Assembly (NCBI GenBank): GCA_964428395.1
Contig: CAYRYB010000001.1
Span: 139,971 to 203,970, forward strand
Length of the DNA: 64,000 nt
Direction of reading: 5' to 3'
From: an uncultured Methanosarcinales archaeon
GTDB taxonomy: Archaea > Nanobdellota > Nanobdellia > Woesearchaeales > SKGA01
Shown here in pieces: positions 1 through 64,000 of the stretch; the first letter of the stretch is position 1, and each line of letters opens with the position of its first letter. The notes under the pieces were generated by a model. It saw only the letters and a list, made by a program, of their open reading frames with translations. It had not been told where the DNA came from and ran no database searches. The position numbers were made by a program, and so were the translations under genes.

Positions 1-285
1 CCAAATGAGGAAAGTATTCATTAAGAAGTGATTTAATTTCCCTTCTAAAGCGATATTGAATTTTTTCCAAGTCGTTACTTTCAAAACTTTCTATAGCAGA
101 AAAATCTATTTTTTGAATAAAGTCTTGACGAATTTTTTCCAATATAAGTTTTGTCGTATCACTAATATTTGTAATATTAATAAGATATTTTGGTACAGGA
201 TGATCTAAATAGCGTACTATTTCCACCTCCACAACCACATTATTTACCGTTAATGAATATTTATCTAAAAGGGTCGTATTCTCAG

Positions 286-1434
286 TCATGGTAATTCAAC
301 CGCCTCCTGAAGTCTAATTTTTATCGCCAAATTCTTTGGTCTTTCTTTAATTAAATGTAAAAATATTTCGAGTGCTTCTATTTTATTTTTGTTCTGTAAT
401 GCTTTTACTCCTCGCGCGTAATCATAAACTGCATTTGTTTCTTCTTGTGTGAATCCAGGTGGTAAATCCAGTTGTCGCGACAGTATACTTGCTTCATTGG
501 AAATTGGTTTATTTAAAGTTGTTGTTATGACATCTTTTTTGGATGTAAAAGGTTGCTCATCTGGTTTTGTCTTGGCTTTTGTAGCTAAAGAAGGTTGATT
601 TGTTGGAAGAGAAGTTTTTGTCTTTAAGGTTTCTTTTTTATCTTGTTTTTCTTCTTCGCGTTGTTTTGCAGTAAATTGTCGCGTTGCTGTGATTTGATCA
701 TCAAATTGTTTTAATTTGCTAAGAAGAGAAATTTTCTCTTGTGCATGATACTTAATAGCATTTGTTTTTTTAAGAACTGCATCATAAAGCATTTTTGCAG
801 TAGTTACATCGTGTTGATCAAGAGCATTTATGATGTTATTGAGCGTGTCGTCCAGAATAATAATTTCGTCTAATTCTTTTTGACGTTCTGTTTCTTTTTT
901 TGCTAATTCTTTAAACCAGTGTGGTGAAGAAGAAATAGATTCCTGTTTAGAAGATTGTTTAACAAGAGCAGGTGCAGACTTCTTTTTTTCTTTACGTATT
1001 GTTTTTTCTTTAAGTTTAGTTATCTCTTCTTGTAGCATGTCATCTCGTGCAGAAAGTTCATTTTCCTTTTCTTTAAGTTCTGCTTTAAGCTCTTGTTTAA
1101 TTGCTTTGGTTTCCACAAATTTTTCTGTAACTTGCGGAGTAATTTTTTTAGGAGGTTCTGGTGTTGGCGGTAAATCGTTCTGAACCACGACGTTTTCTGC
1201 TTTAACAGATACATCAGGAGACGTTGTTTTAATGGCATCAGAAGTTATAGAAGTGGTTTTTGTTGAAGAATTCAAAGTTTGCGTCGAGGAATCTTGTGAT
1301 GATGTGTCCATATCCTTCTTAGAAAGAAGAGCGTCAACATCATATTGTCCTGTAACTGAGTTTTTTGTTCCAAATTTGACTGCATTATCTAAGTACGTTA
1401 CAATATCTTTTTCTAAAAAATTAATTAAATCCAT
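286..1434 (-). CDS. hypothetical coiled-coil, low-complexity protein (S/T/K-rich N-terminal half, charged coiled-coil middle, TPR-like C-terminus)
   Basis: 382-aa ORF. KE-rich heptad-like stretches (ELKAELKEKENELSARDDMLQEEITKLKEK). Sits immediately downstream of the wHTH gene 1437..1892 with a 2-nt gap. Confidence 0.5.
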   Translation of the reverse strand: MDLINFLEKDIVTYLDNAVKFGTKNSVTGQYDVDALLSKKDMDTSSQDSSTQTLNSSTKTTSITSDAIKTTSPDVSVKAENVVVQNDLPPTPEPPKKITPQVTEKFVETKAIKQELKAELKEKENELSARDDMLQEEITKLKEKTIRKEKKKSAPALVKQSSKQESISSSPHWFKELAKKETERQKELDEIIILDDTLNNIINALDQHDVTTAKMLYDAVLKKTNAIKYHAQEKISLLSKLKQFDDQITATRQFTAKQREEEKQDKKETLKTKTSLPTNQPSLATKAKTKPDEQPFTSKKDVITTTLNKPISNEASILSRQLDLPPGFTQEETNAVYDYARGVKALQNKNKIEALEIFLHLIKERPKNLAIKIRLQEAVELP

Positions 1435-1436
1435 TA

Positions 1437-1892
1437 TTACATCCTAGCCATTTTTCGTTTGTAAGCAACAAATATTTCTTCTGGTTTGTTCAAATATCGT
1501 TTTCGTGCTTCTCGCAAAAAGAATTCTTTTTGTTTTTCCAAAGCTTCATCAAGGTGCGCTTGCCATAACATAGGTATTTTTTGTTCAGGAAGCTGTTTCT
1601 TTTTTGCCTCGTCAAAGAATTCCTTTTTAAAATCTTCAATGGAATGTATTGCTTGATCTGCATCAGAAAGAACTGCTCGCGCCTTGTCCTCTTTGTTTAA
1701 GAAAATAAATGGTTTTGTAAACTTATACTCAACTCCTAAAATTCGCTCTTCAACGAGAAAATCAACCCATAATTGCAGTGTTGCTTCTGGAATTTTTAAG
1801 TCTGAGGAAACATCTTTTAGACTTACTCTATCGTGTTTTTCCAAATAATAAATGAGCTCATCAACACCAGTCTCCACCCTCTTCTCAACCAT
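1437..1892 (-). CDS. winged-helix domain protein, paralogous to the N-terminus of ORF 19719..20870
   Basis: 151 aa. The motif LKDVSSDLKIPEATLQLWVDFLVEERILGVEYKF aligns with LTSEQAAKTLGVAKDVVEDWIELLEKEKVVSLSYKF in ORF 19719..20870. Confidence 0.55.
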   Translation of the reverse strand: MVEKRVETGVDELIYYLEKHDRVSLKDVSSDLKIPEATLQLWVDFLVEERILGVEYKFTKPFIFLNKEDKARAVLSDADQAIHSIEDFKKEFFDEAKKKQLPEQKIPMLWQAHLDEALEKQKEFFLREARKRYLNKPEEIFVAYKRKMARM

Positions 1893-1967
1893 ATCTTTTT
1901 ACCTCGAAAAAAGCGTTATAAACTTTATTAACTATTCTTGAGTAGTTCGCGCTACCTTCAGCTACAC

Positions 1968-3005
1968 TTAGCCACAATTTGGATTACAACCGCTAGCATC
2001 ACAACAATCAGCAACTGCCAACAATTGAGAAGTATCACTTACTTGCAAGTTGTTAAGAACATAATACTTGTTAAAAATCAAAGAGGAGTTTATTCCTGTA
2101 CTTTGATTAAAACGAACAAGGAAAGAGGGGTTAGTAAATGTTAATTTGGATGTATACTGATAAAGTGTCATCGTGGTTTGATTGTTCTTGTAAAGTGATG
2201 TGCCCGTTGCATTAAAAGGGGGAACAAAAGCGTTGATTCCAAAAAGCGAGTACCCTGAAGTGTTTGTTAGGTTTCGTCCTTCAAGAATATCAAGAAAAGA
2301 AAGACCAGTGAAATCTCTGTAATAATAGCCTTTAGTAATGAATTCTTGAATTAAAGAAATATTTCCGCCTATCGTTCCTGCTCGAAAGAGATCTCCTCCA
2401 TGAGGAGCATAGTGAATTTTCCGTTTATAAGAAGTTCCTATAGTTGCAGGATCGGTTATTCCTGTAAAGTCAACTATTCGAGATTCTTGTAAAGATACAT
2501 TCCATTGCATTCCCAATCTATCTACACTAAATGGTATCGAAACATTTACTTCTATTGCATATGCATCATATTGACGAAAAGTTACTTTTGGCAAGCCATG
2601 CTGCAAGGTAACATTATAAATATCACTTGCATTTGAAAGAATGGGCGCTATTCTCTTTGTAAAAGAAATGTTCTCGTTGGTCCAAGAACAATTTTGAAGA
2701 ACACCGCCATCATAAAAATAACCCTGTTGAAAACAAGACAAAAAAACAGTTGTATAGTTAGGATAAAAAGAAGTCGTGTTAAGATAGGAAACGGTAAATG
2801 CAAGGGTATCAAAACTAACTCGGTCAATAGTTGTGTCTATAAAATATTCTAAATCTGCAATAAATCCATCTGTTTGTAAGACTTCATTTTTAGTTATAGG
2901 AACGTTTTTATCTAGTGCGACGTGAGTTGCACCACTAAAAAGCAAGATAAAAAGTGCGGACATAAGGACTGCAATCATTGAAAACATTTGTGCATTTCGT
3001 TTCAT
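1968..3005 (-). CDS. pilin-like secreted protein (class III signal peptide), N-glycosylated, Cys-rich C-terminus
   Basis: N-terminus MKRNAQ|MFSMIAVLMSALFILLF resembles the KRAQ|hydrophobic prepilin motif of ORFs 25119 and 26077. Many N-x-S/T sequons. C-terminus CCDASGCNPNCG. The TGA/ATG region overlaps the upstream gene at 3002-3005. Confidence 0.55.
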   Translation of the reverse strand: MKRNAQMFSMIAVLMSALFILLFSGATHVALDKNVPITKNEVLQTDGFIADLEYFIDTTIDRVSFDTLAFTVSYLNTTSFYPNYTTVFLSCFQQGYFYDGGVLQNCSWTNENISFTKRIAPILSNASDIYNVTLQHGLPKVTFRQYDAYAIEVNVSIPFSVDRLGMQWNVSLQESRIVDFTGITDPATIGTSYKRKIHYAPHGGDLFRAGTIGGNISLIQEFITKGYYYRDFTGLSFLDILEGRNLTNTSGYSLFGINAFVPPFNATGTSLYKNNQTTMTLYQYTSKLTFTNPSFLVRFNQSTGINSSLIFNKYYVLNNLQVSDTSQLLAVADCCDASGCNPNCG

Positions 3006-3523
3006 TGCCAGATCTCCAATTTTGTTATTGCCAGTTCATATGAGGTGGTTATATTCGCTGATACAAGCGTCAACTTTTTTTGTGAAAGTTTAACATCGCT
3101 TTCCTGCATTGTTTTTGAAAGTGCTTGTTTGCTGTAAATCTCATGCCCATCTAAGGAGTAATTAAAACCAACATTTGCGGGTACCCACGTTGAAATATTT
3201 GCCAAAAGTAAGGTTGCATTAGCAAGCTGACTATTATTGTAAAGAACATAGATAAATTCATCTATCGTAAAGGACGGGTTATATAATGAGTTGTTTTCCT
3301 TAAGTGATGCTAAGAAAGCATTTCCAGGGTCTGCTTTTGTTAGTGGAAGTTCAAAAAATCTCTGTTGCATCGCTTGTAGAGTTTGATCAACAGAACCAAG
3401 TGAGGGTGTAAATGTGGAGTAACTTGCAATGAGGAAAAGAGCCAGTACAAAGATAAAAAGACCTATAAGTACATCTATGACAAAGTAGTAGGCACCCTTT
3501 CGTTGAGAAAAAAGTTGTTTCAC
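3002..3523 (-). CDS. pilin-like protein (class III signal peptide)
   Basis: N-terminus MKQLFSQRKG|AYYFVIDVLIGLFIFVLALFLIA is a basic-Gly motif followed by a long hydrophobic helix. N-glycosylation sequons present. Start/stop overlaps 1968..3005, suggesting an operon. Confidence 0.5.
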   Translation of the reverse strand: MKQLFSQRKGAYYFVIDVLIGLFIFVLALFLIASYSTFTPSLGSVDQTLQAMQQRFFELPLTKADPGNAFLASLKENNSLYNPSFTIDEFIYVLYNNSQLANATLLLANISTWVPANVGFNYSLDGHEIYSKQALSKTMQESDVKLSQKKLTLVSANITTSYELAITKLEIWQ

Positions 3524-3788
3524 CTCAACAAGGTTACGTTATAAAGGTCTATTTAAACGTTGTGCTTCTTAGAGCTCTTAATGAGAAAATTTGAAGGTAT
3601 GTTGCTCTTTTCACGCAAGGTGTAACGCTTGATTTATCTATAGAAGAGTAAAATGTTAAAGTAAGAAAAAAAGACAATAGTTTACCAGCACCACAGTTTA
3701 AGAAAAAAATTTGTATTCTAAACAAAACCATTTTTAAAGAAGAAAAGAGAAGCAGAGTAGAAAAAATAGCTGAGTTCAAGAAGATACG

Positions 3789-3796
3789 TTTATAAA
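3789..3796 (+). promoter_or_regulatory. TATA box (TTTATAAA) about 23-30 nt upstream of the polB ATG; likely leaderless transcript
   Basis: The sequence tttataaagaataatcattttagagcactcATG shows archaeal TATA spacing consistent with a transcription start at or near the ATG. Confidence 0.4.
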
Positions 3797-3818
3797 GAAT
3801 AATCATTTTAGAGCACTC

Positions 3819-6800
3819 ATGAGTAAAGGATTCGTTATCACCAGTCACTACACTATAGTAAAAGATGAGCCAGTCATTCATCTCTTTGGTCGATTGGAAG
3901 ATAGCAGGTCTTTTGAAGCAGAAGTTCGCATGCAACCATATTTCTTTATCAAAAAAGAAGATAAAATAAACGCTGAGAAGCTCATTAGTTTAAAAACAAA
4001 GGAAACAAAACTACAAACACTAGCTCACGAACCAGTGCTAAAAGTTATTGTTAAAAATCCTAAGGAAGTTCCAGAACTTCGAAAACTTTTAGAAGATGAA
4101 AATATTCCTTGTTTTGAAGCAGATATTCGTTTTACAAGGAGATTTTTTATTGATAAAAATATTTTTTCTGTCATTGAAATTAAAGGAAAAGAAAGTCCCA
4201 GTGTAAAAACGGATGTATTATTTAAAAACGCAGATATTATTGCAAGCAACTCAAAAGAGAAATTATCTTTTGCGCCCACCATGCTGTCATTTGATATAGA
4301 AACAAACAGTTCTGCCACAAAAATACTTTCCATCTCATTATATAATAAGAAAGTACAAGAAGTAATTGTTGTAGAAAATAAGAAAATTAAAAAAGGAAAG
4401 TTTTCAAACACAATAGTCGTTACCAATGAAAAAGAACTACTGACCACATTTGTTCAACGGGTAAACGAGATAGATCCAGACATTCTTGTTGGATGGAATG
4501 TTATTGATTTTGATCTAAAAGTACTTTTAGAAAGAGCAAAAAAACTTGGCGTTACCTTCTCGATAGGAAGAAGTGAGAAAGAAGTACGTCTTCGCTTACA
4601 ATCTTCTTTTTTTCGTGATTCTTCAGCACAATGTGATGGTCGCATCATTCTTGATGGTATCCAACTGCTAAAATCATCATTTATAAAGCTTGATGATTAT
4701 AAGTTAAATACTGCTGCAAAACATTTTCTTCATGACACTAAGCTTATTCAAAAAGATAATCGTGGCGACATTATTATGGATTTATACGAGACAAATCCAG
4801 AGAAGTTTATTCAGTACAATCTAAAAGATTCCATGCTCGTCTTTGAGATTCTTTTGAAATCGGGCGTTTTTGAATTAACATTGCAACGCTCTTTATTAAC
4901 AGGATTACACATGGATAATGTAAAAGCAAGCATTGCAAGTTTTGATTCGTTGTATCTTCGAGAACTAAGAAAAGAAGGGTATGTTGCACCAAGCACGCGA
5001 CCCACCGATAAAACAGAAGGATTAGGTGGCTATGTAATGACATCAAAGCCAGGATTATATAAGGGTGTTCTTGTTCTTGATTTTAAATCGTTGTATCCAT
5101 CCGTCATGAGAACATTTAATATTGATCCCTTAAGTTATCTTGGCACAACAACAGAACTTGATAAACAAAAAATTTCGTATAAGGACAAATCAAAATTTAT
5201 TGTCGCACCAAACAATGCCGTTTTTCTCAATAAAGAAGGCATTTTGCCCCGTTTATTAAAACGATTATGGGATGAACGAGAAAAAGCAAGAAGCGCAGGT
5301 AATGAGTTAGCGAGGTATGCTATTAAAATTCAAATGAATTCTATGTATGGTGTTCTTGCGAGCACAAATTCTCGATTTCATATTAGAAATCTTTCCAATG
5401 CAATAACATATTTTTGTCAGCATTTTATCAAGCTTACTGCAAAAGAAATTAAAAAACTTGGTTATGAAGTTGTATATGGAGATAGTGTTACCAAAGATAC
5501 TGAGATTATTGTAAAAGATGATAAAAACAATATTTCGTTTCTGCCTATTGCTCAACTATTCAAAAAAATAGATAAAAAAACAAGTGAGGGAAAACAATAT
5601 TCTTTTGTTGATAATCTTAAAACCTTAACTATTGATAACGATGGAAAGAGCGTATTTAAAAAAATAACGTATGTTATGCGTCATAAAACAAAAAAGAATA
5701 TGTATCGTGTTTTTTTCACGAACCATTGGTTTATTGATGTTACAGAAGATCACTCGTTAATAGGATATATCAATAAATCAAAAAAACCATTGGTAGAGAC
5801 TCCCAATAGATTAGTTAAAGTAAAACCTACTGAAATTGGAAAAGATATTAAAAGCATAATTTCTCTAAAAAACATTCCTCTAACTAAAACGAAGACCAAA
5901 AAGTATCCTAAAGAAGTGTATGAATTTATGGGATTTTTTGTTGGTAATGGAAGTTTTCAAAGAAATAAAACACAACAAAAAGCAAATAAAGAATATTATT
6001 TAGGTCTATCCACAGGAGAAGATAAACAAGAAGTCTTCTCAAAATTAATTAAACCTTTAATAAAGAAAGGATTCATTAAAGAGTATTGGTGGAGCACCAC
6101 TAAACAAGGAGACATCACCTTAAATGGATTAAAATTAGTTAAGATTATAGTCAAGAATTTTAAAGATGACAAAGGAAAGAAAAGCATACCGGAGTGGTTG
6201 CTTAAAGAAAGTAAAGAGAACATTTGTTCATTTCTAAGAGGACTTTTCTTGGCAAATGGAAAAGTTATGATAAAAAATAAATCACCAATAATAAAATATG
6301 CATCAATGTACAACGAACACATAAAAATAACACAAAAATTATTGTTCTTAGCAGGAGTTTCTCATTCAGTATTTAGAGAAAATAGTACGAATAAATTTAT
6401 AGATAATAAGAAAAAGAAAATTTACTCTACGGGCTCACACTCAAAAAATATAATTATAAAAGATAGAAATGCCTTTGTTAAAAACGTCGGATTTTTATTA
6501 AGTAAAAAGAATAAACGTGCAAAAATACGAACAAATTCCCTTAAAAAGAGAAGTATAAAAGATTTCGATTTTGACCTGCAATCGGTAACTAAAGTTAAAA
6601 AGATAACATACAATGATTTTGTATATGATATTGAAGTAGCTAACACACATAGGTTTTTCGCCAATAATGTTCTTGTTCATAATACAGACAGTGTTTTTGT
6701 AAACACAAATACAGATAATATTGCTGAAGCAAAAAGTATTGGCGAATCTTTGCAAGAGGGCATCAATCTCTTTCTTAAAGAAAACATCAAAAAAGAATAC

Positions 6801-7403
6801 GCTTGCAAAAGCATTCTTGAACTTGAGTTTGAAAAGTTATTCACACGTTTTTTCATGCCTACTGTTCGTGGCAGTACAAAAGAAGGTGCAAAAAAAAGAT
6901 ATGCAGGATTAAAATTAAAAAAAGATGACTCTGTTGTTTTAGATTTTACAGGTTTAGAATTTGTTCGTCGTGATTGGACTGCTGTTGCAAAAGAATTTCA
7001 ACTTAAACTACTTAAATTAGTTTTTGCCGATAAAGAAGTAAATGATTTTATAGTTTCGTTTACTAGAGATTTAAAAGAAGGAAAATATGATGATTTGCTC
7101 GTGTACAAAAAAGCTTTGCGAAAAGATCTCGCAGCCTACACAAAAACCACCCCTCCTCACGTAAAAGCAGCAAGACTTCTTGATGAAATTAAAGGAAATA
7201 TTATTTCTTATGTTATGACAGTTAATGGTCCACAACCAATAGAAAAAATAACAAGTCCTTTAGATTATAATCATTATGTTAAAAAACAAATAAAGCCTAT
7301 TGCAGATAGTGTTCTTCTATTAAAACATACATCATTTGATGAAGTAATAAAGGGAAGTAAGCAAGAAGGATTAAAAAAGTTTTTTAAAAAAAGCTCCCGC
7401 TAG
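3819..7403 (+). CDS. polB: family B DNA polymerase (PolB) interrupted by one intein
   Basis: Exonuclease motif FDIETN. Pol motifs LYPSVM, K..NS.YG. A split YGD/TDS motif (VVYGD-[intein]-TDSVFV). C-terminal KKRYAGL. Without the 400-aa intein the extein is about 794 aa, typical of archaeal PolB. Confidence 0.95.
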   Translation: MSKGFVITSHYTIVKDEPVIHLFGRLEDSRSFEAEVRMQPYFFIKKEDKINAEKLISLKTKETKLQTLAHEPVLKVIVKNPKEVPELRKLLEDENIPCFEADIRFTRRFFIDKNIFSVIEIKGKESPSVKTDVLFKNADIIASNSKEKLSFAPTMLSFDIETNSSATKILSISLYNKKVQEVIVVENKKIKKGKFSNTIVVTNEKELLTTFVQRVNEIDPDILVGWNVIDFDLKVLLERAKKLGVTFSIGRSEKEVRLRLQSSFFRDSSAQCDGRIILDGIQLLKSSFIKLDDYKLNTAAKHFLHDTKLIQKDNRGDIIMDLYETNPEKFIQYNLKDSMLVFEILLKSGVFELTLQRSLLTGLHMDNVKASIASFDSLYLRELRKEGYVAPSTRPTDKTEGLGGYVMTSKPGLYKGVLVLDFKSLYPSVMRTFNIDPLSYLGTTTELDKQKISYKDKSKFIVAPNNAVFLNKEGILPRLLKRLWDEREKARSAGNELARYAIKIQMNSMYGVLASTNSRFHIRNLSNAITYFCQHFIKLTAKEIKKLGYEVVYGDSVTKDTEIIVKDDKNNISFLPIAQLFKKIDKKTSEGKQYSFVDNLKTLTIDNDGKSVFKKITYVMRHKTKKNMYRVFFTNHWFIDVTEDHSLIGYINKSKKPLVETPNRLVKVKPTEIGKDIKSIISLKNIPLTKTKTKKYPKEVYEFMGFFVGNGSFQRNKTQQKANKEYYLGLSTGEDKQEVFSKLIKPLIKKGFIKEYWWSTTKQGDITLNGLKLVKIIVKNFKDDKGKKSIPEWLLKESKENICSFLRGLFLANGKVMIKNKSPIIKYASMYNEHIKITQKLLFLAGVSHSVFRENSTNKFIDNKKKKIYSTGSHSKNIIIKDRNAFVKNVGFLLSKKNKRAKIRTNSLKKRSIKDFDFDLQSVTKVKKITYNDFVYDIEVANTHRFFANNVLVHNTDSVFVNTNTDNIAEAKSIGESLQEGINLFLKENIKKEYACKSILELEFEKLFTRFFMPTVRGSTKEGAKKRYAGLKLKKDDSVVLDFTGLEFVRRDWTAVAKEFQLKLLKLVFADKEVNDFIVSFTRDLKEGKYDDLLVYKKALRKDLAAYTKTTPPHVKAARLLDEIKGNIISYVMTVNGPQPIEKITSPLDYNHYVKKQIKPIADSVLLLKHTSFDEVIKGSKQEGLKKFFKKSSR
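5484..6683 (+). mobile_element. intein (400 aa) with a LAGLIDADG homing endonuclease, inserted at the pol-c site (YGD|TDS) of PolB
   Basis: Begins with Ser (SVTKDTEII...) straight after YGD. Ends ...NNVLVHN and is followed by Thr (+1 nucleophile) of TDS. Two LAGLIDADG-like blocks are present: YEFMGFFVGNGSF and SFLRGLFLANGKV. Confidence 0.85.
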
Positions 7404-7437
7404 GTAAGAAAGAAAAGCAAACGAGTTTGCTGTTTAT

Positions 7438-7590
7438 TTATGCTGTATCAAATCCACCTGGTTCAAGATTAAAAAGCATGTTGCCCAGTCGTTTTGATTG
7501 TTCTTCATCTAAAGATATTTCTTCTATTTGCCCTTCACCAAAGTCAAGTGTTAATTTAACCACGTCTGTTATTTGCACAGATATATGCAT
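7438..7590 (-). CDS. possible small ORF (50 aa, MHISVQITDVVKLTLDFGEGQIEEISLDEEQSKRLGNMLFNLEPGGFDTA), absent from the ORF track
   Basis: A 50-codon ATG..TAA ORF read manually from the minus strand between polB and repeat copy 1. No homology recognised. Confidence 0.2.
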   Translation of the reverse strand: MHISVQITDVVKLTLDFGEGQIEEISLDEEQSKRLGNMLFNLEPGGFDTA

Positions 7591-7650
7591 GTGAAGACAC
7601 CAGACTCTATTCTTGAAACTATAGTTTAAAAGTGTTGCGATACGGTTTTA

Positions 7651-7815
7651 AAATCATAAAAATCTGCAATGAGTGTCACACCCGCGCCCTAAAGGGACGG
7701 GGTATGACATGACACTCATAGTATCTGCAGATTTTTAGGATACCAAAAATTTCGATCTAAAGAACGGGGTATTAGACCCCAGAGAAAAAATCTCTGTCGA
7801 AATTTTTTAGTATAA
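7651..7815. repeat. copy 1 of a ~165-bp structured intergenic repeat (nested hairpins), between convergent genes
   Basis: Near-identical to 40148..40375 (which adds an insertion) and to 58462..58630. Contains the 10-bp stem atgagtgtca/tgacactcat, the stem aaatttcga/tcgaaattt, and inner stems acgggg...cccc and agaga...tctct. Confidence 0.85.
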
Positions 7816-7843
7816 TAAGAAAAGATAAAGAAAAAACATCTAA

Positions 7844-8911
7844 TTATAAATTACAGCTGTCAAAAAGCTCTTTTCCTCGCTTAGACATATTGTTTAAATA
7901 AGAGGTTAATGTTTTCATCACCAATTCTTTTTCTTCATCGCTAAGAGCAACATTCTTAAGCATATCACTCCAATTTGCTTCCTTGAAAACGTCAGGTGAT
8001 GAAAAAGTACTTAGAAATGTTCTGTTTGCCTTAAGAACCTCTTGTTCTGTCATTACGCCTTCTGGTTTATTAAAAATAGTGGTTGCGGGTAATTTTGTGA
8101 ATGCGTTCGCGCCCGCTCGCAAAAATAAACTAATTTCAGGAATTCTATAAATTGCTGAACCTACAATAATCTCTATTGTTGGAAAGGCAATTCGTGTTTT
8201 TGCAATCCACCACGCAACATCCAATGAATCTGGACCGTGTAAAAAAGGTGTTCCTCGTACTGGTCGCAAAGCATAAATAGTTATGCGTTCAAAATGATGT
8301 TCTTTAATAAATGCTTCAAGCAATGCAAAATCTTCTTTTTTTTCTCCTAGACCAATAATGACGGTCATACTTTGTTTAAAGCCGAGTGCTCGTGCTTCTT
8401 TCATCATAGCAACGTATGGTTCAATAGGTTTATCCGGACAAACTTGCTTATGCAATGTTGGTTCAAGTGTTTCAATACTGCTAACAATTCCCTCAACGTA
8501 TGGCTGAAATTCTTCAAGAAGGTCAGTTGAAATTTCTCCAAGGTTAATCCATATTTTTTCTCCAAGAATCTGACTTACTAATTGAATAGTGCGCAAAAGT
8601 TCCTTGTCATCAAGAATACCATAACCACCTGTTAAAAATTCTATTCGCCAACCAAATGCTTTTATCATCATTGCTTCAGCTAATATACTGTGCAGACTTC
8701 TTCTCGCTTTTGACGGATGCTTAATGAGATGTTTTTGTGTGCTTCGAAAACAAAACGTGCACGTGCCTCGTTCGCAATAAAAGGAAAGAAAAATACATCG
8801 TCCAAACCAGACTTTCCCATCAAAATGTTCTTCATACACGTTATTTGCTTGAGTAATAAGTTTTGCTAGTTCTCCTGTTGGTTCTGGTGTTGCTGTTATT
8901 GGATCATCCAT
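7844..8911 (-). CDS. radical SAM-like enzyme (BioB/HydE-like fold) with non-canonical CX4CX2C cluster motif
   Basis: 355 aa. The segment FYCERGTCTFCFRS is followed by GGYG and the TIM-barrel-like alternating pattern typical of BioB-family radical SAM proteins. The exact family is not resolved. Confidence 0.45.
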   Translation of the reverse strand: MDDPITATPEPTGELAKLITQANNVYEEHFDGKVWFGRCIFLSFYCERGTCTFCFRSTQKHLIKHPSKARRSLHSILAEAMMIKAFGWRIEFLTGGYGILDDKELLRTIQLVSQILGEKIWINLGEISTDLLEEFQPYVEGIVSSIETLEPTLHKQVCPDKPIEPYVAMMKEARALGFKQSMTVIIGLGEKKEDFALLEAFIKEHHFERITIYALRPVRGTPFLHGPDSLDVAWWIAKTRIAFPTIEIIVGSAIYRIPEISLFLRAGANAFTKLPATTIFNKPEGVMTEQEVLKANRTFLSTFSSPDVFKEANWSDMLKNVALSDEEKELVMKTLTSYLNNMSKRGKELFDSCNL

Positions 8912-9043
8912 TAAAAAAAGAAAAGGTGAGGAGCTTAAAAAGATTATCTAAAATAGGCTCTGTTCCAAAAGGAATAAAAAGATATACTAATACCTTAACG
9001 TAAAGTTTTTATGAGCATGATTTATGCAGTGTTCATCAAGAAA

Positions 9044-9562
9044 TCAAGAGAATTTTTCCATGTTCAAAAAGCTTTTGACTGTTTGTTCCAAAAGAGCATA
9101 TTCTTTTTGTGCTCGTTTTTCTGCTCGGTATAAATAGTTCTTGATAACAAATTTGTCAACAAGTGTTCTAATAAAGAAAACAAACGCTTTTTGTTCTATG
9201 CTCTGATCGTAATGTGTCTCTAACCATGAGTGCGTTTTCATAAAAAATTTACATTGATGCATGCGAACTTTTTGTCCTTCTTTTTCCACAATCATTTCTT
9301 GCATTTTAGTAAATTCTAAATCTATCTCCCAGAGTATTTTAGCATAATCAGAAATTTTTGTATCACCTAAAAGCTTAATAACAATTTCTTTTCCATCAGG
9401 GAAAACTTGTTCTTTATGATCTGCTTCATACATATTATAGCCATGATCCAAGAGCAAATCTCGAATCGTTCGATAAACACCCTGTATACTCACTAAACCT
9501 TCGTACGTTAATGTCTTGTTGTTAACAACTGTTTTTCGTTCGGGCATAGTATTTAATAACAC
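9044..9562 (-). CDS. hypothetical protein, tandem paralog of 9553..10074
   Basis: 172 aa. Shares the YEGLVS/YDYDGLVS block and overall length with the upstream ORF. Overlaps it by 10 nt. Confidence 0.5.
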   Translation of the reverse strand: MLLNTMPERKTVVNNKTLTYEGLVSIQGVYRTIRDLLLDHGYNMYEADHKEQVFPDGKEIVIKLLGDTKISDYAKILWEIDLEFTKMQEMIVEKEGQKVRMHQCKFFMKTHSWLETHYDQSIEQKAFVFFIRTLVDKFVIKNYLYRAEKRAQKEYALLEQTVKSFLNMEKFS

Positions 9563-10074
9563 TCCATTTTTAAAAAGCTTTTTATCTTTGCATCCAAATC
9601 TCTTAAAACACTTGTTGCAAACTTTTTTCCGGTAACTTTATTATCTTCAAATAATAAGCCAGAAGGTTCTTTAGTAAGCACAGCATTCATCCATTTATCT
9701 CGTTTTTTATCTGTATCAAACATTCCAGGATAATCAACCTGAAAAGTACCACTTAATTGCAATTCTATTGTGCCAGAAGTTACTGTTTTTTTTTGATTGT
9801 TTTCTTCAATTTCTTTGCGTATCACATCAAAAGCGTGACCTGCAACCGTAAAAGATATTTTGATGTAATGAGTTATTTTTCGAATTGCCTGAAGCTTGAA
9901 CTCGACTTCTGCTCCTGTTTTGCCTGTTTTGTACTTAAATTTTGGTTCTGCATATATGTTTGGCTTTAAATTCATTAAATATCCTCGAAGAAAAGAAACA
10001 AGCCCATCATAATCATATGTTCCTCTGTATTTTATGTCAATTGGCTTTGCAAAAACATCTTTTTCTTTTGCCAT
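9553..10074 (-). CDS. hypothetical protein, tandem paralog of 9044..9562
   Basis: 173 aa. Same size and YDYDGLVSFLRGY block. No recognisable catalytic motif. Confidence 0.5.
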   Translation of the reverse strand: MAKEKDVFAKPIDIKYRGTYDYDGLVSFLRGYLMNLKPNIYAEPKFKYKTGKTGAEVEFKLQAIRKITHYIKISFTVAGHAFDVIRKEIEENNQKKTVTSGTIELQLSGTFQVDYPGMFDTDKKRDKWMNAVLTKEPSGLLFEDNKVTGKKFATSVLRDLDAKIKSFLKMECY

Positions 10075-10195
10075 ATAAGTTTTTTTAAGGAAAAGTTCTT
10101 TTTAAACCTTCCGAAGAAAAAAGAAAAGTTCTTTTTAAAGGAGTTTATCACAAAAGCATTCTCAGAGCAGAACGCGAAAATGCGATAAAACAAGA

Positions 10196-12100
10196 TTACC
10201 GTATGCGTACAGCATCCAAGTTTCTTGGCACCATAGTCTCTACTCGAAACTGCTTGTGAATACTACTTGCTAAATCCATGAGTCGTGATTGCTCTCCATG
10301 ATTAATTAAGATTCGTTTTGGCCTTGGACTACAACGAGAAATGAAATTCACAAGTTCTCGTCTGTCAGCGTGACCAGAAATTTCAATCTTAGATACCTTC
10401 ATTTTGATGCGAAAAACATCTGGTGCATTGCTACCATTTGAAAAACTTAATTCTCGTTCACCACGAAGTATTCGTTTACCAAGACTGCCCTCTGCTTGAT
10501 AACAAGAAAAAATAAGTGTATTTTTCGGATTTTCACAAAGTCCTTTGAGATAGTCAACACTTGCACCTCCAACGAGCATACCGCTTGTTGAGAGAATAAT
10601 ACAAGACTCACTACTATCAATAATTGCTTGTTTTTCTTTGTTACTACCAACGCGAACAATATTTTCAGCCAAAAAAGGATTTTTATCTTTATGAAATATT
10701 TGACTGCGAATAGTACTTGTCATATATTCAGGGTACGCAGTATAAATTGCGGTAATATCCCATACCATGCCATGAATATAAACAGGAACGGTCGGTATCT
10801 TTCCTTCACGAATCATCTTTTCCACAATAACAATCATTTCTTGGCCTCTACCAGAACCAAGTGTTGGAATGAGGATTTTTCCTCCTGCAGTAATAGTGTC
10901 TTTAATGAGTTCTGCAACGTACGCATCTTGATCTTTTACAGGCGGTAAAACATTATCTTTTCCACCATATGTTCCTTCAACAAGAAGAGTTTCCAATCGA
11001 GGAAAATTTGTTGCTGCTGGAGCAAGTAATTGTGTCTTAGCATATTTTATGTCTGCAGTATAAAGCAAATTATGCAATCCATTACCAATATGTAAATGAA
11101 TCATTGCACCACCCAAGATATGTCCTGAATTATAAAAGGTAAGGCGTACATCAGGCGTAATGTCAGTTACTTCCTCGTACTCTAATGTAATGGTATGTTT
11201 TACCGTTTCGCGAACTTCAGTGCTCGTGTAAAGAGGGTCTTTTCCCTCACCAATCATTATTTTTACCGTGTCTAATTGCAAGAGGGACATGATGTCTCTT
11301 GTTGGCGCTGTACAGTAAACAGGACCTCTATAACCAAATTTAAAGAGATAAGGAAGAAATCCTGAATGATCTAAATGTGCATGACTTATAATTACCGCAT
11401 CAAGCTCTTCAAGCCTAAATTCTGGAACTTCCAAAAAAGGATATGCTCCCTTAGATGAAGAGGGATCAATACCACAGTCAAGTAAAATTCTACTCTCTGG
11501 TGTTTGCAAAAGAAGTGCTGAGCGTCCAACCTGCCGAGCAGCACCTAAATATGTTATTCTTACCCATTCTTCTTTTTTTTGACGAAGCCAACCATTATAG
11601 ACTCGCTCACCAACTTTATTTAAGAATTTTCTTCGATAATCAGAGTTTTCGTAAAGTACGCTTCTAATGTTTTCTATTATTTTTGATCGAATAGAAGGTG
11701 TTCGTTTAACCTGTGGTATCCAAAACGTCGCAAGTTTTAATGCTCTGAGAAGCTCGCCTTGCCTACCGATAACAAGACCTGGTTTTTCTGCCTCAATGAT
11801 AACAATAGAACGTTGAGCATCAAAAATAATATTACCAAGCATTGCTTCTTTTGGAATATGTTCTTTAAAATAGTTTTCTGCATCCTCAAGACCCATACAT
11901 AATGATGGATCCGGTCGAAGTTCTATTCGTTTTTTAATCTTACTTACCGTTGCGCGAATAAGCCCGCCATCATCTTTAAAAAAATCTTTATCTTTTGTAT
12001 AAAGAACAATATTTGCTGCTTCAAAAACAGCATCACTCACTTTTTCTTTTGGCACTATCTTTAGTATTTCCTTAATAATTTCTGCTACCATAATAATCAC
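10196..12100 (-). CDS. fttA: aCPSF1 / FttA (KH-KH-metallo-beta-lactamase-beta-CASP ribonuclease, archaeal transcription termination factor)
   Basis: 634 aa. N-terminal KH-like region. HAHLDHSG metallo-beta-lactamase motif. A beta-CASP-type C-terminus. Size and architecture are diagnostic of archaeal CPSF1. Confidence 0.9.
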   Translation of the reverse strand: MIIMVAEIIKEILKIVPKEKVSDAVFEAANIVLYTKDKDFFKDDGGLIRATVSKIKKRIELRPDPSLCMGLEDAENYFKEHIPKEAMLGNIIFDAQRSIVIIEAEKPGLVIGRQGELLRALKLATFWIPQVKRTPSIRSKIIENIRSVLYENSDYRRKFLNKVGERVYNGWLRQKKEEWVRITYLGAARQVGRSALLLQTPESRILLDCGIDPSSSKGAYPFLEVPEFRLEELDAVIISHAHLDHSGFLPYLFKFGYRGPVYCTAPTRDIMSLLQLDTVKIMIGEGKDPLYTSTEVRETVKHTITLEYEEVTDITPDVRLTFYNSGHILGGAMIHLHIGNGLHNLLYTADIKYAKTQLLAPAATNFPRLETLLVEGTYGGKDNVLPPVKDQDAYVAELIKDTITAGGKILIPTLGSGRGQEMIVIVEKMIREGKIPTVPVYIHGMVWDITAIYTAYPEYMTSTIRSQIFHKDKNPFLAENIVRVGSNKEKQAIIDSSESCIILSTSGMLVGGASVDYLKGLCENPKNTLIFSCYQAEGSLGKRILRGERELSFSNGSNAPDVFRIKMKVSKIEISGHADRRELVNFISRCSPRPKRILINHGEQSRLMDLASSIHKQFRVETMVPRNLDAVRIR

Positions 12101-12209
12101 ATAGAGTTTATCTTAATCAACGATGTGTTGTTTTATTTGTTCTGAAAGTTTCAGAATATATATAATAAAAAATATTTGAAAAAATTGTTGTTTTGTTTAT
12201 TGCTTTTGC

Positions 12210-12842
12210 TTATTGCAAATGCGTATTTACGCGTTTGGAAAGAACTTTTTTCACACCATCTTTATTGATGACAAACACATTAATACCATTACCACTTGCA
12301 GCGTCTCGCTGAATAGAAGTATCCACACATTCCTCTGCAAGTTTTACGCCTTCAGTTTGGCTCATTCCTTCTTTGTATTTTTGCTCCAAAACGCCTAAAA
12401 CAAGCATAGAGCCAGAGCCACTTACCCGATATTTCTCATCTTGTCCTAAAAAACCATCAGCACCAATTTCATAAAGATGCACACCATACTTATCAGCTCC
12501 CGCTAAAATAATATGGGTAACATCAGGTATCATGCTTGGTCGCCGGATAAGACCGTATGTCCAGTTGCGAAGAAGATTTGCTGCTTCTTTTACCGTTGGT
12601 TCTCGTCCTGATTTAATTTCTATTAACTTAAGTTCTGACTGAATATGCTTTGCAATAATTTGTGCACTTGATGCAGTTCCTGCAATGGTAATTGCCATTT
12701 TGTCACTAATAGGCAAGACCTTGTCCACCTTATCATCTGCAATAAAAAATCCCATGGTTGCTCTTGTATCTGCAGCCAAGACGATACAATCTTTACAAAC
12801 TATTCCTACTGTTGTCGTACCTGTTTTCATAACTTCATTCAA
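12210..12842 (-). CDS. psmB: proteasome beta subunit
   Basis: Propeptide followed by the mature N-terminus TTTVGIVCKDCIVLAADTRAT (Thr1 nucleophile), with conserved K33 and D17 context. Confidence 0.9.
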   Translation of the reverse strand: MNEVMKTGTTTVGIVCKDCIVLAADTRATMGFFIADDKVDKVLPISDKMAITIAGTASSAQIIAKHIQSELKLIEIKSGREPTVKEAANLLRNWTYGLIRRPSMIPDVTHIILAGADKYGVHLYEIGADGFLGQDEKYRVSGSGSMLVLGVLEQKYKEGMSQTEGVKLAEECVDTSIQRDAASGNGINVFVINKDGVKKVLSKRVNTHLQ

Positions 12843-13005
12843 GTCAGTTCACCTTAAAATTGAGAGAATTACCCTTTTTCTACCTAACATAAATAAGACT
12901 TCATTTATAAATATTTCTTTTTAAAAAGACTAAAATGCTCTAAGAAAGTCAAAAAAAAGCTTTTAAAGAAAGTCAAAAAGAACTTTTATAAGCAACAAAC
13001 CATTC

Positions 13006-15426
13006 TTGGCTTTCATGAAAAATGTACATCGCGAAGTTCTTAAAGCTGCCAAAAAAGAATTAGAAGAAACAGGCACGCTTACTAAAAATACACAAACTAA
13101 AGTTAAAAGTATTGCTCGTAAAGCATCTCCAAAAAACTGGCCCAAAGGAAACTCTCAAAAAAAACAAGCATATATTCTTCTTAGAAAGGCAAACAAGAAT
13201 GCGCTGAGAAGATGGTCATATACGTTTCATCGGCGATACGATTCTTGGTCTGAAAAAGAAAAAAACAAGCAAAAAAATGGACGTAAACAATCTGTTGAGC
13301 GTGGAAAAAATTACTTGGTAGGAAACGCTCTACGAGAAGCATTAACAATTTCTCATTCCGAGTCATTCCCGCAAGCCTTCAAAAAAGCATTATATGCACC
13401 ATTTGGCAAATATTCCTTTCTTGAAGATATTGTTGGTAATGAAACAGTTCAACTCATTAAGGGCGTGCAAAGAAACGATGAAGTTTCAATAAGCAGACTT
13501 GTTGAGAAAAAAACTCCTTATTTTGCAAAAAAACTTAGCAAAGATATTTCTTGGGAAGACAGAAAACAAATTGCTGCAAAAGCGATTTATACTGCAGCAA
13601 AAAAAGCATTGTTTGTCGGTGGATTTAATAAATATATCCTGTTTCATATAACTCGTGAACTAAGTAACTATTACGCAGATACACCTAAGAATGATTTAGT
13701 CCCCTTTAGTCATCGTTTAGAAACTGAAATTGCAGATGTTCATTCTATTCGCGCATTTGATGATGACACCTATGAAACGTTGCTTGAGCAGTCAGAGATT
13801 GCTAACAGAAATAGTTTCATTAATCTTGGTGATGGTGTTGTTCCTTACAAACTTCTCAAGCGGTTTAATAAACTTATTTCTGATGAGGGAAAATCAATGA
13901 AGCTGTTTATGAAAGCGTTTAAAGAAGAACTTCTTTCATACCAAAAAAGCAAAAAAGATTTTGTTGCAAGTGCTCAACAGAAAATCATTTCTTTATTTCA
14001 TCAAGATGCATTACAAAAAGGCAAACAGATTACAAGAGAAGTCGTTGAAAACACATTACAAAATGTTATCAAGAAATATAATAATGAGCACTTGTACGCT
14101 GATGAAGAACCTAGAGAAGAATTTTATGCGCTCTTTTTAAAAGAGCGAAAAAGAATTATTACTAAAGAAGTAAAGCGATTACTCAGCGAGCAAAAAAAAG
14201 CGATTCAAATTAAAGAACAGTATCATAACGTTAAATATCTACATTTGCTTGCTCGAACACTCACTGATGTGGAAGAAGTTATTTCTTACTCTAACCTTTT
14301 AGCTACAGAAGAAGAGAGAATTAGCGAAATAAAAAGCGAAGCTGTTGATACAGCTAAATATGTTTCTGGCTTTGAAGCAATGCCTTGGGAATTTAAGAAA
14401 GCTGCTGTTCTTGCAAAAATAAATAACACTCATTTTTGGGGACCGACTTTAGATCCATCTGCAATGAGAAACTATTGTTTACATGAGGAAGATTTAGAAT
14501 CATTAGCACAATTTGGCGATGTAAAAACTATTCTAGCAAGATTGTATCAAGAAGAAATAATTCTCTCAAGCTCTATTGGCAAAGGAGTGTTTAAAGCAGG
14601 GCAAAGAAATCCTAGTGAAGCGTTTAACGAATGGGGCGTTGTTGCATTTAATAATCATCCTTTATTACAAGAAGCGAGCGCTCCACTCTCGTCTAAATCT
14701 CATCAACTTGAAGAAATAATTATTACTAATGAATATACATGCGCGTTTTTAACTCCAATTATTTCTTCAAATCTCGATTCATGGAGTTATTCTTTTGAAG
14801 ATAGTGAAGAAAAGATAAAAAAAGCAAAAGAAAAATTAGAGCAGGCAAAAAAAGAAGCAATTACTGTTGTAAAAGAATACGAAAAAAATAATGTTCCTGT
14901 TCCACCATTAGTAAGAAATATTCAAGGCTACTTTGATGATGATTTAAAATACTCGCTTGAAATGAGATTAACAGATGATAACAAAGTAATTATTTCTCCT
15001 GAAGCATTCTATACGTTCAATAATAAGAACGGTTCATCTTGGGAAGTAGAAGAATATTTTGAAAATGAAAGAGAACGACTTGAGCAAAAGTACGCAAATG
15101 AAAAACAAAAAGAGTACGCGTTTACAGCAAAAATGCTTGAGCGGTTAAATAGGTTCTGGACAAGATTTTTAGATCCTGACGATCCAACACCAAAACAATT
15201 ACTTGCAAAATTTGATGATTGGGGAAGCAAGAAAGTAAGAGAAATAGGCGATTTCATTGAGGAAGCAAGAAAAGAGAGGGCCAAAAATTATGAAATAGAG
15301 CAACAAAAAATTCATCCTGAAGAAGAAATAGATAAAAGCGATTATCATGTAATCATTATTCCAAGAAAAGAAACTCAAGAAGCATTGTATTCGAATGAAG
15401 AATTTGATAAAGATTTACCTTTCTAA
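13006..15426 (+). CDS. large hypothetical K/E-rich protein (806 aa)
   Basis: Long ORF with strongly charged low-complexity segments. No recognised catalytic motifs. Confidence 0.5.
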   Translation: MAFMKNVHREVLKAAKKELEETGTLTKNTQTKVKSIARKASPKNWPKGNSQKKQAYILLRKANKNALRRWSYTFHRRYDSWSEKEKNKQKNGRKQSVERGKNYLVGNALREALTISHSESFPQAFKKALYAPFGKYSFLEDIVGNETVQLIKGVQRNDEVSISRLVEKKTPYFAKKLSKDISWEDRKQIAAKAIYTAAKKALFVGGFNKYILFHITRELSNYYADTPKNDLVPFSHRLETEIADVHSIRAFDDDTYETLLEQSEIANRNSFINLGDGVVPYKLLKRFNKLISDEGKSMKLFMKAFKEELLSYQKSKKDFVASAQQKIISLFHQDALQKGKQITREVVENTLQNVIKKYNNEHLYADEEPREEFYALFLKERKRIITKEVKRLLSEQKKAIQIKEQYHNVKYLHLLARTLTDVEEVISYSNLLATEEERISEIKSEAVDTAKYVSGFEAMPWEFKKAAVLAKINNTHFWGPTLDPSAMRNYCLHEEDLESLAQFGDVKTILARLYQEEIILSSSIGKGVFKAGQRNPSEAFNEWGVVAFNNHPLLQEASAPLSSKSHQLEEIIITNEYTCAFLTPIISSNLDSWSYSFEDSEEKIKKAKEKLEQAKKEAITVVKEYEKNNVPVPPLVRNIQGYFDDDLKYSLEMRLTDDNKVIISPEAFYTFNNKNGSSWEVEEYFENERERLEQKYANEKQKEYAFTAKMLERLNRFWTRFLDPDDPTPKQLLAKFDDWGSKKVREIGDFIEEARKERAKNYEIEQQKIHPEEEIDKSDYHVIIIPRKETQEALYSNEEFDKDLPF

Positions 15427-15517
15427 AGCTTGCTGTTTCTCAAAATATTCATTATTCATTTTAAATCTTGGTTTCTTAAAAATAATTTTTGCTAAGAGCA
15501 ACTAATAAAAAGAAGAA

Positions 15518-15599
15518 CGCCGCGGGTGGGATTTGAACCCACGATCCCAAAGGGACAGGATTAGCAATCCTGCGCAATACCAGGCTATGCGACCGCGGC
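15518..15599 (-). tRNA. tRNA-Ser (anticodon GCU), class II with long variable arm, no encoded CCA
   Basis: The 7-bp acceptor stem GCCGCGG/CCGCGGC has discriminator G. The anticodon stem CAGGA/TCCTG encloses loop TTGCTAA. A 14-nt variable arm GTCCCTTTGGGATC is present. The T-loop is GGGTTCAAATCCCAC. Confidence 0.8.
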
Positions 15600-15715
15600 A
15601 TGAAAAATAAGTTCCCAAAAAAAGTTCATTTTTGAGCAATGGGAAGGACAAGAAATGAGTATTTAAAGGTTTCCCCGTTCACTGTTCAAAAATCTAATAT
15701 TCTATAATAATAATT

Positions 15716-16879
15716 TTAAAATAATCCGTTCATTAGCAGTCCTAATACTGCTTTTGCTACAAAAAATATTGCAAGAGCCACTACTGCAAAAATGGGAAAT
15801 TGTTTTAATCCTTCTTTGCTGTTTCCTGTTCTTATGGTTGCTACAATTGCTGAGGCAAAATAGGAGGTTATGGTTAACAACACTATTGCAAATGTTGTAA
15901 AATCACTCATAGAAATACTATCTCCTGAAAAACTCATAGATAATCCTCCTGTTCCTGCTGAGCCCGTGCCTTGGAACGAGGAAGCAATATGTGTTATGAC
16001 TGAAAGGAGTTGTGAACTTAGAGCAAATAATGCTGGTGCTGCTGCAATGGATGCAATAGCTATAAAAATAACATACGTTGTAACGCTTGCGCTTATTTCT
16101 TTTTTCATAAGTCGTGTTGCTTGTATGTTTTCACTTATCTTTGTAAGTAATTCTGCTATCTCACCTCCACTTCTTAGTCCTGCTATAATAAGGTTTATGG
16201 CTTCTTTTAGAATTCGAGAATTATACCTTCGAGTAAAGTCAATGAGTGCATCTTCTAATTCACTTCCTGTAAATGTTGCTTTTGCTATCTCTTCCATTTC
16301 TGTTGCAAGAACACCAAAACGTGGCCGAACAGCGTACCATAATGCTCTGTCTATAGGCATTCCCGCACTAATATTTGCAGATGCTAATTGTAAAAAATCC
16401 GGTAGAACTTCTTCTATTTGTTTTGTTCGTTGATAAATTTTTATGTCAAAATAAATAAAAACAACTAAAAGAGAAATAAGATATAATCCTAAAAGCACTA
16501 TTGTCCAAAGTAATAAAAGAACAGTGAGCACATCAGAAAATACTGATCCTTTAGCTATTGAAAAGACAATAATGAAAAAAGAAAAAATTCCCATGATAAT
16601 AAGATCTGCAAAAAGAAGTTTCTTATTAAATTCCTTTGGTGATTCATCGTGTCCAGCACGTTCCAAAAATTCTCGAAGCAAAAGAGACATGCGTCGTCGT
16701 TTATACTTTTGTTTGGTATCAAACTTACTATGTACTTTTGAGCCTGTTTGTCTAAATGCTTCTTGAAGGGTTGATGGTTTTCCTTTTTTTTTCTTATGAA
16801 AAGAAGATGTTTTTATTTTAGGAAGTTTCATCTTTGCAAAAACAGACTTCACTTTTCCTAAAAATTCTTTTAGAGTCAT
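15716..16879 (-). CDS. type IV pilus / archaellum-type membrane platform protein (TadC/FlaJ-like) with lysine-rich N-terminal tail
   Basis: 387 aa and polytopic membrane protein. Lies directly downstream of the FlaI/PilB-family ATPase and a second platform-like ORF. Paired cytoplasmic T2SSF-like segments. N-terminal ~90 aa are K-rich. Confidence 0.6.
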   Translation of the reverse strand: MTLKEFLGKVKSVFAKMKLPKIKTSSFHKKKKGKPSTLQEAFRQTGSKVHSKFDTKQKYKRRRMSLLLREFLERAGHDESPKEFNKKLLFADLIIMGIFSFFIIVFSIAKGSVFSDVLTVLLLLWTIVLLGLYLISLLVVFIYFDIKIYQRTKQIEEVLPDFLQLASANISAGMPIDRALWYAVRPRFGVLATEMEEIAKATFTGSELEDALIDFTRRYNSRILKEAINLIIAGLRSGGEIAELLTKISENIQATRLMKKEISASVTTYVIFIAIASIAAAPALFALSSQLLSVITHIASSFQGTGSAGTGGLSMSFSGDSISMSDFTTFAIVLLTITSYFASAIVATIRTGNSKEGLKQFPIFAVVALAIFFVAKAVLGLLMNGLF

Positions 16880-16880
16880 T

Positions 16881-17681
16881 TTATTGCATGCTAATTGGTG
16901 GCCGTGATGATTTAATCATTGAAAGAAACATAAGTTGTACAAATCCTATGAATCCTGCTAGTGCAAGGAGAACACCTAAGCTTAAGGTTAGGCCTATAAA
17001 CGTTGCTAAAACAACAAGCATGGTTGTTCCTAAGGACGGTACGATTACCGCTATCATCATGTAAAACATTGCCAAAGGATTAAGTTTCTTACCATACTCT
17101 TTTACCGAGATTTCTTGTTCTTTGACAATTTGATTAATAACAGAGTTTAATGCTGGCGCAACATCTGAGCCGGTTTTCAATGAGTTAAGAAGTTGCCAGA
17201 GTATTCGTTGTAATGTTGGAGATGGTGAGTTAATAAGTACCTCATTTATTGCATCTTCAATGCTTGTTCCTAAATAAACCTTATTCACTATATCTCCAAA
17301 AAAAGATCCTACAACAGCATAATTTTGCTCAATACTTTCAAATGCTTTATGGATAGGAACTCCTGAGTGTAATTCAATAATTAAGAAACGTCCAGCGAAA
17401 ACTATTTCTTCGTCTATTTTTCTTCGTAGTTGTTCAATTTTTACATCTACATATTTAAGCATGTACAAAAAAGCAAGTGGGGTAATCATTGCTGTAAGAA
17501 GTAAAAGAATATAGATTTTTGGAAAGAATGCAAAAATAACAAAACTAAATGCCGCTGAAAGCATAAACGCTGTCATGAAAATTTTTTTTACGTAAAACTC
17601 TGCGCTTTCGTTAATGGATGCCTGTCGAAGCCTTGCTTCTAAACCAGGGATTTTTTTTGCTAATCGTTTGTAAATTTTCAT
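16881..17681 (-). CDS. type IV pilus membrane platform protein (TadB/FlaJ N-half-like)
   Basis: 266 aa with multiple TM helices. Start/stop abuts 15716..16879. Its position in the pilus operon matches the split TadB/TadC arrangement. Confidence 0.55.
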   Translation of the reverse strand: MKIYKRLAKKIPGLEARLRQASINESAEFYVKKIFMTAFMLSAAFSFVIFAFFPKIYILLLLTAMITPLAFLYMLKYVDVKIEQLRRKIDEEIVFAGRFLIIELHSGVPIHKAFESIEQNYAVVGSFFGDIVNKVYLGTSIEDAINEVLINSPSPTLQRILWQLLNSLKTGSDVAPALNSVINQIVKEQEISVKEYGKKLNPLAMFYMMIAVIVPSLGTTMLVVLATFIGLTLSLGVLLALAGFIGFVQLMFLSMIKSSRPPISMQ

Positions 17682-17692
17682 GGTTCATTCTT

Positions 17693-19687
17693 TTATTGAC
17701 GTAAAAATTCTTTATTTGCATTGACAAATTTCATCAGGTTTTCTTTATCAGTATAATATTCTGCCATTATTCGACCAACATCATCAACAGTGTCAATATT
17801 ATGCTTGAGAAGATAATTTAAGATTTTTACTTTTTCTGCTAAGTTATTTCTAACTTCTTTTGTGGTCATTCCAGTAAATGTTTTTATGGTTTCAAAAAAG
17901 TGAGATGTTTTACTCTTATCTCGCATATATCCTTCAGTAACTGTTCCTAGTGAACTAACAAGTTTATCTTTTCGAGGATCATACTGCATAATAATATTTG
18001 ATTCGCCATTAGGAAGAATTTCTGCAATTTGAAAGGTTCGTCGTTTTCCTGTTCTTCTATTTCTAAATTGCACGATGATAAGAGAAATTGCTGAAAGCAT
18101 TATTTTTGGGACATCTAACGGAGGATTTGTAAGTCTATCTACTGCTTCTTTTGCATTATTTGCATGAAACGTTGCATACACAGAGTGTCCTGTATGAATT
18201 GCTTCAAAAAGCGTTTCTGTTTCTCGTTTTCGTCGTACTTCTCCAACAATTATTCTATCCGGTCGCATACGTAGTGAGTTAACAAGCAAATCTCCCATGC
18301 TTATTTCTCCTCGTCCTTCAGCATTCGGTAAGACAGTATTTAGAGGTACCCAATGAAGAAATTTTGGCAGACGTATCTCACGAGTATCTTCTATGCTAAT
18401 AACTCGTTGATTTGGAGGGAAAAAACTTGCAAAAACATTAAGTGCAGATGTTTTACCAGACGCAGTTCCTCCAGCAATTATTGCACTCATTTCATATTGT
18501 ATTGCAGACCAAATAAGTGCTGCTGCTTCTGAATTTATTGTGCCACTTCGTAAAAATTTAGTAATAGTCCATGGGTCTCGACTAAATTTACGAATAGTAA
18601 TAGTGTTTCCTGCAGTGCTTACAGGACTTAAGGTTGCATTGACTCTGTCTCCTGCATCTAAGTGAGCATCTAGTAATGGTGTTAAAACTGTTATTTGTCT
18701 TCCCACTTTTCTTCCTATGATACTTGCGTAATGTCTTATCTGGTTTTCATCTTTAAGATACGTTGTTGTTTTCAACCAACCATGTGTTTTATGATATACC
18801 CATACGGGCTCTGATGCTTGATTGATAACGATTTCTTCAAGGTTTTGATCGTCCATAATGAGTTCTAAATTTCCCAAACCAAGACTTTTTATCTTAAGAT
18901 AAGATGTAAGAAAATGTGTTGTTTCCATATCGCTGTCTGGCAGATATTTTTCAATAAGAATTTTGATGAGTTCTTCAAATTTATCTTCCACTTGAGTTGT
19001 TTTTTTTGTATCACTAATATCTGCAATACCCAAGCTAACTTTTTTAATGAGTTCTTGTCTTATTTTTTCTAAGATAAGTTTTGTTGTTGGTGTTATTGAA
19101 GATATTTCAAGGTCATAAATAGGAACATACTCTCGTTTGTCTTTTTTTATAACAACATAAATAGGAATTTGTCCAGACATGTATTGATATTCATCTATTC
19201 GATGTGCTATTTGTTCCGGACGATGAGGCATGTTTGCACTTCCTCCTTTCAAAGCTTCGTTTGTAGGTTTTTCTGCTTGTTTTAAAATCGTCGATTTGCT
19301 ATCTAACTTTTCTAATTTCGTTTCAATGGGTTTAGACGTGTCCTGCGATGAAGTTTCCTGCAAAGATGCATGTTTTGTTTTGTTTGATAGAAAATTTCCT
19401 AAAAAACCTTTCTTTTTTCGTTCTTCTAATGATTTTTCTGTTGAAAATTTTTCTGTTGAAAGTGATGTAAATGCATCGGCTTCTGCTTTAGTGTATGTGG
19501 GCGTCGTCCTTGTCACAGGAGAAGATAAAGAAGTAAAAGATGATGATTTCTTTTTTGTTGATGATCTTACAGGCTTTCTTGGTACTTTTTTTAATACTTT
19601 TGATTTTTTTGGTGCTTTAGTTGACCTTTTAAAAACGCTTTTGTTAGTTGTTGATTTTTTTGTTTTCTTTTTCTTAGTAGTTGCCAA
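17693..19687 (-). CDS. type IV pilus/archaellum assembly ATPase (FlaI/ArlI-PilB-VirB11 family) with ~150-aa K/S/T-rich N-terminal extension
   Basis: Walker A AGGTASGKTSALN. Asp/His boxes (ISIEDTREI, ..GEVR). The C-terminal half is conserved as in FlaI/TadA. The N-terminus MATTKKKKTKKSTTNKS... is low-complexity. Confidence 0.9.
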   Translation of the reverse strand: MATTKKKKTKKSTTNKSVFKRSTKAPKKSKVLKKVPRKPVRSSTKKKSSSFTSLSSPVTRTTPTYTKAEADAFTSLSTEKFSTEKSLEERKKKGFLGNFLSNKTKHASLQETSSQDTSKPIETKLEKLDSKSTILKQAEKPTNEALKGGSANMPHRPEQIAHRIDEYQYMSGQIPIYVVIKKDKREYVPIYDLEISSITPTTKLILEKIRQELIKKVSLGIADISDTKKTTQVEDKFEELIKILIEKYLPDSDMETTHFLTSYLKIKSLGLGNLELIMDDQNLEEIVINQASEPVWVYHKTHGWLKTTTYLKDENQIRHYASIIGRKVGRQITVLTPLLDAHLDAGDRVNATLSPVSTAGNTITIRKFSRDPWTITKFLRSGTINSEAAALIWSAIQYEMSAIIAGGTASGKTSALNVFASFFPPNQRVISIEDTREIRLPKFLHWVPLNTVLPNAEGRGEISMGDLLVNSLRMRPDRIIVGEVRRKRETETLFEAIHTGHSVYATFHANNAKEAVDRLTNPPLDVPKIMLSAISLIIVQFRNRRTGKRRTFQIAEILPNGESNIIMQYDPRKDKLVSSLGTVTEGYMRDKSKTSHFFETIKTFTGMTTKEVRNNLAEKVKILNYLLKHNIDTVDDVGRIMAEYYTDKENLMKFVNANKEFLRQ

Positions 19688-19718
19688 TATACGTCACCCT
19701 CTTTTTACTAAAAAAACT

Positions 19719-20870
19719 TTAATTTCCTCGAATAAAACTGATAAGAGTATTTATTTTTGATGAAAGTTTCTCTTTTCGTTTTTCATACACAGCTAGAGTT
19801 TTTTCTATATCTCCTAATTTATCAGCCACTGCCGGATGGTTGCTAAGAGCATTAAACACTTCTACTTTTTTCTTCAGCAATTCTAATTCTTGTATTAAAT
19901 TATCCTTCTCTGTTTCTATATTTGAGATTAAATCTCCCGTCTTGATTTTTTTAGCAAAAAGATTCTCAAAACCATCGTAGATTTTCTTTCCTAATTCAGC
20001 GTAATTTTGTACCTCTTGAACCTTTATTTTTGCACTTTTTAAGAGCGTGTCTTGTTGTAACTCAACTTCTTCTCGCTTTGAGCCCACTATCTTTGAAAGT
20101 TTTTTAATACTCTCTTTTTTGTTTTCCTTGATATTGCTAGTAATCGTAAGAATATCTTTTTTTATTTTTTTAATACGCTCTTCAGTTCCCGAGATGTTTT
20201 TGATTTGAGAAGTTAATTCCGTTGAAACAGTGCTCAATTTATTTAAGGATTCTTTTATTGTTTTTTCAGCTTCATCTTTACTAAAACGAAGCTTGGCTAC
20301 ATTCGCTTCAAACGTCTTGAGGCGATCCTCTTCTTTTTTTAGATCGTTTAATGATTGTTGGTATGCCTTATCAAAATTTTCTAATTGACTATCATATTCT
20401 TGAATGAATTGCTTGTAGACTCGTTGTTGTTCTTCTATTTCTTTATCGATATTTTTTTTAAGCTCGTCAAAATGTTCAAGTTCTTTCATTTGTTTTCGAA
20501 CAGTTTCTAGTTCATCCTTGATATGCCCTTGAATATTCACAAACTCTTTTCGGACTTCTTCAAAGCCACTCGTTTCACTATCTATTGCATTAATAGTTGC
20601 ATCAATTTTTCGTTTAAAGGCATCTTTTTGAGAATGAGCTTCTTTTGCCGAGATTTTCACGGTGTCCTCATCAATCTTACGTTCCTCAACGTACATTTTA
20701 GAAAACTTATAAGAAAGAGAGACTACTTTTTCCTTTTCTAAAAGTTCTATCCAGTCTTCAACTACATCCTTTGCAACACCAAGCGTTTTTGCTGCTTGTT
20801 CAGAAGTTAGTTTCTTACGATCGTGAATGAGTTGAACAAGCCGGTCAATACCTGTAGTTATATTCTTCAT
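19719..20870 (-). CDS. wHTH + long coiled-coil protein (pilus-operon accessory; fused counterpart of 1437..1892 + 286..1434)
   Basis: The N-terminal wHTH is similar to ORF 1437..1892. About 300 aa of heptad-rich coiled coil follow. It sits first after the pilin genes and before the ATPase. Confidence 0.55.
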   Translation of the reverse strand: MKNITTGIDRLVQLIHDRKKLTSEQAAKTLGVAKDVVEDWIELLEKEKVVSLSYKFSKMYVEERKIDEDTVKISAKEAHSQKDAFKRKIDATINAIDSETSGFEEVRKEFVNIQGHIKDELETVRKQMKELEHFDELKKNIDKEIEEQQRVYKQFIQEYDSQLENFDKAYQQSLNDLKKEEDRLKTFEANVAKLRFSKDEAEKTIKESLNKLSTVSTELTSQIKNISGTEERIKKIKKDILTITSNIKENKKESIKKLSKIVGSKREEVELQQDTLLKSAKIKVQEVQNYAELGKKIYDGFENLFAKKIKTGDLISNIETEKDNLIQELELLKKKVEVFNALSNHPAVADKLGDIEKTLAVYEKRKEKLSSKINTLISFIRGN

Positions 20871-20939
20871 ACCGATTTAAATATGAATTAACAGGTTAAA
20901 AAAGTTGTGTAACCACTCAAAAAAGAAAAAAGAGCCTTT

Positions 20940-21959
20940 TTATGGACAAGCACTTGCATTAGAATAAGATAATCCATCCACTTCGTAGGTGGTTGCTTCG
21001 TTTTGCGGAATAACAAAATAAAGAGATGCAGGCAAACCAGTAACATTACAAAGTTTTACACCTCCTAAATCATTAAAGTAAATAAAATCCACTTTAATCC
21101 TGTTTTCATAGACATCTTTGTCCTGCGCAGCAATATCTCCTATATTTACTATGCTTTGTATACCATAAGGGCTTGGAGTATTATTATTTTCAAAATGTTG
21201 TAAAAAGGAGGGCGCATTTGTTGAAGCAATATAATACGATTTGTTTGCGAGAAGTTGTAAATTGGTTGTATCATTATCGCTTGTATTTACTAAAAAGAGA
21301 AAGGGCGCTTCTCGTACCGTATTTGGAACAGTATTTTCTGTAAATTTACTATACAATGGATCTCGTAAATCAAAAATAGGTACTTGAGTAGTATACGTTT
21401 TTTCAAAATGCCATGATGCAACATGTTTAGTGTCGGAAATATTAACTTTTGTATGAACGGCAACTGTTATCTTCCACGGATCTTCTTGTGAAAGCGTAAT
21501 ATTAAGAACAGTAATATTTGCTCGTAAACCAATTTGACTTGCTAAGAAATTAACACGAGCAAGATAATCTGAAAAACTTGACGCGTTCATTAAAGTTACA
21601 TTAGTTTGGTTAATAGTGCCATTAAAGAATGCTTCCTCAAATGCAGTCGCTGTATTGTTAAAAAACCCTGCAGAGGTTGATGCGATATAATCTTCTAAAG
21701 AAAGCAACGCTCGAAAGGATGAGATATATGTTGCTCGATGTACATCTTGATTAAAGTCGGTTACAAAATCATTCATGAGCTTTACGCGACTTTCGTAAAT
21801 GTCTTGTTTGTCTTGAAAGGTATATCTGTTCGTTGAAAGGAAAACAAATATGATAATAGTTGCAAGGATTGTTGCGGTTACCAAATAGGTGAATCCTTTT
21901 TTGTTAAATTGTTTCATTGTCATGTCCATACTGTTGTACTTACCGTTGTTGGTCCCCAT
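20940..21959 (-). CDS. pilin-like N-glycosylated protein (class III signal peptide; true start probably at internal MTMKQFNKKG|F)
   Basis: KKG|FTYLVTATILATIIIFVFL is a prepilin-like motif. Many N-x-S/T sequons. Ends in Cys. Confidence 0.55.
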   Translation of the reverse strand: MGTNNGKYNSMDMTMKQFNKKGFTYLVTATILATIIIFVFLSTNRYTFQDKQDIYESRVKLMNDFVTDFNQDVHRATYISSFRALLSLEDYIASTSAGFFNNTATAFEEAFFNGTINQTNVTLMNASSFSDYLARVNFLASQIGLRANITVLNITLSQEDPWKITVAVHTKVNISDTKHVASWHFEKTYTTQVPIFDLRDPLYSKFTENTVPNTVREAPFLFLVNTSDNDTTNLQLLANKSYYIASTNAPSFLQHFENNNTPSPYGIQSIVNIGDIAAQDKDVYENRIKVDFIYFNDLGGVKLCNVTGLPASLYFVIPQNEATTYEVDGLSYSNASACP

Positions 21960-24649
21960 AAATAAGGTACGCCATTTATCAATGTTATCGTGATTTCTAA
22001 ATCTGCTTCTGTTAAATCCACGATGACCTTGCCATTTTTATCAGGGTCTAATTGTTCAAGCAAGTGGTACGTTGCAGAGTCATAGGCATCATCGCTATTA
22101 TAAACAATACTCGTGTTTGTATAGTTACATTGTTTGCTTCCAGAATAACTTGTTGGGATAAGTAAATGTGAGAAAAGCTCTGATTCTGATTGTATGGTCC
22201 AATTACAACCATCATGATACGTAAAAGTTTGACTTCGTGGTGTTGATGAATTAATTAATGCAGTGTAAATAAGTGTGTTATTGGGTGAACAAATTGAATT
22301 GTTAAGTGGCGAGTCCCCTACCTTCATAACAATTGTATTATCTGTTCCAGGAACCAATGTCGTTGAAGGTATTTGTATAAGAAAAGGATCTCCTAGTAAA
22401 ACATAATCATTGCCATAATCACTTAAATTAAAAACAACCACATTATTAACGGTTACTAACTTTGTCCAATGCTTAGAAGAAAATGATGTAACATAAGCAT
22501 TAGTTATTTCTATTCCCTCAGGCAGAGGAATAGTTGCGCTGCAACCACCAAATTGAGCAGACTCAAATGTTAAGGATATTTTTCCTTGTTTATCTACTTG
22601 TGTTAATGGTTCATAGTATAAATCAATGTATGAATTATTATACAGGTGCGCTAGGGAGTAATTACCAACAATATTAAGTGTTTGCGAAGAATAATTTGCT
22701 ACAACGAGTATTTGTTCAGAAATATTCTTGTATATTTGTGCAAGCTGTGAAACATTGGTTGCATTATAGTAAAGCGAGGAATTACAAGCAATTTGTTGCA
22801 TGACTGATTGTCCTGAAGCAGTCATTCCTTCACTAAATCCTATTGCATAAACAGTAATGTTATCTGCGCATGCTTGCTGCGCTGCAGCTATTGCATCGTT
22901 TTGTGATTGCGTTCCATCATTGCCAACAGAAGAATATGTGTGTAAATCACCTCCACAATGTCGCGTTGGTTCACCATCACTTAAAACAACCATAAATTTT
23001 TTGTTCGTTGAACTATTTATCGAATCTCTAGCCCTATTAATTCCACAACAGGTGCATGTTCCGCCTCCTGCAGAATAAGTGTCAATCTCTGAATCTAAAA
23101 CTCCTTTTACATTGGTTAATGCTGTTTGAGGATTTGCGTTTGTTGAAAAATCTACAAGACCAATTTTGTGAAGAAGCGAGTCATTAAGAATAGTTTCTAC
23201 AAAAAGATGATCTGCTTCTTTTGCAATGTCTAAGAGTGTTTTATTACAGGTTGTAGTTGTTTTGTTATAGATAACATGATTTTTTGTTGTTGAAGTTCCG
23301 CCACATTCATTAGAAACGCAAGTTGTTGTATAAGGGCATTCTGTTGAAAACCACCATACCCACCACTTATATTCATATTTGCAGTATTCCACATCATGCG
23401 TGTAATATTCTCCACAATCATTCATACTTCCTGAAACGTCCGTTACGAGAAATGAATCTGATGGTTTGCCTGCGTTAACAACAGTAATGTTTGAAAGATT
23501 GGTCGTTCCTAAGCGCAATGGTATTTCTGTTGGTGGAAGAGTTTGATTTATTCTTGAATAAAGAATATTTTGCGTGATATTTTGTCCTGGAGAAATAAAA
23601 ATAGTTTCATTAGCTAAAGTTACAAACGTATCATATTCATTATACAACGTCAAATTCATAGTCCAATTGCGTATTAGTCCTTGCGCGCCAAAGGCATCAT
23701 ACATGTTTAAGAATCCATCAATTTGTGGGAAGAAATATCTTCTGTAACCAGGTGTTACAGGATCATTTACTGTGTCCGTTGTATACACCACTTTAAGAAA
23801 TCCTCCTGAAATATACGATTCATTTAAATCGCTAGTAAACGCTAAAGTAATATTATTTTTTCCTGCTTGAAAAGAAGTATTGCAAGATATAATGTTCCAT
23901 AAATTTATTTGTCCTACTTGTCCCGTTCTTGGTCCTCCACAAGGATTTTCATTAATATAGAATTGAAATGTTCCTGGTGTTTCTATTTTAAGGTCTGTTG
24001 ATAAAAGTCGTGAAGTAGAAAAATCAGCTGGTAGCGTTAAAGATACCGTGATATTTCCCTGTCCGTAAAATCCTCCAAAATAAGCATAGGCATTTGTTTT
24101 TTTATTGCGTACTTTTTTAAGATAGGCCGAAGAACTTGAACCAGTAATAGGTGCACCTTTTGCAATTCCAGATATCATTCGTCTTGTTATAACCAAATTT
24201 TGTATTGGTGAATCATTTCGTTGAAAGATAGAATCGTTCTCAATTGAAAATTTAATATTCAAATTTGGTGGAAGTGAGGCATTGGTTATTATTTCAAAGA
24301 GTTCTTTTGCTTTGGCAGTTTTATTTAATGCCCAATATTCACCAATTTGTTCTAAAACGGTATTGTTGACATTTGTTATGTTGCCCGTTGTTATCTCACT
24401 AGTTACAAAAGAACTATTCATTTCATTGATTGTTATCGCTCCTAAAACATTAAGAAGATCTTGCGTGATAAACGATTTCTCATTTATTGATGGCTCATAA
24501 TAGGTAACAGAAAGTAATGTTGCTGCAACACCAACTAATAAAAGTCCTGCTAAAAGCGCGTCCATTGAGTAATAAATTCCTTTTTTCTTTATCATTTTAC
24601 TCCCATGAATAAACAATAAGCTGTAATAATGATGCGTTGTAGGCAACAA
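21920..24649 (-). CDS. large pilin-like adhesin with vWA domain (class III signal peptide; true start probably MIKKKG|I at about 24595)
   Basis: KKKG|IYYSMDALLAGLLLVGVAATLL is a prepilin motif. The MIDAS motif LVTDVSGSMND is present, with downstream vWA-like T and D positions. About 60 N-glycosylation sequons and Cys-rich segments. Confidence 0.7.
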   Translation of the reverse strand: MLPTTHHYYSLLFIHGSKMIKKKGIYYSMDALLAGLLLVGVAATLLSVTYYEPSINEKSFITQDLLNVLGAITINEMNSSFVTSEITTGNITNVNNTVLEQIGEYWALNKTAKAKELFEIITNASLPPNLNIKFSIENDSIFQRNDSPIQNLVITRRMISGIAKGAPITGSSSSAYLKKVRNKKTNAYAYFGGFYGQGNITVSLTLPADFSTSRLLSTDLKIETPGTFQFYINENPCGGPRTGQVGQINLWNIISCNTSFQAGKNNITLAFTSDLNESYISGGFLKVVYTTDTVNDPVTPGYRRYFFPQIDGFLNMYDAFGAQGLIRNWTMNLTLYNEYDTFVTLANETIFISPGQNITQNILYSRINQTLPPTEIPLRLGTTNLSNITVVNAGKPSDSFLVTDVSGSMNDCGEYYTHDVEYCKYEYKWWVWWFSTECPYTTTCVSNECGGTSTTKNHVIYNKTTTTCNKTLLDIAKEADHLFVETILNDSLLHKIGLVDFSTNANPQTALTNVKGVLDSEIDTYSAGGGTCTCCGINRARDSINSSTNKKFMVVLSDGEPTRHCGGDLHTYSSVGNDGTQSQNDAIAAAQQACADNITVYAIGFSEGMTASGQSVMQQIACNSSLYYNATNVSQLAQIYKNISEQILVVANYSSQTLNIVGNYSLAHLYNNSYIDLYYEPLTQVDKQGKISLTFESAQFGGCSATIPLPEGIEITNAYVTSFSSKHWTKLVTVNNVVVFNLSDYGNDYVLLGDPFLIQIPSTTLVPGTDNTIVMKVGDSPLNNSICSPNNTLIYTALINSSTPRSQTFTYHDGCNWTIQSESELFSHLLIPTSYSGSKQCNYTNTSIVYNSDDAYDSATYHLLEQLDPDKNGKVIVDLTEADLEITITLINGVPYLWGPTTVSTTVWT

Positions 24650-25097
24650 GACGTTGTGTTGTTACTAAATGTTTATAGGTAATTGAGGATAAATCTGGTT
24701 CACAAGTAAGCGCATCATATGCTAAAGGATATCCATGTAAACAGTTTGTAAGATTGATGATTTGCGTGTTATTTTTAAAAAAGAAAATATATTCATTGGT
24801 TACATGATACAATGTTTTTGTATGATTATAATCAAGAGCATCAAATTGTGTTAATTTAGTCAGGTTAAGACGATAATCATCAGTAATTCCTGGAAGTAAT
24901 ACTGTTGTTACACTCCAATTATTTGGATAACCATCCAAAACAAGTTGATCAGAAATATAAACATTATTTCTGTAAAGCTCTGTGTATGCTCCTGCAGGTA
25001 GAATATCTATAATTATTTTTATTGCAAGAAGTAAAAGAAAGATAAAACCAACGAGGCCTAAAATAAAATCAACGGTAAACATTTGTGCTTTGCTCAT
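24597..25097 (-). CDS. minor pilin (class III signal peptide)
   Basis: N-terminus MSKAQ|MFTVDFILGLVGFIFLLLLAI. Confidence 0.6.
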   Translation of the reverse strand: MSKAQMFTVDFILGLVGFIFLLLLAIKIIIDILPAGAYTELYRNNVYISDQLVLDGYPNNWSVTTVLLPGITDDYRLNLTKLTQFDALDYNHTKTLYHVTNEYIFFFKNNTQIINLTNCLHGYPLAYDALTCEPDLSSITYKHLVTTQRLVAYNASLLQLIVYSWE

Positions 25098-25118
25098 TTT
25101 TATTCTCTTTAGTAAGGT

Positions 25119-25514
25119 TTAGTTTAGTTGTAAAACTCCATTTTGCTTTCGCAAAACATTTGTTCCTTTTATCATGCTTCCATTAATAACAGGAATAACA
25201 TAAAATAATTCTTGATGTGAAAAAAGAATACTCATATATCCATTGCTTGCACTTGTATTGCCAATAACGATAGTATAATTCATATCATTTATTTTTTCAG
25301 GAACGCTAAAGAATCGCTCATAGCCATCCTGTACTTGCGTTCCTAAGAGGAGCTCTTGTTGCAAGCTTTTTCCCAAGTCATTTAGTTGTTCGTACGTGTT
25401 CTGTGTTGTTTTATCCGCTGAAAGGGTGAGCGCTGCCCCTATAACTATGAAAAGGAAAAAAAATCCTGTTATTCCTAAAAGAATAAATTCTATAGATACT
25501 TGTGCTCGTTTCAT
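25119..25514 (-). CDS. pilin (class III signal peptide)
   Basis: N-terminus MKRAQ|VSIEFILLGITGFFFLFIVIGAA. Confidence 0.65.
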   Translation of the reverse strand: MKRAQVSIEFILLGITGFFFLFIVIGAALTLSADKTTQNTYEQLNDLGKSLQQELLLGTQVQDGYERFFSVPEKINDMNYTIVIGNTSASNGYMSILFSHQELFYVIPVINGSMIKGTNVLRKQNGVLQLN

Positions 25515-25516
25515 TT

Positions 25517-25957
25517 TTATGTGTCCGTAAGAAGAACATCGTCAGCTTGTGCTTTTATCACAATAAAATGAGGTCCTTCGAATTTTTTTAATGATCCACT
25601 AAGATTAATAGCAGTCTCTTTAATATAGTCATAATTATACGTTGCCGAAGTCATGTTAAAAATAAGTTCGTTTGACTGCACACTAACGGATTGTATACCT
25701 GAAGGAAATGTTATTCGAACAGTTTTTTGTGCTGGTGGGCCCATAAAATAAACTTCTTGAGCTGCATCAGTAATGAGTGTTGCTGCTCTGTCTAATTGTG
25801 CGTTGGCGATGTCTGATTGTAAATTACTTGTTTGTGTTGTGAAAATGATGATTAAAGGTAACGTCATAAAAAAAGCCACTGAGAAAATGATTAAGTATTC
25901 CATGGCCACTTGACCTTTACACATCCTTTTCATAAAGATAATTGACGCTGAAGGCAT
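25517..25957 (-). CDS. pilin (class III signal peptide; start probably the internal MKRMCKGQ|V)
   Basis: KGQ|VAMEYLIIFSVAFFMTLPLIIIF. Only a 2-nt gap to the downstream pilin gene. Confidence 0.6.
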   Translation of the reverse strand: MPSASIIFMKRMCKGQVAMEYLIIFSVAFFMTLPLIIIFTTQTSNLQSDIANAQLDRAATLITDAAQEVYFMGPPAQKTVRITFPSGIQSVSVQSNELIFNMTSATYNYDYIKETAINLSGSLKKFEGPHFIVIKAQADDVLLTDT

Positions 25958-26043
25958 ATTTAAAGATGATGTCTTTATCGACTAGTTAAAACAAGAAAAA
26001 AAAGTGAATCCTAATGAGATGCAAGAGAAGAAGCAAAGAGAAA

Positions 26044-26072
26044 GAAATAAAGAAAAAAAAGAAAAAAAATAT
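26044..26072 (-). terminator. oligo-T tract (minus strand) immediately after the major pilin stop codon
   Basis: Plus-strand agaaaaaaaagaaaaaaaat equals T-runs on the coding strand 5-30 nt after the TAA at 26077-26079. Archaeal intrinsic terminators are oligo-T runs. Confidence 0.35.
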
Positions 26073-26076
26073 TTAT

Positions 26077-26595
26077 TTACGCGTATTTACCATCTACACT
26101 TCCCGTGTGGGTGATCGTTTGCGTTGTTTCAACATTTGTATAATCCACAGTCAATTCCGCTTTAAATTTATCACCAACAGTAGGGTTTAGACTTGATGGG
26201 TCACAATCCCATTTTAAAAGGAAGGTTCCTCCGTTTGGAATTTGTGTTGTGTCTGCAACAATTGGTGCACCAGAATATGTTCCTGTAATAACAGGGTTAT
26301 TACATTCTACTCCGGTTGCAGGTGAAACATTTCCTGTTAAAGGCAAGGTAATTGCCACACCTTTGTTATTTTTAAATGCTATTTCAATAGAATTGTCAGC
26401 AAGGCTAACTACTGCGTTATCTAAGTTTGCGATTGGTGCAGTGAACGTTGTTCGCTCTGGCAAGAGTTTTTGGGGGCTTAATACACCAAAATATGCCAAT
26501 GCTCCGATTGCCAAAAGTACAACCAAAATTGCCCAACCATACGTCATTAAGAACTCCATGGCCGCTTGTGCTCGTTTTCTCATCATTAAAAACAC
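26077..26595 (-). CDS. probable major pilin (class III signal peptide; likely true start at ATG 26586 rather than the GTG at 26595)
   Basis: N-terminus (M)MRKRAQ|AAMEFLMTYGWAILVVLLAIGALAYFG. The SD-like gaggtg lies 9 nt upstream of the ATG. It is the first gene of the locus, with its own TATA and an oligo-T terminator. Confidence 0.7.
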   Translation of the reverse strand: MFLMMRKRAQAAMEFLMTYGWAILVVLLAIGALAYFGVLSPQKLLPERTTFTAPIANLDNAVVSLADNSIEIAFKNNKGVAITLPLTGNVSPATGVECNNPVITGTYSGAPIVADTTQIPNGGTFLLKWDCDPSSLNPTVGDKFKAELTVDYTNVETTQTITHTGSVDGKYA

Positions 26596-26645
26596 CTCAT
26601 TTTTAGTTAATTTAAGACTATTTACTCCCTACAGAGAGATTTTTC

Positions 26646-26653
26646 TTTATAAA
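26646..26653 (-). promoter_or_regulatory. TATA box (TTTATAAA on the minus strand) about 60 nt upstream of the major pilin start, followed by a GGAGGTG-like SD
   Basis: The minus-strand read is cgaaatgTTTATAAagaaaaatctctctgtagggagtaaatagtcttaaattaactaaaaatGAGGTGtttttaATG. Confidence 0.35.
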
Positions 26654-26992
26654 CATTTCGTTTTTTGAGGAAAAATATATACTATTATATCATTTTAATG
26701 CCTTAAAATTAATGACTTAAAAAACATGTTGGTATAAACAAATTTTAGAAACGCTTATATACAAGGGCGTATAAAAAATCAGATGATGAGTAACACTAGC
26801 AGTATTCAGCATTGTATATACACGTTTAATCTAGTGAATACTACATCAATTAAGAAATATCCTTGGATGTTGTAAAGAAGAGCAAAAAGCTCGGGAATTT
26901 GCAACGGAAAAAGGAAATAAAAATACTTCTACATTGCAATCTTCCCAAAAAAGCTGTAGCAATAAAAAGTTCTTCTCTACATAAAACAAAGG

Positions 26993-27367
26993 ATGCATAC
27001 AACGAGGTGTATGAAAATGGGAACATGTGTACTCTGCGAAGAGCAAATAACAACACCTCTAGGACCTGAACGACTAGGGGAAGAAATAGCAACGTGGATG
27101 CGTGAAGCATATCCGGCACAACTGGATAATTTTCGTAAGGCGTCCGATGAATTGCTTTTTACAGGCAATAAAAACGGTTTAGATAAATGCATCATTACAC
27201 ATAAACCAATGCAAGTCTGTACGTATTGTTATACAGAACACGTGTTCAAATGGCTTCTTTCAACAAAGCCCTCTTGGAAGATACTGAAAGAATTCCTTTT
27301 GCATTTTGATTATGACACCAGCAAGTATGGAATAGTAATTCAACCGGAGGAAAAAGCCAATGTCTAA
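26993..27367 (+). CDS. possible small zinc-ribbon protein (CxxC...CxxC)
   Basis: 124-aa ORF containing CVLCEE and CTYCYTEH pairs. It lies in a 1-kb otherwise non-coding stretch that looks GC-richer than its surroundings. Competing overlapping ORFs on both strands weaken the call. Confidence 0.3.
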   Translation: MHTTRCMKMGTCVLCEEQITTPLGPERLGEEIATWMREAYPAQLDNFRKASDELLFTGNKNGLDKCIITHKPMQVCTYCYTEHVFKWLLSTKPSWKILKEFLLHFDYDTSKYGIVIQPEEKANV

Positions 27368-27597
27368 TTTTTTCTTTTATTTTTCTTTGTCAAGAGCGTT
27401 TTTTCCAAAGAAGAAAACATAAGAGCAACACGCAAACAAGCAAGGACAGTTGCACTAAAGAGAAAGTCCAAGAAAACAATCTAGCGGTAGCTTAAACACT
27501 TCTTAGCGTTTAATGCAAATAACTTTTTAGGCAGAGCCAGAACTGACAAACATTTATAAATGACTTCTCGTTCTTCAAACATACAGCAAGTTCTCAT

Positions 27598-27672
27598 AGC
27601 GGGATGGAGCAGCCAGGAGTGCTCGCAGGGCTCATAACCCTGAGGTCGGAGGTTCAAATCCTCTTCCCGCTA
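27598..27672 (+). tRNA. initiator tRNA-Met (anticodon CAU), archaeal type
   Basis: Acceptor AGCGGGA/TCCCGCT with A1:U72, the archaeal initiator hallmark. GGG/CCC triple in the anticodon stem. Loop CTCATAA. 75 nt, no encoded CCA. An upstream TATA-like atttataaa lies at about 27552-27560. Confidence 0.85.
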
Positions 27673-27700
27673 TTTCTTTTCAATTCTTCATCAGAAATAT

Positions 27701-27925
27701 TCACATCGAAAACTGGTTCGATTCCTTTCTCAACAAGAAGTGCATTGCTTCTTTAAGTTTTCGCCCGAGGTCGTTGTTTTCTTGCATAATCTTGTCGTGT
27801 CTTGTTTTGATTATCACTTCTAACTCTTCGCCTTTGACAGTAAGTCTAGAGCTAATAAGTGGTGCAGGCACAACAATTGAATGGGAATTTCCCACTTTCA
27901 TCAGTTTTGCAGTGAATTTTACCAT
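27701..27925 (-). CDS. AbrB/SpoVT (swapped-hairpin) family small DNA-binding protein (antitoxin-like)
   Basis: N-terminus MVKFTAKLMKVGNSHSIVVPAPL matches the K-VGNS-x-x-V/I-P signature of the AbrB/MazE/VapB family. Confidence 0.55.
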   Translation of the reverse strand: MVKFTAKLMKVGNSHSIVVPAPLISSRLTVKGEELEVIIKTRHDKIMQENNDLGRKLKEAMHFLLRKESNQFSM

Positions 27926-28004
27926 GTAGCTTTTCCTCCGTTGTTTAAACAGATTGTTATAATGGAAATCACTTAAAATATGAGAATGTTACGCTAAATG
28001 TTAC

Positions 28005-28214
28005 ATGGAAGAGTTATTACCATTATTTCGAAGCAAATTAAAGGTTGCAATACTGGAAAGTCTCAAAGAAGATACTATGAGTCCTATTATGCTTGCAAAG
28101 AAACTAAAGAAACCACGTTCAAGCATTAGTAGAATCATCTTAGAATTGGAAGAATTAGGCTGGGTGAACACGAAGAGTGGTGAGAAAGTTCTAAAAAAGT
28201 TTATAGTTCAGTAA
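28005..28214 (+). CDS. small winged-helix (ArsR-like) transcriptional regulator
   Basis: 69 aa. LAKKLKKPRSSISRIILELEELGWVN is an HTH recognition helix followed by a wing. Confidence 0.5.
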   Translation: MEELLPLFRSKLKVAILESLKEDTMSPIMLAKKLKKPRSSISRIILELEELGWVNTKSGEKVLKKFIVQ

Positions 28215-28219
28215 CATCA

Positions 28220-29176
28220 CTATTTTAATTCTATTTTTGTCAGAATTTGATCAAAAATTGCAGAATATTTCTTAATATTCTCTCGCATTTTTTTGCAATT
28301 CTCAAAATTAAATTCAAAAGATCCATAGAATATTTTCCCACTATCATCAATAGTTTCAGACTTATGAGCCAATTCATTTCGAGGTGTTATTATTTCTGTA
28401 CAATATGATTCAAAACTAAATGGTGTAGTTAAACCGATTTTGTTTATTACAGTTTCAACCGCTTCACCTTTTTTATGAGTTCCAAAAATAAATTCATCAA
28501 TGAAACTGTTAAATGAACTCCCGGAATATTCTTTTTTCTCTTGTACTAGATCTTTTACGTATAAATTCAAATATTTTTTTAAATCTTTTAGTTTATTAAA
28601 AGACCAATCTACTGTCTTGGTTATTACTTCCTCAATAAAAAAATCAGGAGTCACTAATTCTTTTTCAATAGAGCGACGTAAGATTTTTTTCTTTTTATCA
28701 TCAAGATCAGACACTTCCGCCATAACCAATCCTCGCAAATTTTCAGGATCTTGAATTTTTTTTATAGTACTTAAAAATATTTGTTTAAACTTTTCTAAAA
28801 AGAAATGATCATCACGCTCAGAACAATAAACTCCATCAATTTGTCTTTCACTTATAAGTTTTCTAAGTTTTTCCTCATCAGTTTCTTGATTAGAATAAAA
28901 AAGAACATCGGTATAATGATTACCATCTCGGATGTCTTTTATTATATCAGCACCAGATTCATAATATCCTAAGTCAAAGTCCATTAAAATGATATTATAA
29001 TCACTATATGTTCCATGATCCTCATTAAATTCACTTTTCGTCGAGATTTTTATTATATCTGCATCATTCTCACAGATAAACCCTTCCAATTGAACAATTT
29101 TTACAACTTCTTCACTTAACTCTTCAACCCAGTCTGGATCATCATCAAACCACAGAATTCTATACCTTAACTTCAT
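28220..29176 (-). CDS. response-regulator receiver (REC) domain protein with C-terminal effector-like domain bearing an Rx4H (HEPN-like) motif
   Basis: REC signatures: beta1 RILWFDDDPD (acidic pair) and beta3 IILMDFDLG (phospho-acceptor Asp). The ~200-aa C-terminal domain contains ...ITPRNELAHK (R-N-x3-H). Its stop overlaps the start of the GHKL/HK gene. Confidence 0.6.
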   Translation of the reverse strand: MKLRYRILWFDDDPDWVEELSEEVVKIVQLEGFICENDADIIKISTKSEFNEDHGTYSDYNIILMDFDLGYYESGADIIKDIRDGNHYTDVLFYSNQETDEEKLRKLISERQIDGVYCSERDDHFFLEKFKQIFLSTIKKIQDPENLRGLVMAEVSDLDDKKKKILRRSIEKELVTPDFFIEEVITKTVDWSFNKLKDLKKYLNLYVKDLVQEKKEYSGSSFNSFIDEFIFGTHKKGEAVETVINKIGLTTPFSFESYCTEIITPRNELAHKSETIDDSGKIFYGSFEFNFENCKKMRENIKKYSAIFDQILTKIELK

Positions 29177-31692
29177 TCTTTTATCTCCATCAATAATTTA
29201 ATTCCTTTCTTTTCGCTTGAAACCGTTAACTTACCATTAAGATCTTTGACAATATTTTTTGAATCATATAATCCAAGACCTGATCCTCCTGTTGTAGATA
29301 TTCCTTGTTCAAATATTGTTGCTGGGTTTTTACTAAATCTTTTGGGCAAACCATCACCATCATCTTTTATTTCAACAATTAATGAAGAACCTTTTTTAGT
29401 AAATGAAAAGAATATTTTTTTAGCGTTCATCTTTCGAGCATTATCTAATATACAGTCAACCATGTATGCAATCTCGAACGGTTTAATACGTTTTTTGAAG
29501 GAAAATTCTTCATCTTGAATTGTATATATTTTTAATGTTGAGAGCTTATTCTTATGAATATTCTGCAAATACTGTTTGAAAAAATCCACTAAATTTACTT
29601 TTTTTCCATTAAGTTCTTCCGTTAATCCTCCTTGAATTGCAATATTCGCTATTGTAAATATTTGTTTATTAACTCGATTTAATTTCTTTGCTTTCTCTAT
29701 CACTCCGCCAGTTTCTGATTCTTTCAAAATTTTCTTTGTTAATAATTCAACTGTTTGAGATTTTGTTTTAATATAATGATAATATCGAACAAGTTGTTCC
29801 TTGCTCTGGTCTTGTATCGATTTCAAAAAAATGTTCTGAGTTTCTAATTCTTCTTTTTCTTCTTTACTTTTCTTCGCTTCTTCTTCGGCTTTTTTTGCTT
29901 TTGATTCCGCTTTCTTTTTCTCTTCTTCAGCTTTTTTACTTTTTTGTTCAGCTTGTTTAGCTTTCGATTCTGCTTTTTTTCTTTTTTCTTCTTCCCCTTT
30001 TGCCTTTCTAGTTAATAAAGCAATCGACTTTTTTATATTCGACATTCCTTTTGAAGTATTTGTATCAAGTTTTATGCCCTCATTTTCTATCTTGGAGATG
30101 AAGTTATTAATTTTTTCATGTTGCTCTTTTGCTAAACCTTTCATTAAGTCAGTATCTATTGTTAAATTAAGAATATCATTCTTATTAGATGTTATGAGAA
30201 TAACTTTACTGAGCTGAGATAATATTGTTAGTTCTCGTTCGGTTTGATCTCCTTTAAGAGATTCTCTTCTAGGGTCATAATCAAATATTCCTGCCTCAAC
30301 ACCTTTCAAATAAGGATCGTTTTTATCTTTGACTTTATCCCAATCAATAACATCAGAAACAAAGAGTTCTAACTTTCTTAAAACATAATAAAAAAATGAT
30401 TTTGTAAAATCAGTTCTACCAATTGCAGTTAATTGATCATACGATGGGTTTTTAACTAATCCTTCCCTATTTGAGACAATCGTAAATAGCTCATTCTTTG
30501 GATCAGTTATTTCTATTCTACCAATACAGTCTCGAGTTCCTAGATACCTTCTTTGACCTTGAGTTTTACGTATATCAAGACCTAGCCAATCATTTCCGAA
30601 ATCTCCAAATGGACTTAATCTAAAACCATTAATAAAAAGAAATATGGATCCAAATTCAACAGACCTATATCCCATCTGACGTTTAAAATATGCTTTGGCA
30701 TATTGGTTTAAGTAAGTTAAGTGTACTCTAATATTTTTTAATAAAGAAAACTTGTTCTTTTCTTTAAGATGAAAAACAACTCGATTCCTATCTTTTAGTG
30801 TTGTAGTTATATATTTTCCATCTTTAGAAATTTCACAAGTGATTTCTGAAACCCTAAATGCTAACGAATCAAATATTTTATTTTCTACAAGAGTTCTATT
30901 CAGATAATTGTATTCTTCAACATCATCTTTATCAGTTAAATCATAATCTTCTTTGCTCAGATCTTCAACACATAACGATATTTTAAATGAATTTTTTTGT
31001 ATACTTTGATTCGGATTAATTAACTTTTCCAAGTTTTTTTTTAAATCAATTAAAGGAGTATAATAATATTCATCTTGCGATAATTCAATCCATTCTCTTC
31101 TTAATCGACTAATCTCAAGTATTGTTCCTGCACTTTCAATTGTATACCCAATCTTTTTCTTTAATTCAGTTGGTGTTAACGAATCCATTAACTTGATTCC
31201 TACTTTTTGTATAACATCATTAACAGAATTCTTATTCTCGAAATCATTCCAGTTAATTTGCAAATGCCATATTTTTGAATCTTTTTTAGATTTAGTATAA
31301 AGATCTAAATACTCACCAAGCCGATCACAAGAAAATCTGCCTACTCCTTTCGCCCCTGCTTGTACTCGTCCAAACTTTTCTCTATCTTCTCTTTTTGAAG
31401 AATAAGCAATGTTAAGCCATTTTTCTTCAATGTCCTTTAAAGACATCCCTTCTCCTGAATCAACAATTAATATTTTAGAGGATGAATCAATTAGTTCATC
31501 CCTTACAGTCGAATTTGTATCAAAATTAATGTTCTTTTTCAGATTTCGAAAATGTATTTTTACTAATTTAGAACCAGCATCAAATGAATTTTTAATTAAT
31601 TCTTGAATAGCTACAAAATCATCGTTAATTAAATCCTGTCCAAGAACATTTTTTAAGTGTGCATTTGTTTTAAAGTGTAAAGTTTTAACCAT
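29173..31692 (-). CDS. 839-aa protein: N-terminal MORC/MutL-type GHKL ATPase + charged coiled-coil + C-terminal histidine-kinase module (putative HisKA_2-like H-box + HATPase_c)
   Basis: N-terminus ELIKNSFDAG (Bergerat N-box), VDSGEGM (G1) and GAKGVGRFS (G2). Middle KAKGEEEKRKKAESKAKQAEQKSKKAEEEKKKAESKAKK. C-terminus YYHYIKTKSQTVELL (putative phospho-His region), ILDNARK (N-box), DDGDGLP (G1) and GGSGLGL (G2). Confidence 0.7.
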   Translation of the reverse strand: MVKTLHFKTNAHLKNVLGQDLINDDFVAIQELIKNSFDAGSKLVKIHFRNLKKNINFDTNSTVRDELIDSSSKILIVDSGEGMSLKDIEEKWLNIAYSSKREDREKFGRVQAGAKGVGRFSCDRLGEYLDLYTKSKKDSKIWHLQINWNDFENKNSVNDVIQKVGIKLMDSLTPTELKKKIGYTIESAGTILEISRLRREWIELSQDEYYYTPLIDLKKNLEKLINPNQSIQKNSFKISLCVEDLSKEDYDLTDKDDVEEYNYLNRTLVENKIFDSLAFRVSEITCEISKDGKYITTTLKDRNRVVFHLKEKNKFSLLKNIRVHLTYLNQYAKAYFKRQMGYRSVEFGSIFLFINGFRLSPFGDFGNDWLGLDIRKTQGQRRYLGTRDCIGRIEITDPKNELFTIVSNREGLVKNPSYDQLTAIGRTDFTKSFFYYVLRKLELFVSDVIDWDKVKDKNDPYLKGVEAGIFDYDPRRESLKGDQTERELTILSQLSKVILITSNKNDILNLTIDTDLMKGLAKEQHEKINNFISKIENEGIKLDTNTSKGMSNIKKSIALLTRKAKGEEEKRKKAESKAKQAEQKSKKAEEEKKKAESKAKKAEEEAKKSKEEKEELETQNIFLKSIQDQSKEQLVRYYHYIKTKSQTVELLTKKILKESETGGVIEKAKKLNRVNKQIFTIANIAIQGGLTEELNGKKVNLVDFFKQYLQNIHKNKLSTLKIYTIQDEEFSFKKRIKPFEIAYMVDCILDNARKMNAKKIFFSFTKKGSSLIVEIKDDGDGLPKRFSKNPATIFEQGISTTGGSGLGLYDSKNIVKDLNGKLTVSSEKKGIKLLMEIKE

Positions 31693-32992
31693 TTAGACTC
31701 GCCTTTGAACAACAATTACAGTTTAGCTCTGTATTATTACTTTGAGTTATATTAGTAACTTCTCCCTTAATAGATGAGGGCGAGCTTCTTTTTAAATATT
31801 CTTTCAAAACAATGCCTAAAATCTCTCCAAATAGCGGAGGTATAGCATTTCCAATTTGAGTATACCTTGGCACTTCTAATTTTCTGTTTTTTCCACCCGT
31901 AGTGTATTTTCCCTTGAATTCAAAAGTATCGGGGAATGACTGAATTCTTGCATATTCTCGAACAGTTAAAATTCGAGGTTCTTCATAATGAATATAATCA
32001 TCAGGTAGAGTTGTTAAAGTTGGAGATGTCCCATTAGAATCTAAAGGAATTATGCAATGTTTCTTTAGATTAAACTTCTTCTTTAACTCGTCAGAAACAT
32101 TTGTATTTCTATTTGCCTTGCTTAATATGTATCTAAATCGTTTTATTGTTTCAGTTGAATGATTTGGAAAACGATGACTATCAGGATTTGAAGATCGAGA
32201 TAAACCTTTTTTCATCAATGATTGATATGAAGAATTTTTTTTACCATAGAGTCCTGCTTTGAATCGAGGATTGTCTGGAGAATTAATCAACCCATTAGAC
32301 TGAAACAAGTCTCCTATTGCATCCTTTACAGTTGTTTTGCGAGTAATAGGCAAACCTTTCTGCTTTAGAAATTCTTTCTTATATTGATAAATATTCTCAA
32401 ATATGTCTTGGGCTTTACCTTTTTTAGTTCCAATTATAATACATCTTTCCCTTCTTTGTGGTACGCCAAAATCAGAGAAATTTATGATTTTCCAATCAAC
32501 ATCATATCCAAACTCTTTCAATTTGTTAGTGACAATTTCAGAATAAGCAATTCCTCGAGAATTATTTTTTGTTTTAAATCCTATAGTGAACCCCTTAACA
32601 TTTTCAAAAACAATTACTTGAGGTTGTACTAATTCTACAAAAGTTAAATATAATCTCAGAAGAAGATTCCTAGTGTCAGACTCATTTCTACGACCTGCCA
32701 TTGAAAACCCTTGACATGGTGGTCCCCCCACCAGTAAAGTTACGTTTCCTCTTAACGAACGTAATTGATCTGATTTTTCATCTATTAATTCATTAATATC
32801 ATGATTTGACTTTTCCAACCAAGGCACCCATTTAAAGTGCTTTGTCTTATCAATTAAATTAAATTTTAATGTCTCGAAAGCTAAAGAATCTTTTTCAATT
32901 GCAAATAGTCCCTTCCAATTAGCATTATGAAGTCCTAATGAAATGCCTCCACAGCCTGCAAAAATATCTATATAGTTGAAACTAGACTTCAT
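31685..32992 (-). CDS. DNA (cytosine-5)-methyltransferase (Dcm family)
   Basis: Motif I IDIFAGCGGISLGL. Motif IV GGPPCQGFSMAG. Motif VI ENVKGF. Motif X QIGNAIPP. The start of the downstream GHKL/HK gene overlaps by 8 nt. Confidence 0.9.
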   Translation of the reverse strand: MKSSFNYIDIFAGCGGISLGLHNANWKGLFAIEKDSLAFETLKFNLIDKTKHFKWVPWLEKSNHDINELIDEKSDQLRSLRGNVTLLVGGPPCQGFSMAGRRNESDTRNLLLRLYLTFVELVQPQVIVFENVKGFTIGFKTKNNSRGIAYSEIVTNKLKEFGYDVDWKIINFSDFGVPQRRERCIIIGTKKGKAQDIFENIYQYKKEFLKQKGLPITRKTTVKDAIGDLFQSNGLINSPDNPRFKAGLYGKKNSSYQSLMKKGLSRSSNPDSHRFPNHSTETIKRFRYILSKANRNTNVSDELKKKFNLKKHCIIPLDSNGTSPTLTTLPDDYIHYEEPRILTVREYARIQSFPDTFEFKGKYTTGGKNRKLEVPRYTQIGNAIPPLFGEILGIVLKEYLKRSSPSSIKGEVTNITQSNNTELNCNCCSKASLNG

Positions 32993-33046
32993 GTTAACAC
33001 TTTAGACGAACCTGGTTATAAACTTTTCGTTTATAAATGGGTATTA

Positions 33047-33391
33047 TTAAGGATCTGTTTGAGATGTTTTTTTATAAGCATATACCCATGAAGCATCATT
33101 ATCTCCACCACCAGTGCCACCATCTGTTCCAATAGTTTCAATAAAATATTTTTCAATTTCACGTGCTTCTGTAGAGTTCATAGCTTCCCTGAAAGCATAC
33201 CATGCATTTTCTTTTTGTACTTTATGATCTCCAAAGAGTCTTTGCTCGATATTTTGCGTTATTCCTACATACCAACTAGATTTAGCTCCACCTTCCTTGT
33301 TGATATGAGCTAGTATTTCTTGTTTAATTTGTTCTTTTTCTTTTTTCATTTTAAACACTAGTAATAGATTGGTTAAGATATATTTAAACAC
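33047..33391 (-). CDS. small GIY-YIG superfamily (YhbQ/UPF0213-like) putative nuclease
   Basis: 114 aa. SWYVGITQNIEQRLFGDH matches the second half of the GIY-YIG signature (Y-x-G-x-T-x-N/D-x-x-x-R-x-x-x-H), with a downstream Glu. Confidence 0.45.
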   Translation of the reverse strand: MFKYILTNLLLVFKMKKEKEQIKQEILAHINKEGGAKSSWYVGITQNIEQRLFGDHKVQKENAWYAFREAMNSTEAREIEKYFIETIGTDGGTGGGDNDASWVYAYKKTSQTDP

Positions 33392-33481
33392 TCTGTGTTG
33401 ATGTCCAGTGAGGTATAGAAATTATTGAATTGCACTTATAAATCAGGATAAAAAACTAAAATTAAAGGCTCTCACGAGCCC

Positions 33482-33598
33482 TCAAAACTTCAATTCATAG
33501 CTTTTTCCTTCTTCAAGTATTTTTGTTTCTATGAAACCTTCAAGCACTTCAAAACCATATTCATCGCCAATTTTGACTAGTTTTGCTTCTATTTTCAT
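33482..33598 (-). CDS. possible 38-aa ORF with AbrB-like N-terminal beta-hairpin motif (MKIEAKLVKIGDEYGFEV...)
   Basis: Found manually. ATG preceded by the SD-like aaggtg and a TATA-like atttataaat about 31-40 nt upstream (plus coordinates 33629-33638). Shares the AKL-x-K-x-G motif with ORF 27701..27925. Confidence 0.3.
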   Translation of the reverse strand: MKIEAKLVKIGDEYGFEVLEGFIETKILEEGKSYELKF

Positions 33599-33762
33599 TT
33601 TTATTGCACCTTCACACACTTTTTTGCATTTATAAATAATTGATTAGAATTAAGTTGGTCAGTGGTTCTAGTCAAGACTTCGCTATTGTCCTTTAATTTT
33701 TTACCAGCACATTTTTTCCGAATATGTTCTAAATAGAATATTTTCTGAATAGAAAGAGAGTT

Positions 33763-34632
33763 TTAAAATAACGTTCCTTGTAATTCATCCGCTTTTCGTT
33801 CTTGAGCAGTTTTCTTTCCTCTTATAGCATAATCATTTTTAAAAGCATATGCTCGTGGAAAAGAAACCTCGTTTGCTAAAGGACAGTACTGTTCACACAC
33901 CGCATCATTTTTCATTAAACACAATTGTCCTGCAGTCCATAAAAAAGCATCGAGTTCAAAAATATTCACGCCTTGCTCTTTTGCAAGATCACGAAGAAAG
34001 TAACTATATTTCTTTTTTGTTTCAGTTGATTGCAAAGGATTTTCGTTGCGTATTATTCCTAAAGCAAGAGCTATATTATAATCGTGAAAGTCAATTTTAG
34101 GACAAAAATCTTCTTCATGAGAAAAAGTGAAAAGGGTATGATCTCGAAGAGTGTGCACATAAAGCCCCGAAAGTCCTTCTGAAAATCCTTTAAAATCTAA
34201 AAGTCTTTTTTGTGTTGTTACAATGTCTTTATCTAGTACATTATAGATATCTCCACCATACTTACTTTTAATGAGTTCGTAAGATGTTTGTAGATAATCT
34301 CCTTTTTTAGCCATTGAATGCATAGACTGTCGAGCAAAAATTGCTGCTTCTTTTTTTGAAAGAGAAAGGATGCTTTCAAGAGTAAAAAAAATTTTATCTT
34401 TTTTATACAAAGCGAGAACTTCTTTATAATGTTTTTTTGACTCTTTTTGTGTGTCAAAAAGAACAGCCAGAAAAGCAAGAAGAGCAAGTCGCTTTGGCGT
34501 CTCTATTTCTTTAAGAGGAACTAAAAGGTCTTGTTGATAGGCAAGATGAGAAAATTGTTCATTAAATTTCTTTCCTTGTTTCTTGAAGGGTTCAATAAGT
34601 GTTTTTACTGCTCGTTCCTTATCAAAATTCAC
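33763..34632 (-). CDS. hypothetical protein (289 aa), Cys cluster near the C-terminus
   Basis: Clean ORF. C-terminus C-x7-C-x3-C. No confident family assignment; a DNA-repair-like role is only a guess. Confidence 0.45.
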   Translation of the reverse strand: MNFDKERAVKTLIEPFKKQGKKFNEQFSHLAYQQDLLVPLKEIETPKRLALLAFLAVLFDTQKESKKHYKEVLALYKKDKIFFTLESILSLSKKEAAIFARQSMHSMAKKGDYLQTSYELIKSKYGGDIYNVLDKDIVTTQKRLLDFKGFSEGLSGLYVHTLRDHTLFTFSHEEDFCPKIDFHDYNIALALGIIRNENPLQSTETKKKYSYFLRDLAKEQGVNIFELDAFLWTAGQLCLMKNDAVCEQYCPLANEVSFPRAYAFKNDYAIRGKKTAQERKADELQGTLF

Positions 34633-34666
34633 TAATCATCACCTAGTACTCCAACAAAGAAATTGC

Positions 34667-34951
34667 TCATTCTTCCTCCAGTCCAAAACTTTCTACGAAT
34701 CGTATGATTGTTTTGTATTCTGCCAGATAATCATATCCTTTTTTTGTAAGGATATACGTTTTAGAATTATTTTTTCCTTCTTGTTCTTTTACAAAGCCTT
34801 TCTTAATAAGTTCTTTAAGGTAGTCACTCATCATTTGATGTGAAAGGTTTGATTTGTACAAAAGATGCGTTGGCTTTATCTCGCCACCTTTCAATTTAAT
34901 AGCATTGAGAATATCATGTATGATTTCTAAACGTCCTCGTTTTTTACTCAT
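34667..34951 (-). CDS. small archaeal winged-helix protein
   Basis: 94 aa. RLEIIHDILNAIKLKGGEIKPTHLLYKSNLSHQMMSDYLKELIKKGFV is a typical wHTH. Overlaps the upstream membrane-protein gene by 4 nt. Confidence 0.5.
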   Translation of the reverse strand: MSKKRGRLEIIHDILNAIKLKGGEIKPTHLLYKSNLSHQMMSDYLKELIKKGFVKEQEGKNNSKTYILTKKGYDYLAEYKTIIRFVESFGLEEE

Positions 34952-35622
34952 TGTCGTACAACCCGAAAAAAACTTGCCAGTAAAAGCAAGTAACCAACCA
35001 AACTAATAAAATGCCCCGCCAGATATAACCAGTTGAGCGTTGTTGCAAATGCTAATTGTAAGTTTCCTAAAAAGAGCAGTCCAAAACTTAAAAAAATTAA
35101 AAGAGAATTAAGTGATGGTTTTTGCGTATGATGTTGATAATATTGTAATGTTATAAAAAGCAAATAAATGCTGGTAATAGTATAAAATGTAATACCTAAA
35201 TGAGTGCTCATAATAAGTGCGGTAAGACTTAATAAGAAAAGCAATAAAAAAATTTTTATTCCTCGCTCTTTAAGAGTAACGTATGATAATAATGTTAAGC
35301 CAAGTATCATTAGAATCGTATGCAGTCCTACTGCTATAAAACTGAGTTGAAATGTTGTTCGCATGCTTAACCCCACACTAGAAAGTAAACGCATACTTTG
35401 CACGCCAGATAAAAGAAAATAATTAAACACTGCTTCTATAAAATAGGCAAAACTGACACTTACAAATGCTAGTCCAAAGAGAAGGGATGAACGTTGTCGC
35501 GATATTTTATAGACTTTATAAGCAAAAAGAGCTATAAAAAAGGTTACCAGCGAGAAAATAAGCTGCATAATAATCTTTGATGCTCCAAACCACACGGGCG
35601 CTGAACAGGCAATAAGTTGCAT
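34948..35622 (-). CDS. polytopic membrane protein, unknown function
   Basis: 224 aa with about 7 hydrophobic helices. Confidence 0.5.
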   Translation of the reverse strand: MQLIACSAPVWFGASKIIMQLIFSLVTFFIALFAYKVYKISRQRSSLLFGLAFVSVSFAYFIEAVFNYFLLSGVQSMRLLSSVGLSMRTTFQLSFIAVGLHTILMILGLTLLSYVTLKERGIKIFLLLFLLSLTALIMSTHLGITFYTITSIYLLFITLQYYQHHTQKPSLNSLLIFLSFGLLFLGNLQLAFATTLNWLYLAGHFISLVGYLLLLASFFRVVRQ

Positions 35623-35771
35623 AATGAACTACTAGAATGGAGTTCCACTTTTAAGCTTTACGAACGCGAGTTCTAGAACAAAGGTCAATAGGAGTCCTTA
35701 CTATCCTTTATAAATAAACAAGTCCGTATAATTGTAATAAGAAACACATTGAACACATTGAGGTGAAATAC

Positions 35772-35924
35772 ATGAAAACAATAAACGTATTGGACACACA
35801 AAAACAAGTTGACATGAACAGGTCTATGGAAGTATACGATGAAGATTATGCTGATGAAGATTTTATTTCCCTCTATGAAGCAGCGTTTCTTGAGACATTC
35901 AACAAAGAACAAGAGCAATCTTAA
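35772..35924 (+). CDS. possible small acidic protein (50 aa), absent from the ORF track
   Basis: The SD-like gaggtga lies 5 nt before the ATG. Product MKTINVLDTQKQVDMNRSMEVYDEDYADEDFISLYEAAFLETFNKEQEQS. The overlapping minus-strand track ORF 35685..35918 looks like an artefact. Confidence 0.3.
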   Translation: MKTINVLDTQKQVDMNRSMEVYDEDYADEDFISLYEAAFLETFNKEQEQS

Positions 35925-36252
35925 GCAGTATAAAAAACGATCAAGTCAAAAAATAAAAAACCCATTAATTCCTCACTTACCACCAAACAACTAACCAAAC
36001 CCTAACAACTATTACGTTGTTAGGGTATTTAAATTCCTCACACCAACCCACACAACCAACCTTCAGCCGGAAAGAACTAGAAAATTGTTTCCTCATTCTT
36101 TCCGACTGATTTTTCTTTTCAAAAGATTCTTTCCAAAAGAAAATCTCAGAAAAAGCTTTCTAAAAAAGCAGGATAACAAATCATAAAACGGTATTCTAAG
36201 AAAAAGATAGTTCTCATAATGTTTTTAAAAGAAGACCTGTTTGTTATAGTCT

Positions 36253-37185
36253 ATGAATTTTTCAAGCAAAGTATTTCTTGCGCCCATGGCAGGCATTACT
36301 GATCCTGCGTTTCGCGCTCTTTGCGCGCAAAGTGGGGCTGGTTTAACAACAACAGAGTTAATTAGTGCTCAAGGCATTGTGCGCAATAATAAAAAAACGC
36401 AAACGATGATAACGCGTGCACCACAAGAAAAGATGTTTGCAATACAATTATTTGGTAGTGATCCAAACGTTATGGCAAGTGCTGCTAAACGTATTCAAGC
36501 ACATGCTGATATGATTGATATTAATATGGGTTGTCCTGTTAAAAAAGTGTATGAGCTCGGTGCGGGAAGCGCGCTTCTTGCTCATCCAAAACGTGCAGGA
36601 GCTATTGTTTTGGCTATGACGCGCGCGGTGAGTATTCCAATTAGCGTAAAAATGAGGATTGGTCTTTCTTCTTTTGATGAAAAGCTGGCTGTTTCAGTGG
36701 CTAAAGCTTGTGAGAAAAATGGCGCTGCAATGATTACGGTTCATGGTCGAACTAGAGAGCAACAGTACCGCGGTAAAGCTAATTGGAATGCCATTGAAAA
36801 AATAAAAAATAAAGTAACTATTCCAGTGGTTGGCAATGGAGATATTACAACGCCAGAAAACGCAAAAGAAAAACTAAAGATTACAGATTACGTTGCTATT
36901 GGTCGCGCTAGTTCTGGAAATCCCTTACTCTTCAAAAACATACAAGATTTCTTGCGCACAGGAAAATATAAACAAACATCTTCCGTTCAGCGTTTAAGAA
37001 TGTTTAAACGATACCTTGCCTTTGCAGAAAAATTTCATACACCATTGCCCATACAACGTTTGCAGGCACAACACACCATAAAAGGAAAAACGAATGCCGC
37101 TACGTCTCGACTCGCTTTAAACAAAGCACAATCGCCTGTGGAACTACGTACTATAGTAAGTGATGTTCTTAAACCACAAAGTTAA
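36253..37185 (+). CDS. tRNA-dihydrouridine synthase (Dus family)
   Basis: N-terminus LAPMAGITDPAFRALC. The catalytic Cys context MGCPVKKV. A TIM-barrel FMN-binding pattern. Confidence 0.9.
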   Translation: MNFSSKVFLAPMAGITDPAFRALCAQSGAGLTTTELISAQGIVRNNKKTQTMITRAPQEKMFAIQLFGSDPNVMASAAKRIQAHADMIDINMGCPVKKVYELGAGSALLAHPKRAGAIVLAMTRAVSIPISVKMRIGLSSFDEKLAVSVAKACEKNGAAMITVHGRTREQQYRGKANWNAIEKIKNKVTIPVVGNGDITTPENAKEKLKITDYVAIGRASSGNPLLFKNIQDFLRTGKYKQTSSVQRLRMFKRYLAFAEKFHTPLPIQRLQAQHTIKGKTNAATSRLALNKAQSPVELRTIVSDVLKPQS

Positions 37186-37211
37186 TAAGCTCTTTTGCCT
37201 TAAAAAGACCT

Positions 37212-37892
37212 ATGGGATTTGTTGCAGGTATTGATGAAGCAGGTAGAGGTCCTGTTCTTGGCTCAATGGTTATGGCAATTGTTGCGGCAAAACAAAAAGA
37301 TATTTCTTTTTTACAGCAAATTGGCGTTAAAGATTCAAAGCTTTTGACGCCATTAAAGCGAAACAAACTTGCACGCATCATTAAACAAAAATTACCCCAT
37401 GCAATTATTAAAGTGTCGCCAAAGGATATCGATACATCTCTTCTTAGCAAGAATTCTTCATTAAATGATCTTGAAGCATACACTTCTGGAAAACTTATTA
37501 AACGTATTATCGCAAAAGCAAGTATACAAAATATTATTTTAGATTTGCCAAGCAAAAATAAAGATGATTACGTGCGAAAAGTTCGCAGTCAATTGTCTTT
37601 TCCTGCAAATGCCATCCCCATTAAAGCAGAGTATAAGGCAGATCTTCATTACATGCCCGTTGCTGCTGCTTCCATTCTTGCTAAGGTAACACGTGATGCA
37701 AGTATTGCAAGTGCAAAAAAGCGTTTGAATCTTAATCTTGGTTCAGGATATCCTGCAGACGCAACTACCATTCATTGTTTGTATGAACATTTTGAGAAGT
37801 TAAAAAAAGAAAAGCTTATCAGACTCGAGTGGAAGACAACTAAAGAATTGCTTGAAAAACGACGACAAACAACGTTAAAAAAGTTTTCGTGA
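37212..37892 (+). CDS. rnhB: ribonuclease HII
   Basis: N-terminus GIDEAGRGPVLGSMVMA (DEAGRG catalytic motif). Length 226 aa. Confidence 0.9.
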   Translation: MGFVAGIDEAGRGPVLGSMVMAIVAAKQKDISFLQQIGVKDSKLLTPLKRNKLARIIKQKLPHAIIKVSPKDIDTSLLSKNSSLNDLEAYTSGKLIKRIIAKASIQNIILDLPSKNKDDYVRKVRSQLSFPANAIPIKAEYKADLHYMPVAAASILAKVTRDASIASAKKRLNLNLGSGYPADATTIHCLYEHFEKLKKEKLIRLEWKTTKELLEKRRQTTLKKFS

Positions 37893-37999
37893 AAAAACAA
37901 CAAAATAACCACTATTGATGGTGAGTAAATGTGTTTCAAATCTTCTTTTTTTACACCATTGCGAAAGTATATAAAGGATTTTTATAAAGAAAATAGTCT

Positions 38000-40108
38000 A
38001 TGAAGAGGCGAGAGATAGTTTTTATACTCTGCATACTGCTTTTTTTAATTATTTCTCTATCAAGTTTTGCAGTAGCAGACACCACTCCTTATTCTTACGA
38101 ATCTTTAGTACTTATGCAAAACATTACTACTGGTTTACATATTATTCCCAATAAAACAACATACGATGTTTCCTACGTAGATATTAGACTTAACCTTGTA
38201 CCTGTGACAAGTTTTCGTCAAGAAGTTCTTTCTCAAAGTTTTTCACCAAAGCCAGAAGAAATAAAAAAAGATAGTATTTTATTTCACTGGCCAAATCCTC
38301 AAGAAACAAATCTTTTGTTAGAGAGTAGTTTTCGGGTAAAGACAAGTGACGATATTGTTCGTATAACAAAGAAAATTCCTTTTCCAGCAACCAACATATC
38401 TTTAGACCTTCAAAAATATTTGAAAGAAACAGAAAGTATTGATAGTAATGAAAAAATAAAACATACTGCATTCATGCTCGCTAACAATGTTGATGATTTG
38501 TTTGAACTAGAATTTAATTTTGCTGAATGGGTGAATAAAGAGATAACGTACAATCTTTCCAGTTTGACAAGTGAAGCAAATGAGCCTTCGTCATGGGTAT
38601 ATGATAATCGTTATGGGGTTTGTGATGAAATCACTAATTTATTTATTTCGTTTAATCGTGCAGTTGGTATTCCTGCTCGTTTTGTTTCAGGAATTGCATA
38701 TAGTGACGCTGTAAAAAACAAATGGGGTAATCATGGTTGGGCAGAAGTTTATTTTCCTACCATTGGTTGGGTGCCTTTTGATGTAACGTATGAAGAATAT
38801 GGATTTGTTGATGCAACACATATCGCTTTAACAAAAGGGATTGATGGAACAAGTTCATCAGTTCGATACGCCTCAAGAGGTCATGATTATGATTTTAATC
38901 CGTTGGCTCTTAATTTCTCAACAGAGATCATTGCAAAAGGAAGAGTGTCCGGTGAACGAACACAAACAACACTTGGTGTTCAAAAAAGCACTGTAGGGTT
39001 CGGATCATATAATCTGGTTATTGCAGATATCAGAAATGCCAGAGCTAGTTATGTTGTTGAAAAAGTAACCCTTGCAAAAACTGAAGGTTTGACTTTTTTT
39101 GATCCACTGCAAAAAATAATTTTTCTTGCGCCTAATGAAGAAAAAAAATTATATTGGTTGGTTCGGGTAAATGATACCTTAAGCAAAAATTATGTGTATA
39201 CATTTCCAATCTCAGCAATCCTTTCAAAAGGAACAGAATTAACAAGTTCTTTTCGAGTGGAGAAAAATCAGGAAGAATATTCTAAATTATATATGCAACA
39301 GTTTTTAGTTGATAATAAAGAGGGAAAAGAGATTGATATTGATTGTCAAGCAAAAGATGTTGCGCTCGTCAACGAAAAAATAAATGTGCAATGCACATTT
39401 GTTAAAGATAAATTTCCCATAACTCTTTGCCTTAACACTGTTTGCAAAGAAATAAAAAGTAAAGATGATATTGCTTCTTTGCCATTAGAATCAACACATG
39501 TTGGTGTGCACACAGTTATTGTTCATTCTGCTGATAATAAATATCAAACATTTGTAACCTATAAAGTAAGCGATATTGCTAAACTCGGTATTGATAAAAC
39601 AAATATTTCTCAAAACATTTCCTTTGATGAGCAAGCGCGTCTTAAAGTATATGTTAAGAAGATTTCTCTGGCCAATCCCATAAATGTTACTATCACCGTT
39701 TCTGATGGTCTAACAAGTGAATCATGGAATTTTTCAGAATTTGACGAAGATAAAGAATTTGACTTGCTTATTGATGGAAAAACGTTGGCAACAGGGAGAA
39801 ATACGTTTATCATTAGCGTAGACTACACAGATAATTTAGGTAAAGAACACAATATTAAGCAACCAGTGCAAATAAGTATGATTGCAAAGACAGGTTCTCA
39901 AAAATTACAAGGAGCAATAAATCGATTCTCTATTGAAATAAATAGAATGAGCCAAAGTATCAGTAAAGGTTTATTTGGCAGACAATACGAGCAATTTCAA
40001 CATTTCACTGTTCTCTTACTCACATTCATTGTTTTAGTTATTATTTCAAGTATCATAAAAAGTTTTGTACACATGATTAAAAGAAAGTTGCTTAAGAAAC
40101 TTGATTAA
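38000..40108 (+). CDS. secreted/membrane-anchored transglutaminase-like cysteine protease domain protein (702 aa)
   Basis: N-terminal signal/TM. Transglutaminase core GVCDEITNLFISFNRAVGIPARFVSG ... HGWAEVYF ... WVPFDVT (Cys-His-Asp triad). A C-terminal TM helix. Confidence 0.8.
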   Translation: MKRREIVFILCILLFLIISLSSFAVADTTPYSYESLVLMQNITTGLHIIPNKTTYDVSYVDIRLNLVPVTSFRQEVLSQSFSPKPEEIKKDSILFHWPNPQETNLLLESSFRVKTSDDIVRITKKIPFPATNISLDLQKYLKETESIDSNEKIKHTAFMLANNVDDLFELEFNFAEWVNKEITYNLSSLTSEANEPSSWVYDNRYGVCDEITNLFISFNRAVGIPARFVSGIAYSDAVKNKWGNHGWAEVYFPTIGWVPFDVTYEEYGFVDATHIALTKGIDGTSSSVRYASRGHDYDFNPLALNFSTEIIAKGRVSGERTQTTLGVQKSTVGFGSYNLVIADIRNARASYVVEKVTLAKTEGLTFFDPLQKIIFLAPNEEKKLYWLVRVNDTLSKNYVYTFPISAILSKGTELTSSFRVEKNQEEYSKLYMQQFLVDNKEGKEIDIDCQAKDVALVNEKINVQCTFVKDKFPITLCLNTVCKEIKSKDDIASLPLESTHVGVHTVIVHSADNKYQTFVTYKVSDIAKLGIDKTNISQNISFDEQARLKVYVKKISLANPINVTITVSDGLTSESWNFSEFDEDKEFDLLIDGKTLATGRNTFIISVDYTDNLGKEHNIKQPVQISMIAKTGSQKLQGAINRFSIEINRMSQSISKGLFGRQYEQFQHFTVLLLTFIVLVIISSIIKSFVHMIKRKLLKKLD

Positions 40109-40147
40109 AAAAATTTTTAAACGCTCCATATAGGTAGTAAACAGAGT

Positions 40148-40375
40148 AAAATCATAAAAATCTGCAATGAGTGTCACACCCGCGCCCTAAAGGGACGGGG
40201 TATGACATGACACTCATAGTATCTGCAGATTTTTAGGATACCAAAAATTTCGATCTAAAGAACGGGGTATTAGACCCCAGAGAAAACACTAAAAATTCTT
40301 CCAGAATTTTGGTGCACCAAAAAACAACAATGTTTTTCAGTGAATCTCTGTCGAAATTTTTTAGTATAAAAAAGA
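40148..40375. repeat. copy 2 of the structured repeat, carrying a ~58-bp insertion inside the innermost hairpin
   Basis: Identical to copy 1 except for an inserted segment near 40285-40343 (cactaaaaattcttccagaattttggtgcacc...). The insert itself contains the palindrome aaaattcttccagaatttt. Confidence 0.85.
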
Positions 40376-40377
40376 GT

Positions 40378-40758
40378 TTAGTTCGTAAAATTTGTTGCAG
40401 GTTCTTTTACTTTCTGATGTACGGTTCCTCGTTTTCCGCAGTAGGGACAAACCTTTACTTCAAATTCAGGGTTTTTCTTGAATGAATAGCCACAGTCATG
40501 GCAAACATATTCTTTTAAGTCAAAAAAATGCTCTGCGCTTCCTATTATTTGCTTGCTATCATCTGTTGTTTCTAAAGAGTTAGGCTCGCGAAGAGGTTTA
40601 TTTCTTGGTGAAACATCCGCAAAGCCGGATTTCGTCAAACGAGGACCTCCTGCGTCGTAGCAATCTTTACAAACAAATCCTTTCCCATCTGGAAGAGCTC
40701 GCATATTTTCAAGCGTTAATGCAACACCACATTTTATACAAGTCGGTTGTAAATCCAT
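40378..40758 (-). CDS. zinc-ribbon protein (two CxxC pairs at each end)
   Basis: 126 aa. CIKCG...CKDCY and CHDCG...CPYCG. Confidence 0.5.
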   Translation of the reverse strand: MDLQPTCIKCGVALTLENMRALPDGKGFVCKDCYDAGGPRLTKSGFADVSPRNKPLREPNSLETTDDSKQIIGSAEHFFDLKEYVCHDCGYSFKKNPEFEVKVCPYCGKRGTVHQKVKEPATNFTN

Positions 40759-40885
40759 TTACCTATCCTTCAACAACACGCTATGAGATGTTTATCTATT
40801 TAAAGTTTATGAGAGTTTAACGTTTTGCAGAAAAAAGTGCTGTTGTAAAGGTTGTTTATTTTCGCAATATTTAAAAGCTAAAGAA

Positions 40886-41245
40886 GTGTATATCTATTTA
40901 AAAAGAGGAGTTGTGATGAAGCCAAAAAAGAGAGTTTCACCGTGGTTGGGTATCGCATTGGGCGGTATGATTGCGGCTTATGCTGGATTTATCAATAAAC
41001 ATATTGGTGGCAGTCTTGGTATTCAGCTATTCATTTATGTTGGTTTATTAATGATTGCTATAGGCACAGGAAGAATAATTTATAAATGGTGGAATGAGAG
41101 GGGAAAACAAGAAGAAGAGCAAATCGCAGAAAAAATTGCTCATGTTCCAAATGATGCTCCTCGAATAATTTATTGTCCGAGATGTCACGCGAAGAATTAT
41201 AGCACATCAAATTATTGTCATATGTGCGGGATGAAATTACGATGA
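40886..41245 (+). CDS. small membrane protein with C-terminal zinc ribbon
   Basis: Two TM helices. CPRCHAKNYSTSNYCHMCG. Its stop overlaps the nitroreductase start (ATGA). Confidence 0.5.
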   Translation: MYIYLKRGVVMKPKKRVSPWLGIALGGMIAAYAGFINKHIGGSLGIQLFIYVGLLMIAIGTGRIIYKWWNERGKQEEEQIAEKIAHVPNDAPRIIYCPRCHAKNYSTSNYCHMCGMKLR

Positions 41246-41955
41246 ATATAGATTTTTTTAAGGTGCTTACCAGCAGGCGTTCTATTCGCATGTACCGCGC
41301 AACTCCTGTAGACGAAGGTGATTTATTCTTATTGGTTGAAATGGCATTAAAAGCTCCTTCTGCAGGAAATTTACAGGATTATCGATTTATTGTTTGTACG
41401 GATAAAAAAATGATTTACAAGCTTCCCGAAATGTGTATGGATCAAATGTGGATGAGCTCTGCCCCAGCAGTTATTGTTGTTTGTTCGCAACCACAAGAAC
41501 AGGCAAAATGGTTTGGTGAGCGCGGGCGACATGTGTTTTCAACGCAAAACGCTTCTGCAGCTACGCAAAATATTCTTCTTAGCGCACATGCATTGGGTCT
41601 TGGTGCGTGTTGGGTTGGTGGTTTTAATCAAGAACAAATTGATGCATTGTTTGGCGTGACGGGTAAAGCAAGAGTTGAAAGTATTATTACTATTGGTTAT
41701 CCTGCAGAAAAACCACAACCAAAAGAAGAAATTAATATAAGCACGGGCATGTATTTTAATACGTTTGGCAATAAAAAGTTTGATAAGGATGCCCGCAACA
41801 AGGATTATTCTATAAAACTTGAGCGTTTCATGGACGAAAAGAAGCATCAAGTTCAAGACATTTCCGCAAAGGGAAAAGCATGGCTTAAACAAGTAAAAGA
41901 AAAAATAAAAGGAAGTAATGATGAGTATAAAGATGTTCTAGGGCAACAAAAATAA
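41215..41955 (+). CDS. nitroreductase-family flavoprotein (start probably ATG 41242)
   Basis: RRSIRMYRATPVDEGDLFLLVEMALKAPSAGNLQDYRFIV is a classic nitroreductase FMN-binding N-terminus. Confidence 0.85.
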   Translation: MSYVRDEITMNIDFFKVLTSRRSIRMYRATPVDEGDLFLLVEMALKAPSAGNLQDYRFIVCTDKKMIYKLPEMCMDQMWMSSAPAVIVVCSQPQEQAKWFGERGRHVFSTQNASAATQNILLSAHALGLGACWVGGFNQEQIDALFGVTGKARVESIITIGYPAEKPQPKEEINISTGMYFNTFGNKKFDKDARNKDYSIKLERFMDEKKHQVQDISAKGKAWLKQVKEKIKGSNDEYKDVLGQQK

Positions 41956-42008
41956 CACTGCTCAACTACACACAAGCTTTTTAAGTAATGTGAAAATCTA
42001 TAATCATT

Positions 42009-43871
42009 ATGTCTACTGTTCTTTTTCCTCATAAAACACTGCGACCTGTTCAGGAAGATATGGTTCATCTCATAACAAGAGAGATTGGTAACAATAATAA
42101 TGTTGTTGTGCACGCACCTACCGGTCTTGGAAAAACCGCTGCAAGCATCGCGCCAACGCTAACGCAAGCGTTAGATAAGGGAAAAACAATTTTTTTTCTA
42201 ACTTCAAAAAATACACAGCATAAGATTGCTGTTGAAACGCTTCAAAAAATAGCTCAACGACATAACATTCCAATAAGAAGTGCAGATATTGTTGGTAAAA
42301 AATGGATGTGTCTACAACCAGGAATTTCCATGTTGCCAACTGGAGAATTTAATGAATATTGTCGTAATCTTCGCGAGGAAAAGAATTGTGAATTTTATGA
42401 AAATTTAAAGCAGGGTGAACAATTAACACCCAACGCTAAACTAACACTTGCTCAAATCAAAGAGCGTGGTCCAAGCACCGTTGAAGAAACTATTCAAATC
42501 TGTAAAGAAAATAAAGTTTGTCCTTATGAAATCGCGCTTTTATTGGCTGCAAAGGCACACGTTATTATTGCCGATTATTATTATTTATTTCATCCGAGAA
42601 TTCGTGAAACATTTTTAAAAAAGAATAAGAAACTGTTGGAAGATGCAATTATCATTGTTGATGAAGCGCATAATTTGCCTAATAGAATTAAAGATTTAGC
42701 AACAGCTAATCTTTCTTTGGTTCTTCTCAAACGCGCTGCAACTGAAGCAAAAAAGTTTGAACATATTCATATTAAAGAAGTGATGGAAGCATTTGCAAAG
42801 ATTCTTCGTGATTTAATGAGGGGGGTAGAATATGAGAAGTATATTAAGCAAGAAAGTTTTTTACTTCAAGCAGAAAAAATAACACCCATAAAACCCTTTG
42901 TTGATGAGCTCTTTGAGATTGCTGATTCTATTCGTGAAGAGCAAAAAACATCTTCTTTAGGTAGTGTTGCCGAATTTTTAGAAAGTTGGCAAGGAAGTGA
43001 TGAAGGGTTTACAAGAATCATTAGTAAGAAAAGCTTTCGTCATCAGGAAAACATTGTTTTGAGTTATCGTTGTTTAGACCCAAGCATCATCGCAAAAGAT
43101 GTTATGTTGCAAGCGCGCATGGTTATTTTAATGAGTGGTACATTAACACCTACAAGCATGTATACTGAATTGCTTGGTCTTCCCCCAAATACCGTTCAAG
43201 AAACTTTTCCTTCGCCATTCCCACCAGAAAATCAGTTAAACATGATTATTGCTAAAACCAGCACGAAGTTTACTTCAAGAAGCGAAGTGCAATATCAACA
43301 AATTGCAAAGGTTATAACTAATGTTGTTAATGAAGTTCCTGGAAATATTGCTGTTTTTTTCCCCAGCTATCAAATGAAAGATGCTATTGAAGTTTATTTA
43401 ACAAAAATTGAAAAGACAATATTAGAAGAACATCAAGAAATGAATAAAACAGAAAAAGAAGAGGTTATCAAGTCGTTTAGAAGATATCAACTCACTGGCG
43501 CATGTCTTTTAGCCGTTGTAGGAGGCAGTTTTAGCGAGGGTATTGATTTACCCGGCGAAGAATTAAAAGGTGTTATCGTTGTTGGTTTGCCTTTAGGCAG
43601 ACCTGATTTAGAAACAAAAGCACTCATTGAGTATTATGACAAAAAATTTGGCAAGGGTTGGGATTATGGATATGTTTTTCCTGCGTTTAATAAGGCCATA
43701 CAAACTGCTGGAAGATGCATTCGTAGCGCAACAGATAGAGGCGTTATCATTTTTCTTGATGAACGTTTTACGTGGCCTCAGTACTATCGTTGTTTTCCTT
43801 CCAATTGGAAAATAAAGGTTTCCGTTAATCATTACACAGAGCAGATTCAAAAGTTTTTTGTAAAAAAATAA
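42009..43871 (+). CDS. xpd: XPD/Rad3-family 5'-3' DNA helicase with FeS domain
   Basis: Walker A HAPTGLGKT. DEAH box IIVDEAHNL. Four Cys between motifs I and II (MCLQP, YCRNL, NCEFY, VCPYE). Motif VI QTAGRCIRS. 620 aa. Confidence 0.85.
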   Translation: MSTVLFPHKTLRPVQEDMVHLITREIGNNNNVVVHAPTGLGKTAASIAPTLTQALDKGKTIFFLTSKNTQHKIAVETLQKIAQRHNIPIRSADIVGKKWMCLQPGISMLPTGEFNEYCRNLREEKNCEFYENLKQGEQLTPNAKLTLAQIKERGPSTVEETIQICKENKVCPYEIALLLAAKAHVIIADYYYLFHPRIRETFLKKNKKLLEDAIIIVDEAHNLPNRIKDLATANLSLVLLKRAATEAKKFEHIHIKEVMEAFAKILRDLMRGVEYEKYIKQESFLLQAEKITPIKPFVDELFEIADSIREEQKTSSLGSVAEFLESWQGSDEGFTRIISKKSFRHQENIVLSYRCLDPSIIAKDVMLQARMVILMSGTLTPTSMYTELLGLPPNTVQETFPSPFPPENQLNMIIAKTSTKFTSRSEVQYQQIAKVITNVVNEVPGNIAVFFPSYQMKDAIEVYLTKIEKTILEEHQEMNKTEKEEVIKSFRRYQLTGACLLAVVGGSFSEGIDLPGEELKGVIVVGLPLGRPDLETKALIEYYDKKFGKGWDYGYVFPAFNKAIQTAGRCIRSATDRGVIIFLDERFTWPQYYRCFPSNWKIKVSVNHYTEQIQKFFVKK

Positions 43872-43948
43872 AGTCGATAAAGAAAAGTAGAATAAAGATT
43901 CTATTTAAAATAAGGATACTTTTAAATAAAAGGTGATTACATATTGTT

Positions 43949-44599
43949 TTGAACATGAAATTATTAATAATGGGTGCTCCTGGCGCAGGTAAGGGTTCTG
44001 CTTCCGAAGTGCTAGTAAAAAAAACAGGCATTATTCACTTATCCATGGGTGATTTGCTTCGGTATGATAAAGATGTTCAAAAAGAATTTGGCACGCAGAT
44101 TAATCCTTTACTTAAAGAAGGCAAGTTTGTCTCTGATGATTTAGCTATTACTATTATTAAGCATAAGCTACACTCGCTTGGTGAAAAAGCTTCTTTTTTA
44201 CTTGATGGTTTTCCTCGAACAGTTTATCAAACAAAGAAATTATTAGGATTCACAACATTAACTGGTTGTATTCAGATAGTTTTGGATGATAAGAAAATTA
44301 TTGATCGTTTATCAAATCGTTGGGTATGCAAATGTGGTGCAACGTACAATTTAGAAACAAAGCCTCCTAAAAAAGCTGGCGTGTGTGATTTTGATGGAAA
44401 GCCTCTTTTTCAAAGAGATGATGATAAACCAGAAGTTGTTAGAAAACGTTTAGAAATTTATCACAAAAAGACAGAACCTGTTCTTGCTTTTCTTAAAGAA
44501 AAAAATATTCCTTTTCTACAAATTAAGGGAGATTGGGATGTAAAAATGGAGTCTGATATGCTTGTTGAAAAGATTATCGCTTGGCAAAAAGCGCTTTAA
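43949..44599 (+). CDS. adk: adenylate kinase (long, bacterial/eukaryal-type with Zn-binding lid)
   Basis: P-loop GAPGAGKGS. NMP-binding GDLLR. Lid CKCG...CDFDG. Confidence 0.9.
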   Translation: MNMKLLIMGAPGAGKGSASEVLVKKTGIIHLSMGDLLRYDKDVQKEFGTQINPLLKEGKFVSDDLAITIIKHKLHSLGEKASFLLDGFPRTVYQTKKLLGFTTLTGCIQIVLDDKKIIDRLSNRWVCKCGATYNLETKPPKKAGVCDFDGKPLFQRDDDKPEVVRKRLEIYHKKTEPVLAFLKEKNIPFLQIKGDWDVKMESDMLVEKIIAWQKAL

Positions 44600-45572
44600 G
44601 CAAAATAGTTGCATAAGCACCTTTCGGTAATGTAAAAGTAATTCTTACGGCATCATTTTCTAAAGGAATTATTTTGCAATCAGTTGCAACAAGAAACATT
44701 TTTCGTTCTTGTCCTTCTAAGGAAAGTTCTGGTAATTGACGAACAATAAATGATGTTGTTTCTAAATCAAATGATTGTAAGACTGTTTGCTGTTGAGAAG
44801 AAAGTGTTGTTCCATAACCAATTAAAGGAAGTGTTTTTGTTGTTGTGCGCCTTAAAAATTCTTGAGAAAAAATAAATGTTCCTTCTTGATAGGAAACGCT
44901 AAACCCATTTAGTATTTGTTTTGATAAAAAAATATTAAAGAGTTTGCTTTGCACCGCGTGAACGTAAAAGAGAAGTGTTTTTCTTGGAATTCGATGTAGT
45001 GCGCCAACATAATCGTGCTCGTGGGATTGTAAGTAGTCCTGTAGCAAGGTCTTATAATCAGCATCACCTTCTATGATAAGCTCTACTGCTTTTTGAAAAT
45101 TCTTAAGAAAGATTGCTTTGCCTATAGAAAAATTGTTTTTAGAAAATCGTTGTTCATCAAAATAGTTTGGAAAGGAAATTCTTGCAGGTAGTTTGGCAGG
45201 TAAAAAGTCTGGTTTATAGACTGTAATGTCAAAGGTATTTCCAAGAAGGTTTCCTAGTGTGAATTGTTGCACTGCATATCCTTTGAATTCTAATTGGATA
45301 TCTTTTAGTTCTAATTGTGCAATTTTTTCCTTTTTTACACCTTTTATAGTAATGTATTGAGAAGTTATTGCCCGCTTATCTTTTGCTCCGGCATAGCCGA
45401 TAAATTTTCTTGGAAGATGTAATGCTCGCGCGATATGTTGTACTGCTCGCTCAGTTGTATAATTTTTCTTTGTCAGAAGGTAAAGATGATATGCTGTTGA
45501 TTCTTTACTAAGCAATGTTGTGTCCAAGAGTTCTTTAACAATGAAATCATCACAACTCTTTTTTATCTCCAT
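44574..45572 (-). CDS. truD: tRNA pseudouridine synthase TruD/Pus7 family
   Basis: GYAGAKDKRAITSQ (GxKD catalytic-Asp motif) and NYFDEQRFS (NYFGxQRFG motif). Confidence 0.8.
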   Translation of the reverse strand: MEIKKSCDDFIVKELLDTTLLSKESTAYHLYLLTKKNYTTERAVQHIARALHLPRKFIGYAGAKDKRAITSQYITIKGVKKEKIAQLELKDIQLEFKGYAVQQFTLGNLLGNTFDITVYKPDFLPAKLPARISFPNYFDEQRFSKNNFSIGKAIFLKNFQKAVELIIEGDADYKTLLQDYLQSHEHDYVGALHRIPRKTLLFYVHAVQSKLFNIFLSKQILNGFSVSYQEGTFIFSQEFLRRTTTKTLPLIGYGTTLSSQQQTVLQSFDLETTSFIVRQLPELSLEGQERKMFLVATDCKIIPLENDAVRITFTLPKGAYATILLKALFAKR

Positions 45573-45599
45573 TAGAAAAAGAAAAAGCGTTCTCTTTAT

Positions 45600-47372
45600 T
45601 TAATTAGCGTTCTTCTTTCGGATGAAAAAATATGCTATATATAATGAACCAAGGAGTACAAACATCAGTAATCCCCATCCTAAGGCAAGTGAGCCACCAC
45701 CAATTCCTGTTACGAGTCCAGTTATACGTCCTCCTGCAATAATTTTAAAAGGATGTGTTGTTTGTAATGTTTTTAAAAGAAGTGATGCATCTTTTCCGTA
45801 AGATATGACAATGTTCAACTGTTTATTTTCTTGCAAATCTATTCTATCAAGTTTTGCAGGTAGATAAACAATTTTTGTTTGACCTGCAGGAATTACATCT
45901 TCTTTATAGAGTGTTTTTTGTAACCCATTGATAATGATGTCCTCTACTTTTACCGCTACGTGAGCATCAATTGTTGTTGGGTTTTGTAATGTTATGCCTA
46001 CACGTCCAATTCCCTTATAGTAAGCCGAATCTAAAACGTAAAGAAGAGTTCCATCATCCTGAATAGTTTGTAATGTTAAAGGCAGTGTTAAAGGATTGCC
46101 AAACGTACCATCTTGTGTTAAGTATTTGTCAAGAGCAGAGGAAGTCATGCCATAAGAAGTGTAAAATTCTACAACAGTATTATTTGTTATTTGTTCAAGA
46201 GGTATGTTTACTTTAGTTGTTATAGGTAAAAGTTCTCCTCCTGCAATGTACGTTGCGTCAGGCAATGAAACGCTTGCAAGTTCTGCATCTTTGTTTTTAA
46301 TAACTAGAGTGGAAAGTTCATAAACACCAACATTTCCTGTGTTCTTAAATGTTGCAATGAGCGTTTTTGTTGATGGATTGTAAATTGCTTGTTGCACAAT
46401 AAGATTCACGCGAGGTAGCGGTAAAGGAAACATGGAAAGCGCATAAATACTTCCAGAATTTTCAGTGTCACCTTGCCCAAATTTAATAAATACATGAATT
46501 TTTTTATCGCTTTTTTCCCTAATTTGTTCTCCAATTGCAGCCAGTTGATTTCCTATGACCACCACTGATTGTATGTTGTTTTGTTCTAGGAAGGTAAATG
46601 TTTTACTAAAAAGTCGCGTTGGCCCTGAGAGAAGAACTGGATTGTTTGATGCAAAGAATTCTGCTTCTAAAAAAGAGCCATCGGTAAGCACTACCGTTTT
46701 GTTCAAGCCGACTAATTTCGCTATTTCCTGACTGTCTTCAAATACATCTCCTGTGTGTATCCAACTGGTAAAGCGAGGTTGAATTTTTTTAAGAACGTCT
46801 CTGCCAAAATTACCAACAGCAATAACAGATTGTGCATCTTTTATTTTTTTTGCTATAGTTTTAGCATTCTCTTTATCAACGATAAAAACCCATGCACTAT
46901 TTTTTACTGCAAGTGGTGCTACAGAACTTGCCATTCGGGGATTATCTAGTGAGATAAGAATATAGTTTCCTGTTCCAGGATCTAAATCATAATTAAAATT
47001 TGTTGTTACATGTTCTTCTTGTACATCAAAACCTATTGCTGATAATTGTGCTCCAAGTTTATCGATATAAGGAGTAATTGTTGATGAGTAAATGTGAAGC
47101 GAATCTTGTTGACTGATAATTTTTGCAAAATTGCTTGCTGAGTCTGAGTTAACAAAGAGTGCTCGTCGTCCCTCTAATGATGATTTTAGCATAACGCTAT
47201 AAACATCTACCCAGTCATTTGAATTTGCAACAGAAACGTCTATTGCTTGAACAAATGAGATACTTAAAACCAGCAAAAAGAAGACAAGTATTGCTCCTCG
47301 CTTAAAATGACTCCTTTTAGTATTCATACTCTTTAACTCCCCGTGCACTAGAGTTCTTAGTCCAGTCTCCAT
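45600..47372 (-). CDS. secreted surface protein with C-terminal TM anchor (590 aa)
   Basis: N-terminal signal/TM and a C-terminal hydrophobic helix followed by a basic tail (FFIRKKNAN). Confidence 0.55.
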   Translation of the reverse strand: METGLRTLVHGELKSMNTKRSHFKRGAILVFFLLVLSISFVQAIDVSVANSNDWVDVYSVMLKSSLEGRRALFVNSDSASNFAKIISQQDSLHIYSSTITPYIDKLGAQLSAIGFDVQEEHVTTNFNYDLDPGTGNYILISLDNPRMASSVAPLAVKNSAWVFIVDKENAKTIAKKIKDAQSVIAVGNFGRDVLKKIQPRFTSWIHTGDVFEDSQEIAKLVGLNKTVVLTDGSFLEAEFFASNNPVLLSGPTRLFSKTFTFLEQNNIQSVVVIGNQLAAIGEQIREKSDKKIHVFIKFGQGDTENSGSIYALSMFPLPLPRVNLIVQQAIYNPSTKTLIATFKNTGNVGVYELSTLVIKNKDAELASVSLPDATYIAGGELLPITTKVNIPLEQITNNTVVEFYTSYGMTSSALDKYLTQDGTFGNPLTLPLTLQTIQDDGTLLYVLDSAYYKGIGRVGITLQNPTTIDAHVAVKVEDIIINGLQKTLYKEDVIPAGQTKIVYLPAKLDRIDLQENKQLNIVISYGKDASLLLKTLQTTHPFKIIAGGRITGLVTGIGGGSLALGWGLLMFVLLGSLYIAYFFIRKKNAN

Positions 47373-47520
47373 TTATAAAGATTTCGTTAAAATTCTCTGT
47401 TGAATTTTTTAGTGCAAACTCTAGTGCAAATAATTATTTCTTTTAGAATACTATTGTTAAAAAAGCTTAATTCAAAAAAGAAGATTTTTCATAATCGCCG
47501 TGAACAGCAGCATGGTACTT

Positions 47521-48198
47521 TTAAGGTAGTTCTAAATAAAAGTTATAGGGAATTGCGCTTTGCGCAGGTACAAGAAGTTGGTAATCAACGGTTTTTCCCG
47601 ATTGAAAGCTCAGTGCATTGTTTTGTGCTTTTGCCGCCCACACAACAGCATTATCTACTGCATTATATAACGCATATGTTTTAAGGGTTCCTTGCGCGCC
47701 ATTTTGCCATGTTGTTGTGTAAAGAGTTACAGGAATACTCAAGCTAGCACTGTTAAAAACTTCTGATTGTGTAAATGTTGCTGAGAAATTGTCGGTTGCC
47801 ACGACTTGTAAATAACCAGGCATATCTCCTACTGCTGCAGGTCGAAAACTAGTAAAATCCCAATTGGTTATTGAATCTGTTGAAACATAAACAACTGCAT
47901 TGGTTGGGTCTGTTACCGTCCAAATATAATAGTAGTTTCCTCCACCATCACCTAATCGCGCTTCTCCGGTTACATTTCCATAAAAACCACCCCATCGCGT
48001 AGTAATTATTCCTCCTCGCACATCTACATACGTTACATTTCCACCTTGTATATTAAGTGATTGTGCTGCAGGAAGCACGGTTGTTTGCGATGCTCCTGGC
48101 GTAAGTGTTGCGCCTGAGGGTTCTGCAAGCGTACAAGAAGCAAGCAGAAAAAAGAACGCTAAAGAAGTCATAAGGATGTTTATGATGTGTTGTTTCAT
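47521..48198 (-). CDS. small secreted protein, paralog of 48309..49079
   Basis: Signal peptide. Shares blocks with the neighbour: VVWAAKAQ/LVWAGQV, DYQLLVP/DYQIIVP, NFYLELP/YYLWAELV. Confidence 0.55.
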   Translation of the reverse strand: MKQHIINILMTSLAFFFLLASCTLAEPSGATLTPGASQTTVLPAAQSLNIQGGNVTYVDVRGGIITTRWGGFYGNVTGEARLGDGGGNYYYIWTVTDPTNAVVYVSTDSITNWDFTSFRPAAVGDMPGYLQVVATDNFSATFTQSEVFNSASLSIPVTLYTTTWQNGAQGTLKTYALYNAVDNAVVWAAKAQNNALSFQSGKTVDYQLLVPAQSAIPYNFYLELP

Positions 48199-48264
48199 TA
48201 CGTATGCCTCGCCATCCTTCTTGATTACTATTCTTCTATAAATAAGTATTGCTTAGAACAGATT

Positions 48265-48298
48265 AAAAAAAGAAAAAAAGAAAAAAAAAGAAAAAAAG
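48265..48298 (-). terminator. oligo-T terminator (minus strand) directly after the stop of 48309..49079
   Basis: Plus-strand aaaaaaagaaaaaaagaaaaaaaaagaaaaaaa equals a 33-nt T-rich run on the coding strand starting 10 nt after the stop codon. Confidence 0.35.
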
Positions 48299-48308
48299 CC
48301 TTTACAGC

Positions 48309-49079
48309 TTAGACAAGTTCTGCCCACAAGTAATATGTTGTGGTTGCAACATCATTTCCAGTTCCATCTTCTGGAACGATAATCTGATAATCAGCTGAAT
48401 TACCGTTGAAGAGTGTTCCGCCCATAATAACTTGTCCTGCCCATACTAAGCTATTTGAACTGTCTTTTAAGGAGTAAGTTCTCCACGTTGCCGCTTGAAG
48501 ATTGTCGTACGTATCAACATATGATGCGGTTACGGATCCATAAATAGCAGAGTCTGGACTTGCTGAACCACCAAATGTTGTTGCCCAATTGTCCGCTGCG
48601 CCATCGGTAAGATATGCGGGCATATCAGTTGAAGTTGCATTTACAATACTTGCAGACGTCCAATCAATAGTGCTTTGATCGCTTGCAAAAACCATACGAC
48701 CATCTGCAGACCAGTTATAAACAATCTCTCCTGCGCCTGTTCCGGTTCCTAAGACAATATCACCGCCTACGGTTCCTGTGATACCTGCCCATACAAAGGT
48801 AGATATTCTTGATGAAATATTAACATCATATACGTCTCCTGACTGAATGGCCAGGTTTCCTCCACCAGTTGAAAGATATTCGCCCAAGCTTTGATTACCT
48901 GCGACGGTTACTTCACCAGGTTCTGCTGCGAAGACTATTCCTAATGATAGGATAGCTACCAGCATCAAAATTGCAATTTTTTTCATTGTCTCACACACCT
49001 CGTTTTTAGTTGTTTGTTTTTCAAAACCACGATATACGATAGGACTTTCGCCCCTTGTATCGTAATCAATATATTCCAC
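48309..49079 (-). CDS. small secreted protein, paralog of 47521..48198
   Basis: Signal peptide and the shared blocks listed for 47521..48198. Confidence 0.55.
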   Translation of the reverse strand: MEYIDYDTRGESPIVYRGFEKQTTKNEVCETMKKIAILMLVAILSLGIVFAAEPGEVTVAGNQSLGEYLSTGGGNLAIQSGDVYDVNISSRISTFVWAGITGTVGGDIVLGTGTGAGEIVYNWSADGRMVFASDQSTIDWTSASIVNATSTDMPAYLTDGAADNWATTFGGSASPDSAIYGSVTASYVDTYDNLQAATWRTYSLKDSSNSLVWAGQVIMGGTLFNGNSADYQIIVPEDGTGNDVATTTYYLWAELV

Positions 49080-49233
49080 ATATTAATGTGGATATAGCTA
49101 TATCCAGATACAATAGTATTTAAATGTGTGTTTTCTTTTTTAAGGGAAAACAAAAAAAATAAACAAGGTAGAAAAAGCCAAAAATAACGTTTTTATCCAA
49201 AAAAAGAATAATTTGAAGGTTTGCTTAAATATT

Positions 49234-52200
49234 TTAGACGAATTCTTCTGAATAAGAAAAGAAATCATTACTACCTTTCCAGGATTGTAAAAGAGTAGGC
49301 AAGCGAACTTCATAATCATACGTTCCATAAAGTCCTGTTTTATTTGCATCAACAAAAGCCACCAAAACTAAATCTTGCGTTCCATCATACTCCCCTCCTA
49401 AAGAAGCATCCCACATGATGCCTGTTATAAAAGGCGAAGAGGCATTTGTTGAAAGCGTTGTTGGAACATCAGTAATGGTAGAACCAAAAATAGTTACGTT
49501 TGCAGTGGTATCGGCAACATCGTTGTTGTCAGGATCAAAAAGTTTTGCAATTGAATCTGAAAAACCTGTCATACCCAACGCAGTATCTGCTTCTTTAAAA
49601 TCATAAGTTCCGTTACCAAGTGCAGCTAAATGTGAGAAATCAATGGATGAATCAGCATCATAAAAGAAGAGGTAACCATTCTTTGAAGAATCTGACCAGT
49701 TAAGCAATGTTTTATTACTTGCTGAACCTAAAAGAATGGTGTGGTTAATAAGACCATATTGAAAGCCCCACGCAGATACAGTTAAGTTAGAAGCAAAGGT
49801 ATTGTTGGTTTCATTTAATTCTGTAACAGTAAAATTGCTATCAACATAAGCATCAAAGATATACGTTCCAGGTTTTGCCGTCCAATTAAAAGAATAAAGC
49901 GTTGTTGTATGTGCTGTTAAGTTCAAAGAAGTTTTTTGTAATGTTTCATTATAAATTTTAGTTGTACCATTCCACAAGGATATATTAAGTTGTAGAGTGA
50001 AATTATTGGCAGTCTCGTTACCAGTATTGGACGTATTAACAAAGAGCGTAACTATATCTCCTTGCTTAGGCGTTAAAGAAGAGTACGTAATATTGGTAAT
50101 AAACAGTTCACGAGTTGGTCGTCGTGAAATATTCATAGTATCACTAACAGTAAGATTTGCATAATGTTGCGTAGTAAAACAACTTACATTAAAAGAAGAT
50201 AATCCATCTATAACTGTTTTATTCAATTCATAGAGTTCGCTGGATACATTATACGTCATATTTACAAGAGAACTCCAAGTACCAGAACTATTTTCAGTAA
50301 ATTCGCAATAAACATCTCCGCCCGTTATAGGATTGCCACTAGTAATATTAGTATAGTTTGCATAAAAAAAGTTTTGTTCATCATTAAAAATTTCTTGTGA
50401 ATCACTACTATCCCAAAGAGAAAGGTTTGTGCCTTCAGCCGTTGTATAGTTAGAAAATCCACTAACATTGAAAGTTAAATTTCCTTCAGAATAAGCTTGC
50501 AGAGTGCAAGCAGAACAAAGCACACCATTTCTATAAACAACAGGATACACCCACGATATATTAGTTAAAGTAATATTTGCTGAAGAGTCAAAACTAGAAT
50601 CAAGGTGACTAACTGCAACGCTAACAAAGTTTTGTGTTATATTCACATAACTATCAAACTCTTGATTGGTTGCGTTAACTGTTCCCGTCCAAACTATTTT
50701 GCCAACAGCAGGCACATCAAGAGTCGCATCAGGTATTGCTTCAGGATCAGGATAAGCGTTAAAGTTGGTTGTTCTCCCATTAAATAAAGTATAGGTTGCA
50801 TTTGCAGGATTATTTACAAATAAGCTATTATTATTTGCCCAAGTAACAGTACTGTTGTTATCCCAAGCTACACAATTCCAAGTATAATCACCAGAGGTAA
50901 GATTATAACACCATGTTGTTTGATGTTGTGTTCCAGAAACAATTGTTGTAACATTCAACTTAAATGATTCATTTGTTGCGTTCGTTAGATAAAGCGAAAT
51001 GTTTGTTAAGGCAACATCATCAGAAAATGCACAAGTAAAAGCAACTTCTTGAACCGTTGTAAAATGAGTTGTTGGTGATTGATTAATAAGCTGAGGTGGT
51101 TGATTTACAAAATGAGTAATTAAAAATGTTTCATTTAAAGAAAGATTTTGATAAGAAGCATTACTAGAATGACATGAAATATTGTACATGAAAGTTCCTG
51201 CAATGGTTTGATTATGAAACTCATAAAGCTGACTTGTCACGTTATAGGTCATGTTCACCCATGAAGACCAAACGCCTGTACTATTTTCTGTAAAAGAACA
51301 ATTTGCGTACGATGAAGTAATTGAACTGCCTGTTGAAGCGTTCGTATAGTTTGCATAGAAATAATTTTGTTGAAAATCATAAATTGTTTGTGTGTCACTT
51401 AAATCCCATATGCGAAGTTGCGTCCCTTTACTAGTAATTCCTATATCATCAACAATAATTCCATTTTTCACGCCATCATCATCTCCAAAACCACCATCTT
51501 TAATAGTGATTTTAATGGTGTGTGCATCAATCTGTTCGTAAGGAAATTGGTACCATTTTACTGTCTTTGAATTAAATTTCCATAAGTCAAAATCAGGTGG
51601 TAAGGAGTCGTAGGTAAAATAAACATCGAGCGCTTCAGCACCAGTGGTATTGGCAGTGAAACGCACGAGTTTATGGGTAAAAGAGTTTGGAGTACCGGGC
51701 AAATTTGGTAAATTGAGGGGATCTACCAAGGCCACGGCATCCAAGACTCCTTTTGGTGTTGTTACGACAAATTCTCGGTTATTCACATGCACAGTTGCTT
51801 GTGTATTGTGAACTGCTTTTGTAATTGAGAATTCATAAGTAGGTAATACTAGTTGCAGAGGATCAACAATTTTCTTGTTTATCAACCCATCATCATCAAT
51901 AACGCCGTCTTGAAGAGTGAGTTGTAATGTTTTTCTATCAGAAGTGATATTGTAAGGGGTCTGCACAAATCCTTTTGGCGTTTTTTTCCATAAATAAAAG
52001 TATAAATTTTTGGGAAGAGTAAAAGGCAACGTGATAGTAGCCTGCATAGGTTGTGATGTTACGTTATCTATCGTAAAAAAGAACGTTGTGGTATTTGATA
52101 CTTCAAAATGACGTAGTATTCCTTGTGATATGTTCAAATCAAAAATACCTTCATCATTTTGATACCTTCTATGAACAGCAGAATTCACGCCTTCAAGTGG

Positions 52201-53535
52201 TTTGTAAAGATCATCTATAGTTATCTCATTAAAAGAATTAGGTACTGTTTCAGTGGATTGTTTTGCTATTCGATCGCTAATAAAAAGTGATTCATTATAA
52301 TGCTTTGTAGTGCAGGTTACTTCAAACCAATATGCACTAGATACAGTAATAGATTGTTGGTAGGTGGCAGTTGAAATGTTATATAATAAAAGAAGCGGTG
52401 CTGACCAAACGCCTGTACTGTTATCACGAAGTTCGCAAGAAGTGGAAAGTCCAACAAGAGATTCATTTGTTACTATATCTTTATAATGGACAGAAAGCAA
52501 ATGTGTTGTATTTGTTGTTTTTAAAATTTCAACATGAAGAGAAGTAAACGCTCCTTGTGTTTCTTCTAAGAACAATAAATTTGCAGAAGAGCAGTTTGGC
52601 AAAGGTTCTTGTAATGAGTGTATAACTACTCGCGTGTCAGTTTCATTTTTTATTGAATCATTTGTCTGTAAAGAAAACTGTTGCGAGGATGAATTTTGTA
52701 GTAAATTATCATTGAAAGAATCATTAAGAAGCAAGACAGTAGAAGAGTTTGAAAGAGGTGAAAATGAACTAACATTTTCAAGATAGGTTTCCAATGGTTG
52801 AATAATAACTGGTTCAATAGGCTCAGGTAGTGCTACGACGATTGGTTGCTTTGACACAGCATAAGAATCTATGAGGGATAGATTTTCATTGTCGGTTTGC
52901 GTAAAACAACTTACCTGAAACCAAAAACTTGAACCAGCATTATAAATATCTTGTTCGTATTCTCCTTTAAGAGCATCATAAGTCATAGTGTAGGGCGATG
53001 ACCAGTTTCCCGTACTATTTTCTCGAAGTTCACAATAAGTAGAAAGTCCAACAAGAGAATAATTGTTGACAGAATAGTTTGCAATAAATTGCATTGATGT
53101 ATTTGAGTGTTCATCTAAAATAATTTGTACAATTAATTGTGTTGCTCCCTTTGAAACAATAGCTTTGCTAATATTATTTATGAGAATAGATTTTCCAAGA
53201 GGAAGAAGAAGTGATTCAGTCTGTGAGGACGTTTCATAATCAGAAAAAGAAGTTGATTGGTTGTCTTGTTGTTCTGCTTGTAAAGTTGATTGTTGTAAAG
53301 AAGAGAAAGTATTTGAAGAAGAATTAGAAGAGGTATTTATAAAAGGAATTGCAAGAGGAGTAATGTTAGTAAAGAAGGTATCATTCGCATTTGTTTCCGC
53401 GTAAAGAAGCATGGGAATTGCATTTGATTGTGAAACAAAAGGTGTTGGAATAATAAAAAAAGCTAACGCTATTAAAACGCTTACCAACAAAAGTATATTC
53501 GCAAACCGAGTTGCTGTGCCGTTTCTATGTTCCAA
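49234..53535 (-). CDS. giant (1433 aa) N-glycosylated surface protein with internal repeated domains
   Basis: N-terminal TM/signal. At least 4 copies of a ~40-aa block (…SLVGLSTxCELRxNSTGxWSxP…MTY(D/N)…YE). Two Asp-rich blocks (DGVIDDDGLINKKIVD; GFGDDDGVKNGIIVDD). Over 100 N-x-S/T sequons. Confidence 0.7.
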   Translation of the reverse strand: MEHRNGTATRFANILLLVSVLIALAFFIIPTPFVSQSNAIPMLLYAETNANDTFFTNITPLAIPFINTSSNSSSNTFSSLQQSTLQAEQQDNQSTSFSDYETSSQTESLLLPLGKSILINNISKAIVSKGATQLIVQIILDEHSNTSMQFIANYSVNNYSLVGLSTYCELRENSTGNWSSPYTMTYDALKGEYEQDIYNAGSSFWFQVSCFTQTDNENLSLIDSYAVSKQPIVVALPEPIEPVIIQPLETYLENVSSFSPLSNSSTVLLLNDSFNDNLLQNSSSQQFSLQTNDSIKNETDTRVVIHSLQEPLPNCSSANLLFLEETQGAFTSLHVEILKTTNTTHLLSVHYKDIVTNESLVGLSTSCELRDNSTGVWSAPLLLLYNISTATYQQSITVSSAYWFEVTCTTKHYNESLFISDRIAKQSTETVPNSFNEITIDDLYKPLEGVNSAVHRRYQNDEGIFDLNISQGILRHFEVSNTTTFFFTIDNVTSQPMQATITLPFTLPKNLYFYLWKKTPKGFVQTPYNITSDRKTLQLTLQDGVIDDDGLINKKIVDPLQLVLPTYEFSITKAVHNTQATVHVNNREFVVTTPKGVLDAVALVDPLNLPNLPGTPNSFTHKLVRFTANTTGAEALDVYFTYDSLPPDFDLWKFNSKTVKWYQFPYEQIDAHTIKITIKDGGFGDDDGVKNGIIVDDIGITSKGTQLRIWDLSDTQTIYDFQQNYFYANYTNASTGSSITSSYANCSFTENSTGVWSSWVNMTYNVTSQLYEFHNQTIAGTFMYNISCHSSNASYQNLSLNETFLITHFVNQPPQLINQSPTTHFTTVQEVAFTCAFSDDVALTNISLYLTNATNESFKLNVTTIVSGTQHQTTWCYNLTSGDYTWNCVAWDNNSTVTWANNNSLFVNNPANATYTLFNGRTTNFNAYPDPEAIPDATLDVPAVGKIVWTGTVNATNQEFDSYVNITQNFVSVAVSHLDSSFDSSANITLTNISWVYPVVYRNGVLCSACTLQAYSEGNLTFNVSGFSNYTTAEGTNLSLWDSSDSQEIFNDEQNFFYANYTNITSGNPITGGDVYCEFTENSSGTWSSLVNMTYNVSSELYELNKTVIDGLSSFNVSCFTTQHYANLTVSDTMNISRRPTRELFITNITYSSLTPKQGDIVTLFVNTSNTGNETANNFTLQLNISLWNGTTKIYNETLQKTSLNLTAHTTTLYSFNWTAKPGTYIFDAYVDSNFTVTELNETNNTFASNLTVSAWGFQYGLINHTILLGSASNKTLLNWSDSSKNGYLFFYDADSSIDFSHLAALGNGTYDFKEADTALGMTGFSDSIAKLFDPDNNDVADTTANVTIFGSTITDVPTTLSTNASSPFITGIMWDASLGGEYDGTQDLVLVAFVDANKTGLYGTYDYEVRLPTLLQSWKGSNDFFSYSEEFV

Positions 53536-54011
53536 TTCTCATCCCTCAATGAGAATAACTCTGTGGCTGTTGGCACAAAAAATTCGTGCTAGTTATGTAC
53601 TATCCTCTATTTTGACTAGCAACGAAATTTTGTTTTCGTCGTAACAACTACCACCCACCTATCTTAAATTTAAAAAGTGCATTTTACATTTATAAACTTA
53701 CGTAATCTTTCTAGAGTGAAAACAATCATGGTATTGTTTAAAAAAAGAAAATAAAAAATAAAATTAAAGAAAAAAAAGAAAATAAAAATCAATACAAACG
53801 TTGATTAAAAAGCGTTAATTAAAAAACAAAAAGTACTAAAAGAATTCGCCTAAAAAGAAGAAAATAGTATGTTGCGTTTGGTGTAAAGCTTTGATAAGCA
53901 CAATTCATGCAGTGTCCATGAAGAAATTTGAAAATCACCATACAACATCGCTTTAGTATACTACTCCCCCAAAAAAATATTTTTTCCAAGTAGCGTTCTG
54001 CAATGGAAACG

Positions 54012-54019
54012 TTTATAAA
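54012..54019 (+). promoter_or_regulatory. TATA box (TTTATAAA) upstream of the MoxR gene
   Basis: gtttataaac lies about 25-55 nt upstream of the candidate starts. GGAGGTGA SD at 54063-54070 lies 4 nt before an in-frame GTG at 54075. Confidence 0.35.
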
Positions 54020-54044
54020 CAAAAGATGTAAGAGTTAAACTAGT

Positions 54045-55976
54045 TTGGGTGCCATTGCAAAGGGAGGTGAGGTTGTGGCGGCTAAGAAAAAAAGAACAAC
54101 GCAAAGAAAATCAACTAGAAAAACGATCGCAAGAAAGTCGACTCCTGTTAAGAAGCATCCTAAGAGAAAGATTACGAGTAAAAAGAAATCTTTACCAGCG
54201 GTTAGAAGTAAGAAAAAAAAAGCAGGTAAAAGAGTTGTAAAGAAAACAACTTCTAAAAAGAAAACTACTAAAAAAGTAACAAAAAAAATAGCTAAAAAAA
54301 CAAGCGCAAAGAAAATAATAAAACCAAAGACAAAGAGTAAAAAAACAAAAAATAACAAAATAAAAAGAAAAAATACTGCTTATAAAATAAAATCTTCAAA
54401 AGAAGAAGAGCAAAACGTACAAGAAATAAAAGCAACGCTTGATGAGATTCGATCATTAGAACTGGACAATAAGCGATTGGAACATCAAATTTCTAAAGCG
54501 CAAACAAAACAAGAAATTCTTTCAGAATTAAAAACGTACCTTGCATTACTAAAACAAGCGCCAAGCCCGATGCCTGCATCAGAAGAACAGTTCAAAAAAG
54601 AAAATCCTCAGCTTACGCAGTTGCAACAAACGCTCAATCAAAATAACGAACAACTTGCATCAGAAGTTCAAAAAGCGCAAACAAAAGACAAACTCATTAC
54701 GCGACTAAAAAATCTTCTTGCAATAAAAAGTAAAACAAATGAAACAACACAAAAAGTTTCTTTATCGCCACAAGAAAAAGAGGATAATGCTTCGCCACCT
54801 TTAGCGCAATTACCAAAACCACCAGCGCTTTCTTTACAAGAAACAAAAGCTGACAAAGAAGAAATGGTCAAGGTAGCTGTTGAAGAATCAGAGCCAGACC
54901 ATATAAGTGAAATTAATACTTTTCAAATAAATCAGATAAAACAAGAAAAAAAACCAATACTTAAGGAAAGCGATTTTAAAACAAACAAAACAAGAGGCAT
55001 TATAACGCCACAAGAAGCACAGGAGTTTTCCATTCTTTTAAAAAATGCAACCAAAGAAATTAATAAAGTATTCCTAGGTCAAGAACGCGCAGTAGAGCGA
55101 GTACTTATTTCTGTTGTTTGTGATGCGCACACGCTTTTAGAAGGTGTTCCTGGTCTTGCAAAAACACTGCTTATTGAAACTCTTGCAAAAATTATTAGTG
55201 GCACCACATTTAAGCGTATTCAGTTTTTGCCTGATTTATTACCATCAGATATTATTGGTGGCCAAGTCTTTAATCCAAAAACTGCAGAATATAAAATCTA
55301 CAAAGGCCCTATTTTTGCAAACTTTGTACTTTGCGATGAGATAAATCGTGCACCGCCAAAAACACATGCTGCAGTTATGGAAGCTATGCAAGAGAAAAAA
55401 ATAAATATTGAAAATGAAGAATTCATTTTAGATAGACCATTTTTTGTTTTAGCAACGCAAAACCCTTTGGAAAACAAAGGTACGTATGATTTACCAGAAG
55501 CAGTTTTAGATAGATTCATGTTTAAGGTTTTACTTGATTATCCAAGAAGAGAAATTGAACATGATATCATTACTGAAAACGCGACCACAAAAAATGTAAA
55601 GAGAAAAATAAGAAAAGTTATTGATAAAGAAACGTTGCTTGACATGCAGGTAAAAGTAAAAACCGTATTCATCGCAGAAAAAATAAAAAGTTACATTCTT
55701 GATTTAGTTGAAGCAACAAGAGGATTAAATAAAGATATTGAAGGATTTAAATTTGTTAAATATGGTGCGGGCGTTCGTGCAAGCATTTATCTTTCATTAG
55801 CTGCAAAGGCTAAAGCGATTATTGAAGGTCGTAATTATGTTCTTCCTGATGATGTTGATTTTATTGCGCCAGAAGTATTGCGTCATAGAATCGCCTTAAA
55901 CTATAGAGGCAAAGCACATAACATCACGCCAGATAAAATAGCAGAAGAAATTCTCTCTAAAGTAAAGGCAATTTAA
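54045..55976 (+). CDS. MoxR-family AAA+ ATPase with ~330-aa N-terminal extension (histone-H1-like lysine-rich tail + coiled coil); the track start is TTG, and the real start may be GTG 54075
   Basis: C-terminal half: Walker A GVPGLAKT, Walker B FVLCDEINRAPPKT, and LATQNPLE..GTYDLPEAVLDRF (MoxR signature). N-terminus: KKxxKK repeats (…KKTTSKKKTTKKVTKKIAKKTSAKKIIKPKTKSKKTKNNK…). Confidence 0.85.
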   Translation: MGAIAKGGEVVAAKKKRTTQRKSTRKTIARKSTPVKKHPKRKITSKKKSLPAVRSKKKKAGKRVVKKTTSKKKTTKKVTKKIAKKTSAKKIIKPKTKSKKTKNNKIKRKNTAYKIKSSKEEEQNVQEIKATLDEIRSLELDNKRLEHQISKAQTKQEILSELKTYLALLKQAPSPMPASEEQFKKENPQLTQLQQTLNQNNEQLASEVQKAQTKDKLITRLKNLLAIKSKTNETTQKVSLSPQEKEDNASPPLAQLPKPPALSLQETKADKEEMVKVAVEESEPDHISEINTFQINQIKQEKKPILKESDFKTNKTRGIITPQEAQEFSILLKNATKEINKVFLGQERAVERVLISVVCDAHTLLEGVPGLAKTLLIETLAKIISGTTFKRIQFLPDLLPSDIIGGQVFNPKTAEYKIYKGPIFANFVLCDEINRAPPKTHAAVMEAMQEKKINIENEEFILDRPFFVLATQNPLENKGTYDLPEAVLDRFMFKVLLDYPRREIEHDIITENATTKNVKRKIRKVIDKETLLDMQVKVKTVFIAEKIKSYILDLVEATRGLNKDIEGFKFVKYGAGVRASIYLSLAAKAKAIIEGRNYVLPDDVDFIAPEVLRHRIALNYRGKAHNITPDKIAEEILSKVKAI

Positions 55977-56002
55977 AAAAGGTTAAAAAAAGGGTCATAA
56001 TA

Positions 56003-56905
56003 ATGGAAAAAAAAACTCCTGATATGCCCGTTATAAACATCTTTGATTTTGATGAACTCATCAAAAAAACAGGTGATACGGCCGGCAGCTTAATGGAATT
56101 TTTTCGTCTTAATCTTATTTATTACCAATTAATCTCTGGAAAAGGTTTGGAGTTTGATAGACTTCGAAGATACGTTCCTGGAGACGATGTAAAGCGTCTT
56201 GATTGGAAAGTATTTGCTCGCACAGGAGATTTATATACAAGAATCTATAAAGAAGAACGGGAGTTTAACATTGTCATCATATTAGACGTTTCTAATTCCA
56301 TGCTCGTTGGCACAGGTCAATACACAAAAAACGAGTTTGGTGCAGTTATTGCAGGAACAATTGCTGTTGCAGCAGTTGAAGCGGGCGATAATGTTGGCGG
56401 AGGAGTATTTTCCTCAGAAAAAAATAATTTTGTTGAAACAGAACAAGATTATATTCATCTCTTAAACACGTTATCAATAAAGGAAAACTATGGTGGAAAA
56501 AAGAATTGGGAAAAATTAACAAACGAGTTATTAGCAAATTATTCTAATGACGCAATCATTTTCATTATTTCAGATTTTATTGATAGTAAACCAGAAGAGT
56601 TCTTACCAGAACTTGCCAGTTCATTTACAAAAGTGTATGGTATCATGATTCGAGATCCAATTGATGAAACCCTACCAAAAGGTGTTGGAAAAATGTATGT
56701 AAAAGATCCAAATACTCAGCGCGTAGTGCTTACCGACTTAGATAAGATTCGTGATGAATACGAAGTATTAAGTAAAATGCAAGTTAAACGAGTTAAAGAT
56801 GCGTTTCAACAATATGGACAACTTTGTTTTAGAATTGTCACAGGAGATGATTTCGGAATTGAATTCGTAAAAGCCATGGGTGAAGAGGAGGTGGAAATAT
56901 ATTAA
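56003..56905 (+). CDS. DUF58-family (vWA-like) protein, MoxR partner
   Basis: RRYVPGDDVKRLDWKVFARTGDLYTRIYKEERE...IILDVSNSM matches the DUF58 signature and MIDAS-like DxSxS. Confidence 0.8.
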   Translation: MEKKTPDMPVINIFDFDELIKKTGDTAGSLMEFFRLNLIYYQLISGKGLEFDRLRRYVPGDDVKRLDWKVFARTGDLYTRIYKEEREFNIVIILDVSNSMLVGTGQYTKNEFGAVIAGTIAVAAVEAGDNVGGGVFSSEKNNFVETEQDYIHLLNTLSIKENYGGKKNWEKLTNELLANYSNDAIIFIISDFIDSKPEEFLPELASSFTKVYGIMIRDPIDETLPKGVGKMYVKDPNTQRVVLTDLDKIRDEYEVLSKMQVKRVKDAFQQYGQLCFRIVTGDDFGIEFVKAMGEEEVEIY

Positions 56906-56967
56906 GTTTTAATGTATTCTCATTAACAATTACTCTTCAAAATCCTCTGCGCGATTCCATTCTTTTA

Positions 56968-57876
56968 GTGTTCTTGCTCGCCGTTACGGTTATTGCATAT
57001 ATGTTTATGAAACAAATTAGAGGTAAGCGAGCGGCTTATTTTGGGAATGTTAAAACACTTGAGCGAACACATAATTTTAGAATTTTTAATGTAAGTTCCA
57101 CAATTTTAATTATAAAACTGGTAATGATAATTATTCTTTTCATGCTCGCAACAAATTCTATTGCAATAAAAAGTTATTTACCAACAACAAATACGGATTA
57201 TGTGCTTCTTATTGACGATTCTTCCAGCATGGCAAAAACTGATTTCTCACCAAATAGACTCGCTTCGGCTAAAGACATTTCTTTGGAGTGGCTTACTGCA
57301 ATTCCTAACACAACACAAATTGGGGTTGTAGGATTTTCATCAAGTACTGATTATGCAATACCTTTAACCAATAACAAAGAGCTCGTTCGTAACACCATCA
57401 ACAAGATAGAAATTGATTATAGTAGAAGCGGTACTGATTTAAATTACGCGATTAATTATGGTCTTGATTTATTGCGCAATACCTCTCAAAAGAGGACTAT
57501 TCTTTTGTTTACTGATGGTACGCAAGAAGTTGATAACATAACTATTCTTAAGGCTATTGATGAAAATGTAAAAATTGTCAGTTTTGGCATTGGCAGTATT
57601 AACAATTCAAAAGTGGATTTGGGAAATATTCCTGAAGAATTTCGCAACACATATAGTGATTTAGACCTTAATTTTACTATTCTAAAGGACCTTTCCAGAC
57701 ACACCAATGGACAAGCATACAGAGTTTCTAATCAGTTAGAATTGCAAAGAAGTTTTGAAGATGCAACCATTTCACAAGTAAAAAGAAGTATCAATACATC
57801 CTATTATGTAGTTCTTATCATTATCATCATGTCCATTCTTGAACTTTTAGTATACGCCAAAATCGGTGCCTTATAG
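56968..57876 (+). CDS. membrane-anchored vWA-domain protein (BatA/BatB-like)
   Basis: N-terminal TM helices. MIDAS LLIDDSSSM. vWA T/D positions. A C-terminal TM helix. Confidence 0.75.
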   Translation: MFLLAVTVIAYMFMKQIRGKRAAYFGNVKTLERTHNFRIFNVSSTILIIKLVMIIILFMLATNSIAIKSYLPTTNTDYVLLIDDSSSMAKTDFSPNRLASAKDISLEWLTAIPNTTQIGVVGFSSSTDYAIPLTNNKELVRNTINKIEIDYSRSGTDLNYAINYGLDLLRNTSQKRTILLFTDGTQEVDNITILKAIDENVKIVSFGIGSINNSKVDLGNIPEEFRNTYSDLDLNFTILKDLSRHTNGQAYRVSNQLELQRSFEDATISQVKRSINTSYYVVLIIIIMSILELLVYAKIGAL

Positions 57877-57925
57877 AAAGGTTTTTAAGCAATAATTTCT
57901 CTTATTATTAAAAAGAGGTGCATTA

Positions 57926-58363
57926 TTGACATTTGGAGTGATTATTGCTATAGTTGCAATCTTGTTAGGTCTTGGTGACGCTTATTTTATCTGGCGACTG
58001 TATCAACAATCAGCTAGTTCAGTAAGTCAAATGAAAGGCGCTGTGGGCGAGCTCTTAATGGACAATAAGCTTTATTCTGCTTTTGAAGAAAAAGATGTGG
58101 CAAAGAGTATTGAATCACTTGCTTTAGTGGTTTTTAAAAGGGTAAAAGAACGCTTTAAATTTAAAGCAGAGTCCTATGCAGAAATAGTCACCGAAATAGA
58201 TAAGTCTCGTGATGTTCCTGACCAAATAAGAGAGTTACTCATCGATTTTTTTAATGAAATGATTAAAATTACGTATAAAGATGATAATGAATTAAGTGCA
58301 GATCAAAAAGTTGATTTAAGAAAAAAAATCAAGGTTATTCTTAAAGCAGTACAACACATTTAA
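57926..58363 (+). CDS. small hypothetical protein with N-terminal TM helix
   Basis: 145 aa. Last gene in the MoxR operon direction. Confidence 0.45.
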   Translation: MTFGVIIAIVAILLGLGDAYFIWRLYQQSASSVSQMKGAVGELLMDNKLYSAFEEKDVAKSIESLALVVFKRVKERFKFKAESYAEIVTEIDKSRDVPDQIRELLIDFFNEMIKITYKDDNELSADQKVDLRKKIKVILKAVQHI

Positions 58364-58461
58364 AGCTTATTTCTAAGAGTGTGTTTTGCTCACACATTTT
58401 TACGGATAATGCATTCACACATAGTGTTCTTATCAAATTCTTTTTACAAAAGGAACCCATG

Positions 58462-58630
58462 AAAATCATAAAAATCTGCAATGAGTGTCAAACCCGAGCC
58501 CTAAAGGGACGGGGTATGACGTGACACTCATAGTATCTGCAGATTTTTAGGATACCAAAAATTTCGATCTAAAGAACGGGGTATTAGACCCCAGAGAAAA
58601 AATCTCTGTCGAAATTTTTTAGTATAAAAG
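58462..58630. repeat. copy 3 of the structured repeat (about 3 substitutions versus copy 1)
   Basis: gtcaAacccgAgccc and tgacGtgacac replace gtcaCacccgCgccc and tgacAtgacac; otherwise identical. Again lies between convergent stop codons (58363 and 58661). Confidence 0.85.
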
Positions 58631-58660
58631 AAAACTCTTCCTCGCAAAAAGAAAAGAACT

Positions 58661-59029
58661 TTAAAATAAAGGAACAAGTTTTAAGAGTACAAGTATCATG
58701 TACAAAATTAACAAGAATTCTATAACGATAACACCAAACTCCCACACTTTAAAGCCAAAAAGATTCTTTAATGTCGGTACAAATTCTTCTTTACTAGTAT
58801 CGGTTTGGGAAGTAGTGTCATAAAGATTTCCTGAATCATCAGTAGTTTCAAGGAAGTCCATCGATTCATCATAAAAGTCTTTAGAAGAATCATTAGATTG
58901 TTTTTGTCGAGCAGATGATTTACTGGCTCTAACGCCAAAAAGCTTTGCAAAAAGACCTTTCTTTTCTGGCCTTTTTGGCTCTTCTAAGTTATCTATAAAC
59001 TCTTCAAATGTATCGTCTTTATTTGTCAT
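58661..59029 (-). CDS. hypothetical protein with C-terminal TM helix
   Basis: 122 aa with an acidic N-terminal part. Sits immediately downstream of the 846-aa surface protein gene. Confidence 0.4.
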   Translation of the reverse strand: MTNKDDTFEEFIDNLEEPKRPEKKGLFAKLFGVRASKSSARQKQSNDSSKDFYDESMDFLETTDDSGNLYDTTSQTDTSKEEFVPTLKNLFGFKVWEFGVIVIEFLLILYMILVLLKLVPLF

Positions 59030-59033
59030 TGTT

Positions 59034-61574
59034 TTATTGTCCTAAAATCCTCTTTTTTCTTCTTGAAATAACAAACGCAGTAAGTGCAGTCCATGCCAAG
59101 ATAAATATGGTCATAAAAGATAATTTTGCTACATCTTTTTTAGTAAATTTATTAGTTACCACAAACTTAAGGGGTACAAAACCAACAAGTTCATCCCCAT
59201 CATAAAATTTTAGATTGTATTGACACTCTGACTTGCCACCAAACATAAAATGATAACTCATCGTGTTTGTTTGTCCTACAGATAAAGAATTGTTTCCTGC
59301 AATATCTAAAAGACAATTTGATTTTTCTAATTTTACTTCCACATCATCAAGGTTAGCATCCCCAATATTCTTCACAAGAAACGAAATATCTTGCTCTGAA
59401 AAAGGAGGTACAACTATTTCTGGGGGATACTCTAAAACGCGTAATCGCTTTAAATCACCTCGTGGAAGCACATAAACAGTCATCACATCACTAGCAATTG
59501 CTGCCGTTCCATTAACTGAAGGAAAATAAACTTTTGCTACAAGAGTATACTTTCCCGGTATCTCTTTTATATACGGTGCTAATTGAAATGAGTCTTGCCT
59601 AGTTTCGCCAGGCTCTAAATTATAAACTGATGTATTCGTGTAATCCCATCCTGGTCGCGGTAAAGGTCTTACTATTAACTCAGAAGGTTTTCCATCACCA
59701 AGGTTTGAAATGTTAAAAACCACATCTCCTGCTTCTCCTTGAGCAAGGGTAATGTTATCTGGTAAATCCAGTTGAATGATAATTGGCTTTAATGGACCAA
59801 CATTTATAATATCTTTATAATCAGCTCTGGCAGGAGTTCCGCCACCACCTTCTGTTGATCCTGCTTCTGGCTGTGGAGTTGGTTGTGGTCTTGGTGTCGT
59901 TCCCGAGTCATTACCATCTCCAGGCTCACTTTCTCCTTTTGAGATTGTTGAAAACCCAAAAGGTGCAAAAACAGAAAAGTTTGATTGATTTGGTCCAATA
60001 ATAAGGCTTTCAGAAGGAGAAATAATAGTAAATATTTTCTTCCAGTCACCGCCTTCCCATTGTTGTACTTGATCAACATAAGATGTGTTTGTCACATTGT
60101 CAAAACGCGTAACATTAGTAATATTATAGCTACCATTATATTCATAAATGCTTAAATTATTAGTAACAACTCCATTTGGCATTGGCTCATGATAATAAAA
60201 ACTTATTTGCGCGTACGCATCAGGACCATTGGCTTCATACTGTATAAATTGATCAATGTGCATCATATTACTCACATTAAGAAGTGGCGGTAAATTCTTT
60301 ACTGACCGAACAACAACATCTCGAAAGGTTGATTTTAAAAATGCTGTTGAAAAATTAAGTTTTACAAGTCGAATGGTAGAGTTATCCTTAGAAACAATTT
60401 CACTATCTATATTATCAAAAGAAATATCTACAAAAGTTGCGGTGCTATTGTCAAATACAATTGCTCCAAATTCATTATATTTTGCGCCATCACCATACAA
60501 TGTTACTGAACTATTCTTTATGCAAATACCATAATAATATTGATAGACTCGAAGGTTTTCTAAAGTAACATCTTGAGAATTTTCAATCGTTACTGAGCAA
60601 AGATCATCTGCCATACTTTGATTATTATCACCATCAATTTGCTCCCCTCCAAAATTAACAACAACATTTTTTAAGTCTTTAACAACAATACAGGTGTCGT
60701 TATAATTAAATTTTGAACTGTTCATAATGTAATACCCTGATTCATTTATAGGGTCACAAGGACTGTATTGTTTTAATTCTAAAGCCAAGAGATCGTTAAT
60801 AACAACCGTTTCGCCACCAACTATATCACCAGTATAATTCAATGTTTCTCCTGGTGAAAGTTGTGCAGAATTAAGAACTGAATTGTTGCTATTTAATAAA
60901 CTTGTCATCAGTTTTGGTTCCTTTCGAGGATTAATATTTTTCGAAGCATCAAATACATCAACAGTAGTAAAGAGATATTTTTTTGGCGGTCCAATAACAT
61001 TAACACCCATACGATAAGAACCATTAAAAAAAAGTGGAAGCATTGGAAGAACAATATAATCTGACTGATTAGTATAACTAAGATAATCTGTTTCTGAAGC
61101 GTTTTCATCAATAATAACAGGATGCGTATACCCTGGATAAACAGCATTCTTGCTAGATAAATCAATATTTACTCGCGTACAATTATAAAGACCAAAGGAA
61201 TCAGCATACGTGTTTGTGAAGGTTACTTGCGCCGGATAATTAAGAACGCTTGTTAATTTTGTTTCATCTTCTGTGAGATAAACTAAATCGATTCGTTGAC
61301 CAATAGTTAAGTTTGGATGACAGACCTTAAGAAAAATATCTGGGTTACTATAACCAGTATCCATGTAAGAGTCACTTCCAAAACTATTGTTTACTGAAGT
61401 ATTAGCTGTCATGACGTATTGTCCTTTTCTATCAAAATCAAAAACAGTTACAGGCGTACCATCACCTAATTCTAACCGTCCGCTAATAAGTGCTTGAGAA
61501 ACTCCTGCTGTTAAAAGAATTCCTAATAACAAAACAAATAGCAGAATCGTTTTTTTACCATACGTAAGTGTCAT
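59034..61574 (-). CDS. surface protein (846 aa): signal peptide, parallel beta-helix-like region, P/T/G-rich linker, C-terminal TM anchor
   Basis: N-terminal signal. Repetitive N.G/NxS-rich beta-strand repeats (…VVNFGGEQIDGDNN…VTLENLRVY…) suggest a right-handed beta-helix. The linker PRPQPTPQPEAGSTEGGGGTP. C-terminus …AFVISRRKKRILGQ. Confidence 0.6.
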   Translation of the reverse strand: MTLTYGKKTILLFVLLLGILLTAGVSQALISGRLELGDGTPVTVFDFDRKGQYVMTANTSVNNSFGSDSYMDTGYSNPDIFLKVCHPNLTIGQRIDLVYLTEDETKLTSVLNYPAQVTFTNTYADSFGLYNCTRVNIDLSSKNAVYPGYTHPVIIDENASETDYLSYTNQSDYIVLPMLPLFFNGSYRMGVNVIGPPKKYLFTTVDVFDASKNINPRKEPKLMTSLLNSNNSVLNSAQLSPGETLNYTGDIVGGETVVINDLLALELKQYSPCDPINESGYYIMNSSKFNYNDTCIVVKDLKNVVVNFGGEQIDGDNNQSMADDLCSVTIENSQDVTLENLRVYQYYYGICIKNSSVTLYGDGAKYNEFGAIVFDNSTATFVDISFDNIDSEIVSKDNSTIRLVKLNFSTAFLKSTFRDVVVRSVKNLPPLLNVSNMMHIDQFIQYEANGPDAYAQISFYYHEPMPNGVVTNNLSIYEYNGSYNITNVTRFDNVTNTSYVDQVQQWEGGDWKKIFTIISPSESLIIGPNQSNFSVFAPFGFSTISKGESEPGDGNDSGTTPRPQPTPQPEAGSTEGGGGTPARADYKDIINVGPLKPIIIQLDLPDNITLAQGEAGDVVFNISNLGDGKPSELIVRPLPRPGWDYTNTSVYNLEPGETRQDSFQLAPYIKEIPGKYTLVAKVYFPSVNGTAAIASDVMTVYVLPRGDLKRLRVLEYPPEIVVPPFSEQDISFLVKNIGDANLDDVEVKLEKSNCLLDIAGNNSLSVGQTNTMSYHFMFGGKSECQYNLKFYDGDELVGFVPLKFVVTNKFTKKDVAKLSFMTIFILAWTALTAFVISRRKKRILGQ

Positions 61575-61584
61575 GATGCTTCAT

Positions 61585-63390
61585 TTATGTTGTTATTGAG
61601 TTCAGGAAAATAGAGTAAGTCTGGTAAATAAAGTCTAAAACTTGTGAAACGATGTTCTCGTTGCGAAGCTCTTTGAAATTATATGTACCCATATAAGAAG
61701 TATCGTTAATGTCAAGAGCATATTCTGAGTATAAAGTACCTGCTTTAACAAACTTAAAAGATTCTCCATTAGATTGTGTTCCTAAAAGAGTCAGATTATA
61801 ATTTCCTATATGATTAACAACATCAAGATAGTTATATTCTGGCTCATAAAGTCTATTGTATGCAGGAATAAAAACAAAAGAAGAGTTACCATAATAATCG
61901 GTAACAAAATTAACATCTGTTTTTGTCATAACTCCTGATAATTCTTGGGCTCCAGAACTATTAATGGTGATGTTAAATAATTGTGTTGGCGCAGGAAGTG
62001 CTAGGCCATTTCGCTCTCGCACAGTGCCATTTGCCGCATTAAGAATATCTCCGTCAGAATTCTCAAGATGAATTGTTAAATTATAAGGAACATTTGCTAT
62101 TGGAAACGAGTCTCGCTGTACACCATCAATATAAAGTGTTGGAAGTGTTATCGGTTTAAGTTCAAAAGACCTGCTTGCAACATTATCTGCTTCATTACAT
62201 TCAACAACATCATCACCATAATCAATGGTAACTTCTGCAACATAAAATCCGCTATGTGCAATAGCATTCCAATTAAGACCATAGTTAAGCGTGCCATCAA
62301 CAGACAAATCGGACGTGATAAGTATTGGTGCAGCATCTAAAACAACATTTGATGCATTGCCTAGTTGATAAATTCTCAGCTTAAGTGTGAAATCAGTAGT
62401 AACAGGAACATTTCCTCCACCAATATCTGTTTGACCAGAAGGAATGATTTTTTGGTTATCAATGATTACTTCAATACTTAAGGTTTGGGAATAATAAATT
62501 GGATCGGGCTGAATATTGTTTATAGTAACTCCTAAATTTGCACCAATACACATAGGATACCCAAGACCATTTACGACCGCATAGCGCGTATAGATATGTT
62601 GATCATCAATCGGTGAGGCACCAAGCCCCGCATCATAATTTAAAGGAAATCCTGCACTTGTAAGTCTTGTGCCACCACTACAACTTTCTCCATGATCATC
62701 CGAGCAAACCCCTATAACCATTGGTCGTTCATCGCTAATACCAAAACTTGCATCATTTGCGGCTTTTTGAAAGGATGATGATGTTGTTTGCAAGTAAATA
62801 GTTGGACTTGCTAAATCAACCGTGCTTGTAACATAATCAAAATCTCTTGAAAGCAAATAATATCCTAACAGTTTTGCATTTGTTCCTGCATACATAAAAT
62901 TATTTACAACGGCAGGGTTAGTACTTGAACTATCATATCCTATCCAAAGATTTCCTGGCAACGCTGCTCGATAGACTGTTGGACTTGCAGTTCCTAATTT
63001 TGAAGGTGATACGGTGAGAAATCCAGGATCTGTTGCATAACAACCTCCTCCTAAATCTAATGTTGTAGGTTGAAGAGTGTCAGGATCACCATACGTTACG
63101 AGTGCAGAATATATTTGACCAGGAGTTTTGAGTACGTAAAAACCACCAACATTAGTTGTTCCAACAGAACAAATTTCAATACCAACATCTGGGTTAGCCG
63201 GTGCAGTATCTTTGTAAACGTTTCCAGGAGCAGAAGAAGTTCCTGTAAAATATAAACTGCCTGTAAAACCATTTAAAGGTGCTGTTTTGTAAAATCCCGT
63301 TGCTGCTAGTGAGCTTGGAATAAGCAGTAAAAAAATGACAAATAAAGGTATTCCAATCAATCGTATTTGTTTTATATTCATAGGTATCAC
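61585..63390 (-). CDS. secreted protein (601 aa), unknown function
   Basis: N-terminal signal/TM (IGIPLFVIFLLLIPSSLAATG). Gly/Thr/Asn-rich beta-rich composition. Confidence 0.55.
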   Translation of the reverse strand: MIPMNIKQIRLIGIPLFVIFLLLIPSSLAATGFYKTAPLNGFTGSLYFTGTSSAPGNVYKDTAPANPDVGIEICSVGTTNVGGFYVLKTPGQIYSALVTYGDPDTLQPTTLDLGGGCYATDPGFLTVSPSKLGTASPTVYRAALPGNLWIGYDSSSTNPAVVNNFMYAGTNAKLLGYYLLSRDFDYVTSTVDLASPTIYLQTTSSSFQKAANDASFGISDERPMVIGVCSDDHGESCSGGTRLTSAGFPLNYDAGLGASPIDDQHIYTRYAVVNGLGYPMCIGANLGVTINNIQPDPIYYSQTLSIEVIIDNQKIIPSGQTDIGGGNVPVTTDFTLKLRIYQLGNASNVVLDAAPILITSDLSVDGTLNYGLNWNAIAHSGFYVAEVTIDYGDDVVECNEADNVASRSFELKPITLPTLYIDGVQRDSFPIANVPYNLTIHLENSDGDILNAANGTVRERNGLALPAPTQLFNITINSSGAQELSGVMTKTDVNFVTDYYGNSSFVFIPAYNRLYEPEYNYLDVVNHIGNYNLTLLGTQSNGESFKFVKAGTLYSEYALDINDTSYMGTYNFKELRNENIVSQVLDFIYQTYSIFLNSITT

Positions 63391-63391
63391 G

Positions 63392-63943
63392 TTAATAGTT
63401 TAATGTGGTAAATAATGATTTAATGACTTGATCAATAGAGTTTATCCCTTTTTTGAGGTCATCGTCACTAAATACTACGCCTTCTCCCGATTGTCGTTCT
63501 AGATTACTATCTATTGTCAGGGTAACATTATTTATATAATTGCCACCACTGTCCAGTATTGCCAAAGTGACTTGTGAGTTTATTGAACCATAATTTGTTG
63601 GGGTAATAATAAAAGTTGTTGATTGCGGAATGAGTTCTTCATTCGTTCTCGTTGTAGAATCAAAGGGAGTGCTACTGGTGTAAGGACTACTAACTAAATA
63701 GCCGTCACTTTCTTTCACTTCAACCATATAACCAGATTGGGGTATGCCTCCGGATTCAACATTAAGTATAATTTTATTTGGAGCTCCAGTTCTTAAATCA
63801 GAACCAGTCCAACCAGTTTGCGCAATAGTAAAATTGTTATAAATGGTATCATACACTATAGTAAAGTCCTTTGTGTGACTTGAACCAGAAGGCGGATTTT
63901 GCCAGGTAAACAACGTATTACTAATTGAATCTAGTCCGTTCAC
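63392..63943 (-). CDS. hypothetical secreted-protein-like ORF (start uncertain; an upstream gene continues beyond the window edge)
   Basis: 183-aa ORF abutting 61585..63390 with a 1-nt gap. T/S/N-rich like its neighbours. Confidence 0.4.
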   Translation of the reverse strand: MNGLDSISNTLFTWQNPPSGSSHTKDFTIVYDTIYNNFTIAQTGWTGSDLRTGAPNKIILNVESGGIPQSGYMVEVKESDGYLVSSPYTSSTPFDSTTRTNEELIPQSTTFIITPTNYGSINSQVTLAILDSGGNYINNVTLTIDSNLERQSGEGVVFSDDDLKKGINSIDQVIKSLFTTLNY

Positions 63944-64000
63944 AGCGCGTTTTACATTATCATAAAGTGTTGCTGGAGCAAGTGGTTTACTTGTATAATC

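Follow-up and report, generated by a model that had tools for sequence, protein, structure and literature searches.

We wanted to know what kind of element is the structured repeat that occurs three times in the spacers between genes of a 64,000-nt stretch of archaeal DNA, hereafter the window, meaning that stretch at its full length. The earlier note had reported three near-identical copies and had left three options: a MITE-like mobile element preferring terminator regions, a bidirectional transcription terminator or insulator, and a multi-copy small structured RNA gene. The source scaffold is ENA SONG20-1_SAMN10739806_METAG-scaffold_1 (214 kb), of which 81 kb, the 64-kb window included, were covered. 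The organism is a DPANN archaeon of the Woesearchaeota/Nanobdellota, as seen also in the names given to homologues of the neighbouring genes. The repeat unit reads on the plus strand of the window in all three copies, and the top strand of the element is the minus strand of the window. The copies are as follows.

7650 to 7815, minus strand (canonical, or top, strand): copy A, 166 bp, a length that takes in the TTAT target at its flank and as many as 3 T of ambiguous assignment on the right.
40148 to 40369, minus strand: copy B, 222 bp, the same as copy A except for a 56-bp insert.
58462 to 58627, minus strand: copy C, 166 bp, with 3 substitutions relative to copy A.

The near-identity of the three copies was upheld. 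A script comparison found 0 substitutions between A and B once the 56-bp insert of B was removed, and the three substitutions of C, at element positions 30, 36 and 60, all fall in the right-end (RE) domain, where one disrupts a C-G pair and the other two are at unpaired positions. A 24-mer of the unit occurred 3 times in the window against 0.00 expected from shuffles, and a repeat scan ranked the family as the longest repeat of the window. In the Logan assembly of the same run, which is independent, the contigs holding site A (L002) and site C (L005) stop 28-30 nt into the element, indicating that the junctions are real and that the element is multi-copy in the reads. Repeats of this element interrupt short-read assemblies of the organism. 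No further copies were found in the extra 17 kb of scaffold on either side of the window, and blastn of the unit against phage and plasmid collections gave no match. The exact 20-mer ACGGGGTATTAGACCCCAGA was absent from the GTDB species representatives and the JGI metagenomes, so that the source genome and close strains are not among these representatives and metagenomes.

The earlier note had placed the repeat always between convergent genes. This holds for copy B, flanked by genes ending at 40108 (plus strand) and 40378 (minus strand), and for copy C, flanked by genes at 58363 (plus strand) and 58661 (minus strand). It does not hold for copy A, because of a conserved ORF that had been missed and is now added to the local gene map.

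7438 to 7590, minus strand: conserved 50-aa ORF, outside the element, between polB and copy A, called in ENA and in relatives.

This ORF shares 66-80% identity with its counterparts in three relatives (L006, L008 and L009, by tblastn) and has no Pfam match. Since it lies between polB and the element, copy A is located between two co-directional genes, the radical-SAM gene and the 50-aa ORF. It lies 28 bp past the radical-SAM stop codon and about 10 bp upstream of a putative BRE/TATA of the 50-aa ORF, a conserved BRE/TATA-like block reading ..ATCGCAAC..TTTTAAAC... All three copies share one placement: each follows a minus-strand gene, 8-33 bp past its stop codon, and is always turned the same way with respect to it.

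The element is strongly structured. Folded as RNA, the plus strand reached -60.9 kcal/mol (z -7.8), and the minus strand gave a z of -8.2 as RNA and of -9.6 as DNA. All the stems named in the earlier note (atgagtgtca/tgacactcat, aaatttcga/tcgaaattt, acgggg..acccc and agaga..tctct) belong to the minimum-energy fold, and the T-runs that it described after the stems on both strands were borne out by direct reading of the sequence, as T5-T6. The internal parts are the following.

7657 to 7737, minus strand: RE composite hairpin of copy A, with outer stem AAAAATCTGCA/TGCAGATTTTT and middle stem ATGAGTGTCA/TGACACTCAT; it folds.
7680 to 7703, minus strand: apical imperfect palindrome of copy A, ACCCgCGCCC-TAAA-GGGaCGGGGT, with an extra-helical A; presumed TnpA-binding hairpin.
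40178 to 40201 (copy B) and 58492 to 58515 (copy C), minus strand: the same apical palindrome.
7745 to 7807, minus strand: left-end (LE) domain of copy A, with the hairpins GGGGT..ACCCC and AGAGA..TCTCT inside a long stem, AAAAATTTCGA/TCGAAATTTTT; it folds.
7753 to 7779, minus strand: LE-module homology of copy A, CGATCTAAAGAACGGGGTATTAGACCC, a decayed second palindrome followed by GGGGTATTAxACCC.
40251 to 40277 (copy B) and 58565 to 58591 (copy C): the same LE-module homology.
7812 to 7815 (copy A), 40366 to 40369 (copy B) and 58624 to 58627 (copy C), minus strand: ATAA (TTAT when the top strand is read), a conserved sequence bordering LE on its 5' side and presumed to be the target and left cleavage site.

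On the top strand, the conserved tip of RE is the imperfect palindrome ACCCCGTCCC-TTTA-GGGCGCGGGT, and 8 nt (ATGATTTT) separate the foot of the RE hairpin from the end of the element. Palindromes are thus present near both termini on one strand, the LE one being weak: in this genome its decay has been toward A/T, leaving CGTTC-TTTA-GATCG (one T.T mismatch) where related elements have CGCCC-TTCA-GGGCG, and it lies 42 nt from the target, versus 19 in related elements. No ORF of 30 aa or more was found within the element, its longest internal ORFs being of 21-26 aa.

A lead to the family came from a blastn match of the hairpin tip to another Woesearchaeote locus, L085. The search pattern GCCCNNAAGGGACGGGGTAT was built from the window element and the L085 sequence; it has 18 specified bases, and a chance match in the 64-kb window is expected at about 2e-6. 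This pattern matched at least 120 JGI metagenome loci and had no match in IMG/VR. Because it was taken from the window element, the match of the RE hairpin is by construction, and the independent evidence is the match of the left module, the geometry and the linkage to a transposase. Another blastn match, L003:14550-14617 (68% over 68 nt), was judged to be due to chance, being partly coding and devoid of the hairpin.

The matches inspected form several subfamilies with a shared plan, in which a variable flank is followed by (A)ATCA/ATGA, a short stem, the invariant tip CCCCGCCC-TRAA-GGGaCGGGG-TAT, the stem's return strand and a variable middle. Then come a second palindrome, CGCCC-TGAA-GGGCG, the sequence GGGGTATTAAACCC, and the end of the element, ..CGAAT(N)AA. 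Among the matches listed, about 60 loci are gene-less elements of 54-170 bp with this same two-module architecture, and some copies are only 54 bp long, the first hairpin being fused straight to the last 25 nt. The short gene-less forms are also present in bacterial contigs, one of which (L091) encodes a sigma-70 factor and Lgt. In 10 loci among the matches listed, the hairpin adjoins a gene for a Y1 transposase, as detected by tblastn.

L164, L187, L183, L148, L152, L133, L138, L096, L140 and L182: loci with the hairpin and a Y1 gene.

Two of these loci, L164 and L187, show the IS in full, and there the hairpin is located about 35 nt past the transposase stop codon, on the opposite strand. 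One subfamily is conserved over about 700 bp, and its opposite strand encodes a 157-aa protein. The L164 protein matched Pfam PF01797 (Y1_Tnp) with an E-value of 4.9e-37 and the NCBIfam model transpos_IS200 with 137 bits (cut-off 55), while the RAYT model REP_Tyr_transpos gave 30.9 bits (cut-off 80); judged by these profiles, the 157-aa protein is a Y1 transposase of the IS200 type. L164 and L187 carry the same IS of about 725 bp in different flanks, which fixes its ends (for example L164:1010-1735): it starts with ATCAAAC ahead of the hairpin, and a second hairpin, CCCCGACC-TGAA-GGTCGGGG-TAT, precedes the terminal ..GTAATAAA. The closest protein relatives of the linked TnpA are named from Methanothrix, Methanosarcina and Methanobacterium. 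An IS200-type element is also present in Woesearchaeota, at L066. No tnpA or tnpB was found in the 81 kb covered of the 214-kb scaffold, in searches that included Pfam on the window ORFs and tblastn.

Membership of the window element was then assessed with features outside the search pattern. For this, an HMM was made solely from the other-end modules of 55 short unrelated elements. When the whole window was searched with this LE profile by nhmmer, the best three matches were the three LE-module stretches listed above, inside the three copies and in the correct strand and order; each has an E-value of 0.045 and about 10 bits and is individually weak, and the E-value falls to a few in 100,000 when the search is limited to the roughly 100 nt where the LE module should lie. 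When the window copies were aligned with the L085 element and with three elements from bacteria, both conserved blocks were present. The geometry also agrees. In the short elements, the distance between hairpin foot and boundary is exactly 19 nt on the left and 9 nt on the right, and the corresponding spacings of IS608 are 19 nt and 10 nt (PMC3201880). In the window element, two extra stems lengthen the right hairpin, and its foot stands 8 nt away from the right boundary, against 9-10 nt in the family. Finally, the stems beside the invariant tip co-vary between subfamilies (CAACAA/GTTGTT, GAAGAA/CTTCGTT, GACGAA/CGTCGTT and GCGCGCGGCC/GGCCGCGCGC), the window variant being the 10-bp middle stem given above. 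The mean longest complementary run beside the tip was 5.03, versus 4.05 +/- 0.11 with shuffled partners, in a metric where the window copies are offset and not registered, their stem coming from the fold.

We then looked at the insertion sites. The spacer between the radical-SAM gene and the 50-aa ORF measures 80 bp in L006 and 72 bp in L008, the two relatives with an unchanged gene order, and 253 bp in this genome. Where the relatives read ..TTGTTTTAAAAGTC.., this genome reads ..TTAT, then the element, then TTTAAAACC..; in a longer minus-strand reading, the relatives have ..TTCTTGTTTTAAAAGTCTATCGCAAC.., and this genome has ..TTCTTATTAT, the element and TTTAAAACCGTATCGCAAC... L006 and L008 thus carry an empty site at A, which indicates that the element inserted there, the protein identity to the relatives compared being only 74-75%. 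A gene for a 394-aa membrane protein occupies this slot in two further relatives, so that the spacer at A is a variable spot. The 5-mers at the left flank are ATTAT (A), TTTAT (B) and TTTAT (C), which is supportive and not decisive with n=3 in an AT-rich genome. Elsewhere, TTNAT precedes TCG across the family and TTTAT precedes TAC in two copies of the full IS. The right terminus is ambiguous by 3-4 nt, the element ending either in ..ATGAT or in ..ATGATTTT; from the family boundary and the empty-site alignment, we favour ..ATGAT as the probable end. The orientation is uniform in the three copies over 51 kb (p = 0.25 by chance), and the GC-skew profile has no clear replication direction; three copies are too few for statistics on target or orientation preference.

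The earlier note had proposed terminal inverted repeats (TIR) and target-site duplications (TSD) as the mark of a plain MITE. Both were looked for and neither is present, and the test does not apply to the IS200/IS605 family, which has neither. No consistent direct repeat was found at the three copies, where A/T runs leave an ambiguity of up to 4 nt, and when site A is aligned with the empty site of L008, the flanks join up with nothing duplicated. Neither of the ends, AAAATCATAAAAATC and ..TTTTTTAGTATAA, is an inverted copy of the other, and their only likeness is a loose one between A/T-rich stem strands. The readings AAAA, AGAGT (copy B) and TA were rejected as TIR or TSD candidates, being inconsistent across copies. 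A classical cut-and-paste MITE moved by a DDE transposase is therefore scarcely credible. The outer strands of the basal stems are loosely alike when inverted (TCATAAAAATCTGCA vs ATACTAAAAAATTTCGA) and copies B and C can each be read with AAAA on either side, but this apparent TIR agrees at only about 11/15 positions and is the product of two A/T-rich stems that resemble each other, the supposed AAAA duplication breaks down at copy A (AAAA vs AATA) and is uninformative in intergenic DNA of 33% GC, and the homology to IS200/IS605 ends is specific. The mobile-element option thus stood as regards a non-autonomous mobile element in terminator regions, and fell as regards a classical MITE, the ends being of the IS200/IS605 type.

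PATEs are defined by the lack of TIR, palindromes near the termini, no target duplication and a length too short for a transposase (PMC3119063). With neither TIR nor TSD, TTAT at the left flank of the three copies, the LE match, the geometry and the co-variation, the window element fits this published definition. Altogether, we give a probability of roughly 0.86 to the repeat being a PATE, that is, a miniature, gene-less and non-autonomous derivative of an IS200/IS605 IS, of the IS200 (tnpA-only) type. The cognate tnpA is assumed to be elsewhere in this genome. Judged by the near-identity of copies in unrelated flanks and by the empty sites of relatives, the element is mobile and has recently spread. 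A second PATE of this family in Woesearchaeota is the L085 element (L085:9553-9716, nhmmer E 3.2e-5), and no family match beyond it was found in 1.27 Mb of relatives' loci.

The link to a Y1 enzyme could also be read in another way, namely that the repeat is a REP/BIME-like domesticated sequence kept by a single-copy RAYT and not a PATE of a mobile IS. We consider this very unlikely. An archaeal relative of the linked transposase, P0181, is named 'REP-associated tyrosine transposase' by NCBI, and REPs are hairpins related to IS200/IS605 ends and located at gene ends (PMC3333891). The linked transposase, however, scores 137 bits with the IS200 model versus 31 with the RAYT model, below the cut-off of 80, and it occurs with both ends in different contexts (L164 vs L187), like a mobile IS. 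Moreover, the element is 166 bp long with distinct left and right ends in direct orientation, versus a palindrome of 20-40 nt or an inverted doublet. REPs have a 5' motif of the GTAG type, and such a motif is not evident in the element. Integron attC sites were rejected too, despite AAC...GTT ends and an extra-helical base: the R'/R'' consensus is unmet, the elements have housekeeping genes as neighbours (L190), and the enzymes linked with them are Y1 transposases and not integron integrases.

The stable fold predicted for either strand is also what a multi-copy structured small-RNA gene, with its own promoter and acting in trans, would have. The minus-strand start, TTATACTAAAAAA, is by reading loosely like an archaeal TATA box, and PATEs of TnpB-bearing IS can carry guide-RNA scaffolds (PMC10055086). 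We nevertheless hold this reading to be highly improbable, and no positive evidence was found for it. At gathering thresholds, an Rfam 15 search of the window returned two tRNAs only, the initiator tRNA being of the archaeal type, and a search of 15 loci with related elements returned only tRNAs, none of them at the elements. The earlier note, which recognised no known RNA family in the repeat, was thus correct as far as Rfam goes; the lack of a match is likely due to the structure serving as single-stranded DNA. The best Rfam score was that of TD-1 at site A in a permissive scan (23.5 bits versus a cut-off of 64.5, E 0.11), and TD-1 was dropped, its consensus being unlike the family. The single substitution within a stem breaks its pair and is uncompensated. 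The autonomous IS to which the element is related carries tnpA alone, and neither TnpB nor IscB was found in the window or in the scaffold parts covered. Lastly, the conserved block begins and ends exactly at the transposon ends and is not bounded by a promoter and a terminator.

A third possibility is that the host has selected the repeat as a bidirectional terminator or insulator module at gene ends, its hairpins and T5-T6 stopping the archaeal RNA polymerase both ways. The position of all copies shortly after a minus-strand stop codon (two of the three between convergent genes) and the T5-T6 after the stems on both strands are in line with this, as is one terminator-like site in copy A, found by a scan with a bacterial-type consensus. 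Several observations nevertheless make this reading unlikely. The orthologous spacers of relatives are devoid of the element and have T-runs of their own, copy A stands before a promoter and not between convergent genes, and the near-identity of the copies reflects recent spread and not conserved function. Archaeal termination requires only oligo-T, and if oligo-T suffices, 166 bp of conserved structure is left unexplained, while homology of both ends to transposase-linked transposon ends fully accounts for it. The terminator or insulator option, as a primary role, is thus not needed and had no positive evidence. With a PATE, a terminator effect may be compatible only as a side effect.

If the repeat is a PATE, its movement can be sketched by analogy with IS608 and ISDra2. 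A TnpA (Y1/HUH) encoded elsewhere would bind both subterminal hairpins on the single-stranded top strand at the replication fork, and would cut 3' of the target pentanucleotide at LE and a few nt 3' of the RE hairpin. A single-stranded circle would be released and pasted 3' of another TTNAT, with no duplication and no inverted repeats. The copies seen would be those landing in harmless T-rich spacers at gene ends, where the modules of hairpin plus T-run may incidentally terminate transcription both ways. Mobilisation in trans, the single-strand mechanism and the exact cleavage positions, with about 4 nt of uncertainty at the right end, are what we infer from this analogy.

Copy B differs from copy A by its insert only.

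40287 to 40342, no strand assigned: 56-bp insert of copy B, in the loop of the AGAGA/TCTCT hairpin.

The insert consists of two small hairpins with inverted termini of 9-10 nt (CACTAAAAA../..TTTTTCAGTG) and is without duplication; no second copy of it was found in the window or in any locus compared. The AGAGA/TCTCT hairpin is self-contained, and this may be why copy B tolerates a structured insert of 56 bp in its loop. In Haloquadratum, small TIR-bearing repeats without target duplication have often integrated into PATEs (PMC3119063). The 56-bp insert resembles these small mobile repeats.

In the annotation, the candidate 'novel structured RNA' is thus replaced by a mobile element with defined ends, target and orientation. 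The element is ordinary selfish DNA: it represents no new class of RNA, and it is not a module dedicated to regulation. The genomes of DPANN archaea are small and generally regarded as poor in mobile elements; what we describe is transposition of the IS200/IS605 type, presumably through single strands and active or recently so, in a DPANN (Woesearchaeota) genome. The presumed TnpA-recognition hairpin is near-invariant across bacterial contigs, IS200 elements with methanogen-named relatives of their transposases, and Woesearchaeota, with co-varying stems around it. It can serve as a signature in searches for the family, and it hints at spread across domains. As an outside possibility, the copies may be more than selfish DNA and be kept as ready-made bidirectional terminators or insulators at gene ends in this reduced DPANN genome. 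The hairpin agrees nearly base for base with the one in IS200 elements that have transposases named from Methanothrix and Methanosarcina, and bacterial contigs have it too; on the same reading, the family may have come to the Woesearchaeote through recent transfer between lineages, perhaps from a methanogen partner.

How does the element compare with known systems? PATEs were first defined in Haloquadratum walsbyi (PMC3119063) and have also been noted in Geobacillus stearothermophilus (PMC10055086). The window element is like them in having no TIR, palindromes near both termini, no duplication, no transposase and ends shared with IS200/IS605-type elements. Unlike the Haloquadratum PATEs, it resides in a DPANN Woesearchaeote, belongs to an unrelated sequence family and has an apparently low copy number (3 in 81 kb). 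The Haloquadratum PATEs stem from elements of the IS605 type in that genome, most of them carrying tnpB; the autonomous relatives here are of the tnpA-only IS200 type. PATEs are thus an already known kind, of which this sequence family and its Woesearchaeote host are a new member.

With IS of the IS200 group (the paradigms IS608 and ISDra2, and the L164-type IS of about 725 bp), the element shares a subterminal imperfect palindrome with an extra-helical base. The likeness is closest to the L164-type IS, which has the same 20-nt hairpin, the TTTAT target 5' of LE and the RE terminus ..TGAT. The family as a whole is like IS608 in its spacings of 19 nt and 9-10 nt, its presumably strand-specific insertion and its lack of duplication, and differs in its target, a T-rich TTNAT here versus TTAC in IS608. 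The window element itself departs from the IS200 group in having no tnpA, hairpins extended by A/T-rich stems and a decayed LE palindrome at 42 nt from the target.

Like the bacterial REP/BIME-RAYT systems, the family consists of hairpin repeats at gene ends that are related to IS200/IS605 and, presumably, recognised as single-stranded DNA by a Y1 enzyme; unlike them, it is linked to an enzyme that agrees with the IS200 model and not with that of RAYT, and the element has an LE distinct from its RE and far exceeds a REP in length. The Correia, ERIC and RUP MITEs of bacteria, which act as terminators or RNA-processing sites, are likewise small structured intergenic repeats with possible incidental effects on the transcription of neighbours. 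They have TIRs and TSDs and are moved by DDE enzymes, whereas the element described here has neither TIR nor TSD.

The spacer that holds copy A of the 166-bp hairpin repeat, between the radical-SAM gene and a small ORF with polB beyond it, is a hot spot of gene-content change. In two relatives, this spacer is filled by a gene for a 394-aa multi-pass membrane (transporter-like) protein (L009:5128-6312 and L007:7157-7789). The window features referred to here are as follows.

3819-7403, plus strand: family-B DNA polymerase (polB), 1194 aa, with an intein (PF14890)
7438-7590, minus strand: conserved 50-aa ORF between the radical-SAM gene and polB
~28200-33400: block of low GC content (29%) and strongly negative GC skew
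40287-40342: 56-bp insert within a hairpin loop of copy B

The 50-aa ORF had been overlooked in the earlier note's gene map at copy A. It is 66-80% identical across three relatives, belongs to no Pfam family, and is preceded by a BRE/TATA-like block of its own. As for the neighboring polymerase, the window protein carries the intein, and its 791-aa ortholog in the relative L006 is without one.

The 56-bp insert of copy B is made up of two similar small hairpins and has inverted termini (CACTAAAAA/TTTTTCAGTG). No duplication was found at the insert, and no second copy was detected in the window or in any locus searched. Possibly it is a mini-element nested in copy B; alternatively, copies A and C may have lost what was an ancestral segment.

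Short-read assemblies of the window organism are fragmented by the repeat element: two Logan contigs of run SRR8443420 (L002 and L005) end 28-30 nt inside it. Elsewhere in the window, the low-GC block has the look of a defence or restriction-modification island, with genes for a C-5 cytosine DNA methylase, a small GIY-YIG protein and an HATPase_c_3 protein of 839 aa.

In JGI metagenomes, gene-less elements of 54-170 bp that share the hairpin CCCCGCCC-TRAA-GGGaCGGGG-TAT form a large, diverse set; among the matches listed (L089-L208), many come from the same few metagenomes. In some of the elements, optional GC-rich inserts occur in the loop of the second hairpin. Bacterial contigs are among the carriers, one of them (L091) encoding sigma-70 and Lgt, and in L190 tandem pairs flank glyA-like and folD-like genes, as identified by eye. 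An Rfam scan of 15 loci with related elements gave no family covering them.

Two elements were also found in other Woesearchaeota.

L085:9553-9716: 164-bp element of the window repeat's family, upstream of the host's radical-SAM gene
L066:11674-12108, minus strand: full IS200-type element beside the radical-SAM ortholog

The L085 host is a distant Woesearchaeote (radical-SAM protein 41% identical), and its element has the tip ACCCCCGCCCCGAAGGGACGGGGTAT and ends in ..CTCAATAAA. The IS200-type element of L066, from another Woesearchaeote, encodes a TnpA of 144 aa and carries the hairpins CGCAC-TTTA-GTGCG and CCCCACAC-TTTA-GTGTGGGG.

Follow-up and report, generated by a model that had tools for sequence, protein, structure and literature searches.

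A conserved type IV pilus-like locus with a vWA-domain pilin-like protein in a Woesearchaeota-type archaeon

Several described surface filaments carry a vWA domain in one of their proteins. In S. sanguinis, the modular pilin PilB contains a vWA module and has been proven to act in adhesion, and some PilY1 proteins likewise have an N-terminal vWA domain (PMC8179133). In Caulobacter, the vWA minor pilin CpaL/TadG has been modelled at the tip of the Tad pilus (PMC11870444). For Tad pili themselves, an origin from Epd-like pili of archaea has been proposed (PMC6668835), and a platform split over two genes with one T2SSF domain each is a criterion for the lineage that unites Epd-like, or system 1, machineries with Tad (PMC6668835; 10.64898/2026.04.22.720090). 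Among archaea, system 1 has been reported in 'a few DPANN' (Sivabalasarma and Albers 2026 preprint). For archaeal type IV pilus contexts, the vWA proteins treated in Makarova 2016 are all cytoplasmic and of the ArnB type; the 2026 census of archaeal TFF systems makes no mention of vWA, and the literature searched held no paper joining DPANN, pilin and von Willebrand. An earlier note on the DNA analysed here had described vWA pilin-like adhesins as poorly characterised in archaea, which holds for this literature.

Here we analyse such a protein in its genomic context, in a window of 64 kb (64,000 nucleotides) from a metagenome scaffold of a Woesearchaeota-type DPANN archaeon. The locus spans positions 15716-26595, and all coordinates given below lie on the minus strand. 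The earlier note had described eleven genes on a single strand; the strand and the extent stand, but the number of genes is ten, all co-directional. They appear to form three transcription units, namely the major pilin, a minor pilin block and the machinery, the last two being separated by an intergenic region (20871..20939) that has a T6-C-T6 tract and is a likely terminator/promoter boundary. A second, paralogous machinery adjoins the locus and has only two pilin-like genes.

The first unit consists of one gene (26077..26586) for a 169-aa protein, MMRKRA/QAAMEFLMTYGWAIL... (here and below, the slash marks the predicted cleavage site), which is a candidate major pilin and for which an identical protein is called in the source scaffold. 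Its putative promoter and leader (26593..26653) hold a TATA-like element (TTTATAAA, 26646-26653) and a Shine-Dalgarno motif (GAGGTG, 26593-26598), and directly 3' of the stop codon lie two oligo-T tracts (T8 and T8, 26041..26069) that probably act as an archaeal terminator. With promoter-like and terminator-like elements of its own, the gene forms a separate transcription unit, as the earlier note had read from the letters. The protein has 5,596 relatives, some of which JGI names 'UPF0333 family', and residues 9-34 are almost invariant across 37 homologs. Its AF2 model (pLDDT 87.7) has an N-terminal helix (residues 2-31) followed by a beta-sandwich, and a comparison of this model with solved pilins returned no significant match. 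Strand and position of the gene differ among relatives, where it is often duplicated in tandem.

The second unit encodes three small proteins, minor pilin A (146-aa ORF, ...CKG/QVAMEYLIIF, 25517..25957), minor pilin B (131 aa, MKRA/QVSIEFILLG, 25119..25514) and minor pilin C (166 aa, MSKA/QMFTVDFILG, 24597..25097), which are assigned by signal motif and synteny and, for C, also by hhalign. They are followed by the pilin-like vWA protein of 891 aa (MIKKKG/IYYSMDALLAG..., 21920..24595) and a 325-aa pilin-like protein (MKQFNKKG/FTYLVTATIL..., 20940..21917). In both of the larger genes, the ORF finder extends the reading frame upstream, to 24649 (909 aa) and to 21959 (339 aa), respectively; translation of the vWA protein probably starts at 24595, as in the source record, and that of its neighbour at the ATG at 21917, just after the upstream stop codon. 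For the 325-aa protein, which begins MKQFNKKG-FTYLV, no relative was found in Pfam or the PDB, and its 331 relatives are all labelled 'hypothetical protein' from Woesearchaeota.

Class-III-signal-like N-termini are found on six proteins of the locus: the four small pilins, in each of which the motif noted earlier (MRKRAQAAMEF, CKGQVAMEY, MKRAQVSIEF and MSKAQMFTVDF) leads into a hydrophobic helix, and the 325-aa and 891-aa proteins, both of which had already been called pilin-like. In each of these six families, 92-98% of the homologs have [KR]-[GAS] just ahead of a hydrophobic helix, a pattern absent from two cytoplasmic control families. Q at +1 and E at +5 characterize the major pilin and minor pilins A and B; among homologs with a detected signal site, each of the two residues is present in 59 of 68 for A, and they occur in 56 of 65 (Q) and 55 of 65 (E) for B. 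Minor pilin C combines Q at +1 with D at +6, the latter in 53/71 homologs with a detected signal site. The vWA protein does not have Q at +1, yet it shares D at +6 with minor pilin C: [KR][GA] followed by a hydrophobic helix is present in 77 of 81 homologs, and 74 of these 77 have D at +6. In profile comparisons with hhalign, the N-terminus of the 891-aa family could be aligned to its counterparts in the 325-aa and 166-aa families, and no homology between the 891-aa family and the small pilins was detected beyond this N-terminal segment. The Pfam Class_IIIsignal model matches two proteins only, both below threshold (minor pilin A, E = 0.0049; minor pilin B, E = 0.0075).

Cleavage had earlier been placed behind the Q of KRAQ, SKAQ and KGQ. 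A cut after G or A, with Q at +1, seems to us more likely: EppA-type substrates are cut behind G/A and keep Q at +1, and presumably the same applies to these pilins. As to the enzyme, searches for an A24 or class III signal peptidase found none in the 64-kb window, in the adjoining 10 kb on its left side or in any of 86 related loci, and the sole protein outside the locus with at least four predicted transmembrane helices has no Asp. The absence of a prepilin peptidase, KaiC/FlaH and FlaF/G from the window had been noted before, and our searches agree. We infer that the pilins would be processed by a class III signal peptidase encoded elsewhere.

The 891-aa protein is the largest pilin-like protein of the locus. 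The proposed vWA domain (residues ~371-640, 22676..23485) is recovered by Pfam (VWA, 1.8e-11), and the segment LVTDVSGSMND is part of a full MIDAS, made up of the DxSxS residues D386, S388 and S390 (23426-23440) together with T513 and D540; each of the five varies little or not at all across 60 homologs. In the AF2 model (pLDDT 86.4), a helix (residues 3-29) and a low-confidence linker (33-39) lead into a very large globular part (~860 aa) with a helical region and then beta domains, which in the C-terminal 250 aa take the form of beta-sandwiches. The model shows no canonical pilin module. Directly after DxSxS, a Cys-rich beta-hairpin (residues 394-453, 23237..23416; modelled strands 394-411, 414-421 and 437-453) is inserted into the vWA domain. 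This hairpin is the most variable part of the protein (majority fraction 0.39 versus 0.50-0.64 in other regions), and across 60 homologs it is between 24 and 70 residues long. In relatives of ~1270-2000 aa, the profile match breaks at ~398 and 449/525, that is, at large insertions next to the MIDAS.

The protein also bears sequence signatures of an extracellular location. Heavy N-glycosylation with about 60 N-x-S/T sequons had been suggested; we count 37, so the number falls, but the excess is real, at 2.4 times the shuffle expectation (mean 15.2, s.d. 3.3, z = 6.5; 0 of 2,000 shuffles reach 37). Across the family, 20 sequon columns and 17 Cys columns are conserved. Sequons are likewise in excess in the 325-aa protein, counted on its 339-aa frame (14 versus 5.8 expected), and in minor pilin C (6 versus 1.6), and the excess is confined to the minor pilin-like proteins; it is seen neither in the cytoplasmic proteins nor in the major pilin, whose single sequon is at chance level. 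The 891-aa protein is predicted to be glycosylated.

Structurally, its vWA domain is closest to those of bacterial pilus-tip adhesins, namely Mfa5, S. sanguinis PilB, SpaC and RrgA. For Mfa5 (type V pili of P. gingivalis) and the sortase-pilus adhesins SpaC, RrgA, GBS104 and PitA, the likeness is restricted to the adhesive module; these pili are assembled by strand exchange or sortase, in a manner entirely unlike that of type IV pili. S. sanguinis PilB (PDB 7b7p) is a bimodular type IV minor pilin with a vWA module. It has a bacterial-type leader, ~460 aa and a small pilin module of canonical form. The archaeal protein differs in its 891 aa, in additional helical and beta domains that flank the vWA domain on either side, in a model with no recognisable pilin module, in the hairpin insert rich in Cys and in a heavy load of N-glycans, as predicted. 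PilY1/PilC of type IVa pili would resemble it as a large, non-canonical, tip-associated adhesin that goes with four or five minor pilins; PilY1, however, is itself no pilin, in contrast to the archaeal protein with its pilin-like N-terminus, and no Pfam match to the C-terminal PilY1 beta-propeller was found in the latter. TadG/CpaL shares large size, minor-pilin-like character and a beta-rich insertion in the vWA domain directly after DxSxS (PMC11870444). No TadE/TadG Pfam domain was detected in the 891-aa protein at E<=0.1, and a tblastn search of plasmids gave no TadG-like match.

The absence of a modelled pilin module also bears on what the N-terminus does. The machinery could be that of a type IV pilus while the 891-aa protein is an uncleaved membrane signal-anchor protein, serving either as a surface adhesin or as a pilus-base anchor or envelope-traversal factor. 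Such a reading is, in our view, rather unlikely. It would accommodate the N-terminal helix that runs into a flexible, low-confidence linker, the very large globular part and the failure to find a peptidase in the window, the left-hand 10 kb or the related loci; further, Makarova 2016 cites a hypothetical role of TadG as the membrane anchor of the pilus. On the other hand, [KR][GA] right before the helix and D at +6, held in common with minor pilin C at the frequencies given above, would be unusual for a simple anchor, and the gene lies inside the minor pilin block in nearly all of 85 related loci. TadG, moreover, is present in pilus fibre preparations, besides the tip position modelled for CpaL (PMC11870444). 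On the reading that we prefer, the 891-aa protein would be incorporated into the filament and located at its tip.

The third unit encodes the machinery. Its first gene (19719..20870) specifies a 383-aa cytoplasmic protein, with a winged-helix-like segment (~1-65) followed by a long coiled coil. Of the wHTH-coiled-coil architecture proposed earlier, the coiled coil is confirmed, its PDB matches being coiled coils only, and the wHTH is weak, with HTH_24/HTH_29 matches in 5-6 members of the family. Residues T6, G7, D9, L30, W40 and L44 are invariant in 31 homologs, and the protein has neither a transmembrane segment nor a sequon excess. The assembly ATPase (664 aa, 17693..19687), with a Lys/Ser/Thr-rich N-terminal extension of ~160 aa, belongs to the FlaI/PilB/TadA family, as had been recognised (Pfam T2SSE, 2.5e-31; weak PilB3_C match), and its PDB matches are A. 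fulgidus GspE2 (2oap; 5.9e-66), FlaI (2.5e-53) and CpaF (1.9e-46). Two adjacent genes, with one T2SSF domain each, form the split TadB/TadC-like platform: the N-terminal half (266 aa, 16881..17681; T2SSF 2.8e-14) aligns to residues 21-226 of the 484 of UpsF, and the C-terminal half (387 aa, 15716..16879; T2SSF 3.6e-13) to residues 269-479. The two halves are paralogous (6.7e-13).

Could this be a degenerate archaellum operon, with a role in motility? FlaI is indeed the best NCBIfam model for the ATPase (2e-73), ahead of the TadA family (189 bits) and BasE (139 bits), but its 248 bits lie far under the equivalog cut-off of 550. The window contains no FlaH/KaiC, FlaF/G, FlaC/D/E/X or archaellin, the platform is split, and the subunits have Q at +1, all of which makes an archaellum highly improbable.

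The organization instead recalls two other systems. With Tad, the locus shares a platform of two genes with one T2SSF domain each and a single ATPase, but it differs in having no secretin, TadZ or Flp-type short pilin, and in the N-then-C order of its platform halves. With the Epd pilus of Methanococcus maripaludis and archaeal TFF system 1 (Makarova 2016 clade 1; Denise 2019 Epd-like; Sivabalasarma and Albers 2026 preprint), it has in common a pair of platform genes, a set of several minor pilins, the Q at +1 of its pilins and accessory proteins that are large and adhesin-like. The Epd locus, however, carries its own peptidase EppA/EpdA, which is absent from this locus and from every one of the 86 related loci; the Epd major pilin is short, whereas here it has ~163 aa when mature and an Ig-like domain; and the Epd adhesin-like proteins are of the DUF2341/galactose-binding types instead of vWA. 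No KaiC/FlaH-like or TadZ-like secondary ATPase was found next to the machinery or elsewhere in the window, and among the more distant of the related loci, ~11 have a KaiC-like gene alongside. As an alternative to system 1, the locus may belong with subsystem 4A, in which some DPANN have two platform genes.

The locus is a conserved signature of a whole archaeal class and no peculiarity of this genome. More than 120 full-length homologs of the 891-aa protein were found, and 790 cluster representatives match it at E<=1e-30; its relatives come from at least 367 species-level genomes, labelled almost exclusively as Woesearchaeota, Pacearchaeota or Nanoarchaeota. Across 85 species-level loci, the gene order 146-131-166-891-339 is nearly invariant, with the machinery adjacent. 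Minor pilins A, B and C are present in 71, 68 and 75 of these 85 loci, respectively, the 325-aa gene directly follows the vWA gene in 74/85, and the 383-aa wHTH/coiled-coil gene is found in 46/85.

We consider it probable that the locus encodes a type IV pilus-like (TFF) adhesion apparatus, complete but for the signal peptidase, with a vWA tip adhesin. The 169-aa protein would form the filament as major pilin, and the five low-abundance pilin-like proteins encoded by 146-131-166-891-325 may constitute an initiation or tip complex. After cleavage behind G/A by the peptidase encoded elsewhere, their hydrophobic N-terminal helices would enter the filament, which the coiled-coil protein with its weak wHTH, a hexameric ATPase and the two-piece platform would polymerise from the membrane. 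[quoted passage not shown] There, the MIDAS metal may bind an acidic group of a ligand, the most plausible choice being a surface protein of a host cell or some other surface, and the variable hairpin next to it would set the specificity. The locus is a good candidate for the attachment of these cells to hosts or surfaces.

An apparatus with mainly another purpose, be it a short pseudopilus, a bindosome-like or secretion-like display of surface proteins with class III signals, or a device that transfers DNA or cytoplasm on hosts, strikes us as distinctly unlikely. In favour of such readings, DPANN archaea depend on host material. Functions of this kind exist in the TFF superfamily (PMC6668835; 10.64898/2026.04.22.720090), and the neighbouring machinery, paralogous and with two pilin-like genes only, points the same way, since the two systems could have diverged functionally. 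Yet the locus is linked to a dedicated major pilin that is highly conserved, has its own transcription unit and often occurs in duplicate. Its largest subunit matches adhesins, and Pfam and NCBIfam searches of the locus proteins gave no domain of a substrate-binding protein or nuclease and none that binds DNA.

As a probable type IV pilus-like adhesion apparatus, the locus has implications beyond this genome. Of the uncultured archaea, Woesearchaeota and their relatives belong to the most abundant, and they are presumed to be host-dependent. More boldly, the 891-aa vWA pilin, with the hypervariable insert beside its MIDAS, might be the host-recognition determinant of Woesearchaeales/Pacearchaeales episymbionts, placed at the tip of a dedicated pilus, and at the same time the archaeal homologue of TadG/CpaL; we rate this combined proposal as unlikely, and offer it as a conjecture. 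If true, a vWA tip adhesin and a split platform would already have been present in the archaeal system ancestral to bacterial Tad pili. Independently of this, the two Tad-like traits of the locus, the split platform and the vWA minor pilin, feed the debate on an archaeal origin of Tad pili, and 'modular pilins', so far documented in bacteria, would be extended to archaea. For Woesearchaeota and their relatives, the locus provides a concrete candidate for host attachment, with a putative adhesive subunit that combines a defined metal-binding site (D386/S388/S390/T513/D540) with a variable loop that would set specificity.

The minus strand at 15716-26595 carries ten ORFs in succession, and the source record holds the same ten genes (169, 146, 131, 166, 891, 339, 383, 664, 266 and 387 aa), one fewer than the eleven counted in an earlier note on this DNA. 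The best-supported reading of this locus is an adhesion pilus. Its shaft would be formed by the 169-aa pilin, and five minor pilin-like proteins (minor pilins A, B and C of 146, 131 and 166 aa, the 891-aa vWA protein and a 325-aa protein, the product of the 339-aa ORF from a probable later start) would build a tip or initiation complex presenting the vWA adhesin, with assembly driven by an ATPase and a split platform. For this assembly we infer pilin processing, a tip location, glycosylation and a ligand.

The sequence comes from a metagenome scaffold, and the block is flanked by tRNA-Ser and tRNA-Met, which prompted the idea of a genomic island. We reject it: the GC content of the locus (about 0.33-0.35) equals that of its surroundings, and the neighbouring genes for a family-B DNA polymerase, a β-CASP nuclease and a proteasome subunit also lie upstream of the locus in a relative of about 1.06-1.07 Mb, so that this synteny of housekeeping genes places the locus in the core genome. 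The polymerase gene (3819-7403, plus strand) contains an intein, with Intein_splicing between two DNA_pol_B matches in the precomputed Pfam tables. Between the proteasome gene and tRNA-Ser sits an 806-aa Lys/Glu-rich ORF (13006-15426, plus strand) with no match in Pfam or PADLOC; the matching upstream region of the 1.07-Mb relative (locus L001) has no gene as large. Adjoining tRNA-Met (27597-27673) is a minus-strand cluster (28220-32992), possibly an islet for restriction-modification or defence, in which the gene for a C5 cytosine methyltransferase acting on DNA (PADLOC MTase_II, 6.5e-86) overlaps those for a HATPase_c_3 protein of 839 aa and a protein of 318 aa without a family match; GC is lowest in this region (0.29). 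Two further minus-strand clusters (45600-53535 and 59034-63943) encode large proteins with N-terminal hydrophobic segments, one of 1433 aa with a CARDB domain, which are probably cell-surface proteins.

Full-length homologues of the 891-aa protein are named 'VWA domain-containing protein' and come from Woesearchaeota, Nanoarchaeota or Nanobdellota MAGs. A relative is encoded in 367 species-representative genomes, the best 80 of which are labelled almost all Woesearchaeota, Pacearchaeota or Nanoarchaeia, and vWA-pilin matches amount to 790 cluster representatives (50% identity) at E ≤ 1e-30. Across 85 related species-level loci the gene order 146-131-166-891-339 is almost invariant, and the machinery block usually lies downstream of the pilin block, sometimes upstream and inverted. 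One or two KaiC/FlaH-like ATPase genes stand beside the pilus genes in about 11 more distant related loci (such genes are recorded in loci L002, L050, L059, L064, L066, L070, L071, L080, L081, L083, L085 and L086). Several of these are without the 383-aa coiled-coil gene, a hint of alternative accessory modules.

At the N-terminus of each of the six pilin-like proteins, a hydrophobic helix follows a short basic leader whose last residue is G or A. In every one of the six families 92-98% of members across the 85 loci keep this layout, against none in two cytoplasmic families; the Pfam Class_IIIsignal model matches only two of the six proteins, and those weakly. In the major pilin and in minor pilins A and B, position +1 is Q and position +5 is E; minor pilin C combines Q at +1 with D at +6; and in the 891-aa protein the residue at +1 is hydrophobic and the one at +6 is a D that hardly varies (74 of 77 homologues). 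Weak BLAST matches had suggested that smaller pilins were fused to make the 891-aa protein, an idea that we dropped because hhalign aligns its N-terminal signal segment with the N-termini of the 325-aa and 166-aa families and nothing beyond. As the earlier note had it, the window holds no prepilin peptidase: none was found among its ORFs by a TM-content scan, by a six-frame GxGD motif scan or in the precomputed Pfam tables (about 64 kb of scaffold), and none in 86 related loci. The sole protein outside the locus with at least four predicted TM helices (34948-35622, minus strand; 224 aa, six such helices) has a weak DUF6442 match and no other family assignment; it contains no Asp and is therefore not a peptidase.

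Pfam places a vWA domain in the 891-aa protein, and its MIDAS residues D386, S388, S390, T513 and D540 are invariant or almost so in 60 homologues, which bears out the MIDAS-bearing vWA domain previously proposed. The AF2 model (pLDDT 86.4) starts with a helix (3-29), a flexible linker and a helical region and continues with β-domains (113-365), the vWA domain (379-634) and C-terminal β-domains. The main rival explanation, that this protein remains membrane-anchored, is compatible both with the lack of a pilin module in the model and with the lack of a peptidase in the DNA read; the adhesion pilus remains our preferred reading. Immediately after DxSxS, the modelled vWA domain is interrupted by a Cys-rich β-hairpin (394-453), which has the lowest conservation and the greatest length variation of any region of the protein. 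It is exactly at this hairpin that the profile match is interrupted in relatives of about 1270-2000 aa, and long variants of 1250-2030 aa (proteins P0092-P0103 and many others) retain the N-terminal ~400 and C-terminal ~360-440 profile positions and add several hundred residues at the hairpin site or inside the vWA domain. Another relative, P0114, has a Laminin_G_3 domain. The heavy sequon load once put at about 60 holds as an excess (z 6.5, reached by 0 of 2,000 shuffles), with a count of 37. Conserved columns in the family include 20 sequon and 17 Cys columns, and the sequon excess is common to the 891-aa, 325-aa and 166-aa proteins and absent in the major pilin and the cytoplasmic proteins.

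The 169-aa protein, our candidate major pilin, has relatives in the thousands and an almost invariant helix; among relatives its gene varies in position and strand and frequently occurs in tandem copies. Here the gene comes with a TATA-like box, a Shine-Dalgarno sequence and oligo-T tracts of its own, all three as first described; a scan for sigma-70 promoters and intrinsic terminators, inapplicable to archaea, gave matches below chance level. The model (pLDDT 87.7) shows a helix followed by a β-sandwich, and neither profile search nor Foldseek returned a significant match to solved pilins, the Foldseek matches being generic Ig-like ones only. Profile searches of solved structures yielded no informative relatives for the 325-aa family, whose relatives are all hypothetical proteins from Woesearchaeota only, or for the 383-aa coiled-coil family.

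The assembly genes were correctly recognised from the outset. The 664-aa protein (17693-19687, minus strand) is a secretion ATPase (Pfam T2SSE, 2.5e-31) of the FlaI/PilB family, with A. fulgidus GspE2 (5.9e-66), FlaI (2.5e-53) and CpaF (1.9e-46) as nearest solved structures. It scores 248 bits against a FlaI equivalog cut-off of 550, and the window contains no FlaH/KaiC gene; we reject an archaellum on these grounds. Residues 1-160 form a low-complexity Lys/Ser/Thr-rich extension; relatives (ATPases of 531-596 aa) have a shorter one, and a paralogous pilus ATPase has none. The 266-aa and 387-aa proteins have one T2SSF domain each; the first aligns to the N-terminal half of the two-domain platform UpsF and the second to its C-terminal half. 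The platform has therefore been split by fission with the order of the halves kept. No TM segment is present in the 383-aa protein, whose 65 N-terminal residues are conserved; several members of its family give weak winged-helix matches, and the remainder is a long coiled coil, in keeping with the wHTH-coiled-coil description.

The window also contains part of another type IV pilus-like locus, paralogous to the first (286-3523, minus strand), which extends past the left edge (locus L087, 7912-14477). It encodes two pilin-like proteins of 173 and 345 aa, the larger of which shows a relationship to the 339-aa protein (3.6e-7). Beside them are a wHTH protein of 151 aa and a coiled-coil protein of 382 aa, which together resemble the 383-aa protein split in two. 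Past the edge lie a 492-aa ATPase (53% identity to the 664-aa protein) and two T2SSF half-platform genes; this locus has neither a vWA gene nor a major pilin gene. A second vWA system, unrelated to the 891-aa protein, is the MoxR (AAA_3)-DUF58-membrane vWA operon of Bat/aerotolerance type (54045-57876, plus strand), whose MoxR ATPase (54045-55976), unrelated to the pilus ATPase, likewise carries a low-complexity Lys/Ser/Thr-rich extension (residues 1-330).

A split platform is, for Denise et al. 2019, the hallmark of Epd-like archaeal pili and bacterial Tad, and the 2026 census of archaeal TFF (Sivabalasarma and Albers preprint) places it in system 1 and, in some DPANN, in subsystem 4A. Among archaeal systems, the split platform and Q+1 pilins recall system 1/Epd, whose short major pilin and in-locus peptidase are both lacking here. 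In function, S. sanguinis PilB (PMC8179133) and the Tad proteins CpaL/TadG (PMC11870444) come closest. The latter shares the interrupted-vWA topology and split-platform context, but a TadE/TadG domain was not detected in the archaeal protein, and a tblastn search for TadG with the vWA domain against plasmids gave one match, to an unrelated S-layer-homology sequence. The archaeal protein also differs from PilB in lacking a bacterial-type leader, and no pilin module is recognisable in the helix, flexible linker and helical region of its model. Membership of the 891-aa protein in either family is thus not supported. Our literature search, which was not exhaustive, found no description of a vWA pilin in archaea or of a Woesearchaeal locus of this kind, in agreement with the view that such pilins are poorly characterised there. 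We regard the locus as the vWA modular-pilin theme in an archaeal form that spans the DPANN.

Follow-up and report, generated by a model that had tools for sequence, protein, structure and literature searches.

Three proteins encoded in the window, a 64,000-nucleotide stretch of archaeal DNA analysed here at its full length, begin with lysine-rich N-terminal tails: a pilus ATPase, a TadC-like platform protein, and a MoxR ATPase. All three lie at or very near the positions that a preliminary description of the sequence had given them. We show here that these tails exist, that they are translated, and that they are intrinsically disordered and polycationic. The source of the window is a member of the Woesearchaeota, a DPANN group of tiny symbiotic archaea, and the tails are typical of one type IV pilus clade of the Woesearchaeota, where they are a property of the machine: the ATPase and TadC-like tails are found in the same clade of loci, and both are missing from its sister clade. 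What is conserved in them is charge, and comparison of the homologous sequences points to selection for a net positive charge and a shortage of hydrophobic residues, not for a particular sequence.

The ATPase gene (17693-19687, minus strand) encodes 664 amino acids, with a Pfam T2SSE domain (PF00437) at aa 351-540 that scored 109.1 bits (cut-off, 24.9); PilB3_C was also matched. Its conserved PilB/GspE/FlaI-family core (17693..19207, minus strand) consists of an N-terminal beta element, a three-helix bundle, the NTD, the P-loop CTD, and a PilB3_C-like end. Across 24 homologues, the Walker A motif GGTASGKTS (G406-G407-T-A-S-G-K412-T-S), the Asp box (E433/D434), Walker B (D477...E483), and the His box (H498/H501/H508) were invariant. 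Its structural relatives in the PDB were 2OAP (5.9e-66), FlaI, and CpaF, and its closest characterised archaeal relative is ArlI/FlaI (4II7, 4IHQ). An identity as the archaellum motor FlaI was nevertheless ruled out, since the protein scored 247.9 bits against the NCBIfam FlaI/ArlI equivalog (NF058587), below the cut-off of 550, and the locus is that of a pilus, not an archaellum. Judged by its sequence, the window ATPase is a pilus-type paralogue of FlaI, despite the JGI labels on its homologues.

Two T2SSF genes, identified with Pfam, lie directly 3' of the ATPase gene, and both products are polytopic membrane proteins that score above the PF00482 cut-off of 25.2. The TadB-like protein (16881..17681, minus strand; 53.6 bits) covers positions 21-226 of the NCBIfam UpsF model and forms the N-terminal half of a split platform. 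It lacks a long tail, and only 1 of 86 TadB-like homologues had an N50 net charge of at least +10. The ATG of the TadC-like gene (15716-16879, minus strand) falls 1 nucleotide past the stop codon of the T2SSF gene that precedes it. The core of this protein (15716..16609, minus strand; 50 bits) has two transmembrane helices, a cytoplasmic T2SSF domain, and C-terminal transmembrane helices, and it covers UpsF model positions 269-479, matching the C-terminal half of a PilC/UpsF-type platform that here is split. The locus also encodes a 909-aa VWA pilin-like protein, and ORFs at 20940-26595 have N termini that, judged by eye, resemble class III signals (KRAQ...EF). Directly upstream of the ATPase gene is a gene for a protein with a wHTH domain and a long coiled coil (19719..20870, minus strand), which gave weak HTH_29 and SMC-like coiled-coil matches. 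This protein accompanies the tailed machine: 46 of the 61 loci of the tailed clade encode one of at least 300 aa. Distant homologues have the wHTH fused to the ATPase. All of the wHTH matches fell below the Pfam thresholds, and Pfam searches with the wHTH, DUF5752-like, and small three-helix modules returned only subthreshold or uninformative matches. No literature on DUF5752 was found.

The ATPase tail comprises aa 1-160 (19208..19687, minus strand) and is made up of a polybasic head (aa 1-50), a middle part rich in S and T, and a stretch of mixed K/E/S/T composition containing KKKGFLGNFLSNK. AlphaFold assigned residues 1-159 a pLDDT of 32-41 and no secondary structure, and both the predicted fold and the conserved region begin at around aa 162; the nearest solved structures, 2OAP and 4II7, start at about query residue 140. 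The basic cytoplasmic tail of the TadC-like protein (aa 1-90; 16610..16879, minus strand) ends in a conserved helix, L..FLERAG, immediately before the first transmembrane helix, and counting from the translation gave the ~90 aa ahead of this helix a net charge of about +18. Of the ~55 long ORFs that the window contains, those of the ATPase and MoxR had the most K+R in their first 50 residues (21 and 19, respectively), followed by the TadC-like protein (14) and the ORF at 13006-15426 (12), with all others at 11 or fewer. The polymerase-like and helicase-like DNA/RNA-handling enzymes of the window lack such tails.

The MoxR ATPase had been placed at 54045-55976. Its tail was indeed present, but the start was not where it had been called: the sequence suggests that the TTG at 54045 is 10 codons too early and that translation probably begins at a GTG at 54075, which is preceded by the full Shine-Dalgarno (SD) sequence GGGAGGTGA at 54062-54070. 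The same SD and GTG are found in the closest homologue. Counted from 54045, the first 110 aa contain 49 K+R and a single D+E. Numbered from the GTG, aa 1-107 (54075..54395, plus strand) form a disordered polybasic tail with a pLDDT of 34-39, and a K/R/S/T tail is conserved in the 14 closest orthologues. The coiled coil proposed to follow the tail was borne out by AlphaFold, which predicted long helices at 108-161 and 170-221 with a pLDDT of 73-90. This helical hairpin (aa 108-221) and a second disordered stretch (222-307) together span 54396..54995 on the plus strand, and the helices are well conserved relative to the homologous locus L082, in contrast to the tail. The AAA+ core (54996..55976, plus strand) scored 186.4 bits for AAA_3 (cut-off, 27) and 58.2 bits for AAA_lid_2 (cut-off, 22.7), with invariant Walker A (GVPGLAKT) and Walker B (DEINR) motifs. 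The operon partners at 56003..57876 on the plus strand, a DUF58 protein (56003-56905) and a membrane-anchored VWA protein (56968-57876), have no basic tails. The order MoxR-DUF58-VWA is syntenic in L083 and L084, and MoxR lay beside the pilus locus in just 1 of 80 loci from relatives. MoxR of this membrane system has gained the same kind of tail separately.

Since tails of this kind could arise if upstream starts had been mis-called, we weighed the evidence that they are translated. The artefact reading holds that the real starts lie downstream, at the ATG at 19231 of the ATPase or inside MoxR, and that an A-rich leader is free of stops by chance. In its favour, stops are scarcer in A-rich, T-poor DNA, the ATPase tail is also open in one antisense frame, and the longest-ORF start of MoxR was indeed wrong by 10 codons. 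However, each of the three tails had no stops in its own frame, compared to 6 to 15 in the other sense frames (9 and 8 for the ATPase, 6 and 15 for MoxR), and none of 500 composition-matched shuffles was stop-free (mean, 7 to 11 stops). The codon-position composition of the tails, with its periodicity, was like that of the cores. AAG accounted for 28% of Lys codons in the tails versus 11% in the cores (P = 0.0035), an excess consistent with translated DNA avoiding long runs of A.

The sites of initiation argue in the same direction. Reading from the sequence, the Shine-Dalgarno AGGGTGA (19694..19700, minus strand) lies 6 nucleotides 5' of the TTG start of the ATPase at 19687; the stop of the upstream gene is at 19719, so that only 31 nucleotides separate it from the start of the tail. 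The homologous locus L081 has an identical SD and TTG start, and the SDs and start codons that open the tails are kept in L081 and L082. The internal ATG (19229-19231, minus strand) is a candidate alternative start with GGAGGA (19241-19246) 9 nucleotides 5' of it, a good SD-like string that would favour a downstream start. The internal Met is missing at the matching position in three homologues (P0002, P0003, and P0004), however, and we judge this GGAGGA to be a chance SD-like string within coding sequence. A minor, tail-less ATPase isoform initiating at this ATG is possible. Finally, the tail is in frame in more than 100 homologues, and all 8 indels that distinguish the ATPase tail from that of L081 are multiples of three. 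The artefact reading is thus largely refuted, and we regard it as highly improbable; for the ATPase and the TadC-like protein we reject a mis-called start, which is upheld solely as the 10-codon correction to MoxR.

The comparison with archaeal orthologues supported the proposal that the tails are a recurrent, lineage-specific device, as a tail is the rule in the Woesearchaeota ATPase clade and its start carries a conserved SD. ATPase tails were found in 108 of 120 homologues (median, 51 aa; 25% K; net charge, +0.20 per residue), with the longest Woesearchaeota tails reaching 285 aa. Within the clade defined by a core identity of at least 56%, 52 of 61 ATPases had an extension of at least 20 aa, and 47 of 53 TadC-like tails had a net charge of at least +8; in the sister clade, the corresponding counts were 2 of 19 and 0 of 17. 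The TadC-like tails of orthologous loci measured 40-270 aa with charges of +8 to +42, versus ~45 aa and +1 to +6 in the sister clade (Mann-Whitney U test [MWU], P = 5e-8). Individual loci depart from this pattern: L046 has its basic tail at the C terminus of the ATPase instead of the N terminus, in several loci a basic tail sits on the wHTH/coiled-coil protein (at its C terminus in some), and the ATPase of L001 is genuinely tail-less, yet its core is 77% identical. An all-against-all clustering of neighbours revealed no partner gene exclusive to the tail-less clade that would replace the tail.

The preliminary description had called the tails hypervariable, and this is accurate: relative to the nearest homologue (L081), the ATPase tail is 41% identical and the core 89%. 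Tail sequence and length drift rapidly among homologues, and the tails grow and shrink via short in-frame duplications and deletions. These properties favour the reading that the tails have no specific partner and are tolerated low-complexity expansions at permissive termini, acting at most as entropic bristles that provide generic solubility or spacing, or as unstructured lysine-rich initiation sites for regulated turnover. Slippage signatures are consistent with this idea, namely, an exact 15-nucleotide duplication at 19432-19461 in the ATPase tail and a degenerate 12- to 15-nucleotide periodicity in the DNA of the MoxR tail, as are the loss of the tail in L001 and the absence of a correlation between ATPase and TadC tail charge within the tailed clade (rho = 0.11). 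In contrast, neutral drift in AT-rich genomes would be expected to yield tails rich in N, I, F, and Y. Relative to the cores, the ATPase tails were enriched 3.45-fold in K and 2.2-fold in S, with N at 1.07-fold and F/Y/W at 0- to 0.24-fold; I, L, F, and Y were depleted 2.5- to 8-fold, and A and P were only weakly enriched (1.3- and 1.1-fold). Moreover, basic tails are kept from 24% to 63% GC by a shift from K to R in GC-rich relatives, they sit on particular subunits of one machine, they are missing from ~98% of neighbouring ORFs as well as from the sister clade, and in a locus with an acidic proteome (L018) they are acidic. On balance, we consider a reading with no specific partner unlikely.

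Two further explanations did not survive these comparisons. A general small-genome or AT-bias effect, or lysine tails across the proteome, was rejected given that Asn was unenriched, that R replaces K in GC-rich relatives, and that comparable basicity was seen in just 16 of 837 unrelated ORFs nearby in these loci, most of them encoding ribosomal proteins. Charge compensation, suggested earlier and considered here as compensation of an acidic core, was rejected because core net charge is equal in the two clades (median, +4 in the tailed clade versus +3 in the tail-less clade; P = 0.2).

The tails probably have a charge-dependent function of some kind, and nucleic-acid tethering and membrane tethering, both raised in the preliminary description, remain the two live mechanisms. 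If such a function is granted, we would give membrane lipid somewhat less than an even chance of being the partner and nucleic acid a rather smaller one, with the remainder falling to other partners or to none in particular. Our preferred reading, which we hold tentatively, is that the tails tether their proteins electrostatically to a polyanion at the inner membrane face, with anionic lipid slightly favoured; both the partner and the benefit we infer. The tails would bind the polyanionic surface non-specifically, with a preference for anionic lipid headgroups. With six tails per ATPase hexamer in addition to those of the platform, avidity would retain the motor at its site on the membrane and raise its concentration there. 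The tails would thereby supplement the known membrane-localising N terminus of the family in small cells with few accessory docking proteins.

Several observations are consistent with a lipid partner. All of the tailed proteins work at the inner membrane face. A hydrophobic+KKK window, mostly at the extreme C terminus, was present in 21 of the 39 homologues with C-terminal extensions, compared to 5.5±2 in shuffles, and more distant ATPase homologues have amphipathic N termini of the MGL(L/F)DK.KK type. The tails of the window ATPase and of its nearest relative contain KKKGFLGNFL and KKKSFLSKVL, respectively, and the FtsY of one relative has the same kind of N terminus. ArlI/FlaI, a soluble protein, associates with the membrane, is stimulated by lipid, and is localised via its N-terminal region, in which membrane localisation depends on a three-helix bundle and rotation on the first 29 residues (PMC8978795). 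Purely electrostatic binding of lysines to a membrane has an archaeal precedent in the lysine patch of NmPin (PMC4922055), and a basic, disordered cytoplasmic region of the integral membrane protein FtsQ of M. tuberculosis binds acidic lipids (PMC10036325).

Other observations weigh against it. Amphipathic or hydrophobic windows were not enriched in the N-terminal tails (6 observed, 8.7 expected), and such aromatic-poor tails are more typical of nucleic-acid-binding proteins than of classical bacterial membrane-targeting sequences. The ATPase tail contains a single amphipathic membrane-targeting candidate, KKKGFLGNFLSNK at aa ~91-103, which is kept only in P0002 and is non-helical in the AlphaFold model; the motif KKKGFLGNFL is conserved solely in the nearest homologue and is not predicted to be helical. 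A tail is also found on a single-pass surface protein of L083 and L084. Since that protein and the TadC-like protein are already embedded in the membrane, a tether would be needless for them. At least one close relative (L001) can dispense with the tail, and the uncorrelated charges of the ATPase and TadC tails count against lipid as well, as do the findings on CpaF and the AT-hook-like and HhH elements described below.

Known membrane-targeting segments, such as the A-domain of FtsY, those of MinD/FtsA, the Arg/Ala helix of M. tuberculosis FtsQ, and NmPin, use positive charge, which the tails also have, to keep cytoplasmic or juxtamembrane proteins on acidic lipids, and some ATPase homologues have ends resembling membrane-targeting sequences. 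Classical membrane-targeting sequences are short amphipathic helices, whereas the N-terminal tails are long, poor in hydrophobic residues, and unenriched in windows of this type. An FtsY-like membrane-targeting motif as a general feature of the N-terminal tails was unsupported, being found only in the nearest homologue and without enrichment.

Nucleic acid is a close rival to lipid because relatives of the window proteins carry AT-hook-like repeats and an HhH domain. Here the tails would bind DNA or RNA in the manner of histone H1-like or AT-hook-like tails and so tether the pilus motor, the platform, and MoxR, a reading that we consider possible but doubtful. One variant is that a pilus machine partnered with the wHTH protein handles DNA, in uptake or in anchoring to the nucleoid; another is that the machines are kept near the nucleoid of a very small cell. 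The composition of the tails (K/S/T/A/P, almost free of aromatics, +0.20 net charge per residue) suits such a role, although polycations all bind DNA in vitro, so that composition by itself does not discriminate. In GC-richer relatives, the tails contain KRGPGRP[PR]KK or canonical KRGRGRPPKK repeats, which are found in the ATPases P0092 and P0093 and in MoxR P0135 (2 copies) and P0138 (4 copies). When we scored the AT-hook motif by regular expression against shuffles, GRP occurred 9 times in MoxR N-terminal regions versus 3.0±1.7, with 6 of the 9 in P0135 and P0138. Pfam also detected HHH_5 above threshold in the N-terminal regions of two MoxR orthologues, P0167 and P0177. The adjacency of the wHTH gene to the ATPase gene and the fusion of the two in distant homologues point the same way, as do a similar short K-tail on the MetRS of a relative and the presence of tails on integral membrane proteins that need no tether.

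Against nucleic acid, the AT-hook-like motifs are confined to a few relatives, and the three window tails contain neither a GRP core nor regular (S/T)PKK or PAKKA-type repeats, the periodicity of their DNA being degenerate. The tails do resemble histone H1-like tails and AT-hooks in being disordered, K-rich, aromatic-poor, and selected on charge over sequence. They differ in lacking a regular repeat unit, in their weak enrichment of A and P, and in their carriers, which are a secretion ATPase, a membrane platform, and a MoxR chaperone-type ATPase rather than chromatin proteins. The wHTH matches are subthreshold, and wHTH domains often mediate protein-protein contacts. The polymerase-like and helicase-like proteins of the window, which handle DNA and RNA, are without such tails. 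Nucleic acid is not known to take part in the mechanism of any PilB/FlaI/CpaF or MoxR protein.

A more specific proposal joins the tailed ATPase, the tailed half-platform, and the wHTH/coiled-coil protein in a version of the archaeal type IV pilus machine that handles DNA. A brush of polycationic tails on its cytoplasmic face, AT-hook-like in some lineages, would take or hold DNA at the pilus base. A symbiont unable to make nucleotides could use it to take up DNA or to scavenge nucleotides, and the MoxR-VWA system would share targeting modules with the pilus because it services the same structure. We regard this proposal as improbable.

Comparison with characterised systems qualifies how unusual the tails are. 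The preliminary description held that they are not part of these families elsewhere, which is true of the solved structure 2OAP and of FlaI, neither of which has a tail; unlike the window ATPase, FlaI lacks a long disordered polybasic extension. The claim is overstated with respect to CpaF, the Tad ATPase of Caulobacter crescentus, which belongs to the same superfamily (E value, about 2e-46). Its NTD0 is predicted to be disordered over aa 1-79, ahead of a three-helix motif; it is invisible in cryo-EM, and its function was left unassigned by the authors (PMC11300603). Pilus extension remains wild type when NTD0 is truncated (PMC11300603), a dispensability that counts against a lipid tether and favours tails with no specific partner. 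The Woesearchaeota tails, for their part, are strongly polybasic, can be several times as long, and have a counterpart on the platform protein. We found no literature on lysine-rich tails of DPANN or Woesearchaeota pilus or MoxR ATPases.

To our knowledge, DPANN archaea cannot yet be handled genetically, and type IV pili are their main candidates for host attachment and for capture of DNA and nutrients. The preferred reading, an electrostatic tether at the inner membrane face, points to a docking principle that is undescribed for this machine family. Taken together, these results reveal clade-wide, charge-selected disordered tails on the motor and platform of a pilus that move between subunits and termini, and they provide a clean natural case of a disordered region selected on composition, not sequence, over a range of 24 to 63% GC. 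If the tails bind DNA, they would constitute a direct, new link between a cytoplasmic pilus motor and nucleic-acid handling.

Basic tails were present on all three proteins for which the preliminary description had proposed them, as judged by translation composition, conservation, and AlphaFold models. In the pilus ATPase (17693-19687, minus strand; 664 amino acids [aa]), a secretion ATPase of the PilB/GspE/FlaI/TadA family (Pfam T2SSE, 109 bits) with a PilB3_C-like end whose profile score did not reach the FlaI equivalog cutoff, residues 1 to 160 lie upstream of where conservation and the AlphaFold fold start, and this tail has a pLDDT of 32 to 41 and lacks secondary structure. The TadC-like protein (15716-16879, minus strand) carries ~90 basic residues ahead of TM1, and the MoxR model places 107 polybasic disordered residues before a confident helical hairpin (residues 108 to 221), which another disordered stretch links to the AAA+ core. 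The ATPase and MoxR have the most basic N termini among the ~55 ORFs of the window. All three are ordinary members of their own families; the two T2SSF genes of the type IV pilus locus that also encodes the ATPase match the N- and C-terminal halves of a split PilC/UpsF platform, and MoxR is the first gene of a MoxR-DUF58-VWA operon that is syntenic in relatives.

The tails are read as protein. Each contains no in-frame stop, compared with 6 to 15 stops in the alternative sense frames, and every one of 500 composition-matched shuffles contained at least one stop. Codon-position composition mirrors that of the cores. The ATPase starts at TTG 19687, with the Shine-Dalgarno (SD) sequence AGGGTGA 6 nt upstream and the preceding stop 31 nt away, and both SD and TTG are identical in the nearest homologous locus, L081. 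The scenario of a miscalled start, with translation from an internal ATG at 19231 preceded by an SD-like GGAGGA, fails, as this Met is absent from the homologues P0002 to P0004. Relative to L081, the ATPase is 41% identical in the tail and 89% in the core, and all eight indels in the tail DNA are multiples of three. For MoxR, the longest ORF begins at TTG 54045, but the likely start is GTG 54075, 10 codons downstream, which follows a perfect SD (GGGAGGTGA, 54062-54070); SD and GTG are both conserved in the closest homologue, L082. A TATA-like TTTATAAA lies upstream at 54012-54019. The database MoxR protein (643 aa) is probably 10 residues too long. AAG accounts for 28% of Lys codons in the tails versus 11% in the cores (P = 0.0035), as expected if a translated sequence avoids long A-runs, and an exact 15-nt duplication together with a degenerate 12- to 15-nt periodicity points to tail growth by slippage.

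Among the 120 best ATPase homologues (core identity, 62 to 80%), 108 carry an N-terminal extension of at least 20 aa (median, 51 aa; maximum, 224 aa). These extensions cannot be aligned yet are uniform in composition, with 25.5% Lys (3.45-fold over the core), 13.3% Ser (2.2-fold), and a median net charge per residue of +0.20. Asn is not enriched (1.07-fold), while Ile/Leu (0.4-fold) and Phe/Tyr/Trp (0- to 0.24-fold) are depleted, which argues against AT-driven drift. In GC-rich relatives (P0092, P0096, and P0108), the tails are rich in Arg, Ala, Pro, and Gly and still basic, and the tail at L029 (63% GC) has 10 Lys and 13 Arg. Tail charge, rather than sequence, is selected. A separate C-terminal disordered extension (25 to 200 aa; rich in Ser, Thr, Lys, and Glu) occurs in 39 of the 120 homologues (P0022 to P0100), and the window protein is without it; it opens with SQL(Q/K)LE.P and often closes with a hydrophobic-plus-KKK motif (e.g., QGSIFGLFKKKK or LISLIFRRKK) or a PELPPTP motif.

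The tails belong to a machine and not to the proteome. Across 80 related genome loci (1.26 Mb, 1,128 ORFs), a strict filter for basic N-terminal tails returned almost nothing other than ATPases, TadC-like proteins, and a handful of ribosomal proteins, and only 16 of 837 unrelated ORFs, including an FtsY and a MetRS, had a net charge of at least +10 in the first 50 aa. When loci were divided by ATPase core identity to the query, the clade with at least 56% identity had an ATPase tail in 52/61, a TadC-like pre-TM1 tail of at least +8 in 47/53 (maximum, +42 and 270 aa), and a ~383-aa winged helix-turn-helix (wHTH)/coiled-coil gene in 46/61 loci. In contrast, ATPases of the 51 to 55% clade begin 0 to 7 aa before the core (exceptions, 2/19), and their TadC-like N termini are ~45 aa long, have a charge of +1 to +6, and share a conserved FLEEFGKAFVPK motif. 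The basic tail is not fixed in position: in an Aenigmatarchaeota-labelled locus it is attached to the ATPase C terminus (+19), and in several loci to the C terminus of the wHTH/coiled-coil protein.

Charge compensation of an acidic core, one function suggested in the preliminary description, was not borne out, since the two clades show no difference in ATPase core charge. At L018 (~10001-11440), a Woesearchaeota-type locus labelled "Methanosarcinales" and the sole one in the set with a halophile-type acidic proteome (ATPase core, -42), the ATPase and TadC-like tails are both acidic, as an electrostatic function subject to screening at high salt would predict. The tail can also be lost, as the ATPase of L001 (core 77% identical) is genuinely tail-less. 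Such loss in close relatives and the fast turnover of the tails would fit tails without a specific partner, as would the dispensability of NTD0 in CpaF (PMC11300603).

All 14 of the closest MoxR orthologues (core 71 to 90% identical) carry a 60- to 110-aa K/R/S/T tail followed by conserved helices. Relatives interleaved with them have a DUF5752-like module (..F.F.DG....L.EL......F..HVN..KNDF..WI..), a small helical module (W...A...GY....I...L...GY), or an HhH domain instead, and a few distant relatives are K-rich again. These two modules, whose carriers include P0136 and P0148 (MoxR N terminus) and P0203, recur on pilus ATPases, the DUF5752-like one at the C terminus of P0116 (locus L006) and the small helical one at the N terminus of another (L071, 9848-11524), which suggests a common pool of terminal, targeting modules. 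Tailed ATPase and tailed MoxR occur in one assembly in the window (P0001/P0121) and probably in two others (P0006/P0125 and P0016/P0128), the members of each pair having contigs of equal length (214253, 96057, and 1065401, respectively). A link between vWA/MoxR-type systems and archaeal type IV pili has been described previously (PMC4858521), and the pilin-like genes of the window locus (20940-26595) include a 909-aa protein (21920-24649, minus strand) with a hydrophobic pilin-like N terminus and a VWA domain. This protein, a candidate pilus-associated adhesin, might connect the locus to the MoxR operon 30 kb away.

That operon is flanked by very large secreted proteins (1,433, 846, and 601 aa; 49234-53535 and 59034-63943, both minus strand) that are Lys-poor, extremely rich in N-x-S/T sequons, and syntenic in L083 and L084. 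Within the same block, a surface-protein orthologue (L083, 5931-7814; L084, 5297-7132; both minus strand) has a TM helix and then a 45- to 75-aa K-rich cytoplasmic tail (KKSSKKVAKKASKK...); the window copy (45600-47372, minus strand) ends RKKNAN directly after the TM helix. Divergent from the TadC-like gene is an 806-aa ORF (13006-15426, plus strand; TTG start) whose first 100 aa are moderately basic (12 K+R in the first 50). Window GC is ~33%, falling to 29% with strongly negative GC skew at 28220-34632. A gene for a C-5 cytosine DNA methylase lies there (31685-32992), along with one for an 839-aa protein that has two HATPase_c-type domains (29173-31692) and further ORFs, and the stretch looks like an acquired restriction-modification or defense island. 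The best homologues and the 80 loci all come from Woesearchaeota/Nanobdellota (DPANN) metagenome-assembled genomes; many, including L006, L011, L015, and L018, are titled "uncultured Methanosarcinales archaeon" despite clearly Woesearchaeota-type pilus genes, probably a taxonomic mislabel.

Directly upstream of the ATPase, as in 46 of the 61 loci of the tailed clade, lies the wHTH/coiled-coil protein (19719-20870, minus strand), with a ~300-aa coiled coil and only subthreshold family matches (TrmB, MarR, and HTH_29). In distant ATPase homologues (P0251, P0260, P0298, P0306, P0317, and others), one to three wHTH copies are fused directly to the N terminus, a Rosetta-stone link between the two proteins. 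A second gene of this type (286-1434) adjoins a small wHTH gene (1437-1892). Many distant ATPases (P0243, P0247, P0253, P0255 to P0257, and others) are 1,000 to 1,600 aa long, and their alignment splits just past the P-loop (query core ~253-275), consistent with intein insertions; the window contains none. Nucleic-acid binding by the tails, as raised in the preliminary description, would accord with this wHTH partner, with the AT-hook-like repeats that GC-richer relatives carry in the tails of both ATPase and MoxR, with the HhH domain of two MoxR orthologues, with the paucity of aromatic residues, and with the occurrence of such tails on integral membrane proteins as well.

The tails constitute a charge-dependent, position-tolerant disordered module on proteins that each operate at the membrane's inner face. 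There, they would bind anionic lipid, a reading that we place slightly above nucleic-acid binding. ArlI/FlaI is membrane associated, lipid stimulated, and localized via its N-terminal region (PMC8978795), and electrostatic membrane binding has precedents (PMC4922055 and PMC10036325). Membrane-targeting-sequence (MTS)-like ends occur in 21 of the 39 homologues with C-terminal extensions versus 5.5 ± 2 in shuffles, some homologues have amphipathic MGLxDKxKK N termini, and the window ATPase tail contains an MTS-like KKKGFLGNFL.

The disordered N terminus of CpaF is already known, and polybasic tails are well known in chromatin and membrane-binding proteins. The literature searched held no report of an archaeal pilus motor and its platform that both carry polybasic tails throughout a clade and share them with a MoxR ATPase.
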